A stretch of 32,000 bases of DNA from Candidatus Hermodarchaeota archaeon (lineage in GTDB: Archaea; Asgardarchaeota; Heimdallarchaeia; Hodarchaeales; Hodarchaeaceae). Made by a program: the position numbers and the translations under genes. Below the pieces are notes generated by a model. That model was not told where the DNA came from. It was given only the letters and a program-made list of their open reading frames with translations, and ran no database searches. Below, piece after piece: positions 1 to 32,000 of this stretch (within the stretch, counting starts at the first letter, position 1; each line of letters starts with the position of its first letter). Location of the stretch: NCBI GenBank assembly GCA_048886185.1, contig JBHLKY010000012.1, positions 139,313 through 171,312 on the forward strand, read 5' to 3'.

Positions 1-2
1 TT

Positions 3-2027
3 AATAATGGTATCTACATTGAGCAATCTCATTTAAAATTCTACAATCTGAAAACATTTGACGGAATTACTCTTACTATTAACACTGGCTTGACAGAGAA
101 AACTCTTAATTTGACAATATTAGGAGGCGCTTATAGTCCTGAATATCCTATAAAAATGGGTGAGGGGGGAAGTATCCAACAGTTTGAATTCTCTGCGACA
201 TTTGCTCAATACCTAACAATGAGTGTTTTTTTAAGAACGGATTATCTGCAGGATGAATTATATCAAGGTGAAGAAGTGTATAACCAAATTTGTATTTCTT
301 TTGATGATAATATCAGAAAAGATACTTTTATTCGACATTTACAAACAGATCAATCTCTTATGTATCGATATACTATTGATGTAAGAGAATATCCTTCCTT
401 AATTGAAGACATGGTGTTTATCATGATTGGGGTTGGATTTGGGGTAACAATTTTTTTCTTGATTATCTCTATGTTTTTGACTTATACCATAGTTAATCGC
501 TTTATTGACGAGCAAAGACCTCAATTAGGAGTAATGAAATCTTTAGGGTATTCTAATAGGTATATTCTAACGAGGAGTTTATTTTATGGCTTAATTCTTG
601 GGTTGATAGGATCTACCTCGGGGAATTTCTTCGGTATCTGCATAGGAATTTTATTAGGAGATTTGTTGTTAAATTCATGGCTTTCCTTTCCGTACATTGC
701 AGTATCATTACCCTTCACACAGTCCCTTGTACTCGTTTTTATCACCATTGTCTGTTCGACAATAGCATGTTATATTTCCGCTCGTCGCATTCTAAAGATT
801 TCACCTCGGGCTGCAATCATGCCTGCTTTTGTTGAAAGAAAAATAAGTACATTTGTTGTGGAAGATTTCATTCAAAAAATATTTAGAATTAGGTTATCTG
901 TTCTAAGTAAATATTCCATTCGTAATGTTTTTACGAATCCCAAAAGAGCTATAACAACTATTGGTTCATTACTTATGGCTATAGCACTTGTTGGTGGAGT
1001 TCTTACAATCGTTACAAGTGTCTTTAGTGGTGGATCATTAATGTTTCAATCTGAAAATTGGGATGCTCAAATCACTCTTTCTTACCCTCAGAACTTTGCT
1101 GATGTTCAATCTGATATTCTCATGCATTTTGATGATCACCAAACGATGATAATGGAACCTTTATTAGTGGATACTGCAAGGATTAGGAACCCTACTGATA
1201 AGGATACTTTCTGGAGGAAGGTCACATTCACAGCTCTTCCAATGAATCCAAATCTTAAACTATTAGAAAATACTGGTGTAGGATTCCAGAGTAATACTTC
1301 AGCTATCATTTCTCTTGATGTTGCTAAGCAGTTGGAACTAAATATAAGTGGAGAATATATATTATCAGGACGAAATGGCACACAGAAGACAATTATTATC
1401 CAAGTAATTCTCCCCCCACATCATGTCTCAAGTTTTTACATTCCAATGTCATTAGGAAACTTTCTTTCATTTGGAAATGACTCAATAGAAATGGTTAATG
1501 GCGTTTTTCTCTCAAAACCAGCCCTATCAAAAACTGACATTGACTCCTTGAGCACTGATTTCGCTGTAATCCTAAAATCAGATCTAATCAAAGAAACAGA
1601 ATCTTGGTATCTGCAAATGAGCTCCATTTTGTTTGGATTACTCTTTTTAGTTCTCATAATTGCTGGAATAATCATCTATAGTATAGCATCTATAAGTATT
1701 GCAGAACGAAAAGATGATTTTTCAATAATGAAAGCAGTTGGTATTCAAAATCGTAGTATATATCTCTGGAGTGTTCTTGAAGTGTTGATTTATTCACTGA
1801 TTGCGAGCAGTGGCTATCTTATCGGTTTTTTCATCTCAGTATGGTATATGGATATTTTACAGCAATTAATGAATTCTCCCCAAGGAAGATTTGAGTTATC
1901 ACTCTTCCATTATCTTGTTTCTTTCTTGTTTGGTCTAGTGGCATCCCTATTTGGGCAGTTCTTCGCATTACGTTATATACTAAAACAGAGAATTGCTATT
2001 GTTACTAAAGAGAAGATGTTTGGTTAA
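3..2027 (+). CDS. ABC transporter permease, FtsX/MacB-like, 5'-truncated by the window edge
   Basis: The frame is open from position 3 (NNGIYIEQ...), upstream of the track's TTG at 90. Two FtsX-type TM blocks follow the motifs 'RFIDEQRPQLGVMKSLGYS' and 'IAERKDDFSIMKAVG', separated by an extracellular loop. Confidence 0.88.
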   Translation, partial: NNGIYIEQSHLKFYNLKTFDGITLTINTGLTEKTLNLTILGGAYSPEYPIKMGEGGSIQQFEFSATFAQYLTMSVFLRTDYLQDELYQGEEVYNQICISFDDNIRKDTFIRHLQTDQSLMYRYTIDVREYPSLIEDMVFIMIGVGFGVTIFFLIISMFLTYTIVNRFIDEQRPQLGVMKSLGYSNRYILTRSLFYGLILGLIGSTSGNFFGICIGILLGDLLLNSWLSFPYIAVSLPFTQSLVLVFITIVCSTIACYISARRILKISPRAAIMPAFVERKISTFVVEDFIQKIFRIRLSVLSKYSIRNVFTNPKRAITTIGSLLMAIALVGGVLTIVTSVFSGGSLMFQSENWDAQITLSYPQNFADVQSDILMHFDDHQTMIMEPLLVDTARIRNPTDKDTFWRKVTFTALPMNPNLKLLENTGVGFQSNTSAIISLDVAKQLELNISGEYILSGRNGTQKTIIIQVILPPHHVSSFYIPMSLGNFLSFGNDSIEMVNGVFLSKPALSKTDIDSLSTDFAVILKSDLIKETESWYLQMSSILFGLLFLVLIIAGIIIYSIASISIAERKDDFSIMKAVGIQNRSIYLWSVLEVLIYSLIASSGYLIGFFISVWYMDILQQLMNSPQGRFELSLFHYLVSFLFGLVASLFGQFFALRYILKQRIAIVTKEKMFG

Positions 2028-2053
2028 ACTAATCAGAATCGAAGATACTTGTT

Positions 2054-2632
2054 CTAGGAATCTTCTTCGAATCTGCTGATTATTTTTCTACCAAGCACAG
2101 AAAAAGCCCTTTCCACATTTTCTCCTGTTTTTGCAGAAGTTTCAAAATATTTGATCCCATTATCTATATTTGAGTATTTATTATCCAAGTTATCAATGAT
2201 ATATTGTTTGACTGTTTCTGCAGAGATTTTAACCTCGTTTTTTAAGTCCATCTTATTCCCTAGGACAACAATTGAAGAATTAGGTAATCCAATGTTTTTT
2301 GAGAACTCCATTACCCATCTTTCAATATTTCTGAAAGAATCAGGACGTGTAAGATCAAAAACAAGAAGGGCGCCTACAGAGCCATGATAATATACCTTTC
2401 GGACTTGTTCAAAGGCAGGTTGTCCTGCCAGATCCCATATTTGGAAACGAATATCTTTTTTCTGAAATCTGAATCCCAAAGAAACCTCCTTGGAATGAAA
2501 ATCAGTACCTAAAGTTGGAGTGTATGCAGAAGGGAAACCTTTTCCTAGATATCTGTTAATTAAGGAGGTTTTTCCGACACTTCCATCTCCTAGTAAGCAG
2601 ATTTTCATAAGTAGTGCCATTTTAGCATCCAT
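2054..2632 (-). CDS. Rab-like small GTPase (paralogue 1)
   Basis: G1 GDGSVGKT, G2 YTPTLG, G3 IWDLAGQ, Rab-like YYHGS and LVFDLT, G4 NKMD, G5 ETSAKT. No C-terminal Cys motif. Confidence 0.95.
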   Translation of the reverse strand: MDAKMALLMKICLLGDGSVGKTSLINRYLGKGFPSAYTPTLGTDFHSKEVSLGFRFQKKDIRFQIWDLAGQPAFEQVRKVYYHGSVGALLVFDLTRPDSFRNIERWVMEFSKNIGLPNSSIVVLGNKMDLKNEVKISAETVKQYIIDNLDNKYSNIDNGIKYFETSAKTGENVERAFSVLGRKIISRFEEDS

Positions 2633-3030
2633 TCAGTAGTAAATAGATCTTTCAAGAGTGATTTTATAATCATTAAAATTAATTAGTTAAAAACTAATTC
2701 ATTGAATCATCACACGGATGATAGTTGAGAATATCAAAGACACCTTTAGTATAATCTTTGCGAGTGTTAGCAATTCTTTCGCTTTTTTCATCTTTGTCTG
2801 AAATATCGGTATTCTCAAGGGTTTGAGGAAATCTCCTCAAAGAAAATTTGAGATGTCATATTTCCACTAGCTTACCTTTTCCTTTTAAGTCAAATCACTA
2901 CTAGGACAGTTCTTTGCATTACACTATATTTATTAAAACAGGGTATTGCTATTGTCACGAAAGAAAAGATATTTAGCTAGAATGTATTAAAGACCCAGAA
3001 TTTGTTATTAATGGGTATTTTTCCCTTTTA

Positions 3031-6000
3031 TTATATAACTGGTATTTCCTCTTGAGGATTCGTATTATTTGGTACAACCACGTTTACTTCAGGCCTGCTT
3101 CCTATCCATAGAGCTTTGTAAACTACTTTCATATCAATCTTAAGAACTTTTGTGAACATATCTAATGCTTCACTAAGAGTAATTGAAGGAGTATCTCGTA
3201 AGAGAGCTAAAGATTTATCAAAAAGGTTTATCTGAGCTTTAGGATCAGTAATACTGGCATCTAGGTTCGCTTTCACGATTGCTAAGCGTTTAAGCGCATT
3301 TAATGAAGCTCTAGAAATACTAGAAATTGAAATACCCCGTTTGAATCTCTCTTCTATGTATTTAATGCGTCGACAATCAATATAGAAGGGGGAAAGAAGA
3401 GTTACTGGGAAATGCTGCTTTACAACTTTCTCTGTCATAGATCCCACGAGGACTTCATTAACAACACCCAATTCATGTAGAGTTATTTTTTCTTCAATGT
3501 TTCTCATAATTGAAATGAATGAGGATTTTATATATTCTGGTGGTGTCTCTTTTAAAAATAAGAATATTTTAAATGAAGGGGAAGACACAATTAAGATCTG
3601 AACTTTATTCTTCTCGATAATACTTGTTCTAATACTTTCTTCAATTTGATTTTCTAACAGTTCAGAGTCATGTTCAATGAATAAGTTAACAATATCTGAT
3701 TGAAATGACTCTAAAAAGGAATCGATACCAACTGAAAGACCACCTAACACATCCTGTATCGCACTACGCGATTGATACATAATATTATTTGTATTATAAA
3801 TTGGAATGCCTACAGCAGTGGTAACTAAGATCATATAAGTGTTTAATAAGGATTCTAACCTTTTTTGATATTCACTGATCTCAGATATCTTCTGTTTCTT
3901 CCGCTCTTGATAGGTGATTGAAACTGTATAAACCACAATCACAATACACATCGTACATAAAATTGTCAGAATTACTGCTTCAAGTATAGAATCAAATATT
4001 GGAGGGGGAGGAAAGAAAAATGTAAATTCTCTTCTGATTGAGCCATTTGATTGATTAACTGAATCATATACTTCTATAAACCATTTAAAAGTTACTGTAT
4101 TGTGGAAAGAGAGCATTATTGTATAATGGGTTTGATTAAAAGTCATTGGAACTCTTTTCATCAGAGATTCGGATCCATAACCACCTGTTTCTTCAAGAGA
4201 AGTAATTTCATAATTCAAATATACTTCAGAGACTCCTGAACCCCAATCTGAGATATTTGCCCAGATATTTATTGTAGTTTTATTAATACTGTCAATTCCA
4301 GCCGAATGGATTATTGGTTCCCACCAATCAAACATCTGACCAGAGTTTGTGTACAGGCCTGCCTCATAATGACCCTTAAGAACTCCTTCATCGATAACAT
4401 GTATGATATAGGAGAATTTATGCAAATATTCTATCTGTATCTGATAAGTGTAATGAGATCCATTTAAAATCATTTCAGTTTCATTTAAAATCCATTCGTC
4501 ATACGTATCATCTTTCACTGATAATGTAATACTGTGTGTATTGAATAGATCATATAGCTTACACCATAACAGGAGTTCTCCAATATATGATGTTGATGCG
4601 GTTGTTCCATGGTTAACAACCTTTGCTGGTTGAAAGTTTGATGTTCTTTGATTTATCTCTCCTATGGTTATATTATTTAATGCAGTATCATATATCTTAA
4701 TGTAATAATTGAATGTCTGGTTAGAATCCACAATAATTGATTCGACATAATGTGATCCGTTATAACGCATTTCTTTTTTTTCTATCCATGAACCAAATCT
4801 ATTCAAGAAATTTATGGTAAGGTTGACACTATCAATAACACCAAATGGATCAGTAGCATTAGCCCAAAAGGTTAACAGGCATTCATATTGATTCCAAGTT
4901 GTGTTTAAAAAGCCAAATTCATAACAAATTGGATCTGTTTTATCATAAATAGTGATTTTTTGGGGGGAAGTGGATATATTGTTTCCACTATTATCAAAAG
5001 CAGTAATAAAATACCAGAAAGCACGATCAGGAACAAATCCATGTATATAGTAAATGTAAATGTTACCAGTTCCATTCCAATGCATTACTAGTCCGCTATA
5101 ATCAGAAACGTATGTGTAATCCAAGAGAACAGATGAATTATCATCAAATAATCCACTACCATAAGGACTCTCTTCAACTTCAGCCCAGATGACAACTGTT
5201 CCATTCTGGTACACAATTGATTCAGTTCTCGTAATATGTGGAGGAGCATTATCAGAAATTGTTATACTTTTAGAAATGACCCCCAAATTCCCCGCATTGT
5301 CTTCTACCCAAACTTTGATTAACACTTGATCTCCGAAAGGAAAGGTATAGGATGTTTTATATCGATAAAAGACATCATAATCCATTTCCAATAATATATG
5401 ATTCTCTAAATGAGTGAAATTAACATAAAAAGTATTATTCACATAGTAATTATCCCCGTAAGGATCAATCGCATATACAAAGACGGTTATTTCACCATCA
5501 TTCTCAGTAGAGTTTTCAATTGAATATATAATTATCGGGGAAACAGTATCAGATAATGTAAAGTTTGAAGCTTGATCATTTCCTAGATTATACCAATTAC
5601 CTGTAGTATCAACTGCTGATACATAATACCAAAGACTCTGTAAATTATATTCCAATGAATCAATGCGAGTAAAAAAAATAATATCTGATAATCGATTCAT
5701 TGAAAGATTAGTCCATGTTCCAAAATAATTCTGTGAATATAACAAATAAGCAGTAGTATCATTTAATGGCCAGTCAAGTATTTCAGCATAGAAGTCTACT
5801 GTGCCATTTCCCCAATCTATTTTCCAACATGATACAATAGGTATTGAATTATCATCTATAATGAACGGCCCCTGAATTATTGATGTATTCGAGTTATTGG
5901 CAAAATCTGATGCAGTAATCCAATAGTAAACAACATCATTGCATTGAAGCGCCAAATTATAATAAAAGTGCTCTTCTGATTCAATCATATAGTATGAAAG

Positions 6001-9000
6001 GATATCACCATTTATATCTAGATGTAATTGTACATTACTCTTATTAACACCGCTTTGATAATCATTGTGATCCTCTATAGATACATAAATCTCTACATGA
6101 CCATGGAAATGAGAATCAAAATTATCTAATATATCCTCCTCATCAATAGGTGGTGCTTCATCATCATCAGGGATAACCGTGCAAAAAGGAGGAGATAATA
6201 AGGAAACTTTTGATCCATTTTCATTTCCTAAACTATCTATTGCAGAATAAACCGTGTAGTTTAAAAGCACACCATATTTTGCTTCAAAATAACATACCCA
6301 AAACCCAGTAATGTTTTGATGCATTTCTAGAAAACGATTATTTACCTGCAATATTACAGGATCCATTAATAAACTCATATTATCTGTAATATTTGCATAA
6401 AACTGAAGTGTTCCATTCTGATAATCAGTAACACCATATTCAACAATAATGGGAGGAAAACCATCACCTAAATAAAGAGATTTAATATGAGTTACAATAG
6501 TATTATTTGCGACATCAATAGCAAGAATATTGTAAAAAATCTGAACATCTATATGGGTTAACGAATCCAATGCTGTTGCATTGTAAAATTGGTTATAAGA
6601 AAATTCTTCCATCGTAAAATTTTCATGAATAAGAAGAACTTCATCCGTTATATTGATTACAGTTAAATTGATATAAACTTCAAAGCTGCTCTTATCACTA
6701 ACATTAGCAAAAAAGGTAGGAGAGTTTTCGAAAAGAATGGAAGTATTAATAAAATAGAATTTATGCACTAGAGGAGGATCATTATCAGTAAATTCAGAGA
6801 CAATTACTGTGAACTCATACTTAGGATTAATCTGATAGGTTGAATAAGCAGCAAATTTAAGAAATGCAAGAGTTTTGTTAATTGAGTCTTCAAATTCTAC
6901 TGTTATATTATAATAATTATAAGGTAGATTTGAAAAGATAGCATACCCTAAATTTGTTGTATTTTGTGTCCAAGTAATTGTTGCATTGTTAAAATTTGTA
7001 ATGTTCACCCTAGCATTAGGAACAATCTTATTATCTAAATCTAAAACATTAATACGCACAGTTGCGTTCTCAGGGCCTCTCTCTAGATCTGCAATTATAT
7101 TTCCGTAAACATCATTATTTTCCTCATCAAAATAAATTACGTAGAGTCTTTCTGATGAAATGAAATCAGTCCGTAATACATTCCAAGCACTTTGAGTAGT
7201 GCTAACTCGACGCCCTGATCCCCAAGATTCTCCCCCGTCAGTTGAATTCTTTACAAAAACTGTATTATTGATGATATAAACAGCATAGAGATCATTATTT
7301 GAAATATCATAAATAGGTTTTGCTTCATCTCCATTTATTCCACAATTTGTAACTATATCAGTTTTTTGACTCCAAGAGCGGTTGTGATCAAAGAATACCC
7401 ATGTTTCTAAATCCCCTGTTGCGCTTAGAATATCATTATTAAGAATAGCATAAATATTATGAGTGTTTGGATCTATTGTTGCTCCCCAATTAGCATTGTT
7501 ATTATAAGAATCTTCTGGAAGTATTGTCTCAGAAATGATAGTTGTTACAAAGGTGGGAGAAGTATCCCATGTATCCAAATCCTCATTATAAGTAAATGAA
7601 TAAAGAGAATTTTCAGAAGCATCTTCATAAAGGCAAAGAATATCTCCACCACTTAGAGGAAGGAGTTGGCCATGGTCATCATCATCCATTAAGAAGGAAT
7701 ATGGAGGAGTAATATCATACCAACTAGAATCAAACTTGGCAAATTGGGGTCCATAGGTCATCCAAGAAGCACCAAAAATTAATCCATCAGTTGAAACTGT
7801 TACTGTACCACCTCCATCAGGTGCATTGTGGGATCCACCAGAAGGCATAATTACGGTCCATTCCCCACTAGAAGAGTCATCTTGAGTATCGAGGTAATTA
7901 TATACCATTTCATCGTCACTGATAGAGTTTGCAACAAAATGGATTTTTGTACCCGTATTATTGGGTGTCCACTGGTCAAACCAACAACTAAAACTTCGAA
8001 ACCGATATTCAGGAGGACCACAATCAATGTTAATTGGACCTTCCCAGATAGTCCCATTATCAGTTGTTTTATAATAGATTATCTCAGCCATACCACCGTT
8101 TGTCTTTTGGAAAAAGATATACCCATGAGAATTATTAATAAAAACGATATTTGGCCCTGGGTTGTATTCATCAGTGGCATCATAAACATCGGTATCAATA
8201 ATGACCTCCGATCCATCCAAAACAACACTGGAGTCTCTTTGTTCTTCAAAACTAACTGTATAGAAGTTTTCCGGATCGTGTTGGTTATTGTACTCAGTTA
8301 TGATCCAATCTGCAGAGATAATTCCCTTATAAAGACGTAACTCGTCAATTACTCCCGCAAATTTCTCATCACCACCATAAGTCTGATCAAGAACGAGACG
8401 CCCGATTTGATAATTACCAATAGTACCGAATGTAGGATTCCCCGTATTGCTCATACTACCCTCATCAAGACCATTTACGTACATTTTACCTATATTTTCG
8501 CTTTGGTTAGCAGTAGCAACTATGTAAATCCATGATTGTCCAGGCCAAGAGGTAGTAGTGCTATCTACATAATCAAAATTACTACCACCAATACCTTCTA
8601 CCTTTGAATAGAGCGCTCCATTATTTCCATGAAAATTATCTTGACCTGCAAAAGTAAACGCCATATTATAGGCATCGTGGTTATAATGGCCAAAAATTGG
8701 CATGGATTCAGCTGAATTTGAATTGAAAGGGGCATTTAATTGCACCCAAGTTGAGATACTATAATTTCCAGTCCCAATTCTAGGATCCCATACACCTAGA
8801 CTAATATAATCATCTATACCATCAAAACCTCGTGCTCTCCCTATTTTACCGACTTCATCAAAAGACCCTTGACTTGTTCCATCAACACTATTTGATGAAG
8901 AACCCATTAGGTCTGTATCTAAATGCCAAACTCCCACATAATTGTCACCCCATACACCAATAGCATTTTCTTGATTTTCAATGGTAGAATTCCCGTAATA

Positions 9001-9609
9001 CATCGATATTGTGGTATTTACATCACTTGATAGAAATGGTAATCGAATCCATGCCACAAGCAATGCATGAGATCCATTGTATGTTACATCAAAATGTTCT
9101 ATCTCATGATCAAGTGTTTTATTTAATGAATCTTTGAAAATAATGTCATCACCATCAACTTGGGTGTGATAACGAAGATCATTATCATAAAGTACTATCA
9201 GTACAGGAAAATCACTCAGATTGGCCTGAACATTACCTCCATCTATTGTAATATTTTTGCGATACTGAAAAGAAGGGGCTCCCCAATTTATGTTTTGAAT
9301 GTCAGCCTTAATAGGGAATGTTAATTGTCTTTCATTTTGATATGAGTTAGAAGGGAAAGATAAGCATGGGTTTAAATTCTCTGGATAATTTATTCCGTTT
9401 TTTTTATTGAATGAGCTTATGTTGAAAGCATTGCCTTTTAGCTGGGGTACTCTTAAGTACTCGTTTTCAACTTTAACCATCTGATTATGAAGAGGGTTTA
9501 CCTGAATAAAAAATTGGGAAAAAAGCGTTAATATAATCATAAATAAAAGGAATTTCAACCTTTCTACTCTTTTTCTGGATTTCATTTCACTATACTCGTA
9601 TTTAATCAC
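3031..9609 (-). CDS. Giant single-pass surface glycoprotein: DUF2341-like, LamG-like, Asp-box propeller, about 9 Ig-like repeats, TM helix, cytoplasmic longin-like domain
   Basis: N-terminal hydrophobic segment. 'YRKNITID...LSDFPVL...WIRLP...ISMYYGN' is DUF2341-like. 'VGVWHLD...FDGIDDYI...FAGVIDELRLY...WIITEYNNQ' is LamG-like. Asp-box-like TTDNGTIW and STDGGESW. Repeated D-x(1-3)-P-P/x-I units, many N-x-S/T sequons, TM helix at about 3910-3987. Confidence 0.8.
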   Translation of the reverse strand: MIKYEYSEMKSRKRVERLKFLLFMIILTLFSQFFIQVNPLHNQMVKVENEYLRVPQLKGNAFNISSFNKKNGINYPENLNPCLSFPSNSYQNERQLTFPIKADIQNINWGAPSFQYRKNITIDGGNVQANLSDFPVLIVLYDNDLRYHTQVDGDDIIFKDSLNKTLDHEIEHFDVTYNGSHALLVAWIRLPFLSSDVNTTISMYYGNSTIENQENAIGVWGDNYVGVWHLDTDLMGSSSNSVDGTSQGSFDEVGKIGRARGFDGIDDYISLGVWDPRIGTGNYSISTWVQLNAPFNSNSAESMPIFGHYNHDAYNMAFTFAGQDNFHGNNGALYSKVEGIGGSNFDYVDSTTTSWPGQSWIYIVATANQSENIGKMYVNGLDEGSMSNTGNPTFGTIGNYQIGRLVLDQTYGGDEKFAGVIDELRLYKGIISADWIITEYNNQHDPENFYTVSFEEQRDSSVVLDGSEVIIDTDVYDATDEYNPGPNIVFINNSHGYIFFQKTNGGMAEIIYYKTTDNGTIWEGPINIDCGPPEYRFRSFSCWFDQWTPNNTGTKIHFVANSISDDEMVYNYLDTQDDSSSGEWTVIMPSGGSHNAPDGGGTVTVSTDGLIFGASWMTYGPQFAKFDSSWYDITPPYSFLMDDDDHGQLLPLSGGDILCLYEDASENSLYSFTYNEDLDTWDTSPTFVTTIISETILPEDSYNNNANWGATIDPNTHNIYAILNNDILSATGDLETWVFFDHNRSWSQKTDIVTNCGINGDEAKPIYDISNNDLYAVYIINNTVFVKNSTDGGESWGSGRRVSTTQSAWNVLRTDFISSERLYVIYFDEENNDVYGNIIADLERGPENATVRINVLDLDNKIVPNARVNITNFNNATITWTQNTTNLGYAIFSNLPYNYYNITVEFEDSINKTLAFLKFAAYSTYQINPKYEFTVIVSEFTDNDPPLVHKFYFINTSILFENSPTFFANVSDKSSFEVYINLTVINITDEVLLIHENFTMEEFSYNQFYNATALDSLTHIDVQIFYNILAIDVANNTIVTHIKSLYLGDGFPPIIVEYGVTDYQNGTLQFYANITDNMSLLMDPVILQVNNRFLEMHQNITGFWVCYFEAKYGVLLNYTVYSAIDSLGNENGSKVSLLSPPFCTVIPDDDEAPPIDEEDILDNFDSHFHGHVEIYVSIEDHNDYQSGVNKSNVQLHLDINGDILSYYMIESEEHFYYNLALQCNDVVYYWITASDFANNSNTSIIQGPFIIDDNSIPIVSCWKIDWGNGTVDFYAEILDWPLNDTTAYLLYSQNYFGTWTNLSMNRLSDIIFFTRIDSLEYNLQSLWYYVSAVDTTGNWYNLGNDQASNFTLSDTVSPIIIYSIENSTENDGEITVFVYAIDPYGDNYYVNNTFYVNFTHLENHILLEMDYDVFYRYKTSYTFPFGDQVLIKVWVEDNAGNLGVISKSITISDNAPPHITRTESIVYQNGTVVIWAEVEESPYGSGLFDDNSSVLLDYTYVSDYSGLVMHWNGTGNIYIYYIHGFVPDRAFWYFITAFDNSGNNISTSPQKITIYDKTDPICYEFGFLNTTWNQYECLLTFWANATDPFGVIDSVNLTINFLNRFGSWIEKKEMRYNGSHYVESIIVDSNQTFNYYIKIYDTALNNITIGEINQRTSNFQPAKVVNHGTTASTSYIGELLLWCKLYDLFNTHSITLSVKDDTYDEWILNETEMILNGSHYTYQIQIEYLHKFSYIIHVIDEGVLKGHYEAGLYTNSGQMFDWWEPIIHSAGIDSINKTTINIWANISDWGSGVSEVYLNYEITSLEETGGYGSESLMKRVPMTFNQTHYTIMLSFHNTVTFKWFIEVYDSVNQSNGSIRREFTFFFPPPPIFDSILEAVILTILCTMCIVIVVYTVSITYQERKKQKISEISEYQKRLESLLNTYMILVTTAVGIPIYNTNNIMYQSRSAIQDVLGGLSVGIDSFLESFQSDIVNLFIEHDSELLENQIEESIRTSIIEKNKVQILIVSSPSFKIFLFLKETPPEYIKSSFISIMRNIEEKITLHELGVVNEVLVGSMTEKVVKQHFPVTLLSPFYIDCRRIKYIEERFKRGISISSISRASLNALKRLAIVKANLDASITDPKAQINLFDKSLALLRDTPSITLSEALDMFTKVLKIDMKVVYKALWIGSRPEVNVVVPNNTNPQEEIPVI

Positions 9610-9887
9610 TTATGTATCTAAATATAAGACCAGAGTCCCCTGTAATGCCTTTTTGTCTTATAAATGAATTCTAAAGGGAGAAAATTCGATGGGAGCAGCG
9701 CTCATGGACGAAATTTGATTACATAATATGTTAAGCAGCATGTATATTCAAGAATCCAGATTATTAAAATTAACTAATCAAAATATTTGATCAGGCGATA
9801 TTCTAAGATCTTACTGTAAAGTCAATTACTTCTATTCCTGTCAAAAAAATAGCTTAGGTATATGATAATAGAGAAGTATTCCTCTTT

Positions 9888-10466
9888 CTATAGGTATAAT
9901 TTGTCAATTATCCTTTCTGCAAGAGCTAAAAAGCCTGATCCACATTTCTTCCAGTTTTGGCTGAGGTTGTATAACAATCAATTTATGCTTCTATATTTGA
10001 AAATTTATTGACTAAATATAAGTCAATATAATCCCTCACTTTATTGAAAGTTATCTTGATTTCATCTTTTAAATCTATTTTATTCCCTAGAACAATTATT
10101 AAGGAACTAGGTAATTCAATATTTTTTGAAAACTCTTTAAGCCACCTTTCCATGTTTTCTAGAGATTTAGTCCTTGTAAGATCAAAAACTATGAATGCAC
10201 CAGCCGATCCTTTATAATATACCCTTCTAATTTGGCTGAATGCTTGTTGGCCAACTAAATCTTATATTTTAAAACGAATATCTTTAAAGCTATATTTAGT
10301 TTTAAAAAAAATTTGTTTTGATAGAAAATCGGAACCTAGCGTGGGAGTATATTCCGATGAAAAGCCTTTTCCAAGATATCCATTTATTAAAGATGTTTTA
10401 CCTACCTCTCCATCTCCAAGAAAGCATATCTTAGTAATTCAAGGCAATTTTTACTCTGGTAGACTT
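9888..10466 (-). pseudogene. Rab-like small GTPase pseudogene (paralogue 2), absent from the ORF track
   Basis: Manual translation: ITKICFLGDGEVGKTSLINGYLGKGFSSEYTPTLGSDFLSKQ...KDIRFKI*DLVGQQAFSQIRRVYYKGSAGAFIVFDLTRTKSLENMERWLKEFSKNIELPSSLIIVLGNKIDLK...NIEA*IDCYTTSAKTGRNVDQAF, then a frameshift (LALAERIIDKLYL*). It has two in-frame TAA stops, a 1-nt frameshift near each end, and no intact start codon. Confidence 0.92.
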
Positions 10467-10626
10467 ATATGATGATGATACTTAAAAACCTAAGGCAATT
10501 CATAAATCTATTTCTCCCAATTTATAACATTGGAAGACTATTTTATTTTATTAGTGTGTGTAACAACACTTCATTGTTCGTTGATCAACTCAAATTATCT
10601 TTTATTTAATCTTCTTTTAACAATAT

Positions 10627-11199
10627 TTGGTGGTTAAAATTTATATTCCTTATCCTGATCCAACTATTGGAATTATTGATTTTTTGGTTCTAATTTTCTG
10701 TGAGGTAGGACTTCTTTGGTTCTTTTCACCCACACGCACCATTAGACAGACTTTCCCAATGATTCTAGCAATTAATCTTATTAAATTTGGTTGCTATAGT
10801 TTGCTAGCTCCGATATTTACTCCTGCTTACAATTATTTCTATTTTATTCCATTAAATGAAATAGCTACATTTATAGTTATTGGAACAATCTTTTCCACAA
10901 TAGTATATGAACGAGAACAGATTGATTTCCCGCGAAATCAGGCATCCTCTCTTGCTTTCCGAGTTTCGAGTCTCTCAACCTTAATTTGGTGTACTTTTCG
11001 AAATCTAAATAAGCCAAATTATAGTGTGTTAGAGGGAACAACAATAAAAGGGCTTGTACCTGAACCAATGATACCTTTATTCCAATCAGTTTCATCATCG
11101 AATGAAATCTTGATGGTGGTAGGACTTATTATTGGATTATTAATGATCTATATTCATTATAATAAGAAATACATAAGGGATCACACCCTTACATCTTGA
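10627..11199 (+). CDS. Hypothetical multi-pass membrane protein
   Basis: 190-aa ORF with about 5 hydrophobic segments. No recognisable family motif. TTG/GTG start is uncertain. Confidence 0.65.
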   Translation: MVVKIYIPYPDPTIGIIDFLVLIFCEVGLLWFFSPTRTIRQTFPMILAINLIKFGCYSLLAPIFTPAYNYFYFIPLNEIATFIVIGTIFSTIVYEREQIDFPRNQASSLAFRVSSLSTLIWCTFRNLNKPNYSVLEGTTIKGLVPEPMIPLFQSVSSSNEILMVVGLIIGLLMIYIHYNKKYIRDHTLTS

Positions 11200-11254
11200 T
11201 ACTTATTGTTTCCCTGCTATCTGAACTACTCTTACCCTTTATCGATATTTTCTT

Positions 11255-11809
11255 CTAACAATAATGTTTAGTAATGATCTTATACCCTAATATTGAAAAA
11301 GCTTGGTCTACATTCTCTCCTGATTTCGCAGAGGTTTCAAAATAATCAATGGTATCATGTATATTTGAAAACTTTTTGGATAGCCGATTTTCAATATAAT
11401 TCTTTGCGGTGTCAATAGGAACCTTAATTTCTTTTGTTAAATCCCTTTTATTCCCTAGAACAATTATAGCAGAGTTTTGTTCAGTATTTTTTGAATACTC
11501 CTGTAACCACCATTCCAAGTTTTCTAAAGAATCTGGACTAGTTAAGTCAAATACCAAAAAAGCTCCAATTGACCCTTTATAATACAGTTTTCGGATTTGA
11601 TCGAAAGTTGGTTGCCCTGCTAGATCCCATATTTGAAAACGAAGATTTTTGGGGCCATCTGAAGTTTCTAAAGATACTTGTTTAAAAAGAAAATTAGCAC
11701 CAATTGTAGGAATGTATTCTAAAGTAAAATCCTCTCCTACATATCGACTCATTAGAGATGTTTTTCCTACTTTTCCATCTCCAAGCAAGCAAATTTTCGT
11801 AAAAATCAA
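11255..11809 (-). CDS. Rab-like small GTPase (paralogue 3)
   Basis: GDGKVGKT, YIPTIG, IWDLAGQ, YYKGS, LVFDLT, NKRD, ETSAK. The TTG start is preceded by an in-frame TAA, and an out-of-frame ATG lies at 11829. Confidence 0.93.
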   Translation of the reverse strand: MIFTKICLLGDGKVGKTSLMSRYVGEDFTLEYIPTIGANFLFKQVSLETSDGPKNLRFQIWDLAGQPTFDQIRKLYYKGSIGAFLVFDLTSPDSLENLEWWLQEYSKNTEQNSAIIVLGNKRDLTKEIKVPIDTAKNYIENRLSKKFSNIHDTIDYFETSAKSGENVDQAFSILGYKIITKHYC

Positions 11810-11989
11810 TTTTTAGTCTTTTTAACCATTATTGATATCAAGCTTAAAAATATGGAGAAACTTACAATTCTTCGATTCTTTGAACTATTAAGAAAGATAA
11901 TTAAAATTAATTATATTTGAATCTTTTTTACGTCAAGAATTTATTCAACAATTCTTACTTGGTGATCTGTTCTTAAACCGATGCTTCAT

Positions 11990-13234
11990 TTAGAGTAAAG
12001 ATAAAACAATCCAGCAAGTACTATACAAAATAAGAGCTAAGATTAGCAGAATCAAAACAGTTAATCCATATTTTGAGAAAAATCCTGGATTATATGGTTC
12101 AGGTGGTTGGAAATGTCTTAAGGGCTTACTCTCATCAAATATCATTTTGATATTACGTTTTTTCATTTCTTCAAAGAATAGTTCAGGAACGTTTTTTGGT
12201 AAAGCTTCAGGAGGTAAAATACCTATTCCATTTATTTTTCCCTCAGCATAAAGTTGAGCGGCTATTGCCGCAGGAAAGCCTGTAAGTTCACCCATAGCGA
12301 TACTGGGTGTACAGTACACCCAATGGACTGGCTTCTCTTTGTAAGTACCATGAATATCCACACGTGCTGAAGATGCAGCAACCCCTCCCGTCGCAAATAA
12401 CCTTTCTGTTGCATGAATGACTCTTCCCCAAAATTTTTGGCGAGATCTACCCTGAATCAGGTGGAGGTGCTTAAATGACTCCAAAACTTTGTTATTCCAA
12501 TCTGGAGTTAATCCCCCTTTCAGTGTGCACTCTGTCACATTAGGTAAAAATCTGGGGATTGTTATGGGTTCTGGATGACCGCAATCAAAAACACTGACCG
12601 TTTTAAGAGGGGCGGGAAAGTCAATTTTAAAGTTACCCTTTCCAGCAGGAGCATCAATAAATTTCCCTTTCTGATAAGATGGAAAACTACCTGTAACAGC
12701 ATAATAAACGTGAAGTATGACTGCGAAGCCCTCAGAATCAGCAGCTCCTCCTGCCCATGATATGTTTAACTGTACAGGACCACGATCTAATTTATGATAT
12801 GCTTGGAGAGCTAATAGGTTAGTTAAACCTGGAGTCCAGCCATATCCAAGAAAGATTGGAATTTTAGCCTCCTTAGCAGCAGTATCCATTTCAAGAACTT
12901 CCTGAGTAGGATCTGGATCATCACAAATGTCTATCAATGGAATCTTGGCCTCAATCGCTGCTCGTGCAATTAAAGGCCCAAAATGATAAAAGGGGCCAAT
13001 TGCTGAACACGCACAATCATAATCTTTTAATAGACTTACTAATTCCCCATGATTATTGGCATCTACTCTCAGGTAGCCTAAGCGAGGATCTCCCAATTCA
13101 TTAATCAGTTTTCTTGCATGATCTTCACGGATATCAGCAATAGTTATTTTAGTCCATATTGTACCAAAATTAACGGCATCTTTAACTATGTAACTGCCCA
13201 TATCCCCAGCTCCTCCAAGAATAACTAGTTTCAT
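11990..13234 (-). CDS. Saccharopine dehydrogenase-like NAD(P)-binding oxidoreductase with a C-terminal TM helix
   Basis: Rossmann motif LVILGGAGDMG, 'AIGPFYHFG', 'IDICDD', 'GYGWTPGLTN', 'HPEPITIPR'. Hydrophobic terminal 25 aa. Confidence 0.85.
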   Translation of the reverse strand: MKLVILGGAGDMGSYIVKDAVNFGTIWTKITIADIREDHARKLINELGDPRLGYLRVDANNHGELVSLLKDYDCACSAIGPFYHFGPLIARAAIEAKIPLIDICDDPDPTQEVLEMDTAAKEAKIPIFLGYGWTPGLTNLLALQAYHKLDRGPVQLNISWAGGAADSEGFAVILHVYYAVTGSFPSYQKGKFIDAPAGKGNFKIDFPAPLKTVSVFDCGHPEPITIPRFLPNVTECTLKGGLTPDWNNKVLESFKHLHLIQGRSRQKFWGRVIHATERLFATGGVAASSARVDIHGTYKEKPVHWVYCTPSIAMGELTGFPAAIAAQLYAEGKINGIGILPPEALPKNVPELFFEEMKKRNIKMIFDESKPLRHFQPPEPYNPGFFSKYGLTVLILLILALILYSTCWIVLSLL

Positions 13235-13312
13235 TCAGATCACCCTAATAATTTGAATTAAAATACTCAAACAAATGAGAAAGTTAAATATTTTACATTC
13301 AAAACAATGATT

Positions 13313-14059
13313 CTAGAGGATAAGAGAGGGAATCAAGTAACTCACTAGTTTTTTCTCGGCCTTCCGAAGGTGTTCTTCATATGTTCGGCGGTGAATATTC
13401 ATTTCTTGCGCCAATCCTTCCAAAACAATTTTTCGTGGCAACTCATAGTAACCCCTATTATAAGCTATCTTAAGTGCTTCAAGTTGTTTAGAAGTAAGAT
13501 CGTTCTTCAAGTCATCTAAGGGAAGATAGAAAGGATAAGGAGTGGCAGCATTCTTTAGAGGAGCAAGCTTTAGTACATTCACAAGAGCATTAGGATCTTC
13601 TTTTCGAATATCCTCGAGAATTAACCCTGCATCTTTTGGTGTAACAATAAGATTGACAAGTTCACGTCCAGCGACGTATTTAACAGGAGGAAGTTCAAGA
13701 CAGTTATATCTATTAAGAATTTTAACTAAAGGAAACTCAGCACATTTACAAAGTTTGATAATGAGTTGAGCATGACCTTGATCTGGAAAGATATTAAGAA
13801 TGGTTCCCAATTCCTCTTCTAGATCAATGATGGCTCTTTTAAGAGCTTGATTTTCTCCTGTCAATTCAATAATATCGTTCTGAGTATTACACCATAACTG
13901 GATTTGTACATTAGGGTGATTTCGGGAGAAATCAGAGAAAGAACAACTGTGTTGAAGTTCAATTAGGAAATTGTATAGTATTTGCTTCACCTTGTAAAAA
14001 GTGTAGTTGTATTTCTTATATAAATTTTCTCCATATGACACAATACAGTACAAAATCAA
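13313..14059 (-). CDS. Archaeal HTH_10 (Bat-type) transcriptional regulator
   Basis: C-terminal 'LTSKQLEALKIAYNRGYYELPRKIVLEGLAQEMNIHRRTYEEHLRKAEKKL' is the typical HTH_10 signature. The true start may be the GTG at 13990. Confidence 0.88.
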   Translation of the reverse strand: MILYCIVSYGENLYKKYNYTFYKVKQILYNFLIELQHSCSFSDFSRNHPNVQIQLWCNTQNDIIELTGENQALKRAIIDLEEELGTILNIFPDQGHAQLIIKLCKCAEFPLVKILNRYNCLELPPVKYVAGRELVNLIVTPKDAGLILEDIRKEDPNALVNVLKLAPLKNAATPYPFYLPLDDLKNDLTSKQLEALKIAYNRGYYELPRKIVLEGLAQEMNIHRRTYEEHLRKAEKKLVSYLIPSLIL

Positions 14060-14111
14060 CCGTCAAATGGTGGGTATTAATTTTAGAGTCTCTTGACATA
14101 TCGTATCTAAC

Positions 14112-15110
14112 ATGATGCAAACTCAAAAAAATGTTCAATCCAATATTCAATCGTCATCAAATGTCTTCAATCTAAGATTATTGTCTTCTCAACGCAGTGC
14201 ACATTTTTTTCTACTTTTTTCTAATTTCATTTGGGGAATCACCCCAATTTTTGTTGAAGTTGTATTGGAATATCTCACTCCTCTTCAAACAACAACTCTA
14301 CGATTTGGAGTAGCAGTGTTAGTGCTATCATTAGTCATACTTTTCATAAAAGGGCGAAATGGATTCTCAATGCTATCAGAAAAAACAATAATATTATTAG
14401 GCTGGTTTGATGCTTTAGGATATCTGGCAGCAACGATAGGTCAGGATATAACAACACCAGGAATTGCTACTTTACTTGCATCATTTTATGTATTTATTGT
14501 CCCTTTCATTGCTTGGAAGCTGGAAGGTACAAAGTTAAATTGGAGAATTGTGGTAATTGGAGTCATTAGTTTATTGGGAATCTTTTTAATTTGCTTTGAT
14601 GGTAATTGGGCGAATTTTACGGGTTCATCAATTCATGGAACATTTATTCTAATGTTTTCAGCTGTTATGTGGGGATTCTACACGGTTATAACTGGAAAAT
14701 TTTTGAACATTGCTTCTACCGAGGGTAAAAAAGTCGATCTTATGAGTTTCACGTATGCTAGTCTCTTCCACACCTTTTTAGCCCTTGTAACAGTTTCTTT
14801 AGTCTTTGGTGATATCTCTTTGACATCTCTAGAAGGAATATTTTTGCCTAAACTTCTTGAAGTAATCCTTTTCTTGGTTTTTCTGGGCATTTTTCCCACG
14901 ATCATTGCTTTGGGTCTGTGGAATTGGGCAATTACTAGATTAGGATCGATAAAAACATCATTTTACCAATTACTCCAAGTAATTATCCCATTCATTTTGG
15001 AATTTGCCTTTTTACAGCAGTTCTACTCTGGATGGATATACACTGGAATTCTCTTAATATTAATATCTACTCTTTGGATCAACAAAAATGCTGATCATTC
15101 AATTGAATAG
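14112..15110 (+). CDS. EamA/DMT-family transporter
   Basis: About 10 TM segments in two repeats: 'FIWGITPIF', 'LRFGVA', 'FVPFIAWKLEG'-like segment, 'SAVMWGFYTVI', 'LWNWAITRLGSIKTS'. Confidence 0.9.
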   Translation: MMQTQKNVQSNIQSSSNVFNLRLLSSQRSAHFFLLFSNFIWGITPIFVEVVLEYLTPLQTTTLRFGVAVLVLSLVILFIKGRNGFSMLSEKTIILLGWFDALGYLAATIGQDITTPGIATLLASFYVFIVPFIAWKLEGTKLNWRIVVIGVISLLGIFLICFDGNWANFTGSSIHGTFILMFSAVMWGFYTVITGKFLNIASTEGKKVDLMSFTYASLFHTFLALVTVSLVFGDISLTSLEGIFLPKLLEVILFLVFLGIFPTIIALGLWNWAITRLGSIKTSFYQLLQVIIPFILEFAFLQQFYSGWIYTGILLILISTLWINKNADHSIE

Positions 15111-15268
15111 AGACATGAATTCTCATCCCCTAGCTTGTTTTTGATAAAAACAGACTCAAAGAATGATAAATGCATATGCTAGATTAGGTTCATTTATAAT
15201 AAAAGATCATTCTGAACAGTCTCACTTATTAAAGAAGATTTTAGTACTACTATTTCTTTCCTTTAATT

Positions 15269-15535
15269 ATGAATGTTAAAGAGTTTCAGAGTAAAAAAAG
15301 ATCTGTTGATCTCCCAATAGACTTACTTGCTAGAATTGAAACTCGTGTAAGTAATTCGAAGGAATTCAACAGCATAAATGAATATGTTGAGTATGTTCTA
15401 TCTGGAGTTCTTGATATTATCGAAGAGCAATTCCCTTATAACTCAAAAAGAGTTCAAGCTCGTTCATCATCATCTTTGAATGTTGATGAAAAGGAGCAAA
15501 TTAAAAAACGCCTTGAAAATCTTGGTTACATGTAA
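15269..15535 (+). CDS. Small ribbon-helix-helix (CopG-like) protein
   Basis: Beta-strand 'SVDLP' followed by two helices ('LLARIETRV', 'INEYVEYVLSGVL'). C-terminal 'EQIKKRLENLGYM'. Confidence 0.75.
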   Translation: MNVKEFQSKKRSVDLPIDLLARIETRVSNSKEFNSINEYVEYVLSGVLDIIEEQFPYNSKRVQARSSSSLNVDEKEQIKKRLENLGYM

Positions 15536-15565
15536 TAAGGATAAATAAATCGAAATGGGTTTTTT

Positions 15566-17227
15566 ATGCATCAAAACTACCAGAAAAAACGAGTTTTGGT
15601 GATTGGTATAGATGGAGGAACATTTGATATTATTCATCCTCTATTTCAACAAGGGAAGCTATCAAACTTATTTAAAATATATAACCAAGGCTTTTCATCA
15701 TCTCTTTTATCAACCATTCATCCTATATCCCCCACTGCATGGGGAAGCTTCACAACTGGGGTAAACCCTGGAAAACATGGACTTTATGACTTCTCAAAAC
15801 GGAAACATGGTTCTTATGACCAACAAGCAACCACTTCTCGAGACATTCATATTCCACCACTCTGGCATCTCCTTTCACAGAAGAATTTGAAGGTTTGTTT
15901 GGTTAATATCCCTGGAACTTATCCCCCTGAACCTCTGAATGGATTTTTAATAAGTGGTTTTCCGACACCAGAGGAAAATAATGATTTTACTTATCCTCAT
16001 TCATTGTTAAAAGAACTAAAGGATTTTATACCAAATTTTCATCTACAGCCGCGAGTAGTTACTCGGGATGGCAATGAAGAAGCATTATTGAGAGATATTT
16101 GGAAGATCACCACGAATACAACAAATGCTACGCTATTTTTATCTGATAAAATAGCATGGGATCTTCTTATTACAGTTTACACTGGAGCTGATGTCCTTGG
16201 ACACCACTTTTGGAAGTTTACCGATCATAACCATCCAAATTATACTAAAGAATTAAATCAAATTTATGGCAACACAATCAATGATATTTATCAAAAGATT
16301 GATCAAGAAATTGGCGAATTAACAAAGATAGTTGATAACAATACCTATGTTATCGTTATGTCTGATCATGGTTTTGGTGGAGCCTATAATGCTCTTGGTT
16401 TAAATAATTGGCTTTTAGAACATGGTTGGATGAAAGCTCGTGAAGGAATAACACATAGGTTAAAATATTTTGGCTTTAGACGTGGGTTTACATTAACAAA
16501 TGCTTTTCGGCAAACCAAGTTTCTTCGGACTCCAGATAACAGGAGGAAAATTTATGCAAAAAGATCTCTACTACGTAATTTAGTCCTCAAATTGTTTTTT
16601 TCATTCAATAACGTGGATTGGAGTCGTACGAAAGCCTACTGTGTTGGAAATTGCGGCCAAATATACCTTAACGTCAAAGGGCGTGAACCAAGAGGAATGA
16701 TCTCACCAGAGGATCGATTAGCTGTTGCAAAACAATTACAATCAGAATTACTATTGATGAAAGATGAAGAGACTGGAGAGAGGATTTTTGATCAGGTTTA
16801 TTTAAGAGAAGAGCTATATAATGGGCCCTTTGTTCAAGATGCTGCTGATCTTATCTGCTTCAATTCAGAGGCTAGATATCTTATCATTCGCTATCTTGAG
16901 TTTGGTGGCGGAAAATTATCATTCCCTCATCCAGTGTGGTCTGGTGCACATCGTTTAAATGGAATTTTCATACTTAATGGGCCAGGCGTTAAACCACAAA
17001 AATACACCAATGAATTAAGGATTTGGGATGTCTCGCCAACGGTTATGACTTTACTAGGAGTTCCAATTGCAGATTATATGGATGGAAAGGTAATTACAGA
17101 AGCATTTAGCTCAAATTTTATAGATAACAACTTAAATACGAGAATTTCTGGCTATTCCTTAGAAAAGATTCAACTTAAAATTGCAATAAACCATTTTATA
17201 CGAGATCAATGTATTTTAAGCAAGTGA
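15566..17227 (+). CDS. Alkaline-phosphatase-superfamily protein (type I phosphodiesterase/nucleotide pyrophosphatase-like, COG3379-like)
   Basis: 'VLVIGIDGGT', 'STIHPISPTAWGSFTTGVNPGKHG', 'VMSDHGFG', 'GAHRLNGIF', 'IWDVSPTV'. Confidence 0.9.
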   Translation: MHQNYQKKRVLVIGIDGGTFDIIHPLFQQGKLSNLFKIYNQGFSSSLLSTIHPISPTAWGSFTTGVNPGKHGLYDFSKRKHGSYDQQATTSRDIHIPPLWHLLSQKNLKVCLVNIPGTYPPEPLNGFLISGFPTPEENNDFTYPHSLLKELKDFIPNFHLQPRVVTRDGNEEALLRDIWKITTNTTNATLFLSDKIAWDLLITVYTGADVLGHHFWKFTDHNHPNYTKELNQIYGNTINDIYQKIDQEIGELTKIVDNNTYVIVMSDHGFGGAYNALGLNNWLLEHGWMKAREGITHRLKYFGFRRGFTLTNAFRQTKFLRTPDNRRKIYAKRSLLRNLVLKLFFSFNNVDWSRTKAYCVGNCGQIYLNVKGREPRGMISPEDRLAVAKQLQSELLLMKDEETGERIFDQVYLREELYNGPFVQDAADLICFNSEARYLIIRYLEFGGGKLSFPHPVWSGAHRLNGIFILNGPGVKPQKYTNELRIWDVSPTVMTLLGVPIADYMDGKVITEAFSSNFIDNNLNTRISGYSLEKIQLKIAINHFIRDQCILSK

Positions 17228-17249
17228 ATTACCTACAGAATTAATGAAA

Positions 17250-17270
17250 AAAAGAGAAGATTCCTCTTTT
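17250..17270 (+). terminator. Possible hairpin terminator after the AlkP gene
   Basis: aaaagag-aagattc-ctctttt forms a 7-bp stem ending in a T run. Confidence 0.3.
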
Positions 17271-17402
17271 ATCCATTTAAGAAAATCTTAAATGAACCTA
17301 GAGGACTATTAATCTTTACTATGTCTCAAAACAAGAAGAGATAGCTTTTCAGGTTAAATGAGGATCAAAACTATATGAAAAGAAATTAATGGGTGGAAAT
17401 CT

Positions 17403-18455
17403 ATGCCAATTAAAACTAATATTACTGAGATGCTAGGAATAGACCATCCTATTATCGCAGCACCAATGGCACCTTTTCATACCACGGAATTGACTGTTGC
17501 TGTTTCAGAAGCGGGGGGATTAGGAGTCTTATCACAAATTGGTCTTTTAGATGAAAATAAAAATCCTGTTGAAGAAATGAAGAAGAACATGAAATATGTT
17601 GTAGAACATACAAACAAACCTTTTGGATTCAACATCCGAACCTCGAGATTAGAACCATATGCTACCGATTTATGCTCTGAAATACCAAAATTTATTTCAG
17701 AAAATCAACGAATTAAAGATCAATGTGTATATGCTTTAACAAGTGCAGGGTCAGCAAAAACTCTACCAAACTCTAAAAATTTTCAAAAATTAAAGAAAAA
17801 ATCCCAGATAAAACATTTTCATGTTGCACCTGCATTATGGTTGGCTGAAAAAAGTATAGCAGCTGGAGTAGATGGATTAGTAATTACAGGAAATGAGGGA
17901 GGTGGTCATCAATCATATGAAAAGGTGAGTACGCTGGTTCTTCTCCAACAAATTCAACAAAAATATCCAGATATGCCTAGAGTTGCATGTGGAGGGTTTG
18001 CCACAGGTGAAGGATTAGCTGCAGCATTATCACTAGGAGCGGGCGCTATTGCTATGGGATCAAGATTCATTGCTTCTAGGGAATGTGAATTCCATGAAAC
18101 CTATAAAAGTGTCATTCCACCTGCTAAAGCCCAGGATACTGTACTAGTCACAGGAATTTTAGGCCCCATTCGATTATGGAAGAACGAATATTCTCTACAA
18201 ACTCATGCGGATCTAGTTGCTAATAAAAGAGAGAAATTGGCAAAGGAAGCGGAGATGAACACAGCAGCGTTAGCTAAAGCAGCCCGTGCATATGATATGG
18301 CTTACCAAGGGAATGTAAATGATGGTGCTGTTCTCCTTGGCCAGAGTATTGGTTTGATTGATAGGATTGAGAGCGTATCAGACATTATTGAAAGAATTGT
18401 AAAAGATGCCGAATTAGCTATTGGAAAGGCGATAAGTCGAATAGAGTATGTATGA
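17403..18455 (+). CDS. Nitronate monooxygenase / FabK-like FMN oxidoreductase
   Basis: 'LGIDHPIIAAPM', 'AVSEAGGLG', 'GNEGGGH', 'ACGGFATGEGLAAALSLGAGAIAMGSRF', 'GQSIGLI'. Confidence 0.92.
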   Translation: MPIKTNITEMLGIDHPIIAAPMAPFHTTELTVAVSEAGGLGVLSQIGLLDENKNPVEEMKKNMKYVVEHTNKPFGFNIRTSRLEPYATDLCSEIPKFISENQRIKDQCVYALTSAGSAKTLPNSKNFQKLKKKSQIKHFHVAPALWLAEKSIAAGVDGLVITGNEGGGHQSYEKVSTLVLLQQIQQKYPDMPRVACGGFATGEGLAAALSLGAGAIAMGSRFIASRECEFHETYKSVIPPAKAQDTVLVTGILGPIRLWKNEYSLQTHADLVANKREKLAKEAEMNTAALAKAARAYDMAYQGNVNDGAVLLGQSIGLIDRIESVSDIIERIVKDAELAIGKAISRIEYV

Positions 18456-18498
18456 AAGAATTATCATACTTTATTTTCTTGTTTCTAAGAAAAAATAT

Positions 18499-18900
18499 TT
18501 AAGTAATTGTTATTTCCAAAAATACCCTTTCATCAGGTTTTTTCCAGAATTTTAATTTCTGGAACATTTTAAAGGTGCTTAAAAGTATTTTATTGAATCC
18601 TCTATTAAATTTCAGATCCAGTGCTTCCTTAGCTTTCGACTCCTCTGATTCTGGTAAAATACGAACAGTAACATCCATATCATCACCAAGGATTTTTCCC
18701 CGTATTGTACAAGGAGCAATTTTAGCCTGTGAGTTCTGTTTGATGCGCTTCACTTTCCATGAATTTGCCCTTGTGTTCACATATAGTCTCTCATCTAGAG
18801 TAGCAAATTCTACAGGTGTGGCGACTCCTTTTCCACTCGGATAAAACGTGATGAGACTAATGTATTTGTATTTCGATAAATTTTCGTACTGGTTTGTCAT
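18499..18900 (-). CDS. PPOX-class (pyridoxamine-phosphate-oxidase-like) F420-dependent oxidoreductase
   Basis: 'YISLITFYPSGKGVATPVEF', 'SWKVKRIKQN...IAPCTIRG' match the PPOX/F420 family pattern. Confidence 0.85.
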   Translation of the reverse strand: MTNQYENLSKYKYISLITFYPSGKGVATPVEFATLDERLYVNTRANSWKVKRIKQNSQAKIAPCTIRGKILGDDMDVTVRILPESEESKAKEALDLKFNRGFNKILLSTFKMFQKLKFWKKPDERVFLEITIT

Positions 18901-19115
18901 TGAATATCCTCTAAATCAGTTGATTACGCATTAAATTACAATTAAAACCTATACATAATGATTCTTTGAATTTTCCTTTTACGAAAAAGATAATTTTAAG
19001 TTAGAAGTAATAAGTAATTTTATTAGAGGTTTATAAAAATATCAAACATAAACTTCGCTTAGATACACTCCTCTGCGAAATCCAAAGAAATTAATTACAT
19101 TTACGTGATATAATT

Positions 19116-20834
19116 ATGAACACAGCGAACTCTGACGATCATTCTCTTGATAAAGATTTTATTCGGAAAATTGTTTCAGATGATGTTAAAAACAACAAAA
19201 ATAATAGTCGTGTACATACTCGTTTCCCCCCAGAACCAAATGGATGGTTACACATAGGCCACGCGAAATCAATTCATCTTAACTTCAGTATCGCAGCTGA
19301 GTTCAATGGATTATGTAATCTACGATTTGACGATACAGATCCCGCCAAAGAAAGCATGGAATATGTAGAGGCTATTAAAAAAGATATTCAATGGCTTGGT
19401 TTTGATTGGGAAGACAGACTTTATTTTGCATCGGATTATTTTGAACAGTTATACCAATTGGCAATGGGATTAATTAAAGCTGGAAAAGCATATGTATGTG
19501 ATTTAAGTGTAAAAGAGATCAAGCATCAAAGAGGAACATCAGAAGAACCAGGAATGGAAAGTCCCTATCGAAATCGATCAGTAGAAGAAAACATCAAGTT
19601 ATTTGAGAGGATGCGCAATGGAGAGTTTGAGGATGGATCTCGGGTGCTACGGGCGAAAATTGACATGACCTCTCCCAATATGCTTATGCGAGATCCAATA
19701 ATGTACCGAATAAAGAGGGTACCACATTATAGAACTGGAAATGAGTGGGTGATTTATCCAAGCTATGATTATACTCATGGTCAATCTGATGCAATCGAGG
19801 GAATTACTCATTCCCTCTGTTCGTTAGAATTTGAGACGCATAGACCCCTTTATAATTGGTACAGAGACCAACTTCTGAAATTAAACTTGTTAAAATACTG
19901 TCCTGAACAAATTGAATTTTCTAGATTAAATTTAACTTACACTGTTATGAGTAAGCGACGGCTTCTAGAGCTGGTTGAACAAGGACATGTTTCTGGATGG
20001 GACGATCCCCGAATGCCAACTCTTGCAGGATTACGTAGACGTGGTTATCCAGCGGAAGGAATAAGAAATTTCTTGGATAAAGTGGGAATTTCAAAGAGAG
20101 AAAATTATATTGATGTAGGTCTCTTAGAAGCATGTGTACGCGAAGTAATGGACAGAGAATGTAAACGAGTTATGGGAGTTCTCCATCCTCTGAAAGTTAT
20201 AATTCAGAACTATCCCGAAAATAAGGTCGAAGAATTAGATTCGCCCAATCATCCCAAGGATCCCAGTATGGGATCACGGAAAATACCATTCTCCCGAGTA
20301 ATATACATTGAACACGAAGATTTTCTTGAAAAACCTTCAAAGAAATTTTATCGATTAACCCCAGAAAGAGAGATACGACTTCGATACGCGTATTATATCA
20401 AGTGTGTAAATGTAATTAAAGATGAGAATTCTGGAGAAATCCTGGAATTACACGCGACCTACGATCCGGAAACAAAGGGAGGGTATGCTCCAGACGGTCG
20501 AAAAGTCAAAGCGACTCTCCATTGGGTTTCAGCTGAACATGCAATAGCAGCAGAAGCACGCTTATACGACCGACTTTTCAACAAGGAAAATCCAATGGAA
20601 AATGTAAAATTCACCCAAAATCTTAATCCAAAGTCACTAGAGAAGTTAACGTGTTTTGTAGAGCCAAGTCTAGCAAATGCAGCACCAGGAAACAAATATC
20701 AGTTTGAACGTTTAGGTTATTTCTGCGTAGATTTAGTCGATGCAACACCAGAAAAATTAGTTTTTAATCGAACAATTACCTTACGTGATCCCTGGTCTAA
20801 AATCAAGAAGACTCAGAAATCTATAAAGATGTAA
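19116..20834 (+). CDS. glnS: Glutamine--tRNA ligase (bacterial-type GlnRS)
   Basis: '[19 protein letters not shown]', '[10 protein letters not shown]', '[27 protein letters not shown]', 'VMSKR', '[10 protein letters not shown]', 'KATLHWVS', 'QFERLGYF', 'FNRTITLRD'. No eukaryotic N-terminal extension and no C-terminal YqeY domain. Confidence 0.95.
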
Positions 20835-20853
20835 ACACAATAAATAATAACAT

Positions 20854-20859
20854 AAAAAA
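20854..20859 (-). terminator. Oligo-T terminator after tRNA-Gln(CUG)
   Basis: T6 run on the minus strand 4 nt after the discriminator base. Confidence 0.55.
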
Positions 20860-20862
20860 GAA

Positions 20863-20934
20863 CAGCCCCGCCCGGAATCGAACCGGGGTCATCGGATTCA
20901 GAGTCCGAGGTGATAACCGCTACACTACGGGGCT
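20863..20934 (-). tRNA. tRNA-Gln(CUG)
   Basis: AGCCCCG-TA-GTGT-AGCGGTTA-TCAC-C-TCGGA-CTCTGAA-TCCGA-TGAC-CCCGG-TTCGATT-CCGGG-CGGGGCT-G. Full cloverleaf, no intron, no encoded CCA. Confidence 0.97.
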
Positions 20935-20967
20935 TCAAGTAAGGTTTATTTGTATTTCACTTAGTTT

Positions 20968-20975
20968 AAAAAAAA
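20968..20975 (-). terminator. Oligo-T terminator after tRNA-Gln(UUG)
   Basis: T8 run on the minus strand 4 nt after the discriminator base. Confidence 0.55.
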
Positions 20976-20979
20976 TGAT

Positions 20980-21052
20980 CAGCCCCGTCCGGATTTGAAC
21001 CGGAGTCGAGAGGGTCAAAGCCTCTTATGCTAGTCCACTACACCACGGGGCT
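20980..21052 (-). tRNA. tRNA-Gln(UUG)
   Basis: AGCCCCG-TG-GTGT-AGTGGACTA-GCAT-A-AGAGG-CTTTGAC-CCTCT-CGAC-TCCGG-TTCAAAT-CCGGA-CGGGGCT-G. No intron, no encoded CCA. Confidence 0.97.
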
Positions 21053-21240
21053 CTATTTTTCTGACTTTCACTTATTTTTTTAAGCTCTTCTTTTCCCTTA
21101 TATTTTTCTCACTCACTACCTCTTCAATTTATACATTACTTCTATTTAAATCAAATAAACTTCGTCGATATCGATATAGATCATAACTTCTATTGATCAA
21201 CTTCTTGATCCTACGATAATTTTGATCTCTTGCTACTTAT

Positions 21241-22371
21241 TTAAGATACAGGTTTCCATAGAATACCCAATTCTTCAGCTTTTTTTCGCGCTAAGGTTAA
21301 TTCTTCAAAGGTTATCCCCCGATTAATCCATGCGTACTTGTCACGGTATTTTTTCACTTTATGCATAGGTCGATACTGCCCCATGATATTTACTAACGCT
21401 TTTGGAACGTTCTCAGCACACCACTCTAGAATGGGATATGTATCAGCTTCTACTCGTCCTGGCATTACCAGATGACGAATTATCATCTCCCCAGATCCAT
21501 GATCATGAGCCATTTTAATATTTCGTGTAATGACTTCCCAGTAATTTGGTATTTTAGACATTTGCTTAGCAAAGACATCATTTGCATATTTCAAATCAGG
21601 AAGCCAAAAATCCATCACTTCTAGTAATAGCTTCATTCCCTCAATGCTTAGATACATGTTAGAATTCCATAACTGGCAAATATTAACTTTAAATTCATGA
21701 AGAGTATGGAGAATTATGTGAAGATTTGATGTAGGATCGCCTCCAACCCAATTAATATTGCGAGCTCCGTCCTGAGCCAGTCCCCCCGCAATAAGAGCAA
21801 GTTGAGGCGGTTTGTAAACGAAACCAGCTCTTATTTTTCCACTTTTTGGATCTCGCCACTCTTGACTAATTAAATGATTTTGACAAAAAACACAGTTGAA
21901 AGTGCATCCTGAAAAAAAAATTGTCCCTGAAGGAACAAGTACAGTTTCTTCCCCTAGATGTAAATCAGCAGAACTAACAATTGCATCCTTTCCAACTTTG
22001 CAAATACCAAGCTCTCCAAACTCACGGTTTTTTTCACATCTACGTTCACAAAAACAACATTGCTTAAGTATCTCATCTGCAATTTTTATCTTCAAATCAA
22101 GAAAAGAAGGGGTAACTGGAACTGGAACAACTTTTGCAAAAGACTCTTCATCATATTCAACAATGTATTTTCGGAATTCTTCAGATAAACGGTCATGTTC
22201 CTTCCACAATGAATGTAAATCAGCATCTAAACCAATTTCTAGTTTTATTGCTTTTATTAAGAGATAACGAGCTATTTTCTTTTCATCAATTAAATGATAA
22301 TAGCGGTTAAGTCGCTTAACAACTTCTGGAATTTTCCAAACAGAAATCGGATCAGGTCTTGTACGCCACAT
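21241..22371 (-). CDS. PflX-like radical SAM protein (pyruvate formate-lyase activating enzyme-like)
   Basis: CxxxCxxC 'GCTFNCVFCQN', N-terminal 'CCFCERRC...GICKVG', 'NINWVGGDPT', 'LWNSNMY', 'DFWLPDLKY', 'IIRHLVMPG', 'NIMGQYRP'. Confidence 0.9.
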   Translation of the reverse strand: MWRTRPDPISVWKIPEVVKRLNRYYHLIDEKKIARYLLIKAIKLEIGLDADLHSLWKEHDRLSEEFRKYIVEYDEESFAKVVPVPVTPSFLDLKIKIADEILKQCCFCERRCEKNREFGELGICKVGKDAIVSSADLHLGEETVLVPSGTIFFSGCTFNCVFCQNHLISQEWRDPKSGKIRAGFVYKPPQLALIAGGLAQDGARNINWVGGDPTSNLHIILHTLHEFKVNICQLWNSNMYLSIEGMKLLLEVMDFWLPDLKYANDVFAKQMSKIPNYWEVITRNIKMAHDHGSGEMIIRHLVMPGRVEADTYPILEWCAENVPKALVNIMGQYRPMHKVKKYRDKYAWINRGITFEELTLARKKAEELGILWKPVS

Positions 22372-22473
22372 CTTTACTAAGTATTCTAGATTGACTTGTT
22401 AATAAAGAATCTTTCTATCTAGCATTTCACGTTAGTCATTATCTTTGTCTGAATCTCTCTTTATCTTTCCTGA

Positions 22474-23268
22474 TTACAGTATTGTGAGCAAAATAAGAGT
22501 AAAAATACCTACTAATATAAAAACTGATCCCATAGTGATCATTAAACTTTTCTCATCCAATTTTCTAGCAAATATGGACCCAATACTACCGCTAAAGATA
22601 GCTCCGAGGCCAATAATAATGCCATATTCTAAATTAACATACCCCTGAATTGAATAACCGACCGCACCAGATAAAGCTATAATTGCCATAATTGCGGTAG
22701 CTGTTCCAATAGCAGTGTGAGGAGGATACTGAAATATCAGCAGAAGGACGAAAATAATCATCATTCCACCTCCTGCTCCAAATATCCCACTCATTAAACC
22801 AATAAAAAGTCCTATCACCAAAATAATAATTTGTTTCTGCCTTTCTGATTCAAAATCAAATCTACGGGAAATTAGTGAGTTATTATCATTTTCAGGTTTT
22901 CTAAACGTTCTTAATAAGATCAAAGCTCCAATACCGATAAATATGAAGCAAACAGCACTACTTAATGAAGCCTCACCTGTATTTACAGCTATTAACACTC
23001 CGATTTGAGATCCAACTAAGGCACTTACTATTAATAGAAAACTTGTACTCAAATCAACTTGTTTTTTGCGATAAAATGAAAAACTGACAACTGATGCACC
23101 AATCATATCAACTAGTAAACTTGTTCCTATAGCTGAATAAATTGTGGTAGGATAAAATAATAGCAATATAGGAACGACAAATACTGATCCACTTACCCCA
23201 ATAAGGCTAATAATGAACCCTACTGCAAATCCTAGAAGAATTAATCCACTAATACCCAAAAAATCCAA
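22474..23268 (-). CDS. Sulfite exporter TauE/SafE-family membrane protein
   Basis: Two repeats: 'LIGVSGSVFVVPIL...AIGTSL' and 'GIFGAGGGMMII...AIGTAT'. About 8 TM segments. Confidence 0.88.
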   Translation of the reverse strand: MDFLGISGLILLGFAVGFIISLIGVSGSVFVVPILLLFYPTTIYSAIGTSLLVDMIGASVVSFSFYRKKQVDLSTSFLLIVSALVGSQIGVLIAVNTGEASLSSAVCFIFIGIGALILLRTFRKPENDNNSLISRRFDFESERQKQIIILVIGLFIGLMSGIFGAGGGMMIIFVLLLIFQYPPHTAIGTATAIMAIIALSGAVGYSIQGYVNLEYGIIIGLGAIFSGSIGSIFARKLDEKSLMITMGSVFILVGIFTLILLTIL

Positions 23269-23494
23269 GTATTTTTCACCATTTCATTATTTTTAAGTTT
23301 TTGTATGCTGGTGGATCTCATAAAAAGCTCTTTACAACTTTATTCTCAATTCTTTTTTGAGCATTAAAAAATTGAGTATTCAGATTATTTCTGGATTAAT
23401 TGTGGTCATATTATACTATTTTTTCAATTTATAATAATCTATTCGACTAATTGGACATTTATTAATCCTGATTGAGCAACCAGATATGCATTTT

Positions 23495-24220
23495 TTACTC
23501 AATCATCTCTTTTATCTGTTCAATAATCATAGAGATCATAATATCTACAATAATTTGTCCTTTTTCTTGGGAGGCAAGTGTGGGATCCCCCCAGATTCCA
23601 GTTGGAGAGAAATGTCCATGGCCATGAGGATCTCTTGTCAACCCTCTTCTATCTGGTCGAAGATCAAAATCTTTAACTGCTTTTGACATATCAACTGTAT
23701 GAGGAGCAATATGAAGCATAATCGATGTTTCTTCTTCATCTGCATGAGACCCTCCCTTCTGGCAGAGTAATCCAGGAGGGAACCTTGCAGAAAGGTCAAG
23801 GATATTGAAATATTTCAGAGTGATCCCCTCCTCTGATAAAATTTTCCTTGCTTCTTCAAGTGGTTGGAGTGTGGATACCCCTGTGTTCAGAATATAGAAT
23901 TTCTTTATACCATAGGAGCTAATAGACTGACAGATTTCGACAACTACATTCCTAAAAGTCTCCACCTTCAACGTAACCGATCCGGGATACTCAATAAATG
24001 CTGGATAATATCCATATTGTAATGTTGGAAGTACTACTAAAGGAACCTGCTTCAATACTTCTTCTTTACAAAATTCTGCTAATATATAGTCATTATTCAA
24101 CTGTAAGTGTGGGCCATGTTCTTTAGTACGAGCTCCAAGGGCAATTAAAACTATTTGATAGATTTCAAAGGCTTTTTCAGCCTCAATCCATGTTAAGTTT
24201 TCTAATTCTATGCTTTTCAT
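23495..24220 (-). CDS. Creatininase / creatinine amidohydrolase family protein
   Basis: 'TKEHGPHL..D', 'YPGSVTL', 'GGSHADEEETSIML', 'GIWGDPTLASQEKG'. Confidence 0.9.
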   Translation of the reverse strand: MKSIELENLTWIEAEKAFEIYQIVLIALGARTKEHGPHLQLNNDYILAEFCKEEVLKQVPLVVLPTLQYGYYPAFIEYPGSVTLKVETFRNVVVEICQSISSYGIKKFYILNTGVSTLQPLEEARKILSEEGITLKYFNILDLSARFPPGLLCQKGGSHADEEETSIMLHIAPHTVDMSKAVKDFDLRPDRRGLTRDPHGHGHFSPTGIWGDPTLASQEKGQIIVDIMISMIIEQIKEMIE

Positions 24221-24481
24221 TATTTTCTAACTTCACTTCATCAATACCTAAAGATTTACTAATTTCTAAATGTTCTTTATTGAAATACTCTCAAATCCAG
24301 ACATCTCTTTAAGAATCTTGCTAAGAACGATCATTATATTAATAACAGATATTTTGCCTATTAAACTAAAGCTTATAATTATCAATCATTTTTTGCCAAG
24401 AACTATGAATAATAAAGATCAGATCTTTAGAAATTATAATACAATATTTATCCAATTTAGATTCCAAATCAAGAGGTTAAA

Positions 24482-25249
24482 ATGCTGGAAGAATCTATAG
24501 ACAAAACATTTAGCAAGTTATATGATGATGCAAAATCGGTAACCATAAAAGGTTGGGATTTTTCGTACGTCAAAGATCGAATGATTTCAGAACCAATCCC
24601 CTGGGACTATCGAAAAATCATTCTTCCTTATGTAAAAAAATCAAAGTATATGCTAGATATGGGTACTGGAGGAGGGGAGTTTTTATCAACATTACACCCA
24701 CTTCCAAAGTTCACATATGCAACAGAAGCTTATCCTCCTAATATTCCGATCGCAGAGAAAGTACTTAAAAATTTTAATGTTAAAGTAGTCCCTGTAACAA
24801 ACCACGAAGAATTACCTTTAGAAAACGATTTCTTTGATTTAATTATAAATCGTCATGAAGACTACCGTCCCAAAGAAGTTTATAGGATACTAGAATCGAA
24901 TGGTATCTTCATTACACAACAGGTTGGACATTTTAATACTATTCAATTAAATCAATTTTTTGGTGATGAGAGTTATAAGGATTGGGAATGGGATTTAGAA
25001 TATGCATCTCAGCAATTGCAAGATAACGGATTTAAAATCTTAAACGGGAAAGAAGCATTAATGAATGAACATTTTCAGGATATTGGAGCAGTTGTATTTT
25101 ATTTACGTATCATTTCATGGCAGATTCCTGGCTTTAATTTTAACAAGAACATTAACAAATTCAAAGAATTACACAAGATAATCCAAAAGGAGGGAAAATT
25201 CACAACCCATGGACATAGATTTCTAATTATCGCAAAAAAAATGAATTGA
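24482..25249 (+). CDS. Class I SAM-dependent methyltransferase
   Basis: 'GWDFSY', motif I 'LDMGTGGGE', 'FDLIINRH', 'FITQQVG'. Confidence 0.9.
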   Translation: MLEESIDKTFSKLYDDAKSVTIKGWDFSYVKDRMISEPIPWDYRKIILPYVKKSKYMLDMGTGGGEFLSTLHPLPKFTYATEAYPPNIPIAEKVLKNFNVKVVPVTNHEELPLENDFFDLIINRHEDYRPKEVYRILESNGIFITQQVGHFNTIQLNQFFGDESYKDWEWDLEYASQQLQDNGFKILNGKEALMNEHFQDIGAVVFYLRIISWQIPGFNFNKNINKFKELHKIIQKEGKFTTHGHRFLIIAKKMN

Positions 25250-25661
25250 TTTTATAGTAAAAAGAAATTATATCCAGATTAGGAGTAATTCCAAATAATT
25301 AAAAATTCAATTAATTACCATTCTATTGCTTTGATTTGAATAGGTTAATACACTCTTTCTGTTAATAATTGCATATCTAACGCTGACTTGTTCAGAAGTG
25401 TATATAAATTAGCTTCAGTGACTTTTTTGGCAAATCTCCAATATCCTCCCATTACTTATAGTATTTGTACTTATAATTGGATTACATACTCGAATTCGCT
25501 GGATTTACGCTGGACGATTCGATAAATATGATCTCTTCTTTTTGTGGTCTCACATAACAAGATTTATCGCCATTTCTATAAAGTGATCTCTATTTGGGAA
25601 GGTTTAAAATATTCTTATTCAGCATTTACATATTTTCATGAAGAATAGTGGTGACTATTAA

Positions 25662-26279
25662 ATGAAAACAAATCAAACAGTACGAATAATAATTCCTTTA
25701 ATACTACTTTTAGGTACCGCCACTGCTTTTATTGTAGCGGTAATAGGTAATCAACAAATAAATACCTCAACTGAAGAGCTTCAGGAGTCGAATACAGTTG
25801 CAGGTGGTTTTGTTATGTACCTTCACGTTGATGACATAAATGGAGAAGCAATTGAAGAAAACCATGAAGATTGGATTGATGTCCTCGCATATTCACACAA
25901 TGTCAGGATTCCAGATTTAACAGATCCAACGCGTTCTGTAGGCGTACGACAACATACTCCCCTCCGAGTTACAAAAATGGTAGATAGAGCCTCTCCTAAA
26001 CTATACCAATTCTGTGTTGATGGAAACTCGATCGCTTCAGTGAAATTAGAGTTCTGTATGACTAATGAAGGGCATTCAGTGTTTTATAAAATTGAACTCC
26101 AAAATGCTAGGATTGTTTCAGTACAAGATTATGGGATGTCGTCTGAGGATATCCCTACTGAGACGGTTTCATTTGTATATGAAAGAATAAAATGGGTTTA
26201 CACTCAATACGATTCACAAGGAAAAGCATTGGGAAACGTAGAGACAAACTGGATCACTTGGGGTGAGTCAGCAAGTTAA
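25662..26279 (+). CDS. hcp: Hcp-family (type VI secretion tube-like) protein with an N-terminal hydrophobic anchor or signal peptide
   Basis: 'MYLHVDDINGEAIEENHEDWIDVLAYSH', 'RQHTPLRVTKMVDRASPKLYQ', 'YKIELQNARIVSV', 'PTETVSFVYERIKWVY' are typical Hcp segments. About 50-aa N-terminal extension with 'IIIPLILLLGTATAFIVAVIG'. SD-like GGTGA at 25650-25654. Confidence 0.9.
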   Translation: MKTNQTVRIIIPLILLLGTATAFIVAVIGNQQINTSTEELQESNTVAGGFVMYLHVDDINGEAIEENHEDWIDVLAYSHNVRIPDLTDPTRSVGVRQHTPLRVTKMVDRASPKLYQFCVDGNSIASVKLEFCMTNEGHSVFYKIELQNARIVSVQDYGMSSEDIPTETVSFVYERIKWVYTQYDSQGKALGNVETNWITWGESAS

Positions 26280-26308
26280 TTCTCAAATGCAGAAGCTGTT
26301 GACCCATA

Positions 26309-26998
26309 ATGAAGATGTCAAAGACATTAATATTTATCATATTTCTATTAACGTTGAATCTAGGTACTCTTCCAGTAATAGCAGAGAGTGATCTTCCCAT
26401 TAAAAGTATAAAGAACATCAAAAATAACCAAACTGTCGATATATTACATGTAACGAAAATTGATTCAACCATTTCAATTATTATGGATTATGATCTAAAT
26501 TCAACCTCTCAACTAGCTACGAATGAATCATTAGTAGTTTTAGTTATTTTTAGCATAACTACTGATGAGAATCTATACAAGATTCAGGCAGCAATGCTTT
26601 TCTTTCACACTGGAGAAAATCAATACTTTATGTTCTGGATGCTTGGTGATCCTTATAAACAAGCTCAGGACTGGCAATCAGGTGTAAAAAATGAACATTT
26701 TGAGATAAACGGAGATCAGTTAACTCTAACTTTCATTGAATTCTTGAACATTGGTAACCCAGAAATTGAAACCACTGTAATAGCCAAGCTTGCATTTGTT
26801 GGCGAAGTAAGTGTCACTACAATCAATTTTCGACCAATTCTCGACCAGTTTATAGCTGAATTACCCATATCTTATGAAATCCCATCCATAGGATCTTCAT
26901 CTTCTGAGGAGGCACCAGGAGCTGCCACCCCAGGTTTTACGATCCTTTCTATTGCTAGTGTCGCGATTTCCGTTTTTCTATCCAAGAGGCGAAAGTAA
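26309..26998 (+). CDS. Secreted surface protein with a PGF-CTERM-like sorting signal
   Basis: N-terminal signal peptide 'MKMSKTLIFIIFLLTLNLGTLPVIA'. Ser-rich linker, then 'TPGFTILSIASVAISVFLSKRRK' (PGF, TM helix, basic tail). Confidence 0.8.
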   Translation: MKMSKTLIFIIFLLTLNLGTLPVIAESDLPIKSIKNIKNNQTVDILHVTKIDSTISIIMDYDLNSTSQLATNESLVVLVIFSITTDENLYKIQAAMLFFHTGENQYFMFWMLGDPYKQAQDWQSGVKNEHFEINGDQLTLTFIEFLNIGNPEIETTVIAKLAFVGEVSVTTINFRPILDQFIAELPISYEIPSIGSSSSEEAPGAATPGFTILSIASVAISVFLSKRRK

Positions 26999-27096
26999 AA
27001 ACCTTGAGAGATAACTATAGTACTACTAAATGAGAGGGCACCTGAATCATCTCAATCTCTCTGGTATTCTGATTCAACGCCCATCTTCTTTTTTTT

Positions 27097-27873
27097 TTAG
27101 TTATTTTTTAGTAAGTAATTGTAATTATACCATTTCTGAAATCCAAATTTCTCATATAACTCTATACCTTCCTTATTGTCTCGTTCAACATGAAGCCAAT
27201 AACAGGTACAACCTAACGACATTCCCCATTCTATCGCTTTTGTAACTAATGACGATCCAATTTTCCTCCTCCTAAAACCAGGGTGAACAAATAATTCTGC
27301 GATATATAGATAACCCTGAGGATCTAATATAACCATGGTGGAACCAACAATACTATTACCCTTCTTTCCTAAGATAAAACATTTCTTAGGAATGATAATC
27401 CTTTGTGAAACTTCAGTCATGATTTGCTGATCCTCAGTTAAACTTGAGGAATATTTGGCTAAAAAATCAGTGTATTCAGTTGATCTATTTTCGCTAAATT
27501 CATAAGAGAAGTCTTGATTTTGCGTTATCTTCACTACAGGATTATTACAACCCATTGTTATTAGTGAGTAATTACTGTAAGTGTATCCTCGCTCAAGTAA
27601 TGCACCCTCTAGCTCTGGTGGATCAAAATGATCAGCCAATTTAAATCGAACAGGTAAATTATATCTTTTATAAGCGGTTTCTGCAATACTAATGTCTTCA
27701 TCTAAATTATTACCAGTATAATTTATTGCTAGAATAGAATTCGACCTTCCAGTCAAACCTCCAGTAAAAGTTAGAATCCAACCATTCAAGAAAAAGCACT
27801 GCTTAGGTGGCCAAATATTCAAAAATGATTTCTGAAGTGTAATGATTCTTTCCTTTGGTATCATAATTACCAC
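27097..27873 (-). CDS. GNAT-family N-acetyltransferase
   Basis: 'GRSNSI' N-terminal motif, acetyl-CoA motif 'FVHPGFRRRKIGSSL', 'NKEGIELYEKFGF'. Confidence 0.9.
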   Translation of the reverse strand: MVIMIPKERIITLQKSFLNIWPPKQCFFLNGWILTFTGGLTGRSNSILAINYTGNNLDEDISIAETAYKRYNLPVRFKLADHFDPPELEGALLERGYTYSNYSLITMGCNNPVVKITQNQDFSYEFSENRSTEYTDFLAKYSSSLTEDQQIMTEVSQRIIIPKKCFILGKKGNSIVGSTMVILDPQGYLYIAELFVHPGFRRRKIGSSLVTKAIEWGMSLGCTCYWLHVERDNKEGIELYEKFGFQKWYNYNYLLKNN

Positions 27874-28131
27874 GGATTTTTAAAGCAATTTAACATTTTG
27901 AAAACAAGCAACGATAACACAATTCGTCTACAACATTTAATTTCTTAAATAAAATTTGAAATAGGCAATAAAAATACCAACAAATCTATTGGGAGACATA
28001 AAAAATGTATATAAAAGAACCATATTTACTCCTTTCCAGAATTGATTCAGTTGCAACTCAATATATTACCATATTAGTATTTAGCAATTAAATACTTAAA
28101 TAAAAAAAGCCTTATAAGACGAATCGACCCC

Positions 28132-28968
28132 TTGGCACGTATGGAACAAAAAATTCAAATCTCAAAATTCCCCGCGATTTCAAAAACTGCGCTATTGCCA
28201 TTGTATTGTAGGGCAATCGATTATCAGGCAAAAAATTCGATATTAAAAGATAAATTCTCTTATGATCTCTATAATCGGATTGAATTTGATTGGAATATTA
28301 TAAAAAAAACAGTACGAAGCTTTGATCCGATATTAATGGGGATACGAGTGAGAAAGTTTGACCAAATGTGTAGACAATTCATAGAGAAACATCCCAATGG
28401 AATAATTGTGAGTTTAGGATCAGGAATAGATTATCGTTTTGGGAGAATTGATAATAATCGATGTTACTTTGTCGATTTGGATTTTCCTGAAGTCTTGGAA
28501 TTTAGAAAATTAATCACTCCAATTTCAACACGGAATATATTGATTGGACAATCAGTTTTGAATTATTCGTGGATTAATCAAATTTTGGAACTCAGTATGG
28601 AACATCGTGCACAAATTTTCTTCATTGCAGAAGGGTTGATGGTATATTTAGAGATACCAGAAATGCAAGAATTGCTAAAAAATATAGGTCAGGCCTTTCC
28701 TCAAGCAGAAATTTTTTTTGACATGTTTAGTGAAAGAGCCAAAAAACTTGCTGAGAGTAAATTAATGTTTAAAGATTTGAATGTGAAAATAAAGAGTGCA
28801 TTAAATTCCGGGAAGCTGATGGAGAAATGGGGGATTGGATTTAAGGTATTATCAGAATGGTATTTCTCAGACGATTCAGATGCAAAAAGAAGTTGGATGA
28901 AATTGATATGGGTAATTCCAGCAGTGAGAAAATTACAATATTTTATACATGGAAAGTTTGAAAAATAA
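28132..28968 (+). CDS. SAM-dependent methyltransferase, LCM / O-methyltransferase (COG3315-like)
   Basis: 'TALLPLYCRA', 'IVSLGSGIDYRF', 'DLDFPEV', 'FIAEGLMVYL'. The start may be the ATG at 28141. Confidence 0.88.
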   Translation: MARMEQKIQISKFPAISKTALLPLYCRAIDYQAKNSILKDKFSYDLYNRIEFDWNIIKKTVRSFDPILMGIRVRKFDQMCRQFIEKHPNGIIVSLGSGIDYRFGRIDNNRCYFVDLDFPEVLEFRKLITPISTRNILIGQSVLNYSWINQILELSMEHRAQIFFIAEGLMVYLEIPEMQELLKNIGQAFPQAEIFFDMFSERAKKLAESKLMFKDLNVKIKSALNSGKLMEKWGIGFKVLSEWYFSDDSDAKRSWMKLIWVIPAVRKLQYFIHGKFEK

Positions 28969-29174
28969 GATTGGTGTGATTTGACATAGCACAAAAAATG
29001 TAAATTTCAGATTTCCCATGGTTTCAAATTCTGCGTTGATGAATATCATCTCCATCGGAATCAGGATTAAAAATCCACCCAGATATTTGCAATGTTTTTC
29101 GAACTTGAACTCAAATTTTTTTGATCAATATAATTACATATAATTATGATTTTGATTATTCATCTTAAGGAACT

Positions 29175-30146
29175 GTGATAATAATGCAGATTATCGAGTA
29201 TGATGAGGCTGATCCTGTAGAAATACTCCAACTTAATCTATTGGGCTTAGATTTCGCATTAACGCCACAAAGGGTAGAACTTATTCGACGACTTGATCCA
29301 CGTCCTTTTCCTTTTTTTGCTTTATATGCTGTCGTGGACGGAGTTCTTGCTGGACAAGTAGGTGTTTTCCGCTTACCCATGATTTCTGCTGAAGGACCAG
29401 AAGATGTGGGAGGAGTTTGGGCCGTACTCACGCATCCAACTTTTACGCGAAGAAAAATCGCTGATCAATTATTGAACGAAGCCCATGAGATTATGCAGGC
29501 AGAAGGTCTAAGATTCTCAACTCTTGGTACTTCAAAATTTCGAGTAGCTCATATCCTGTATCAAAAACAGGCCTATCGGGATTCGTTCTCCTCTTCCACA
29601 ATATTCCTTCGAAAAGAAGATGTTATAAACCGCAATGAAGGGCTTCGGGCAGTCCTTGCTAGTTCTGATCGTTTATCTCTAGCAGATGACCTTTTCCGAA
29701 GAGTTGCTAGGAATCGACTTGGATTTGCTAAGCGATATGAACCATTTATCCCTGCAATGGTCACAATCGGGGAAATAGCAATGGGAAAAATTGAAGAAAA
29801 TAACGTTTGGTTTCTATGGAAAGACGACAAATTGGTTGGATACTTCATAGCAAAATATTCAGAATCAATCCTAAATATCCTCGACACTTTGCTTCTTGAG
29901 GAAATAAATCCAGTTGCAGCAATTTCAGCTCTTACCGAAGAATTATCTGCATCTTACATTCAAGTCAAATCGAACAATAATTCATTAACTACAAGTCTAT
30001 CAAAAGTAGGAGGGAAAATTATTCCCCAAGATTGGAACACATTTATGATAAAACCATTAATGCAAGAAGTTATGAACATAGACCTGAAAAGCTTTTTTGG
30101 TATTAGTACCAAACGATTCTTGTTCTCTTGGATGGATTGTACGTAA
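29175..30146 (+). CDS. GNAT-family N-acetyltransferase (Eis-like, extended)
   Basis: 'GGVWAVLTHPTFTRRKIADQLLNEAH', 'VAHILYQKQAY'. The start is probably the ATG at 29184 (MQIIEY). Confidence 0.85.
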   Translation: MIIMQIIEYDEADPVEILQLNLLGLDFALTPQRVELIRRLDPRPFPFFALYAVVDGVLAGQVGVFRLPMISAEGPEDVGGVWAVLTHPTFTRRKIADQLLNEAHEIMQAEGLRFSTLGTSKFRVAHILYQKQAYRDSFSSSTIFLRKEDVINRNEGLRAVLASSDRLSLADDLFRRVARNRLGFAKRYEPFIPAMVTIGEIAMGKIEENNVWFLWKDDKLVGYFIAKYSESILNILDTLLLEEINPVAAISALTEELSASYIQVKSNNNSLTTSLSKVGGKIIPQDWNTFMIKPLMQEVMNIDLKSFFGISTKRFLFSWMDCT

Positions 30147-30158
30147 TTACTGAGTCTC

Positions 30159-31898
30159 CTAGTCAACAGGGACTAATTTAGTGATAATTTTTCCACAAGA
30201 GCCACAACTTTCTGGAATGTGATGTCGGTCTTTAACTTCAAATATATTCTCACATTCGCTACATTGCCACCGTGAGGGTGAGAGGAACTCTGATTCCAAC
30301 TGTAAGAATATTTTTATAAAGCGATTTAATATTTGATCGACTTTCCCGCTAATTTGTCCCACCTCACTAGCCTTTCTAAGTTCTTGGGGTGATTCAGAAT
30401 CACTTAGCAGCTTCAGATCTTGATTTAGATTGTTAATTTGGATCTGTAGTTCTTCTGTGTTCGGTACTGATTTTATAATGTCCCTCGTCAAAATCCATTC
30501 CAGAAGAAAGTCAATCTTCTTCAAAATAGCTTCAGCTTGGCGAGTAGCATCCTCTTTCGAAGTAATATCAGGGAGTTTCTGAATTTCATCTAATAATTCT
30601 CCCAAATACGTCTTTAAATCCCCTTGTAATCTCAACTGCGTATACATTCGTAATAGGGTGATATAATGTGAGAATTGTTTATCTGGATCGGCTTTTACTA
30701 GAACTGAGCTGGTAATTTCACGAATATTCTCTAGTTCACAGTCTTTTGGATCTGCTGGGGTTCCAATAGGTGTTTTCCAACGAGAATAAATAACAATTTG
30801 TTTGCCACGAGTGTAATTCAGATCGACATACTCTCGATTCTTCGCTGATAAACACTCCCAGTATTGATAGCTAGATTTCTCCTCATCTTGAACCAATTGT
30901 TCTGGATCTGCATTACAGAAAGTACATCCTGAGATAGTTTCTTCTTCTGATCGGTTCATTTTCCCACAAGCGAAACAGTAGAAGAAAGTGTACTCTGTTG
31001 TGAACTTACCAAAGGTACCTGTACCTGAGACTTGAGAATCATCCGCCGCACGGCGCATTCGAGAGAAAAGAGAGTCAGAATCATCTAGCATTGCTGTTAA
31101 AGACCCACCTAGCCCTTCAACAGCTTCACTTCGTTCTTTTTCCTCCTGTTTCTTTCTTAAATACTCTTCTCTCTCCTCTGGACTCATTTTCTCGATTAGT
31201 TTCAGTTCTTTCACACGAGTTTGAAGCCTATTTCTATCAGCAGGGGACAGTGCTTCCAAAAAATCTGGTGGAAGAGCTGTTATTTCTTCCATATTCATTT
31301 CTTCAAAATCTGTGCGCAATTCTCGCATGGTTCCAGAAGAAGGCATTAATGGAGCGGAACCAGGAGGAGGAGGGGGAGGAGGAACTCCAGAAGTAATACT
31401 TCGGCCTGGTACAGGTGGTGGTTGAGCTGTAGAGGAAATAATGGGTCTCGGTACTGAAACTCGATTTATAGCTCCCATAATTCTCTCTTCTAAATCATCT
31501 AAAAATCCTGCAGTGGTTTGAAATTTTTCTTTCTGCTCAGTGTGAATTTTCTGAATTTCAATCAAGAGATGTTGACTTAAAGCATCTAATCGGGGAAAAA
31601 TAGAAGAAAGTATGTCAAACATAATCCATTGTTGAGCCTCAGAGAACTCACCATAAGGTTCCGCGCGTAATGACTTCATTTGGGGGTAGATCTCGAGGGT
31701 ATCCATATTTCTCTTCGCCCAAGACCAGATAGTTGACTTCTTCTTGGAACTACCAAGGAGAGCTTCAGCTATCTGAGCAAATGATTCATTATTTCGTCTT
31801 CTAATAATTATTTCCTCGCGTTTTTGATCCGAGTTCATAAAAAACCAAGGAGCTTCAGAATTAGATGCCATTTTAAGACACCAGAACCCTATAACCAT
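30159..31898 (-). CDS. Hypothetical protein: N-terminal HTH-like segment, Pro7 tract, two Cys4 zinc ribbons, helical regions
   Basis: 'SFAQIAEALLGSSKKKSTIWSW', 'PPPVPG...GVPPPPPPPGSAP', 'CFAC...CTFC', 'CSEC...CGSC'. Confidence 0.8.
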   Translation of the reverse strand: MVIGFWCLKMASNSEAPWFFMNSDQKREEIIIRRRNNESFAQIAEALLGSSKKKSTIWSWAKRNMDTLEIYPQMKSLRAEPYGEFSEAQQWIMFDILSSIFPRLDALSQHLLIEIQKIHTEQKEKFQTTAGFLDDLEERIMGAINRVSVPRPIISSTAQPPPVPGRSITSGVPPPPPPPGSAPLMPSSGTMRELRTDFEEMNMEEITALPPDFLEALSPADRNRLQTRVKELKLIEKMSPEEREEYLRKKQEEKERSEAVEGLGGSLTAMLDDSDSLFSRMRRAADDSQVSGTGTFGKFTTEYTFFYCFACGKMNRSEEETISGCTFCNADPEQLVQDEEKSSYQYWECLSAKNREYVDLNYTRGKQIVIYSRWKTPIGTPADPKDCELENIREITSSVLVKADPDKQFSHYITLLRMYTQLRLQGDLKTYLGELLDEIQKLPDITSKEDATRQAEAILKKIDFLLEWILTRDIIKSVPNTEELQIQINNLNQDLKLLSDSESPQELRKASEVGQISGKVDQILNRFIKIFLQLESEFLSPSRWQCSECENIFEVKDRHHIPESCGSCGKIITKLVPVD

Positions 31899-32000
31899 GA
31901 TTATTTTAGTTCTAATTTACGATTGAAATAGTAATTATTAGTGAACGTTCATATAAACTTTATTAAAGTTCACATCTAAACAGTTCAAAAAAATTTCGAA

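Follow-up and report, generated by a model that had tools for sequence, protein, structure and literature searches.

The genomes of Asgard archaea hold genes for dozens of Rab-, Arf- and Rag-like GTPases along with many longin and roadblock proteins, and these raise two problems, namely which regulator is matched to which GTPase, and how GTPases that lack lipid anchors arrive at the membrane. The first is difficult to solve from gene order, as the GTPase genes of MK-D1 generally do not share operons with those of roadblock or longin proteins, which makes cognate pairs hard to match (PMC10933270). Both problems are raised by a locus in the 32,000-nucleotide window (the whole stretch of DNA that was analyzed) from a Candidatus Hermodarchaeota archaeon, where the gene for a giant surface protein lies among genes for Rab-like GTPases. 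The original prediction for this locus was that a single-pass receptor or adhesin carries a longin-like domain in its cytoplasmic tail and thereby couples extracellular glycan or cell contact to a small-GTPase switch. The question, then, is whether the tail of this protein and the GTPases encoded beside it belong together, and if so, in what way.

The giant protein (P0001, positions 3031-9609, minus strand) is encoded by one intact ORF of 2192 amino acids that contains no internal stop, and its true start is likely the ATG at 9585. It has just two hydrophobic segments. The first (residues 17-38) makes the N-terminus a signal or anchor, while the second (residues 1870-1901; 3907-4002, minus strand) is the single transmembrane (TM) helix, with a hydropathy of 2.87 over 19-mers, which appears as one long helix in the AF2 model and is followed by a Lys/Arg-rich stop-transfer stretch. 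The ectodomain (3994-9495, minus strand) comprises, in addition to Ig-like repeats in its later part, a DUF2341 domain (8959-9156; Pfam 1.2e-7), a LamG/ConA-like domain (8302-8823; Pfam Laminin_G_3 1e-13), two Asp-box motifs (8044-8067 and 7222-7245) and a CarboxypepD_reg-like segment whose match is under the Pfam cut-off, all on the minus strand. It holds 61 N-x-S/T sequons where 27 are expected, and the cytoplasmic tail of about 290 residues holds one where 2.4 are expected. The two hydrophobic segments, the sequon bias and the basic stretch after the TM helix together support an N-out, C-in single-pass topology, and P0001 is most likely a heavily glycosylated cell-surface protein, either an adhesin or a receptor, as judged from its sequence. 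A closed genome from its genus encodes an orthologue of 2187 residues, a relative of 2180 residues has a tail that is 68% identical, and the repeat region of the ectodomain is homologous to eight other giant ORFs in the genome of P0001.

Prediction of the tail structure from the single sequence (residues 1850-2192) was unusable (pLDDT 38), and an AF2 model based on an alignment of 44 sequences was used instead (pLDDT 86.9, pTM 0.82). In this model the TM helix continues into a juxtamembrane stalk helix (residues 1902-1922; 3844-3906, minus strand; helix 2-38 in tail numbering, pLDDT >90), and this is followed by a domain with the longin topology bb-a-bbb-aa (residues 1923-2068; 3406-3843, minus strand). 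Its elements, in tail numbering, are b1 (40-47), b2 (52-57), a1 (65-93), b3 (110-116), b4 (119-125), b5 (129-135), a2 (141-157) and a3 (168-182), with a pLDDT of only 52-70 for helix a1 and the loop after it. All eight coincide with the elements that had been named in the original prediction, which also placed the domain correctly, except that the range that it gave as residues (about 3410-3850) consists of nucleotide coordinates.

The closest structural match of the model in VIA-align is synbindin (Z 10.6, rmsd 3.2, 119 aligned), followed by sedlin (Z 9.0), Sec22 (9.0), VAMP7 (8.9) and a Lokiarchaeota longin (8.8), and all five cover model residues 39-184. The longins of Mon1-Ccz1 (Z 7-7.8) and SRX domains (Z 7.3-7.8) are also matched, while roadblock structures (Z 6.7-8.1) cover residues 34-162 only and leave a3 unaligned. 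The roadblock fold is a-b-b-a-b-b-b(-a), with an N-terminal helix that packs on the sheet; the N-terminal helix of the model is the TM helix plus stalk. Foldseek likewise returned longin and roadblock proteins, with best E-values of only ~1.5e-3. A longin fold, the property on which the earlier proposal depended, is thus predicted with high confidence, on the grounds of topology and superposition of the whole domain. At the level of sequence, none of the 44 tails has a convincing family match in Pfam (searched to E <=1), and none matches the Longin, Sybindin, Sedlin_N, Clat_adaptor_s, Fuz_longin or Robl_LC7 profiles. The tail has no match in NCBIfam, and its profile matches no PDB sequence at E up to 10. 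In these searches the tail matches no longin or roadblock sequence family, and its fold assignment therefore rests on the predicted model. The best-conserved part of the tail is strand b5. Helix a1 comes next, with conserved polar residues D79, Q86 and D88, and it is this helix that, in Levine's work of 2013, reportedly lies along the surface by which longin dimers bind GTPases.

The tail ends in a second domain of ~110 residues (2069-2180; 3070-3405, minus strand) that was absent from the original prediction and is modeled as six helices (pLDDT about 87-96). It is marked by the conserved motifs NALKRL and YEALW and by one near-invariant Trp, and Pfam and PDB-sequence profile searches gave no family match for it. 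The winged-helix family HTH_47 was considered and rejected, with an Atlas TM of 0.42 and no sequence support in Pfam.

Two intact GTPase genes flank the giant gene and are read from the same strand as it is. P0002 (192 residues; 2054-2632, minus strand; Pfam Ras 7.5e-44) is encoded 398 bp downstream, a gap such that co-transcription is not evident at this locus, and P0003 (184 residues; 11255-11809, minus strand; Pfam Ras 6.7e-42) is encoded upstream and shares 66% identity with the distal GTPase at the orthologous locus of the closed genome mentioned above. Next to the giant gene on its upstream side is a third copy (~9902-10453, minus strand), a pseudogene of the partner clade described below, with in-frame stops, one of which replaces the Trp of WDxxGQ. 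It is 75% identical to an intact GTPase at the same position in that closed genome. There has therefore been turnover at the locus, the proximal GTPase having decayed and a related intact copy being present downstream and a second one upstream. P0002 has intact G1-G5 motifs and the glutamine of DxxGQ, and among PDB sequences it matches Rab7 (9.4e-33) and a Thorarchaeota Rab best. Rab8, Rab14 and Rab1 are also among the top PDB matches of the neighboring GTPases, which, as judged from the G domain, belong to the Rab family. A longer G4-G5 spacing was considered as a marker of this group and was rejected, since the 33-39 residues seen in it are shared by several unrelated GTPases of the genome. 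No C-terminal Cys motif for geranylgeranylation is conserved across the 21 partner GTPases of the genus; P0002 has none, and among the C-termini listed only that of P0003 ends in a single Cys. This agrees with the description of Asgard Rabs that have no prenylated C-terminus (PMC10933270).

These 21 partners, P0002 and P0003 among them, form one clade (SH-aLRT 99) that excludes the other ~41 GTPases of the genome and in which the G motifs are invariant and the catalytic Gln is kept. When six distant partners are added, a tree in which all 27 are monophyletic is not rejected and has a slightly better score than the free tree (p-AU 0.51). Four GTPase subclades mirror four subfamilies of the tail, and tail and GTPase distances are correlated (Mantel r 0.80, a value reached by 0 of 5000 permutations), where co-variation of distances alone is no proof of interaction because linked genes share their history. 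The partner GTPases are a dedicated Rab-like clade that was co-duplicated with the tail.

The pairing itself is conserved. Within the genus, which supplies most of the paired loci so that these are not independent samples, 17 of 26 tail-bearing genes are immediate neighbors of a Rab-like GTPase gene, and three others belong to a tandem cluster with one in common. Among distant metagenomic relatives with 25-31% tail identity, four of five have adjacent GTPases, including a soil contig with three GTPases in tandem beside the tail-bearing gene; the remaining distant member has no GTPase within 5 kb, and a paralogue of P0001 in its own genome (contig 17) has none beside it. More divergent homologous tails (hhalign probability 95.6%) are not consistently paired, as three of nine loci have a GTPase gene no more than 4 kb away. 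Among the 94 ORFs of at least 1000 residues in the genome, P0001 is the only one with a small-GTPase gene no more than 1 kb away, which puts the arrangement beyond chance. The family is narrowly distributed: of 400 genomes of the phylum, 24 have a match of any kind, and 17 of these belong to the 21 other genomes of the genus. Outside the genus, only a single genome of its order has a full-length match, and one genome of another family has a strong partial match at a contig end. A single-protein search named related records in Candidatus Heimdallarchaeota bin272 (CP070760.1) and Promethearchaeota DZ3S.51. The sequencing runs listed are four DNA runs of sediment metagenomes, all from a single study that may be the source, with no RNA run among them. 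The giant single-pass surface protein, the same-strand Rab-like genes with a pseudogene between them, and the conserved adjacency have thus all been borne out, and the original interpretation as a whole is partly supported.

The best explanation of these observations, to which we assign a probability of roughly 0.55, is that the membrane-tethered longin tail serves as a docking and regulatory platform for the adjacent, dedicated and non-prenylated Rab-like GTPases. The longin and helical domains would dock the soluble GTPases encoded alongside, keep them on the membrane under the surface protein, and control or read their nucleotide state, as do the platforms in TRAPP, Mon1-Ccz1, SRX-SRbeta, Ragulator and MglB. 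Pairing, the dedicated clade and co-diversification support such a role indirectly, through the genome. Physical binding of tail and GTPase is, on balance, probable, and the tail may act as a GEF, a GAP or a GTP-dependent anchor. A co-fold of the tail (17-300) with the GTPase, both supplied as alignments, scored 0.24 against a mark of 0.32 and, being without controls, speaks neither for nor against binding. Information could flow outside-in, as in a receptor, or inside-out, in the control or anchoring of an adhesin, and the odds of the two are roughly even.

Adjacency and co-diversification would fit any functional dependence, not only regulation of the GTPase by the tail. The GTPase could instead serve the giant, in its export, membrane insertion, glycosylation, positioning or turnover, with the longin tail acting as a dimerization domain or as a cytoskeleton or sorting adaptor for some other partner. 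Longins also work without GTPases in SNAREs and adaptor sigma subunits, both of which are among the structural matches of the tail, and homologous tails occur on other giants that have no adjacent GTPase. However, the ectodomains of GTPase-linked giants vary in composition and in length (719 to 2536 residues), the tail is the sole feature that they have in common, and the other giants with homologous ectodomain repeats have no GTPase neighbors. This points to the tail as the linked element, and we regard service to the giant as unlikely.

In another reading, the tail would be a GAP or polarity module of the MglB type and turn the neighboring GTPase off where the surface protein sits, rather than recruit or activate it. 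Roadblock proteins, MglB (Z 8.1) included, match the tail structure significantly, the GTPases keep their intrinsic catalytic Gln, and tail position 130 is a near-invariant basic residue, Arg in most members and Lys in P0001. This residue is located inside strand b5 in the AF2 model and not in a loop, however, such that a role as an arginine finger is not evident, and the longin matches score higher and, unlike the roadblock matches, cover both a2 and a3. We consider an MglB-type GAP doubtful, and somewhat more so than service to the giant. Least credible is adjacency without function, in which a GTPase gene that happened to lie beside an ancestral giant was co-copied in segmental duplications and kept by linkage in a young lineage, since, even though most loci come from a single genus, joint duplication of linked genes alone gives congruent trees and a high Mantel r, and losses of the GTPase neighbor do occur, the pairing survives down to tail identities of 25-31% and is present on sediment and soil metagenome contigs, and the GTPase changes side and orientation between loci and is replaced after pseudogenization yet stays adjacent, while all other neighbors differ from locus to locus (here they are unrelated metabolic, permease or regulator genes, namely those of an FtsX-like permease, saccharopine dehydrogenase, 2-hydroxyglutaryl-CoA dehydratase subunits and an HTH_10 regulator, or genes without a Pfam match).

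The platform reading has consequences for both of the problems raised above. The family supplies a genomically matched longin-GTPase pair, which is rare, and the tail (~290 residues) and GTPases (~190 residues) are small and separable, which makes assays of binding, exchange and hydrolysis as well as a co-structure feasible. A more specific version is put forward tentatively, in which a prokaryotic transmembrane receptor or adhesin uses a longin built into its cytoplasmic tail to recruit its dedicated Rab-like GTPase and to switch it directly. If true, it would be an Asgard way to bring Rabs without prenylation to a membrane, and it might foreshadow the rule in eukaryotes by which the site of action of a Rab is set by a longin GEF bound to the membrane. 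No description of a giant surface protein with a longin tail and a Rab-like GTPase was found in the literature searched, and if the coupling is real, this would be the first example found in which a protein of the cell surface is connected directly to a switch made of a longin and a GTPase.

Among known systems, the TRAPP core (synbindin/sedlin/Bet5-Trs23) and Mon1-Ccz1 resemble the present one in the predicted longin fold and the Rab-like partner, and Rab7, the best PDB sequence match of P0002, is the substrate of Mon1-Ccz1. Those are soluble multisubunit complexes, whereas here the longin is fused to a TM helix and a giant ectodomain, the tail has no sequence-level membership, no TRAPPC3/Bet3 partner is encoded nearby and the GTPase lacks prenylation. 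In MglA-MglB and similar pairs of prokaryotes, the gene of a Ras-superfamily GTPase is likewise joined to that of a protein with the roadblock/longin superfold, but the fold here is of the longin type and covalently part of a membrane protein, and the GTPase is Rab-like rather than MglA-like. The Streptomyces conservon consists of the membrane sensor CvnA, the roadblock protein CvnB, CvnC and the GTPase CvnD. A membrane sensor therefore belongs to a GTPase module there also, while the neighbors here include no gene for a histidine-kinase-like ATPase or DUF742 protein and do not make up the four-gene unit. SRX-SRbeta and Ragulator-Rag also bring a longin or roadblock domain together with a small GTPase at a membrane, where one partner provides the anchor. 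The topology is inverted in the SRP receptor, in which the GTPase is the TM-anchored partner, Ragulator has a lipidated LAMTOR1-like scaffold that has no counterpart here, and the present GTPases are neither Arf/Sar-like nor Rag-like. An Asgard neighborhood in which a Rab-like GTPase is linked with a member of the roadblock superfamily has precedent in an operon encoding a LAMTOR1-like roadblock protein, a Rab-like GTPase and a DENN protein (Liu et al., bioRxiv 10.1101/2020.10.19.343400), as distinct from the present locus, which has no DENN or LAMTOR1-like gene and in which the longin is the tail of a giant surface protein. The longin-tailed giant paired with a Rab-like GTPase is hence most likely a variant of the known longin/roadblock-GTPase theme.

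The giant gene P0001 is a single unbroken ORF of 2192 codons (3031-9609, minus strand), and by hydropathy its product has just two hydrophobic segments, residues 17-38 and 1870-1901, the first of which is predicted from the sequence to be a signal peptide or an N-terminal anchor. Between the two segments there are 61 N-x-S/T sequons, compared with 27 expected by composition, and past residue 1901 there is one (2.4 expected). In addition, a Lys/Arg-rich stretch is located C-terminal to the helix at 1870-1901. The hydrophobic segments, the sequon distribution and this basic stretch together argue that most of P0001 lies outside the cell and that its C-terminal ~290 residues, the tail, are in the cytoplasm. 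The N-terminal part contains Pfam domains DUF2341 (residues 152-217) and ConA-like Laminin_G_3 (263-436), the latter followed by weak Pfam matches to Ig-like and CarboxypepD_reg domains, and two Asp-box motifs are found at residues 515 and 789.

The tail of P0001 has no match in Pfam, NCBIfam or PDB sequence searches, none of 44 homologous tails matches any Pfam family (0/44), and HMMER, run exhaustively over 1.84 billion representative proteins, recovered only 54 relatives. In every one of the long relatives (1100-2550 aa) the tail-homologous region is C-terminal. An AF2 model of the tail as a lone sequence was useless and was superseded by one based on an alignment of the 44 sequences (pLDDT 86.9, pTM 0.82). 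In tail numbering, this model consists of a long N-terminal helix (TM segment plus stalk), two strands (40-47, 52-57), helix a1 (65-93), three strands (110-116, 119-125, 129-135), helices a2 and a3 (141-157, 168-182), and a separate six-helix domain (185-296; nt 3070-3405) that is modeled with confidence, with pLDDT just 52-70 for helix a1 and the loop after it. Conservation of the tail peaks in the core strands and in helix a1, which has conserved polar residues.

Foldseek searches of the PDB with this model returned longin and roadblock proteins only, with modest E-values (1.5e-3 upward). The longins included COPI zeta, sedlin, AP sigma subunits, Sec22b, Ykt6, Tca17 and Mon1-Ccz1, and the roadblocks LC7, LAMTOR, MglC and Asgard roadblocks. 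The choice between these two folds comes from VIA-align, an exhaustive structural search independent of Foldseek, which puts longins at the top of its list, led by synbindin (Z 10.6; rmsd 3.2 A over 119 residues) and followed by sedlin (Z 9.0), Sec22 (Z 9.0), VAMP7 (Z 8.9) and, from a Lokiarchaeota Roadblock-Longin protein, the longin domain (Z 8.8). All of these matches span model residues 39-184 and hence cover helices a2 and a3, while the roadblock matches (MglB at Z 8.1, others lower) reach only residues 34-162. Because of this ranking and coverage, the label predicted longin-fold domain is accepted for P0001 residues 1923-2068 (nt 3406-3843). The original prediction had read a longin topology from the sequence, and all eight of its secondary structure elements coincide with elements of the AF2 model; the longin region is indeed at about 3410-3850, but these figures are window nucleotides rather than the residue numbers they were said to be.

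The giant gene is flanked by Rab-like GTPase genes, as had been claimed. P0002 (2054-2632, minus strand) and P0003 (11255-11809, minus strand) each encode a full G domain of the Ras superfamily (Pfam Ras at 7.5e-44 for P0002 and 6.7e-42 for P0003); among solved structures the best relatives are Rab7, a Thorarchaeota Rab, Rab8, Rab14 and Rab1. A third copy (~9902-10453, minus strand) contains in-frame stops. A closed genome from this genus has, in exactly its place just 5' of the giant gene, an intact GTPase with which the decayed copy shares 75% identity. P0003 is the counterpart of the distal GTPase copy in that closed genome, relative to which P0002, downstream of the giant gene, is an extra copy. 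The decayed proximal copy and the extra P0002 indicate that GTPase copies arise, shift and decay, with intact ones remaining beside the giant gene. Between the pseudogene and P0003 there is a 190-codon ORF (10627-11199, plus strand) that has several hydrophobic stretches and matches nothing in Pfam; the closed genome's orthologous locus shows no counterpart in the interval between its two GTPase genes, and this ORF may be spurious or an insertion.

Such proximity is rare in the source genome (4.84 Mb, 75 contigs, completeness 96%; the window is on contig 12), which contains 42-45 small-GTPase genes, or about one per 110 kb, and where the window's giant gene is the only one of 94 ORFs of at least 1000 aa with a GTPase gene within 1 kb. 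When 400 genomes of the phylum were searched with a profile, 24 had the tail; of these, 17 are from the source genome's genus, which is represented by 21 other genomes. Flanks were read for 26 tail-bearing genes in the genus, and the adjacency proved to be conserved: a Rab-like GTPase gene directly adjoins 17, mostly just downstream on the same strand, frequently with gaps of ~20-30 bp (398 bp between the giant gene and P0002 in the window) and with two GTPase copies at some loci, and three more are in tandem giant-gene clusters with one common GTPase. In the available flank of the other six, which include the source genome's own paralog on contig 17, no GTPase was found. The same association was seen in four of five distant metagenomic relatives (tail identity 25-31%), with the GTPase 300 bp upstream, 156 bp downstream, present as three tandem copies downstream (a soil contig), or 1.2 kb away in divergent orientation; none was found near the fifth. 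The remaining neighbors of tail-bearing genes are unrelated and differ from locus to locus.

The contig 17 paralog, P0004 (locus L003; 7455-12290, plus strand; 1611 aa), has a tail 38% identical to that of P0001, and only ~26 bp separate its gene from one for 2-hydroxyglutaryl-CoA dehydratase. At orthologous loci in other genomes a GTPase gene lies between these two genes, and the partner GTPase is gone from the P0004 locus. On the soil contig (L051, 2672-4989), the three tandem Ras-family genes are directly 3' of a 368-aa tail-family gene, and the gene upstream of the latter (401 aa), which runs off the contig end, may encode a detached ectodomain.

An ML tree was built from 43 small GTPases of the source genome (two from the window), to which 19 adjacent ones of other genomes and a single non-adjacent GTPase were added. 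All 21 adjacent GTPases fall together in a clade (SH-aLRT 99) that none of the non-adjacent ones joins, and this partner clade shows no variation in any G motif or in the catalytic Gln. Its C-termini share no Cys motif, a single terminal Cys occurring, among those listed, in P0003 only; a prenylated C-terminus is absent from Asgard Rabs (PMC10933270). The six GTPases beside distant tails cluster together elsewhere in the same Rab-like assemblage, and a tree forced to unite all 27 was 0.62 log-likelihood units above the free search and was not rejected (AU test, p 0.51). The tail tree has four subfamilies and the partner GTPases fall into four corresponding subclades, with tail and GTPase pairwise distances correlated at r 0.80 (20 pairs; 0/5000 permutations as high). 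This comparison of sequences shows that tail and partner GTPase have co-duplicated and been retained together, which does not in itself prove contact.

Other giants carry a homologous but more divergent class of tail (for the contig 22 tail, hhalign gives a probability of 95.6% and E 1.2e-8). This class has no consistent pairing, three of nine loci having a GTPase gene no more than 4 kb away. In the source genome, giant ORFs with a divergent TM helix and longin-like tail occur on contigs 22 (58708-64899), 24 (37503-43613) and 67 (173-4564); their tails match the profile of the 44-sequence alignment at E 1e-9 to 1e-13, and there is no GTPase within 10 kb of the contig 22 gene. At least three additional conserved cytoplasmic-tail families follow the C-terminal TM helix of giant ORFs in this genome (eight members of ~190-215 aa, four of ~290-320 aa, and one pair), for example on contigs 10 (1-7428), 1 (262770-275381), 9 (89076-95468), 19 (23587-27216) and 12 (67463-71308). 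Pfam searches with one representative of each gave nothing above threshold, with TPR_12 and FtsX sub-threshold only. The window itself is AT-rich (GC 0.30-0.38) and its DNA was found in four sediment-metagenome runs. The closest named records related to it come from Candidatus Heimdallarchaeota (a chromosome, CP070760.1) and Promethearchaeota (a MAG), and Atlas structural look-alikes are 100% Archaea, Promethearchaeota being the most frequent; on both counts the window belongs with the Asgard archaea. Elsewhere in the window, two tandem tRNA-Gln genes (20863-21052, minus strand; anticodons CUG and UUG) adjoin a 572-codon ORF (19116-20834, plus strand).

Longin/roadblock dimers are a common platform for binding and regulating small GTPases, as in TRAPP-Rab1, Mon1-Ccz1-Rab7, MglB-MglA, Ragulator-Rag and SRX-SRbeta (PMC10933270). 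In MK-D1, GTPase genes are generally outside roadblock/longin operons, such that cognate pairs are hard to match (PMC10933270). The simplest reading of the loci described here is that the TM-anchored longin tail would serve as a membrane docking and regulatory site for its own soluble Rab-like GTPase, and direct binding of the tail to its partner is given a probability of about 0.6, with the caveats that most loci are from one genus and that the pairing is lost in some. The tail might act as a GEF, a GAP or a GTP-dependent anchor. Information could flow outside-in, with the ectodomain informing the GTPase, or inside-out, with the GTPase controlling the surface protein. MglA, which controls gliding adhesion complexes, is a precedent for the latter. 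Gene pairs of a small GTPase and a roadblock or longin protein are already known in bacteria and archaea, and an operon encoding LAMTOR1-like, Rab-like and DENN proteins has been described in Asgard genomes. In the literature searched, no account was found of a giant single-pass surface protein that has a longin domain as part of its cytoplasmic tail and is paired with a dedicated Rab-like clade.

Follow-up and report, generated by a model that had tools for sequence, protein, structure and literature searches.

A bacterial-type glutaminyl-tRNA synthetase linked to a pair of G73 tRNA-Gln genes in Hodarchaeales archaea that retain GluRS and GatDE

Introduction

The classical archaeal route to Gln-tRNA consists of a non-discriminating glutamyl-tRNA synthetase (GluRS) and GatDE, which together are classically the sole route in these organisms. 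The A1-U72 pair of archaeal tRNA-Gln is a determinant for GatDE. According to textbooks and a 2022 review (PMC9499178), glutaminyl-tRNA synthetase (GlnRS) is found in no archaeon; the reason given is an incompatibility of archaeal tRNA-Gln, which differs by A73 and in further respects and whose evolution has been tied to that of GatDE. The discriminator base of tRNA-Gln, A73 in archaea and G73 in bacteria (PMC9499178), is included in the glutamine identity set of Escherichia coli (PMC9976931). More recently, a GlnRS of Hodarchaeales was mentioned in passing in a 2024 preprint, the only mention found in the open literature; cox genes beside GlnRS are reported in a preprint, and the NCBI annotation covers these archaeal proteins.

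This work deals with a locus in the window, i.e., the whole stretch of 32,000 nucleotides of Hodarchaeales DNA that was analysed. The locus shows that the archaeal barrier to GlnRS has been crossed, and suggests how. In Hodarchaeales, both tRNA-Gln isoacceptors appear to have been duplicated and the copies retuned to G73, the originals being left for GatDE, while in Heimdallarchaeaceae the enzyme seems to have gained the N-terminal domain of an archaeal GluRS instead. In effect, nature has tried out here how an imported synthetase can be accommodated by a translation system, and the outcome is nearly an orthogonal aaRS/tRNA pair of natural origin.

The locus and its authenticity

The features of the locus are collected in Table 1. 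The glnS gene is convergent with the two tRNA-Gln genes, and its stop codon lies 28 nt from the nearer of them, an arrangement proposed in the first-pass annotation and borne out by ARAGORN and Rfam. Both tRNA genes are followed by T-rich stretches, of which the one in the spacer next to glnS is probably an archaeal transcription stop, and the A/T-rich stretch upstream of the pair is a candidate for its archaeal promoter.

Table 1. Features of the glnS-tRNA-Gln locus (positions in the window)
Feature	Position	Strand	Basis
glnS, glutaminyl-tRNA synthetase, 572 aa	19116..20834	+	TIGR00440, Pfam, structure bit scores, residue conservation
T-rich run directly after tRNA-Gln(CUG), within the 28-nt spacer; probable transcription stop	20853..20862	-	Read from sequence
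tRNA-Gln(CUG), intron-less	20863..20934	-	ARAGORN; Rfam RF00005, 65.7 bits
Spacer following tRNA-Gln(UUG), containing eight consecutive T; function inferred	20966..20979	-	Read from sequence
tRNA-Gln(UUG), intron-less	20980..21052	-	ARAGORN; Rfam, 58.3 bits
TATA-like segment, rich in A/T, at 19-31 nt upstream of the tRNA-Gln(UUG) gene; putative promoter	21071..21083	-	Read from sequence

The source genome is a metagenome-assembled genome (MAG) of 75 contigs with an estimated contamination of 5%, which would leave room for bacterial DNA misassembled into an archaeal genome or placed in its bin by mistake, but the probability of such an artefact is close to nil. The gene has a central position on a 171-kb contig, its neighbours are Asgard-like (Ras-family GTPases and HTH_10 regulators), GC content is uniform, and the tRNAs next to it are archaeal in their scaffold. 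Moreover, the same locus is found in closed Hodarchaeales chromosomes of 4.9 Mb and 3.2 Mb, CP070695.1 included; in each of two runs, positions 18400-21400 are spanned by single contigs at flat depth, and independent work by another study supplies a contig that bridges 20664-21171, joining glnS to both tRNAs. The checks of contig taxonomy and read coverage recommended beforehand thus agree, and the contig is genuinely Asgard (Hodarchaeales). No cox family was found among the 20 annotated ORFs of the window (a 2192-aa ORF left out).

A full-length GlnRS of bacterial type

The reading of this ORF as a clear glnS holds well: it scores 716.1 bits against the glnS equivalog model TIGR00440 (cut-off 425.8), and 349 bits against the archaeal GluRS model TIGR00463, below the cut-off of the latter (401.75). 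Pfam recognizes the catalytic family tRNA-synt_1c (PF00749) and both beta-barrel anticodon-binding domains (PF03950 and PF20974). The translated ORF contains QFERLGYF, and the HIGH and KMSKS signatures appear as LHIGH (residues 45-49) and VMSKR (277-281). The architecture is bacterial, with no domain appended at either terminus, and only 12 residues precede the position that aligns with residue 7 of the E. coli enzyme. The best NCBIfam match is the GlnRS/YqeY fusion model NF011291 (821 bits), which is covered from positions 2 to 564 of 769; the YqeY C-terminal domain was not found in that match, as the protein ends at residue 572, so the automatic NCBI name GlnRS/YqeY is misleading.

At the level of single residues, the enzyme shares with that of E. 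coli R30, E34, H40, H43, D66, Y211, S227, C229, F233, Q255, and K270, as well as R341, R402, R410, Q517, E519, and R520, the last six of which we take to be the readers of U35 and G36 in the anticodon. The glutamine pocket (R30, Y211, S227, C229, F233, and Q255 in E. coli numbering; we assume the roles described for these residues in E. coli, and an Arg at 229 in GluRS) is identical at 6/6 positions in the window protein and in all 30 Heimdallarchaeia sequences. Six archaeal GluRS proteins carry R at the 229 position and F or I at the 255 position, and the GluRS of this same genome has Arg aligned to C229, where the window enzyme has Cys. Two positions that correspond to acceptor readers depart from E. 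coli: T241 is aligned to D235, and S142 to L136. In E. coli, D235 reads G3-C70; the residue aligned to it is D or N in 70/77 close bacterial homologues, but T or S (family f1) or V or I (families f3 and f7) in all Heimdallarchaeia GlnRS, and the tRNAs of these archaea lack G3-C70.

Since class Ib paralogues with other roles exist, one might think of a GlnRS-like protein that does not aminoacylate tRNA, for instance one that modifies tRNA in the manner of GluQRS or that acts in regulation. This is very improbable: the match to GluQRS does not exceed 77 bits (<=77), while the window protein is full length, with both barrels, all catalytic and glutamine-pocket residues, and a score far over the equivalog cut-off. 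Judged from its sequence, the product is a full-length and catalytically intact GlnRS of bacterial type, which very probably carries out direct glutaminylation.

Distribution and origin of the enzyme

Within the sampled Asgard archaea, GlnRS is limited to three families of Heimdallarchaeia, and it was found in none of the approximately 230 genomes (0/~230) of the other sampled Asgard classes. With the genuine Asgard flanks, the closed chromosomes, and the bacterial-like enzyme, the presence of a bacterial-type GlnRS in an archaeon, as the first-pass annotation had put it, stands. The horizontal acquisition that it proposed is likewise supported. The window GlnRS is 60-67% identical to bacterial homologues and 40-47% to eukaryotic ones, and among proteins of known structure the bit scores are 691 for Pseudomonas aeruginosa, 665 for E. 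coli, and 455 for human, with an opisthokont-type range of 391-455. In all free trees the main eukaryotic clade (support 100) stands apart from the Heimdallarchaeia sequences, and in the tree of best likelihood the latter are monophyletic and nested in a bacterial group, eukaryotes being sister to all of these. The bacterial sister differs from tree to tree (Poribacteria or a Deltaproteobacteria MAG) and points to no particular donor. We rely on a careful analysis of 72 rows; a quick IQ-TREE search of 103 rows is unreliable, the constrained tree being 56 lnL units better than its free search. By similarity and by the best trees, this GlnRS lineage was probably acquired from bacteria.

The opposite view would be that the Heimdallarchaeia enzyme is the stem of eukaryotic GlnRS and not a late bacterial import, so that the archaeal ancestor of eukaryotes would already have possessed GlnRS. 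A single clade of Heimdallarchaeia and eukaryotes is not rejected by the AU test (lnL -14.75, p-AU 0.35), the constrained tree did beat the quick free search on 103 rows, the Asp or Asn at the D235 position has been lost in both groups of enzymes, and Hodarchaeales are proposed as the closest relatives of eukaryotes (PMC10307638). Nevertheless, both sets of scores, sequence identities (60-67% versus 40-47%) and PDB bit scores (665-691 versus 391-455), favour bacteria, the free trees separate the groups and the best one puts Heimdallarchaeia within bacteria, no genome sampled from other Asgard classes has the gene, and the f1 enzyme is devoid of a eukaryote-type N-terminal domain. There is consequently little chance that this GlnRS is the direct ancestor of the eukaryotic one, in an ancestor that ran it beside GatDE on duplicated tRNA-Gln. 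If it were, eukaryotes would have retained GlnRS and dispensed with GatDE, and the classical view of GlnRS origin, in which the enzyme arose in eukaryotes and then spread to bacteria, would be reversed. The suggested bearing of the locus on the origin of eukaryotic GlnRS is not supported by the best trees, which join the gene to bacteria and place the main eukaryotic clade elsewhere, although the joint grouping is left unrejected by an AU p of 0.35. Still, since the hosts belong to the archaea proposed to be nearest to eukaryotes, the locus reopens the question of when the eukaryotic stem gained direct glutaminylation.

In Heimdallarchaeaceae and family f7, GlnRS is extended at its N terminus by a domain of about 80 aa, a homologue of the one with which archaeal GluRS begins (E values of 5e-13 and 3e-16). 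Its equivalence to the N-terminal domain of eukaryotic GlnRS was considered and rejected (hhalign probability 1.2%). Pfam gave nothing significant for this f3/f7 domain, the best match being GatF at E 0.003 in 2/11 members. An AlphaFold model of it (pLDDT 80) had no Foldseek match in the PDB at E <= 0.001, and VIA-align returned generic helical matches only, among them the C-terminal subdomain of YqeY with a Z of 4.9, which is within noise.

Two classes of tRNA-Gln

The first-pass annotation had placed both tRNA-Gln genes at a single locus. The compact locus is real, but the genome has four such genes: the linked pair, intron-less and with G73, and two dispersed copies on other contigs (C3 and C14), intron-bearing and with A73. 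The acceptor stem AGCCCCG/CGGGGCU is common to all four, and A1-U72, G2-C71, G10, U35, and G36 are common to both sets. The A1-U72 pair in both sets counts, as a side observation, against a strict partition between the two routes. In the linked tRNA-Gln(CUG), A1-U72, G2-C71, C3-G70, G10, A37, and the discriminator G73 (base 20863) can be read, and in tRNA-Gln(UUG), A1-U72, G10, A37, and G73 (base 20980); both have the 3' end CGGGGCU-G, and G-CCA is encoded in some orthologues. From the E. coli-type identity set, the linked pair has G73, G2-C71, G10, U35, G36, and A37, and lacks U1-A72 (A1-U72 here, so that a weak first acceptor pair is still present), G3-C70 (C3-G70), and U38 (C38 or A38). With their archaeal body, lost introns, and gained G73, the linked tRNAs are, by sequence comparison, derived paralogues of the archaeon's own tRNA-Gln.

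The same two classes recur in the genus. Both tandem genes carry G73 in 12/12 GlnRS-positive genomes (24/24 genes), the dispersed tRNA-Gln genes of those 12 genomes have A73 in every copy with a readable 3' end, and eight GlnRS-negative genomes have A73 only; in the one apparent exception to this census (G136), a contig begins with the G73 pair. The recommended survey of glnS-tRNA-Gln synteny found the linkage in 11/12 GlnRS-positive genomes of the genus, the source genome counted, and in several of a second family, which argues that it is not due to chance. In the remaining case, a closed genome (G241), the pair lies 117 kb from glnS and both are retained. The co-absence of glnS and the G73 pair from some MAGs is not independent evidence, as the two are physically linked. 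Across the genus, stem pairs have changed on both sides in six cases (CUG) and three cases (UUG), with G73, A37, and A1-U72 invariant, and the GlnRS proteins of those species are only 67-84% identical. Such a constant G73 in the linked genes, and in no readable dispersed gene, over this divergence of the enzyme suggests that selection has long acted on two separate classes; the sequences record purifying selection on both glnS and the G73 tRNAs. Position 37 is ambiguous in the intron-bearing CUG copies with A73, and A37 is not diagnostic beyond the genus, since a GlnRS-negative genome of family f4 has A37 together with A73.

Integration of glnS at a tRNA-Gln gene, the mechanism suggested earlier, is not supported, in view of the derived nature of the linked tRNAs (G73, intron-less), the location of the A73 copies elsewhere, and the 117-kb separation in the closed genome. 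An orthologous empty site could not be defined in GlnRS-negative species, where the downstream radical-SAM gene is only a 49-51% paralogue.

Coexistence with the indirect route

The search for gatD and gatE that had been advised located both on contig C59 (470 and 558 bits, both over cut-off), and an archaeal GluRS is encoded on contig C7; no gatA or gatB was found in the source genome. In the class, gatD is present in 58/62 genomes, the closed chromosomes with glnS also having it, and GatD is kept in nearly every GlnRS-positive genome of the three families. The implied replacement of the indirect route is contradicted by the conservation of gatD, gatE, and the archaeal GluRS, and the direct route was probably added to the indirect one.

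Starting from what is observed (the identity of the enzyme and its residues, the two tRNA classes and their co-occurrence with glnS, the selection, and the co-residence of gatD and gatE), we favour with fair confidence an account in which the bacterial-type GlnRS serves the dedicated G73 pair and the A73 set stays with GluRS and GatDE, as two parallel routes. According to this account, glnS would have entered Heimdallarchaeia from bacteria long ago and would now be inherited vertically in the Hodarchaeales genus. Both archaeal isoacceptors would have been duplicated, and the copies would have lost their introns and gained G73 (and, within the genus, A37). GlnRS would then charge the linked pair directly with glutamine, while the A73 intron-bearing tRNAs, the C7 GluRS, and the C59 GatDE most likely continue the conversion of Glu-tRNAGln to Gln-tRNAGln. 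We infer which enzyme charges which tRNA; each route probably favours its own set.

A less likely reading, though one that deserves attention, is redundancy or a replacement in progress, in which GlnRS would charge all four tRNA-Gln without partition, G73 would be an efficiency gain or a by-product of duplication, and GatDE with the non-discriminating GluRS would be a back-up not yet lost. Many bacteria tolerate overlapping routes, the nucleotides A1-U72, G2-C71, G10, U35, and G36 are identical in both sets, and in Heimdallarchaeaceae GlnRS coexists with A73 tRNA-Gln, so G73 is not indispensable to every archaeal GlnRS. This reading has to face the distribution of G73 (24/24 linked genes and no readable dispersed one, despite GlnRS identities of 67-84%), and a transient state is hard to square with the near-universal retention of GatD among the GlnRS-positive genomes of three families. 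The two parallel routes remain the account that we prefer.

Comparison with known systems

In domain architecture and length, the window protein matches bacterial GlnRS (E. coli GlnS, 1GTS and 1QTQ; P. aeruginosa, 5BNZ). It differs from the bacterial system in its archaeal host, in the archaeal bodies of its tRNAs, in Thr and Ser at the D235 and L136 positions, and in the presence of GatDE alongside. Compared with the Deinococcus-type GlnRS/YqeY fusion (NF011291), the GlnRS body matches and YqeY is absent, and the N-terminal appended domain of about 200 aa found in eukaryotic GlnRS is absent as well. All parts of the classical archaeal route are present, including tRNA-Gln with A73 and A1-U72, but they are accompanied here by a second, probable direct route that has tRNA copies of its own.

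Archaeal counterparts occur in Heimdallarchaeaceae, with Ca. Heimdallarchaeum endolithica (UJG44574.1) and Ca. H. aukensis (UJG41767.1), and in family f7; their GlnRS cores are 55-60% identical to the query. As in the query genus, they have lost the Asp at the D235 position, retain gatD, and often have tRNA-Gln genes nearby; unlike the linked pair described here, the tRNA-Gln genes of Heimdallarchaeum that were read have A73 and an encoded CCA. Finally, in Helicobacter pylori (GluRS1 and GluRS2) and in other duplicated aaRS-tRNA systems, acceptor-end identity splits the tRNAs of one amino-acid family between two enzymes. In those systems the enzyme was duplicated and the tRNAs were not, whereas here the tRNAs were duplicated and the second enzyme appears to be a foreign import.

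Enzyme and Locus

The glnS gene encodes a glutaminyl-tRNA synthetase (GlnRS): against the glnS equivalog TIGR00440 it reaches 716 bits (cut-off 425.8), and against the archaeal gltX model only 349 bits, under that model's cut-off of 401.75. Pfam recognises a catalytic domain of class Ib as well as the two anticodon-binding beta-barrel domains. The top NCBIfam model is a GlnRS/YqeY fusion, matched only over positions 2-564 of 769, so that the YqeY domain is absent; the NCBI annotation of these archaeal proteins nevertheless carries the misleading fusion name. The gene is convergent with two tRNA-Gln genes, its stop codon lying 28 nt from the nearer one, an arrangement described in the first-pass annotation and borne out by TIGR00440, ARAGORN and Rfam. 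That annotation had also taken these to be both tRNA-Gln genes; the CUG and UUG genes are indeed linked, but the genome holds four in total.

Features of the window, its genome and related loci
Feature	Location	Strand	Remarks
Ras/Rab-like small GTPases	window 2054-2632; 11255-11809	-; -	Pfam Ras E 1e-42 to 1e-44; a gene type characteristic of Asgard archaea
ORF	window 3031-9609	-	2192 aa
glnS (GlnRS)	window 19116-20834	+	572 aa; ORF with [20 protein letters not shown] and QFERLGYF
tRNA-Gln(CUG), linked	window 20863-20934	-	ARAGORN and Rfam agree, 65.7 bits
tRNA-Gln(UUG), linked	window 20980-21052	-	ARAGORN and Rfam agree, 58.3 bits
T6SS Hcp-domain protein	window 25662-26279	+	205 aa, E 2e-33; in an archaeal genome
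tRNA-Gln(UUG), dispersed	C3:137779-137892		intron-bearing, A73
tRNA-Gln(CUG), dispersed	C14:26674-26782	-	intron-bearing, A73; mislabelled tRNA-Pyl(cta) by ARAGORN with intron detection
tRNA between tRNA-Gln genes and glnS, Heimdallarchaeaceae	L024:1171-1242; L030:1132-1206; L034:1165-1239	-; -; -	conserved in three genomes

The window (C12:139313-171312) belongs to a genome of 4.84 Mb in 75 contigs, 96% complete and with about 35% GC on all contigs. Among its neighbouring genes are those for two Ras-family GTPases and for an HTH_10 regulator, along with others typical of Asgard archaea. The nearest GlnRS homologues share 76-84% identity and belong to MAGs with the labels Hodarchaeales, Heimdallarchaeota or Promethearchaeota; closed chromosomes, of 4.94 Mb (CP070695.1) and 3.16 Mb, are among the sources. 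Positions 18400-21400 are spanned by single flat-depth contigs in two runs (possibly of the source sample), and a 508-nt contig from a different study joins the end of glnS to the two tRNA genes. Taken together, the Asgard-like neighbours, closed-chromosome homologues and spanning and bridging contigs therefore exclude chimerism or contamination for practical purposes.

Bit scores to solved GlnRS structures were 691 (Pseudomonas aeruginosa), 665 (E. coli), 575 (Thermus thermophilus) and 475 (Deinococcus radiodurans), against 455 (human) and 414 (yeast) for eukaryotic structures and at most 262 for GluRS structures. Key residues were tabulated on E. coli GlnRS numbering over 226 sequences, with roles assigned after the E. 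coli enzyme. R30, E34, H40, H43, D66, Y211, S227, C229, F233, Q255, K270, R341, R402, R410, Q517, E519 and R520 are kept in the query and in 30/30 sequences from the three GlnRS-bearing Heimdallarchaeia families; in archaeal GluRS, Arg occupies position 229 and Phe/Ile position 255. Differences fall at two acceptor-stem readers, D235 and L136. At the D235 position the query has Thr, its Hodarchaeales genus T/S, the other two families V/I, close bacterial homologues D/N (70/77) and eukaryotes I/V/T/N; at the L136 position the query has Ser (S6/L6 within the genus). Several metagenomic homologues (P0047, P0048, P0051, P0060 and others; 692-717 aa, 66-68% identity to the query) include an additional tRNA-binding domain of the EMAP/Trbp111-like type, PF01588.

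Two Classes of tRNA-Gln

The four tRNA-Gln genes, recovered by a search with intron detection, have a common acceptor stem, AGCCCCG/CGGGGCU (A1-U72). The pair linked to glnS is intron-less with discriminator G73, and the dispersed pair bears introns and A73. The other two tRNA-Pyl calls in this genome may be artefacts similar to the one in the table.

For a census, the common tRNA-Gln 5' end was sought in 23 genomes from the genus and its order, and every match was fetched. A tandem UUG and CUG pair with G73 and A37 occurs in 12/12 GlnRS-positive genomes (24/24 genes); it adjoins glnS in 11 of the 12, the synteny recurring among relatives, and lies 117 kb away in the closed genome G241. Dispersed copies have A73 wherever the 3' end is readable, and eight GlnRS-negative genomes contain A73 copies only. 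One genome scored GlnRS-negative, G136, has a G73 pair where a contig begins; its glnS was therefore probably only missed in assembly. Both-sided stem-pair changes number six in CUG and three in UUG genes of the G73 class, with G73, A37 and A1-U72 invariant; judged from these substitution patterns, the G73 class evolves as functional tRNAs do. The unambiguously readable A73 UUG copies within the genus have G37; A37 together with A73 occurs in a GlnRS-negative genome of another family, and position 37 is therefore not diagnostic more widely. The linked genes are clearly paralogues of the host tRNA-Gln, and an import from bacteria was rejected.

Introns at non-canonical positions were seen in relatives (L011, L019, L032, L129; L147, L143, L121, L137), in the D-loop of some G73 UUG copies and the T-loop of some A73 copies. 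In three GlnRS-negative genomes, A1 stands opposite C72 or G72.

Distribution and Origin of GlnRS

GlnRS above the cut-off was found in 40 of 301 genomes of the phylum, all in three families of one class: 11/20 in this genus (plus the window's genome), 21/29 in Heimdallarchaeaceae, including Ca. Heimdallarchaeum endolithica and Ca. H. aukensis, and 9/11 in a third family, f7. None was found in the other families of this survey, the two largest giving 0/76 and 0/68.

Identity to the window GlnRS is just 55-60% for the enzymes of Heimdallarchaeaceae and f7. They are chimeras of an archaeal-GluRS-like N-terminal domain of about 80 aa and a bacterial-type GlnRS body (L012, L017, L020-L027, L029-L031, L033, L034, L036, L037). 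The extension is colinear with residues 6-78 of the GluRS in the window's genome, at 35-37% identity (E 5e-13 and 3e-16), and corresponds to positions 2-86 in the archaeal GluRS model; a fold assignment sought for it gave no result. The tandem tRNA-Gln genes of Ca. Heimdallarchaeum, at a distance of 13.5 kb from glnS, retain A73, and their CCA end is gene-encoded. Given this domain and these A73 tRNAs, two different accommodations seem to exist: the Hodarchaeales genus retuned its tRNAs, and in the other families the enzyme borrowed a domain.

The conserved Heimdallarchaeaceae tRNA listed in the table (Rfam 50 bits) has a tRNA-Gln-like acceptor stem (AGCCCUG...CAGGGCU-A-CCA) and a 6-nt anticodon loop, UUUAGG, which ARAGORN calls 'Stop|Leu (ta)'; it may be a degenerate copy of tRNA-Gln or else a tRNA with unusual decoding.

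Trees were built from 30 sequences of the three families (Heimdall sequences), 77 named bacterial homologues, 113 cluster representatives (Plasmodium, Perilla, Anaeramoeba and Diplonema being confirmed eukaryotes) and archaeal GluRS outgroups, with FastTree on 226 rows, a quick IQ-TREE run on 103 and a careful one on 72 under LG+C20+F+G4 PMSF. All three recover the genus clade and the Heimdallarchaeaceae-f7 clade (each 99-100) and place the main eukaryotic clade (100) elsewhere. In the careful tree, whose backbone is otherwise without resolution, the genus nests (94/83) in a bacterial group of Desulfobacterota, Nitrospirota, Acidobacteriota, Planctomycetota and Chloroflexota, in keeping with the bacterial type assigned to the enzyme in the first-pass annotation. 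The gene is thus of bacterial type and most likely of bacterial origin. Constraining all Heimdall sequences together gave a slightly better likelihood (+7.9, p-AU 0.58), with their clade within the bacterial group and eukaryotes sister to everything; one acquisition is as likely as two. A common clade of Heimdall and eukaryotic sequences costs 14.75 lnL units and is not rejected (p-AU 0.35). The composition of glnS equals that of the genome, and its within-genus divergence is similar to that of a neighbouring radical SAM gene (83-84% and 77-78% identity, respectively, in the same genomes), which both indicate old, vertical inheritance within the genus.

An apicomplexan-type GlnRS group (P0121, P0127 of Plasmodium inui, P0150; PDB 4p2b) branches apart from the main eukaryotic clade; P0121 and P0127 score 615-665 bits, nearer the bacterial/Heimdall type, versus about 455 for human.

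Probable Coexistence of Direct and Indirect Routes

On contig C59 the genome encodes gatD (470 bits) and gatE (558 bits), and C7 bears an archaeal GluRS gene; no gatA or gatB was found in this genome. Across the class, gatD is present in 58/62 genomes, including four closed glnS-bearing chromosomes (G256, G241, G026, G074). Since GatDE and archaeal GluRS are retained, the direct route is an addition to the indirect one, not a replacement. Six f7 genomes (G123, G187, G229, G235, G259, G289) have two full-length gatD genes each, both above the cut-off, beside GlnRS. The archaeal GluRS of a GlnRS-negative species of the genus (L154, G102) has HIGN for HIGH, and its branch, at 3.3 substitutions per site, is very long next to those of GluRS from GlnRS-positive species.

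In the proposed mechanism, GlnRS would directly glutaminylate the linked G73 pair, and the intron-bearing A73 pair would still be served by GluRS and GatDE. Its chief rival is mere redundancy, with no partition. Enzyme identity, the two tRNA classes and their coupling to glnS, and the retention of GatDE are established; which tRNAs enter which route is inferred from what G73 is known to do for bacterial GlnRS, the long-term upkeep of both tRNA classes and the change at the D235 position.

Comparison with Previous Knowledge

A 2024 preprint mentions in one sentence a GlnRS beside cox genes in Hodarchaeales and Kariarchaeaceae (10.1101/2024.07.04.601786); no study analysing archaeal GlnRS or its tRNAs was found in the searchable open literature. 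New here are the genus-wide census of two tRNA-Gln sets with their selection signature, the finding of glnS together with GatDE in closed chromosomes, the recognition that the sister-family enzymes have a chimeric N-terminal domain, and the explicit topology tests. The discriminator belongs to the Gln identity set of E. coli (PMC9976931); in tRNA-Gln it is A73 in archaea and G73 in bacteria, a mismatch invoked in a 2022 review as the reason why GlnRS never passed to archaea (PMC9499178).

Follow-up and report, generated by a model that had tools for sequence, protein, structure and literature searches.

A bacterial-type glutaminyl-tRNA synthetase beside a second tRNA-Gln pair in a Hodarchaeales genome that retains the native pair and GatDE

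In E. coli, where tRNA is glutaminylated directly, the identity set of glutaminyl-tRNA synthetase (GlnRS) comprises G73, U1-A72, G2-C71, G3-C70, G10, U34/U35/G36, A37 and U38 (Table 1, PMC9976931), and the enzyme opens the weak 1-72 pair by means of an unpairing loop around Leu136 (PMC2978374). The Deinococcus GlnRS charges a tRNA-Gln with A1-U72 (PMC1865053). On the indirect archaeal route, GatDE recognises A1-U72 together with the D-loop (PMC9499178). Reviews up to 2022 report no archaeon with a GlnRS and account for this, after Tumbula et al. 2000, by archaeal tRNA-Gln being a poor substrate for the enzyme, owing to A73 and other differences, that has co-evolved with GatDE (PMC9499178). A later preprint mentions in passing a GlnRS beside cox genes in Hodarchaeales and Kariarchaeaceae (10.1101/2024.07.04.601786); our literature search turned up no study of the accompanying tRNAs.

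We analysed a window of 32,000 nucleotides from a Hodarchaeales genome (assembly GCA_048886185.1, contig JBHLKY010000012.1), in which a gene for a bacterial-type GlnRS adjoins two tRNA-Gln genes, here called the linked genes. The locus has the following features.

19116..20834, plus strand: glnS, bacterial-type glutaminyl-tRNA synthetase of 572 aa (TIGR00440), convergent with the tRNA genes
20852..20862, minus strand: oligo-U trailer of tRNA-Gln(CUG), after G73, within the 28-nt gap between this gene and the glnS stop codon (sequence reading); likely an archaeal terminator
20863..20934, minus strand: glnS-linked tRNA-Gln(CUG) (ARAGORN; Rfam RF00005, 65.7 bits, E 4e-14)
20968..20979, minus strand: U-rich trailer AUCAUUUUUUUU of tRNA-Gln(UUG), after G73 (sequence reading; presumed function)
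20980..21052, minus strand: glnS-linked tRNA-Gln(UUG) (ARAGORN; Rfam RF00005, 58.3 bits, E 4e-12)

Both tRNAs exceed the RF00005 gathering score of 29 bits and cover the model (1-71) in full. The CUG gene has A1 at 20934, U20a at 20915, the anticodon at 20901-20899, A37 at 20898 followed by A38, U72 at 20864 and G73 at 20863, with UUCUUUUUU directly after G73; in the UUG gene, A1 is at 21052, U20b at 21032, the anticodon at 21018-21016, A37 at 21015 followed by C38, and G73 at 20980. Each has the pairs A1-U72, G2-C71 and C3-G70 as well as G10, an acceptor stem in which 5' AGCCCCG pairs with CGGGGCU, and a 7-nt anticodon loop with U33 (CU-CUG-AA in the CUG gene, CU-UUG-AC in the UUG gene). Both genes are intronless, and neither encodes CCA. 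A second contig, from an unrelated study, spans 20664-21171 with six differences, none of which falls within either tRNA. The preliminary description of this DNA had reported A1-U72, A37, G73, the two loops, the AGCCCCG start and the T-run at these places, and ARAGORN, Rfam and the sequence itself agree with it on every one. The minus-strand orientation, a third set-specific base in the D-loop and two further tRNA-Gln genes, the latter two treated below, had gone unseen in it.

The window GlnRS scores 716 bits against TIGR00440, an equivalog model for glutamine--tRNA ligase (cut-off 425.8), and 349 against the archaeal GluRS model, which is under the cut-off of 402. In full-length alignments it reaches 665 bits with the E. 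coli enzyme against 455 bits with human GlnRS, and the E. coli 1-72 unpairing loop is covered by the alignment. Among species-representative genomes, its closest matches are from two Asgard metagenome-assembled genomes (83-84% identity), one of them the closed chromosome CP070695.1 of a 'Candidatus Heimdallarchaeota archaeon' (G058); the remaining matches are all bacterial, at 60-67% identity, and come from Desulfobacterota-like bacteria, Nitrospirota, Acidobacteriota and others. Across 400 genomes of the phylum, glnS was found in 42, all of them from the window's class, where they belong to three families, and in none of the 317 genomes outside that class. The other two glnS-bearing families, which make up the other Heimdall clade, carry a more distant bacterial-type GlnRS (52-59% identity) that likewise aligns better to the E. 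coli enzyme (664 bits) than to the human one (442 bits). We rejected a eukaryote-like GlnRS for both Heimdall clades on these scores (664-665 bits against 442-455). Internal-stop flags on some matches had raised recoding within glnS as a candidate, which we also rejected, every GlnRS gene being a single uninterrupted frame. A tree with a long GluRS outgroup joins the genus clade to bacteria (support 83), a tree without the outgroup has a branch (support 82.9) that sets all 30 archaeal sequences apart together, and the trees do not decide between one and two acquisitions of glnS.

The host assembly (G000; 4.84 Mb, 35% G+C, 96% complete) contains four tRNA-Gln genes: the two linked genes and two others, here called native, which lie on other contigs and were located by an intron-aware ARAGORN scan and an acceptor-stem pattern search.

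G000:C3:137780-137892: native tRNA-Gln(UUG), with G37 and A73 and a 41-nt intron after position 37
G000:C14:26676-26781: native tRNA-Gln(CUG), with G37 and A73 and a 34-nt intron in the anticodon loop (Rfam, 49.6 bits)

The acceptor stem of the native pair, AGCCCCG/CGGGGCU, is identical to that of the linked pair. With its 41-nt intron, the native UUG gene went undetected in the Rfam search with cmscan; its identification rests on ARAGORN, on conservation and on an intronless orthologue in a relative, which scores 56.6 bits in the Rfam tRNA model. The intron is predicted to fold into a bulge-helix-bulge-like structure, with a 4-bp UUUU/AAAA helix between the bulges, as archaeal splicing would lead one to expect. 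ARAGORN also issued two 'Pyl' labels in this genome, both rejected: the call on contig C14 is the native tRNA-Gln(CUG), and that on C11 is a tRNA-Lys(CUU).

The components of the indirect route are present as well, with gatD (470 bits) and gatE (558 bits) adjoining on contig C59 and a single archaeal GluRS (488 bits). On the closed chromosome of G058, four tRNA-Gln genes, glnS and gatE occur on one molecule; because both tRNA sets share this chromosome with glnS and gatE, a binning artefact is excluded. These genes bear directly on the interpretation given in the preliminary description, namely that the native tRNAs had themselves co-adapted with the acquired GlnRS, a retuning in place. That reading would treat the window pair as the genome's only tRNA-Gln genes, and an intron-blind scan, which recovers just 11 tRNAs in 4.8 Mb, indeed finds these two and misses the native ones. 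It is contradicted by the two additional G37/A73 genes in the host and in the closed relative G058: intron-bearing natives persist unchanged beside gatD/gatE and GluRS, and for this genome we regard retuning in place as hardly credible. It may fit other lineages, since in the closed genomes of family f4 a single tandem pair is all there is, its UUG gene with A37/A73 and its CUG gene with G37/A73.

To define what distinguishes the two sets, we aligned the mature sequences of 41 genes, 25 linked and 16 native. Three columns, and no others, divide the sets with no exceptions, whichever the isoacceptor: position 37 (A in linked, G in native), position 73 (G in linked, A in native) and the D-loop base before A21 (U in linked, C in native). 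The native D-loop in the genus is GGNCCA, and all 25 linked genes have U for this C. In both sets the stems vary with compensatory changes, so that each is under selection as tRNA. An intron at 37/38 is found in all native genes but one and in no linked gene.

The linked genes are 74-89% identical to the natives, against 56-69% to bacterial glnS-adjacent tRNA-Gln, and on this comparison we conclude that they descend from an archaeal tRNA-Gln and form an additional, paralogous set in the host. The preliminary description's term 'hybrid', in the sense of an archaeal body with bacterial-identity bases, is well chosen in this respect, G73 and A37 both belonging to the E. coli set (PMC9976931). The alternative that the linked tRNAs arrived with glnS from a bacterial donor, or are recombinants of a donor 3' end (G73) and an archaeal body, draws on the gene order in several of the bacteria with the closest GlnRS (L008, L021, L045), where glnS is followed by a convergent tRNA-Gln(CUG) with G73, and in L008 also with A37. 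Besides the lower identity to bacterial tRNAs, all seven acceptor pairs are as in the natives, with A1-U72 rather than U1-A72, and linked UUG orthologues carry archaeal-style introns in the D-loop or T-arm (L087, L088, L093, L096, L133); a lone base such as 73 is not traceable to any donor. We consider an origin from the donor very improbable.

The linked UUG gene of G064 retains all three linked-type bases despite its 88-89% identity to native UUG. In G063, the linked UUG gene is 85% identical to the linked CUG gene of the window, a resemblance from which we deduce that tandem linked genes exchange sequence. The preliminary description had stressed that the same two positions changed in both isoacceptors; this is what is seen, but two parallel events are unneeded when tandem genes interconvert, and the shared changes may represent one event. 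Fixed differences between old paralogues can also be inherited from a single ancestral event.

Measured against the E. coli identity set, both linked tRNAs have G73, G2-C71, G10, U35, G36 and A37. They lack G3-C70, having C3-G70 instead, and U38, having A38 in the CUG and C38 in the UUG isoacceptor; their A1-U72 is as weak as the E. coli U1-A72 but inverted. With the classical archaeal, GatDE-type tRNA-Gln they share A1-U72 and lack A73, G37 and the native D-loop. The preliminary description had A1-U72 kept as a determinant for GatDE. The pair is there, but GlnRS for its part needs a weak 1-72 pair, and the Deinococcus enzyme charges A1-U72 (PMC2978374, PMC1865053), so by analogy A1-U72 would suit both routes and need not be kept for GatDE.

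We favour, as moderately probable on the comparative sequence evidence, a history of duplication and specialisation that split two tRNA-Gln sets between two routes. The window would then represent a direct-glutaminylation module, consisting of a bacterial-type GlnRS and a second, dedicated tRNA-Gln pair: a tRNA-Gln was duplicated and the copy specialised beside the imported GlnRS, with the native route retained. The GlnRS would charge the A37/G73 pair directly with glutamine, and the native pair would still be handled by GluRS and GatDE. The weak A1-U72 would fit both routes, being unpaired by GlnRS and read by GatDE. Duplication would have given the imported enzyme good substrates and left the tRNAs of the old route undisturbed. 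Cross-charging by either route is plausible, as the acceptor stem and A1-U72 are common to both sets, and would be harmless.

The enzyme appears to have adapted too. In the alignment, the window GlnRS has Thr at the position of E. coli Asp235, a residue that we take to contact the 2-71 and 3-70 pairs of tRNA-Gln, and Ser at the position of Leu136. The Asp235 equivalent is Thr or Ser in all 12 GlnRS of the genus, and the other Heimdall clade has Val, Ile or Asn there; of 78 bacterial GlnRS, 70 have Asp or Asn and none has Thr or Ser. The sole bacterium with C3-G70 in its glnS-adjacent tRNA-Gln has Val there. Serine at the Leu136 position is confined to the window's subclade. Thr/Ser at the Asp235 position matches the archaeal C3-G70, and the substitutions at the two positions suggest that the imported GlnRS and its tRNAs may have adapted to each other.

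Across the genus (22 genomes sampled, 12 with glnS and 10 without a glnS match), the A37/G73 pair of CUG and UUG genes is present in every glnS-positive genome and the A37/G73 type in a single glnS-negative one, G064, where only some 100 nt separate the start of the linked gene from the end of its contig, at the flank on which glnS would be expected. Native-type genes (G37, A73) occur in glnS-positive and glnS-negative genomes alike. The pair adjoins glnS in 11 of the 12; in G056 the two are 117 kb apart and the bases are still A37/G73, which are thus independent of adjacency to glnS. These counts describe co-occurrence and not independent events, the genomes being related and the genes adjacent, and a single deletion can remove adjoining glnS and tRNA genes together.

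Outside the genus, the two bases fare differently. In the sister family f6 (12 genomes, none with glnS), where GatE is canonical, all five tRNA-Gln genes examined combine G73 with G37; G73 is therefore compatible with a GatDE-only route and alone is no mark of GlnRS. A37 occurs in none of the 23 other tRNA-Gln genes of glnS-negative genomes (genus, f3, f5 and f6), G064 excepted, the native and glnS-free copies examined all having G37. It reappears close to glnS in f4 and in f7, the latter family retaining an unlinked UUG copy with G37. Among bacteria with closely related glnS, six of seven glnS-adjacent tRNA-Gln(CUG) have G37, which means that this GlnRS lineage does not generally require A37. 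On these tabulations A37 appears to be the more consistent mark. The preliminary description would have been refuted by G73 and A37 being equally common in relatives lacking glnS. Within the genus the A37/G73 type is not (12 of 12 against 1 of 10); the glnS-free f6 weakens the case for G73.

Several of these observations would also suit a simpler history, in which the two sets are redundant paralogues with no division of labour and the three differences stem from one ancestral event or from other pressures, such as intron loss, avoidance of m1G37 or decoding. The common acceptor stem and A1-U72, the tolerance of G73 in f6, the prevalence of G37 in donor-like bacteria and the G37/A73 CUG isoacceptor that f4 has despite its GlnRS are all compatible with redundancy, and interconverting tandem genes may have inherited their shared features rather than converged on them. 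Yet none of the 41 aligned genes shows a reversion at any of the three positions, over a span in which GlnRS has diverged down to 68% identity and the stems have changed repeatedly, and they survive in the otherwise native-like G064 gene. Moreover, bases 37 and 73 are documented determinants for the E. coli GlnRS, the remaining one belongs to the D-loop, a region read by GatDE (PMC9976931, PMC9499178), and A37 is limited to glnS-positive genomes, the contig-edge case of G064 aside. Weighing these points, we judge redundancy a rather unlikely account, albeit one to be taken seriously.

GatE is present in 80 of 83 genomes of the class, including every glnS carrier, and since all carriers retain it, GlnRS has not simply replaced GatDE. 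Within the genus, a subclade (G048, G049, G052-G055, G060) has a divergent GatE of about 335-350 bits, aligned over the N-terminal two thirds only. In four of its members (G049, G052, G054 and G055), the tRNA-Gln-like genes are limited to the linked pair and one gene with a native body and A73, in which a conserved loop, UU-CUA-U, precedes a canonical bulge-helix-bulge intron, giving the anticodon CUA. A global reassignment of TAG in this subclade was rejected, as TAG ends about 20% of long ORFs and the controls are alike. In the native UUG gene of G048, the anticodon loop numbers 6 nt and the first acceptor pair is mismatched (A1·G72).

These relatives look like later stages, at which the native tRNAs were lost or altered and GatE diverged, and the host genome, in which neither set is damaged and GatDE is canonical, resembles an earlier, dual stage, the order being deduced from comparison of present-day genomes. 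One could go further and suppose that the native pair and GatDE of the host are already relics and that GlnRS and the linked pair do all the work. The four genomes in which the linked pair is joined by one modified gene on a native body, and in which GatE has diverged, would exemplify such an end state, and the native UUG genes of G048 and G063 look defective; but the natives of the window's subclade have intact cloverleaves, their stems change in a compensatory way, their introns are spliceable, and GatE is canonical at about 540-578 bits, all of which makes the relic reading very improbable for the host. Under the duplication and specialisation that we favour, the host might instead hold two mutually insulated Gln-tRNA routes in one cell, as a living intermediate on a path along which relatives lost their natives, let GatE diverge and reused the freed tRNA body with CUA, an anticodon complementary to a stop codon. 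We offer this extended scenario tentatively, as a possibility that we would not yet expect to hold.

The locus amounts to a natural experiment on the idea of Tumbula et al., with extra tRNA copies altered at the named kinds of positions and the originals and GatDE kept. Four natural tRNAs and one enzyme are open to direct comparison by swaps, and the relatives seem to show in what sequence one pathway replaces another, within the class of archaea that is most frequently positioned beside eukaryotes. Naturally paired sets of synthetase and tRNAs may also be of interest for genetic-code engineering. To the earlier reading, the present analysis adds the retained native set, the third difference in the D-loop, the caveat on G73, the enzyme substitutions and the apparent stages of takeover.

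Among known systems, the E. coli-type GlnRS and tRNA-Gln (PDB 1GTS/1QTQ family, TIGR00440) resemble the window module in the enzyme, which aligns from end to end at the score given above, and in the G73, G2-C71, G10, U35, G36 and A37 of the tRNAs. The linked tRNAs depart from E. coli tRNA-Gln in having A1-U72 for U1-A72, C3-G70 for G3-C70 and A38 or C38 for U38, the window enzyme has Thr for Asp235 and Ser for Leu136, and the host is an archaeon that also has GatDE. A parallel on the substrate side is tRNA-Gln(UUG) of Deinococcus radiodurans, an A1-U72, G73 tRNA naturally charged by a bacterial GlnRS (PMC1865053). Its tRNA body, however, is bacterial with G3-C70, its GlnRS has a YqeY tail, and its GatCAB serves Asn and not Gln.

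For the indirect route of the M. thermautotrophicus paradigm, with a non-discriminating GluRS and GatDE, the host has all parts, including native tRNA-Gln with A1-U72, A73 and G37. The linked tRNAs share A1-U72 and the acceptor stem with this type but have other bases at positions 73 and 37 and in the D-loop, the second region read by GatDE, and they adjoin a GlnRS that the indirect route does not require. As for the coexistence of two enzymes, H. pylori with GluRS1 and GluRS2 and A. ferrooxidans (Salazar et al. 2003, as cited in PMC9976931) likewise have two GlxRS-family enzymes per cell, with tRNAs co-evolving with each. In those bacteria one enzyme is matched to tRNA-Glu and the other to tRNA-Gln, and neither route makes Gln-tRNA directly, whereas the Hodarchaeales host has two tRNA-Gln sets with the same anticodons, one of which we propose for each route.

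The class-wide survey uncovered a divergent GatE-like paralogue, scoring approximately 335–440 bits vs 540–650 for the canonical protein. Family f4 and one genus subclade (here subclade B) have no GatE other than this divergent form; family f7 and the genomes G001, G063 and G072 carry it alongside the canonical one. The distribution of a gene which combines a native tRNA-Gln body with a CUA anticodon, matches exactly the subclade with divergent GatE:

L116–L120 (genomes G049, G052, G053, G054 and G055) and L160 (G060): CUA-anticodon gene with native tRNA-Gln body and A73

In these relatives, the anticodon loop is conserved as UU-CUA-U and is followed by a canonical bulge-helix-bulge intron, and it is on the basis of this arrangement that we read the anticodon as CUA; position 37 is, unusually, U. 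The CUA gene stands in place of both native tRNA-Gln genes in four of its carrier genomes. Approximately 20% of the long ORFs in the genomes carrying it still terminate at TAG, implying that any read-through would be local, or else that the CUA gene is a relic.

Additional tRNA-Gln-like genes adjoin glnS in family f4:

L114 (G004:C187), 2229–2302: tRNA-Gln-like gene with an apparent UUA anticodon
L104, L105 and L106, at about 1138–1245: conserved second tRNA-Gln-like gene

The first of these has the loop AU-UUA-UU and an A1·A72 mismatch, and the conserved second gene has a 6-nt loop, UUUAGG. Mismatched first pairs (A1·C72, A1·G72 or C1·U72) instead of A1-U72 also occur in several native-type tRNA-Gln genes (L157 and L158 in G051, L156 in G048, and L160), all from glnS-negative or subclade B genomes. 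In the genome of the window itself (G000:C3, ~137892–137905), the bases preceding and within the native tRNA-Gln(UUG) read TCA GCC CCG TAG, and, judging from this sequence, the stop codon of an upstream ORF may lie within nucleotides 1–10 of the tRNA gene, for which upstream promoter space is not obvious.

Upstream of both tRNA-Gln genes that adjoin glnS in the window (the linked pair), a short motif recurs:

20955–20963, minus strand: UAAGUGAAA
21066–21074, minus strand: UAAGUGAAA

The copies sit in A/T-rich regions at different distances, ~-29 and ~-22, and may either belong to a promoter or be left over from the tandem duplication. The linked UUG gene of the window is intronless, and five orthologues from relatives (L087, L088, L093, L096 and L133), likewise linked to glnS, contain introns of 30–34 nt at non-canonical sites, in the D-loop after position 15 and in the T-arm; evidently, tRNA introns are rapidly gained or lost in this lineage.

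Elsewhere, the window encodes a large ORF:

3031–9609, minus strand: ORF of 2192 aa

Its only matches are a Laminin_G_3/ConA-like lectin domain and, near the N-terminus, DUF2341, and the product is probably a giant surface protein.

What the first reader, a model, noticed from the sequence alone, without database searches (positions are those of the whole stretch)
25662..26279. Orphan T6SS Hcp tube protein with an N-terminal membrane anchor or signal peptide in an archaeon
Seen: a complete Hcp-like core preceded by about 50 aa containing a short basic N-region and an approximately 20-residue hydrophobic stretch. No sheath, VgrG, PAAR or baseplate gene is recognisable in the window. Established: canonical Hcp is cytoplasmic, has no signal peptide and forms stacking hexameric rings. 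Inference: the protein is exported by Sec or membrane-tethered and has been repurposed, for example as a surface tube or filament, a pore-like ring, or a cargo-binding ring, independent of contractile injection.
Basis: partly seen in the sequence, partly recalled or inferred. Interest (0 to 1): 0.82.

Follow-up and report, generated by a model that had tools for sequence, protein, structure and literature searches.

The report
Exported Hcp ring protein, Asgard archaea
A Hodarchaeales (Asgard) archaeon with no injection machinery carries a real copy of the bacterial type VI "syringe tube" protein Hcp behind a conserved export/anchor leader, always next to the same surface-anchored partner gene, so the tube fold seems to have been reused as a two-protein cell-surface device of unknown job.

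Summary
Window 25662-26279 (+) encodes a 205-aa protein with a full-length Hcp core: Pfam T6SS_HCP E 2e-33, and the model superposes on solved Hcp structures at TM 0.75-0.88. About 50 residues precede the core: a basic n-region, a 21-residue hydrophobic helix and a polar linker.

All 60 distinct Asgard homologues examined keep this leader. Met52, the proposed internal start, is Ala in half of them.

No sheath, gp25, VgrG, PAAR or gp19 gene was found in this 96%-complete genome. Sheath and gp25 were absent from all 22 genomes of the genus, while 18 of the 22 carry the Hcp.

New here:
- The Hcp is not a true orphan. 28 of 29 full-length copies of the downstream gene (26309-26998) lie directly after an Hcp. 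That gene encodes a signal peptide, a beta-sandwich, a Ser/Thr stalk and a PGF-type tail.
- The two gene trees mirror each other.
- The genome has two heimdallarchaeosortases.
- Asgard Hcps form one clade (UFBoot 97 / SH-aLRT 91).
- Their nearest relatives are mostly leader-bearing Hcps, including single-chain six-domain forms, without T6SS neighbours.

Cleaved versus anchored, ring formation and function remain untested. The scan found this family before on other DNA (e1-2483070, and exported-Hcp notes in bacteria). No paper was found.

The parts
25603..25611 (+). TATA-like box (TTTAAAATA), 51 nt upstream of the Hcp ATG. Candidate archaeal promoter, unverified.
   Evidence: Read directly from the sequence. 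No transcript data are available.
25650..25654 (+). Shine-Dalgarno-like GGTGA, 7 nt before the ATG at 25662.
   Evidence: Sequence. It supports 25662 as the true start. The partner gene has no comparable motif.
25662..26279 (+). Hcp-family gene, 205 aa, stop codon included.
25662..25748 (+). Leader: basic n-region (aa 1-8) plus a 21-residue hydrophobic helix (aa 9-29). Either a signal anchor or a long Sec signal peptide.
   Evidence: I9, I11, L17 and G18 are invariant and P12 nearly so in the 28 close homologues. The charge distribution fits N-in/C-out.
25749..25811 (+). Polar, acidic linker (aa 30-50), including the conserved [V/A/I]-N-[T/A]-[S/T] motif at aa 33-36. The motif could be an N-glycosylation sequon or a signal-peptidase site.
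   Evidence: The sequence is poorly conserved (0.23-0.35 identity) but the length is tightly conserved (17-20 aa). The region is disordered in the model.
25812..26255 (+). Hcp beta-barrel core (aa 51-198).
   Evidence: Pfam 53-180; PDB profile search finds 7fcf at E 1.5e-38; Foldseek.
26280..26308 (+). 29-nt intergenic spacer with no T-run, so co-transcription is likely.
   Evidence: Sequence. The gap is 11-36 nt, or a small overlap, in the related loci.
26309..26998 (+). Partner gene, 229 aa: signal peptide (aa 1-26), beta-sandwich ectodomain (aa ~40-190), Ser/Thr-rich stalk, and a TPGF + hydrophobic helix + KRRK tail (aa 209-229).
   Evidence: No Pfam or NCBIfam family matches.
27089..27098 (+). 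Run of 10 T, 90 nt after the partner's stop codon. Archaeal terminator-like.
   Evidence: Sequence. The bacterial-type hairpin terminator scan found none.

Best explanation
This is a two-gene cell-surface module that has nothing to do with contractile injection.

Gene 1 makes an Hcp-fold protein. Its conserved N-terminal leader sends it through the Sec pathway with the N-terminus inside and the Hcp domain outside (inferred). I judge the leader more likely to stay as a membrane anchor (about 60:40) than to be cut at the V-N-A/T-S motif.

The Hcp domains most likely still assemble into six-fold rings (inferred, about 60%). The N-termini of an Hcp ring all leave one face. Six linkers of constant length (17-20 aa) would therefore hold the ring flat a few nanometres above the membrane.

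Gene 2 is co-transcribed. It makes a secreted beta-sandwich of CBM9/DOMON-like topology on a probably glycosylated Ser/Thr stalk. Its PGF-type tail is the kind of signal that the genome's two heimdallarchaeosortases would process into a lipid anchor (by analogy with ArtA).

The two proteins act together at the cell surface, shown by comparative genomics only. Either the ring holds or organises the partner, or both belong to one envelope assembly. The biochemical job is unknown. My leading guess is a scaffold or binding ring for the roughly 17-kDa partner domain, which falls in the size class of cargo that T6SS Hcp rings carry in their lumen.
For: Shown:
- Hcp family and fold.
- The leader is present in every Asgard copy, with basic residues before and acidic residues after the hydrophobic stretch.
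- In the close family the leader is more conserved than the core: n-region 0.74 and h-region 0.70 against core 0.56 and linker 0.35.
- In 17 same-genus loci the h/core identity ratio is 0.73, against 0.54 for the partner's own signal peptide in the same genomes.
- Linker length is constrained to an IQR of 17-20 aa, while the bacterial leader-bearing Hcps span 0-38.
- There is no sheath, gp25, VgrG, PAAR or gp19 in the genome, and no sheath or gp25 in any of 22 genus genomes. The Hcp is present in 17 of the 21 other genus genomes, and the four without it are 71-88% complete.
- The partner lies immediately downstream on the same strand in 27 of 30 loci.
- 28 of 29 full-length partner copies among 400 Asgard genomes are adjacent to an Hcp.
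- The partner tree mirrors the Hcp clade A/B split, including second copies within one genome: 2 label changes against 7.6 for shuffled labels, 0 of 500 shuffles as low.
- Two heimdallarchaeosortases score 234 and 261 bits against a cut-off of 130.
- 39 ORFs carry the same tripartite tail.

Supporting the ring:
- Among proteins matched by the core HMM, multi-domain forms peak sharply at six domains: 18 of 38, with others at 2 and 3.
- One 3-domain protein sits beside another 3-domain one.
- Solved N-terminal fusions to Hcp1 (4kss, 4ksr, 6ap1, 7o42) show that N-terminal extensions are compatible with the hexamer.
Against: - There is no experimental or transcript evidence (one search lists no RNA run).
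- No signal-peptide or TM predictor was available. The V-N-A/T-S motif fits the -3/-1 rule for signal peptidase, and my crude h-region metric did not separate anchors from signal peptides.
- In the wider genus set the hydrophobic stretch is less conserved than the core (0.38 against 0.52), as expected for any leader.
- Ring formation was not modelled.
- In family f6 the Hcp is followed by different secreted proteins: a Kelch propeller and a weak NosD-like hit. The partner is therefore not universal.
- The partner's fold match is weak (best Z 6.7).
- The PGF tail is not recognised by the Pfam or NCBIfam models.
Confidence: 0.6

Rival explanations
1. The leader is a cleavable Sec signal peptide. 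The Hcp is released as a soluble extracellular or pseudo-periplasmic ring, and stays at the cell only if the anchored partner holds it.
For: The motif [V/A/I]-N-[A/T]-[S/T], 4-6 residues after the hydrophobic stretch, obeys the -3/-1 rule and is widely conserved, including VNAS in the divergent same-genus group. Most bacterial relatives carry classic signal peptides ending A-x-A right before beta1. An anchored partner would explain why a soluble ring needs a fixed neighbour gene.
Against: The uncharged hydrophobic stretch is 20-22 residues long, which is transmembrane length. The linker length is tightly constrained, which suits a tether better than a free tail. In the close family the leader is more conserved than the mature domain, with an invariant Pro and Gly. 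Thr at -1 in 19 of 28 sequences is a poor signal-peptidase site.
Confidence: 0.3
2. The Hcp fold has been reused as a monomeric or non-ring surface binding domain (an adhesin-like ectodomain), without six-fold assembly.
For: No hexamer was modelled or observed. The family is divergent: 24-31% identity to solved Hcps and a low-confidence L2-3 loop at residues 84-94. In family f6 it pairs with other binding-type proteins.
Against: The whole 129-position Hcp profile is matched. Related exported forms come as 6, 3+3 or 2 domains, which only makes sense for a six-fold ring.
Confidence: 0.15
3. It is a working tube subunit of a T6SS/eCIS or a prophage tail whose other genes were missed or are too divergent to detect.
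For: The sequence and fold are unmistakably Hcp. The genome is a 75-contig draft, 96% complete.
Against: Six hallmark families are absent from the genome. Three are absent from all 22 genus genomes, including closed ones. A Sec-type leader is incompatible with cytoplasmic tube assembly. The flanking genes are housekeeping-type and GC matches the surroundings.
Confidence: 0.03
4. The start codon is mis-called. The real protein is a leaderless cytoplasmic Hcp starting near Met52.
For: An in-frame Met lies at residue 52, two residues into beta1.
Against: Position 52 is Ala in half of the homologues. The upstream 50 codons are conserved as protein in all loci. A GGTGA Shine-Dalgarno-like motif sits 7 nt before the ATG at 25662.
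Confidence: 0.02

Closest known systems
Hcp / TssD, the inner tube protein of bacterial type VI secretion (Pfam PF05638, TIGR03344; e.g. P. aeruginosa Hcp1 1Y12, 7FCF, EvpC 3EAA)
   Same: Full-length match to the family profile and the same beta-barrel fold. NCBI names the homologues 'Hcp family type VI secretion system effector'.
   Different: It carries a conserved ~50-aa export/anchor leader and sits in an archaeon. No sheath, spike, PAAR or baseplate gene is found in the genome or the genus. It is paired with a surface-anchored partner rather than T6SS genes.
Leader-bearing Hcp-domain proteins of bacteria and other archaea, in single-, 2-, 3- and 6-domain forms. No description was found in the searched literature; examples seen here are P0054, P0061, P0065, P0048, P0031/P0179.
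   Same: An Hcp core behind an N-terminal hydrophobic export signal, with no T6SS genes nearby in the three contexts inspected.
   Different: The Asgard proteins form their own clade (UFBoot 97 / SH-aLRT 91). They have a transmembrane-length hydrophobic stretch plus a 17-20-aa linker, where many bacterial ones have a signal peptide abutting beta1. They also have their own obligate partner gene.
Tail tube proteins of myophages and extracellular contractile injection systems (T4 gp19, Afp1/Pvc1)
   Same: The same ancient tube-protein superfold (established knowledge).
   Different: The window protein matches Hcp, not gp19. PF06841 is absent from the genome, and there is no sheath or baseplate.
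Archaeosortase-sorted surface glycoproteins (PGF-CTERM / ArtA of Haloferax volcanii; heimdallarchaeosortase NF045528). This applies to the partner only.
   Same: Signal peptide, Ser/Thr stalk, and a [P/S]-G-[F/L/Y] + hydrophobic helix + basic tail. Two heimdallarchaeosortases are encoded in the genome, and 39 ORFs share the tail.
   Different: The tail is not called by the Pfam or NCBIfam sorting-signal models. Processing is untested. The ectodomain is an unnamed beta-sandwich with only weak CBM9 / EB_dh / glucodextranase-C resemblance.

Membership tests
Hcp / TssD (PF05638, TIGR03344) | Sequence match to the family model above the curated cut-off | tested here: met
   PF05638 115.8 bits (cut-off 23.5), profile 1-129/129. 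TIGR03344 90.9 bits (cut-off 58.9).
Hcp / TssD (PF05638, TIGR03344) | Hcp beta-barrel fold | tested here: met
   AF2 core pLDDT 84-94. Foldseek probability 1.00 and TM(target) 0.75-0.88 to 7fcf, 8yun, 4w64, 1y12.
Hcp / TssD (PF05638, TIGR03344) | Assembly into hexameric rings | not tested
   No multimer model could be run. Support is indirect only: six-domain and 3+3-domain relatives, and solved N-terminal fusions to Hcp1 that still form hexamers.
T6SS tube subunit (functional membership) | Leaderless cytoplasmic protein, exported only through the T6SS | tested here: not met
   A conserved n-region plus a 20-22-aa hydrophobic leader is present in all Asgard copies.
T6SS tube subunit (functional membership) | Co-occurrence with sheath (TssB/C), VgrG, PAAR and the TssE/gp25 baseplate | tested here: not met
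   Zero matches in the own genome. Zero of 22 genus genomes for VipB and gp25.
Extracellular contractile injection system / myophage tail | Phage-type sheath, gp19-type tube and gp25/baseplate genes | tested here: not met
   PF04984, PF06841 and PF04965 are absent from the genome. PF04984 is absent from all 22 genus genomes.
Type IV pilin-like (class III signal peptide) protein | [K/R]-[G/A] prepilin-peptidase site directly before the hydrophobic stretch, and a globular domain continuous with the helix | tested here: not met
   The residues before the stretch are V-R, T-R, F-R or similar, never G/A at -1. A 20-aa disordered linker separates the helix from the domain.
Sec signal anchor versus cleavable signal peptide | Presence or absence of signal-peptidase cleavage | tested here: inconclusive
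   Transmembrane-length h-region, constrained linker and conserved Pro/Gly favour an anchor. The V-N-A/T-S motif allows cleavage. No dedicated predictor was available.
Archaeosortase (PGF-CTERM-type) substrate, applied to the partner protein | C-terminal tripartite signal (motif, hydrophobic helix, basic cluster) after a Ser/Thr-rich stalk | tested here: met
   A TPGF + 17 hydrophobic residues + KRRK tail, conserved in 26 partners. The same tail occurs in 39 ORFs of the genome. Tail-only matches to other large surface proteins appear.
Archaeosortase (PGF-CTERM-type) substrate, applied to the partner protein | Match to a curated sorting-signal model | tested here: inconclusive
   No Pfam or NCBIfam model was reported at E<=0.1 and E<=1 respectively. 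Such ~25-aa models are easily lost to the speed filters.
Archaeosortase (PGF-CTERM-type) substrate, applied to the partner protein | A cognate sortase encoded in the genome | tested here: met
   Two heimdallarchaeosortases, NF045528 at 233.7 and 260.8 bits against a cut-off of 130. They are not adjacent to the Hcp loci.
CBM9 / DOMON / EB_dh-like beta-sandwich, applied to the partner ectodomain | Shared fold with a solved member | tested here: inconclusive
   VIA-align gives Z 6.7 (1ulv C-terminal domains), 5.9 (2ivf_C) and 4.7 (1i82). Foldseek finds nothing at E<=0.001. Atlas feature hits include Glucodextran_C, CBM9 and EB_dh at 0.77-0.86.

The most novel reading that the evidence does not exclude
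Six membrane-tethered Hcp subunits form a ring lying parallel to the membrane. The ring either holds the ~17-kDa lipid-anchored partner domain in or on its lumen, or tiles into a p6 lattice. On either version, the phage/T6SS tube fold would have been converted into a building block of the Hodarchaeales cell envelope, in the archaeal lineage closest to eukaryotes.
Probability: 0.12. Interest if true: 0.85.

Novelty: new variant of a known kind. Interest (0 to 1): 0.62.

Why it matters
Hcp is treated as a marker of type VI secretion, and databases name these archaeal proteins "type VI secretion system effector". This finding shows a conserved lineage of Hcp that cannot work that way. It is exported by its own leader, it sits in genomes with no injection machinery, and it is locked to a surface-anchored partner.

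The finding warns against inferring T6SS from Hcp alone. It also points to a large class of exported Hcp rings, with 1-, 3- and 6-domain forms, for which the literature searches found no description. Finally, it offers a concrete, testable component of the almost unknown cell surface of Hodarchaeales, the Asgard group most often placed next to eukaryotes. The two ectodomains are small and should be easy to express for EM and binding tests.

Tried and rejected
- **Complex prediction:** Hcp core (aa 48-205) against partner ectodomain (aa 38-192), 1:1, with locus-matched alignments. No verdict: score 0.17, mark 0.32. This counts neither for nor against binding, and a 1:1 job could not capture a ring-dependent interface anyway.
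- **Literature:** no paper combines Hcp, Asgard and type VI secretion. Further searches on orphan or signal-peptide Hcp and on Asgard names gave nothing relevant. A search for 7FCF returned unrelated papers.
- **Sortase search:** Exosortase_EpsH (PF09721) gave no match in the genome, which first suggested there was no sortase. TIGR04125 then gave weak hits that turned out to be heimdallarchaeosortases.
- **Partner annotation:** no Pfam or NCBIfam family matches, and Foldseek against PDB gave nothing at E<=0.001.
- **h-region metric:** a crude h-region-length measure did not discriminate anchors from signal peptides.
- **Neighbouring genes:** the upstream methyltransferase and downstream GNAT are syntenic only in the closest relatives, so they are not part of the module.
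- **Heimosortase adjacency:** this lead from note e1-3170196 was not seen in any of my 33 Hcp loci.
- **Other readings:** class III (pilin-like) signal, not met. Lipobox, rejected because the leader has no Cys. Both are read from the sequences.
- **Terminators and promoters:** the bacterial-type scan was uninformative for an archaeon.

Full report
**1. What is there**

The window lies on contig C12 of a 4.84-Mb, 75-contig genome that is 96% complete. It is archaeal and Asgard-like. It holds HTH_10 and HVO_A0563-type regulators, two Ras-family GTPases and a 2,191-aa LamG surface protein. GC is an even 0.30-0.38. Sources name the homologues of the gene in question Promethearchaeota, Hodarchaeota or Heimdallarchaeota.

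ORF 25662-26279 (+) encodes 205 aa. Residues 53-180 match the whole Pfam T6SS_HCP profile at E 2.1e-33. TIGR03344 is passed at 90.9 bits against a cut-off of 58.9. A profile of the family finds solved Hcps, with 7fcf at E 1.5e-38, plus 4w64, 3eaa and 1y12. The AF2 model has core pLDDT 84-94 and superposes on these structures with TM(target) 0.75-0.88.

In front of the core lie three segments:
- a basic n-region (K2, R8);
- an uncharged 21-residue hydrophobic stretch, residues 9-29, modelled as a helix;
- an acidic, disordered linker, residues 30-50.

A GGTGA motif lies 7 nt before the ATG, and a TATA-like TTTAAAATA lies 51 nt upstream.

**2. Is the leader real and translated?**

A word-indexed search found 28 full-length homologues at 45-66% identity. 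All are about 200 aa and all keep the leader. I9, I11, L17 and G18 are invariant, and P12 is nearly so.

Position 52, the 'internal Met', is Met in 14 and Ala in 14 of the 28. An internal start is therefore not conserved.

In this close set the n- and h-regions (0.74 and 0.70 mean pairwise identity) are more conserved than the Hcp core (0.56) or the linker (0.35).

In a broader set of 17 loci from the genus, the h-region falls to 0.38 against 0.52 for the core. That is still relatively better kept than the partner's own signal peptide in the same genomes, 0.22 against 0.41 for its domain.

All 30 loci from 26 Asgard genomes show the same layout: basic residues, about 20 hydrophobic residues, a short polar segment usually ending [V/A]-N-[A/T]-[S/T], then an acidic linker and beta1. 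The linker length is tightly held at a median of 18 aa (IQR 17-20). Bacterial leader-bearing Hcps span 0-38.

The charge distribution fits N-in/C-out. There is no [K/R]-[G/A] prepilin site and no lipobox cysteine.

Whether the leader is cleaved could not be decided. Transmembrane length, the conserved Pro and Gly, and the ruler-like linker favour an anchor. The V-N-A/T-S motif permits signal-peptidase cleavage. I put it at about 60:40 for the anchor.

**3. Is there any injection machine?**

No. VipB, Phage_sheath_1, GPW_gp25, Phage_base_V, PAAR and Phage_T4_gp19 all give no match in the genome, although the control genomes ring. Phage_sheath_1, GPW_gp25 and VipB are absent from all 22 genomes of the genus, including single-contig ones.

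The Hcp itself is present in 17 of the 21 other genus genomes. The four without it are 71-88% complete. It is the only Hcp-like ORF in this genome, even at E<=10 with a clade-specific HMM.

**4. The partner gene**

Twenty-nine nucleotides downstream, with no T-run in between, starts a 229-aa ORF (26309-26998). It is followed 90 nt later by a run of 10 T.

It has a signal peptide and a confidently modelled beta-sandwich (pLDDT 93-98 over residues ~40-165). A Ser/Thr-rich stalk follows, and the protein ends in a TPGF + hydrophobic helix + KRRK tail.

It has no Pfam or NCBIfam family. Its best structural neighbours are the glucodextranase C-terminal domains, the ethylbenzene dehydrogenase gamma subunit and CBM9, at Z 4.7-6.7. 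The Atlas feature search suggested the same families. This is a lead, not a membership.

BLASTP finds a homologue immediately downstream of Hcp, on the same strand, in 24 of 30 loci. Three more loci carry a diverged ORF of the same layout. The three loci from family f6 carry a different, larger secreted protein, in one case a Kelch propeller.

Searching 400 Asgard genomes with the partner profile gives 29 full-length copies, and 28 of them abut an Hcp gene. The weaker hits match only the stalk and tail of unrelated large surface proteins.

The partner tree reproduces the Hcp split. Clade A holds the primary copies of the genus. Clade B holds the second copies in the same genomes plus the copies in families f19 and f32. 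The labels need 2 changes against 7.6 for shuffled labels, with 0 of 500 shuffles as low. The pair has therefore been inherited and duplicated as a unit.

The tail is a real sorting-signal class in this organism. Thirty-nine ORFs carry it, most with signal peptides and Ser/Thr stalks. The genome also encodes two heimdallarchaeosortases, at 234 and 261 bits against a cut-off of 130.

**5. Where the family comes from**

An exhaustive phmmer search of 1.84 billion representatives gave 5,489 hits. In a careful ML tree of 168 Hcp cores, all 66 Asgard-layout rows sit on one side of a branch (UFBoot 97 / SH-aLRT 91), in 95% of bootstrap trees (the quick version is).

Of the non-Asgard single-domain neighbours, 65 carry a hydrophobic N-terminus and 29 are leaderless. 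Many have classic signal peptides ending A-x-A right at beta1.

The highest-scoring hits are 1,000-2,200-aa proteins with six Hcp domains. Among the matched proteins, 18 have six domains, 11 have two, 6 have three, and one each has four, five and seven.

Three contexts were inspected: a six-domain protein, a signal-peptide Hcp, and a three-domain protein beside another three-domain one. None contains T6SS genes. Exported, T6SS-independent Hcp is therefore a wide class. The six-fold domain counts argue that these exported forms still make rings.

**6. Mechanism proposed**

Shown:
- Hcp fold;
- conserved leader;
- absence of contractile parts;
- obligate pairing and co-divergence with a sortase-type surface protein.

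Inferred:
- Sec export with the Hcp domain outside;
- hexamerisation;
- all N-termini leaving one ring face, as in the solved GspE-, Vps4- and TrwK-Hcp1 fusions listed;
- six constant-length linkers therefore holding the ring flat above the membrane;
- the partner lipid-anchored by a heimdallarchaeosortase, by analogy with ArtA;
- the two proteins working together at the surface.

The function is unknown. My best guess is a scaffold or binding ring for the ~17-kDa partner domain.

A 1:1 complex prediction gave no verdict and counts for nothing either way.

**7. Comparison with what is known, and novelty**

The protein is a sequence and fold member of the Hcp family. It fails the two functional hallmarks of a T6SS tube subunit: it is not leaderless, and it does not co-occur with the machine. 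It is best called a new variant of a known kind.

No paper on it was found.

Earlier notes of this scan describe the same gene pair on this stretch (e1-5455029) and in another Heimdall-type genome (e1-2483070). Others describe Sec-exported Hcps in Omnitrophota and CPR bacteria, and a triple-domain form in ammonia-oxidising archaea. My tests agree with them.

- the single-clade tree;
- the 28-of-29 adjacency count;
- the mirrored trees;
- the genus-wide absence of sheath and baseplate;
- the linker-length constraint;
- the heimdallarchaeosortases;
- the partner's fold.

Noticed in passing
L035:8540-15034 (P0179/P0031), and P0032-P0043: Single-chain proteins of 1,000-2,200 aa carry exactly six Hcp domains. 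Eighteen such proteins were found among the hits. Many start with a Planctomycete-style L-E-x-R-x-L-L motif, and L035 has no T6SS genes nearby. They are probably covalent pseudo-hexameric Hcp rings.
   Followed up: partly
Context of P0048 (no DNA held): A 570-aa, three-domain Hcp with an N-terminal TM stretch lies directly after a 546-aa Hcp-domain protein. The 546-aa size suggests three domains, giving 3+3 = 6. The neighbouring thiolase / ACP_syn_III_C / OB_ChsH2 trio suggests an archaeal genome.
   Followed up: no
L036:1447-2199 (-) and L037:1114-1890 (+), i.e. G000 contigs C7 and C8: Two heimdallarchaeosortase genes (NF045528). Across the genome, 39 ORFs end in a [P/S/T/A]-G-[F/L/Y...] + helix + basic tail, which gives a candidate substrate list for these sortases.
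   Followed up: partly
L024:1836-3302, L025:3-1451 (-), L029:819-2267: In Asgard family f6 the leader-bearing Hcp is followed by a secreted protein of more than 480 aa instead of the usual partner. In L029 this is a Kelch beta-propeller, and in L024 there is a weak NosD-like hit.
   Followed up: partly
G065:C1:1008590-1009063: This is the only full-domain partner homologue not adjacent to a detected Hcp (203-aa frame, matching partner positions 85-230). It may be a truncated third copy.
   Followed up: no
window 2054-2632 (-) and 11255-11809 (-): Two Ras-family small GTPases (Pfam Ras E 7e-44 and 7e-42) flank a 2,191-aa LamG/DUF2341 surface protein (3031-9609, -). This is typical Asgard content.
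   Followed up: no
window 19116-20834 (+), 20863-20934 (-), 20980-21052 (-): A class I Glu/Gln-type aminoacyl-tRNA synthetase is followed by two convergent tRNA-Gln genes with anticodons CTG and TTG.
   Followed up: no
window 25250-25661: A 412-nt stretch upstream of Hcp has no convincing ORF. In the closed relative (L004:7164-7844) the same position holds an extra 226-aa gene with no family.
   Followed up: no
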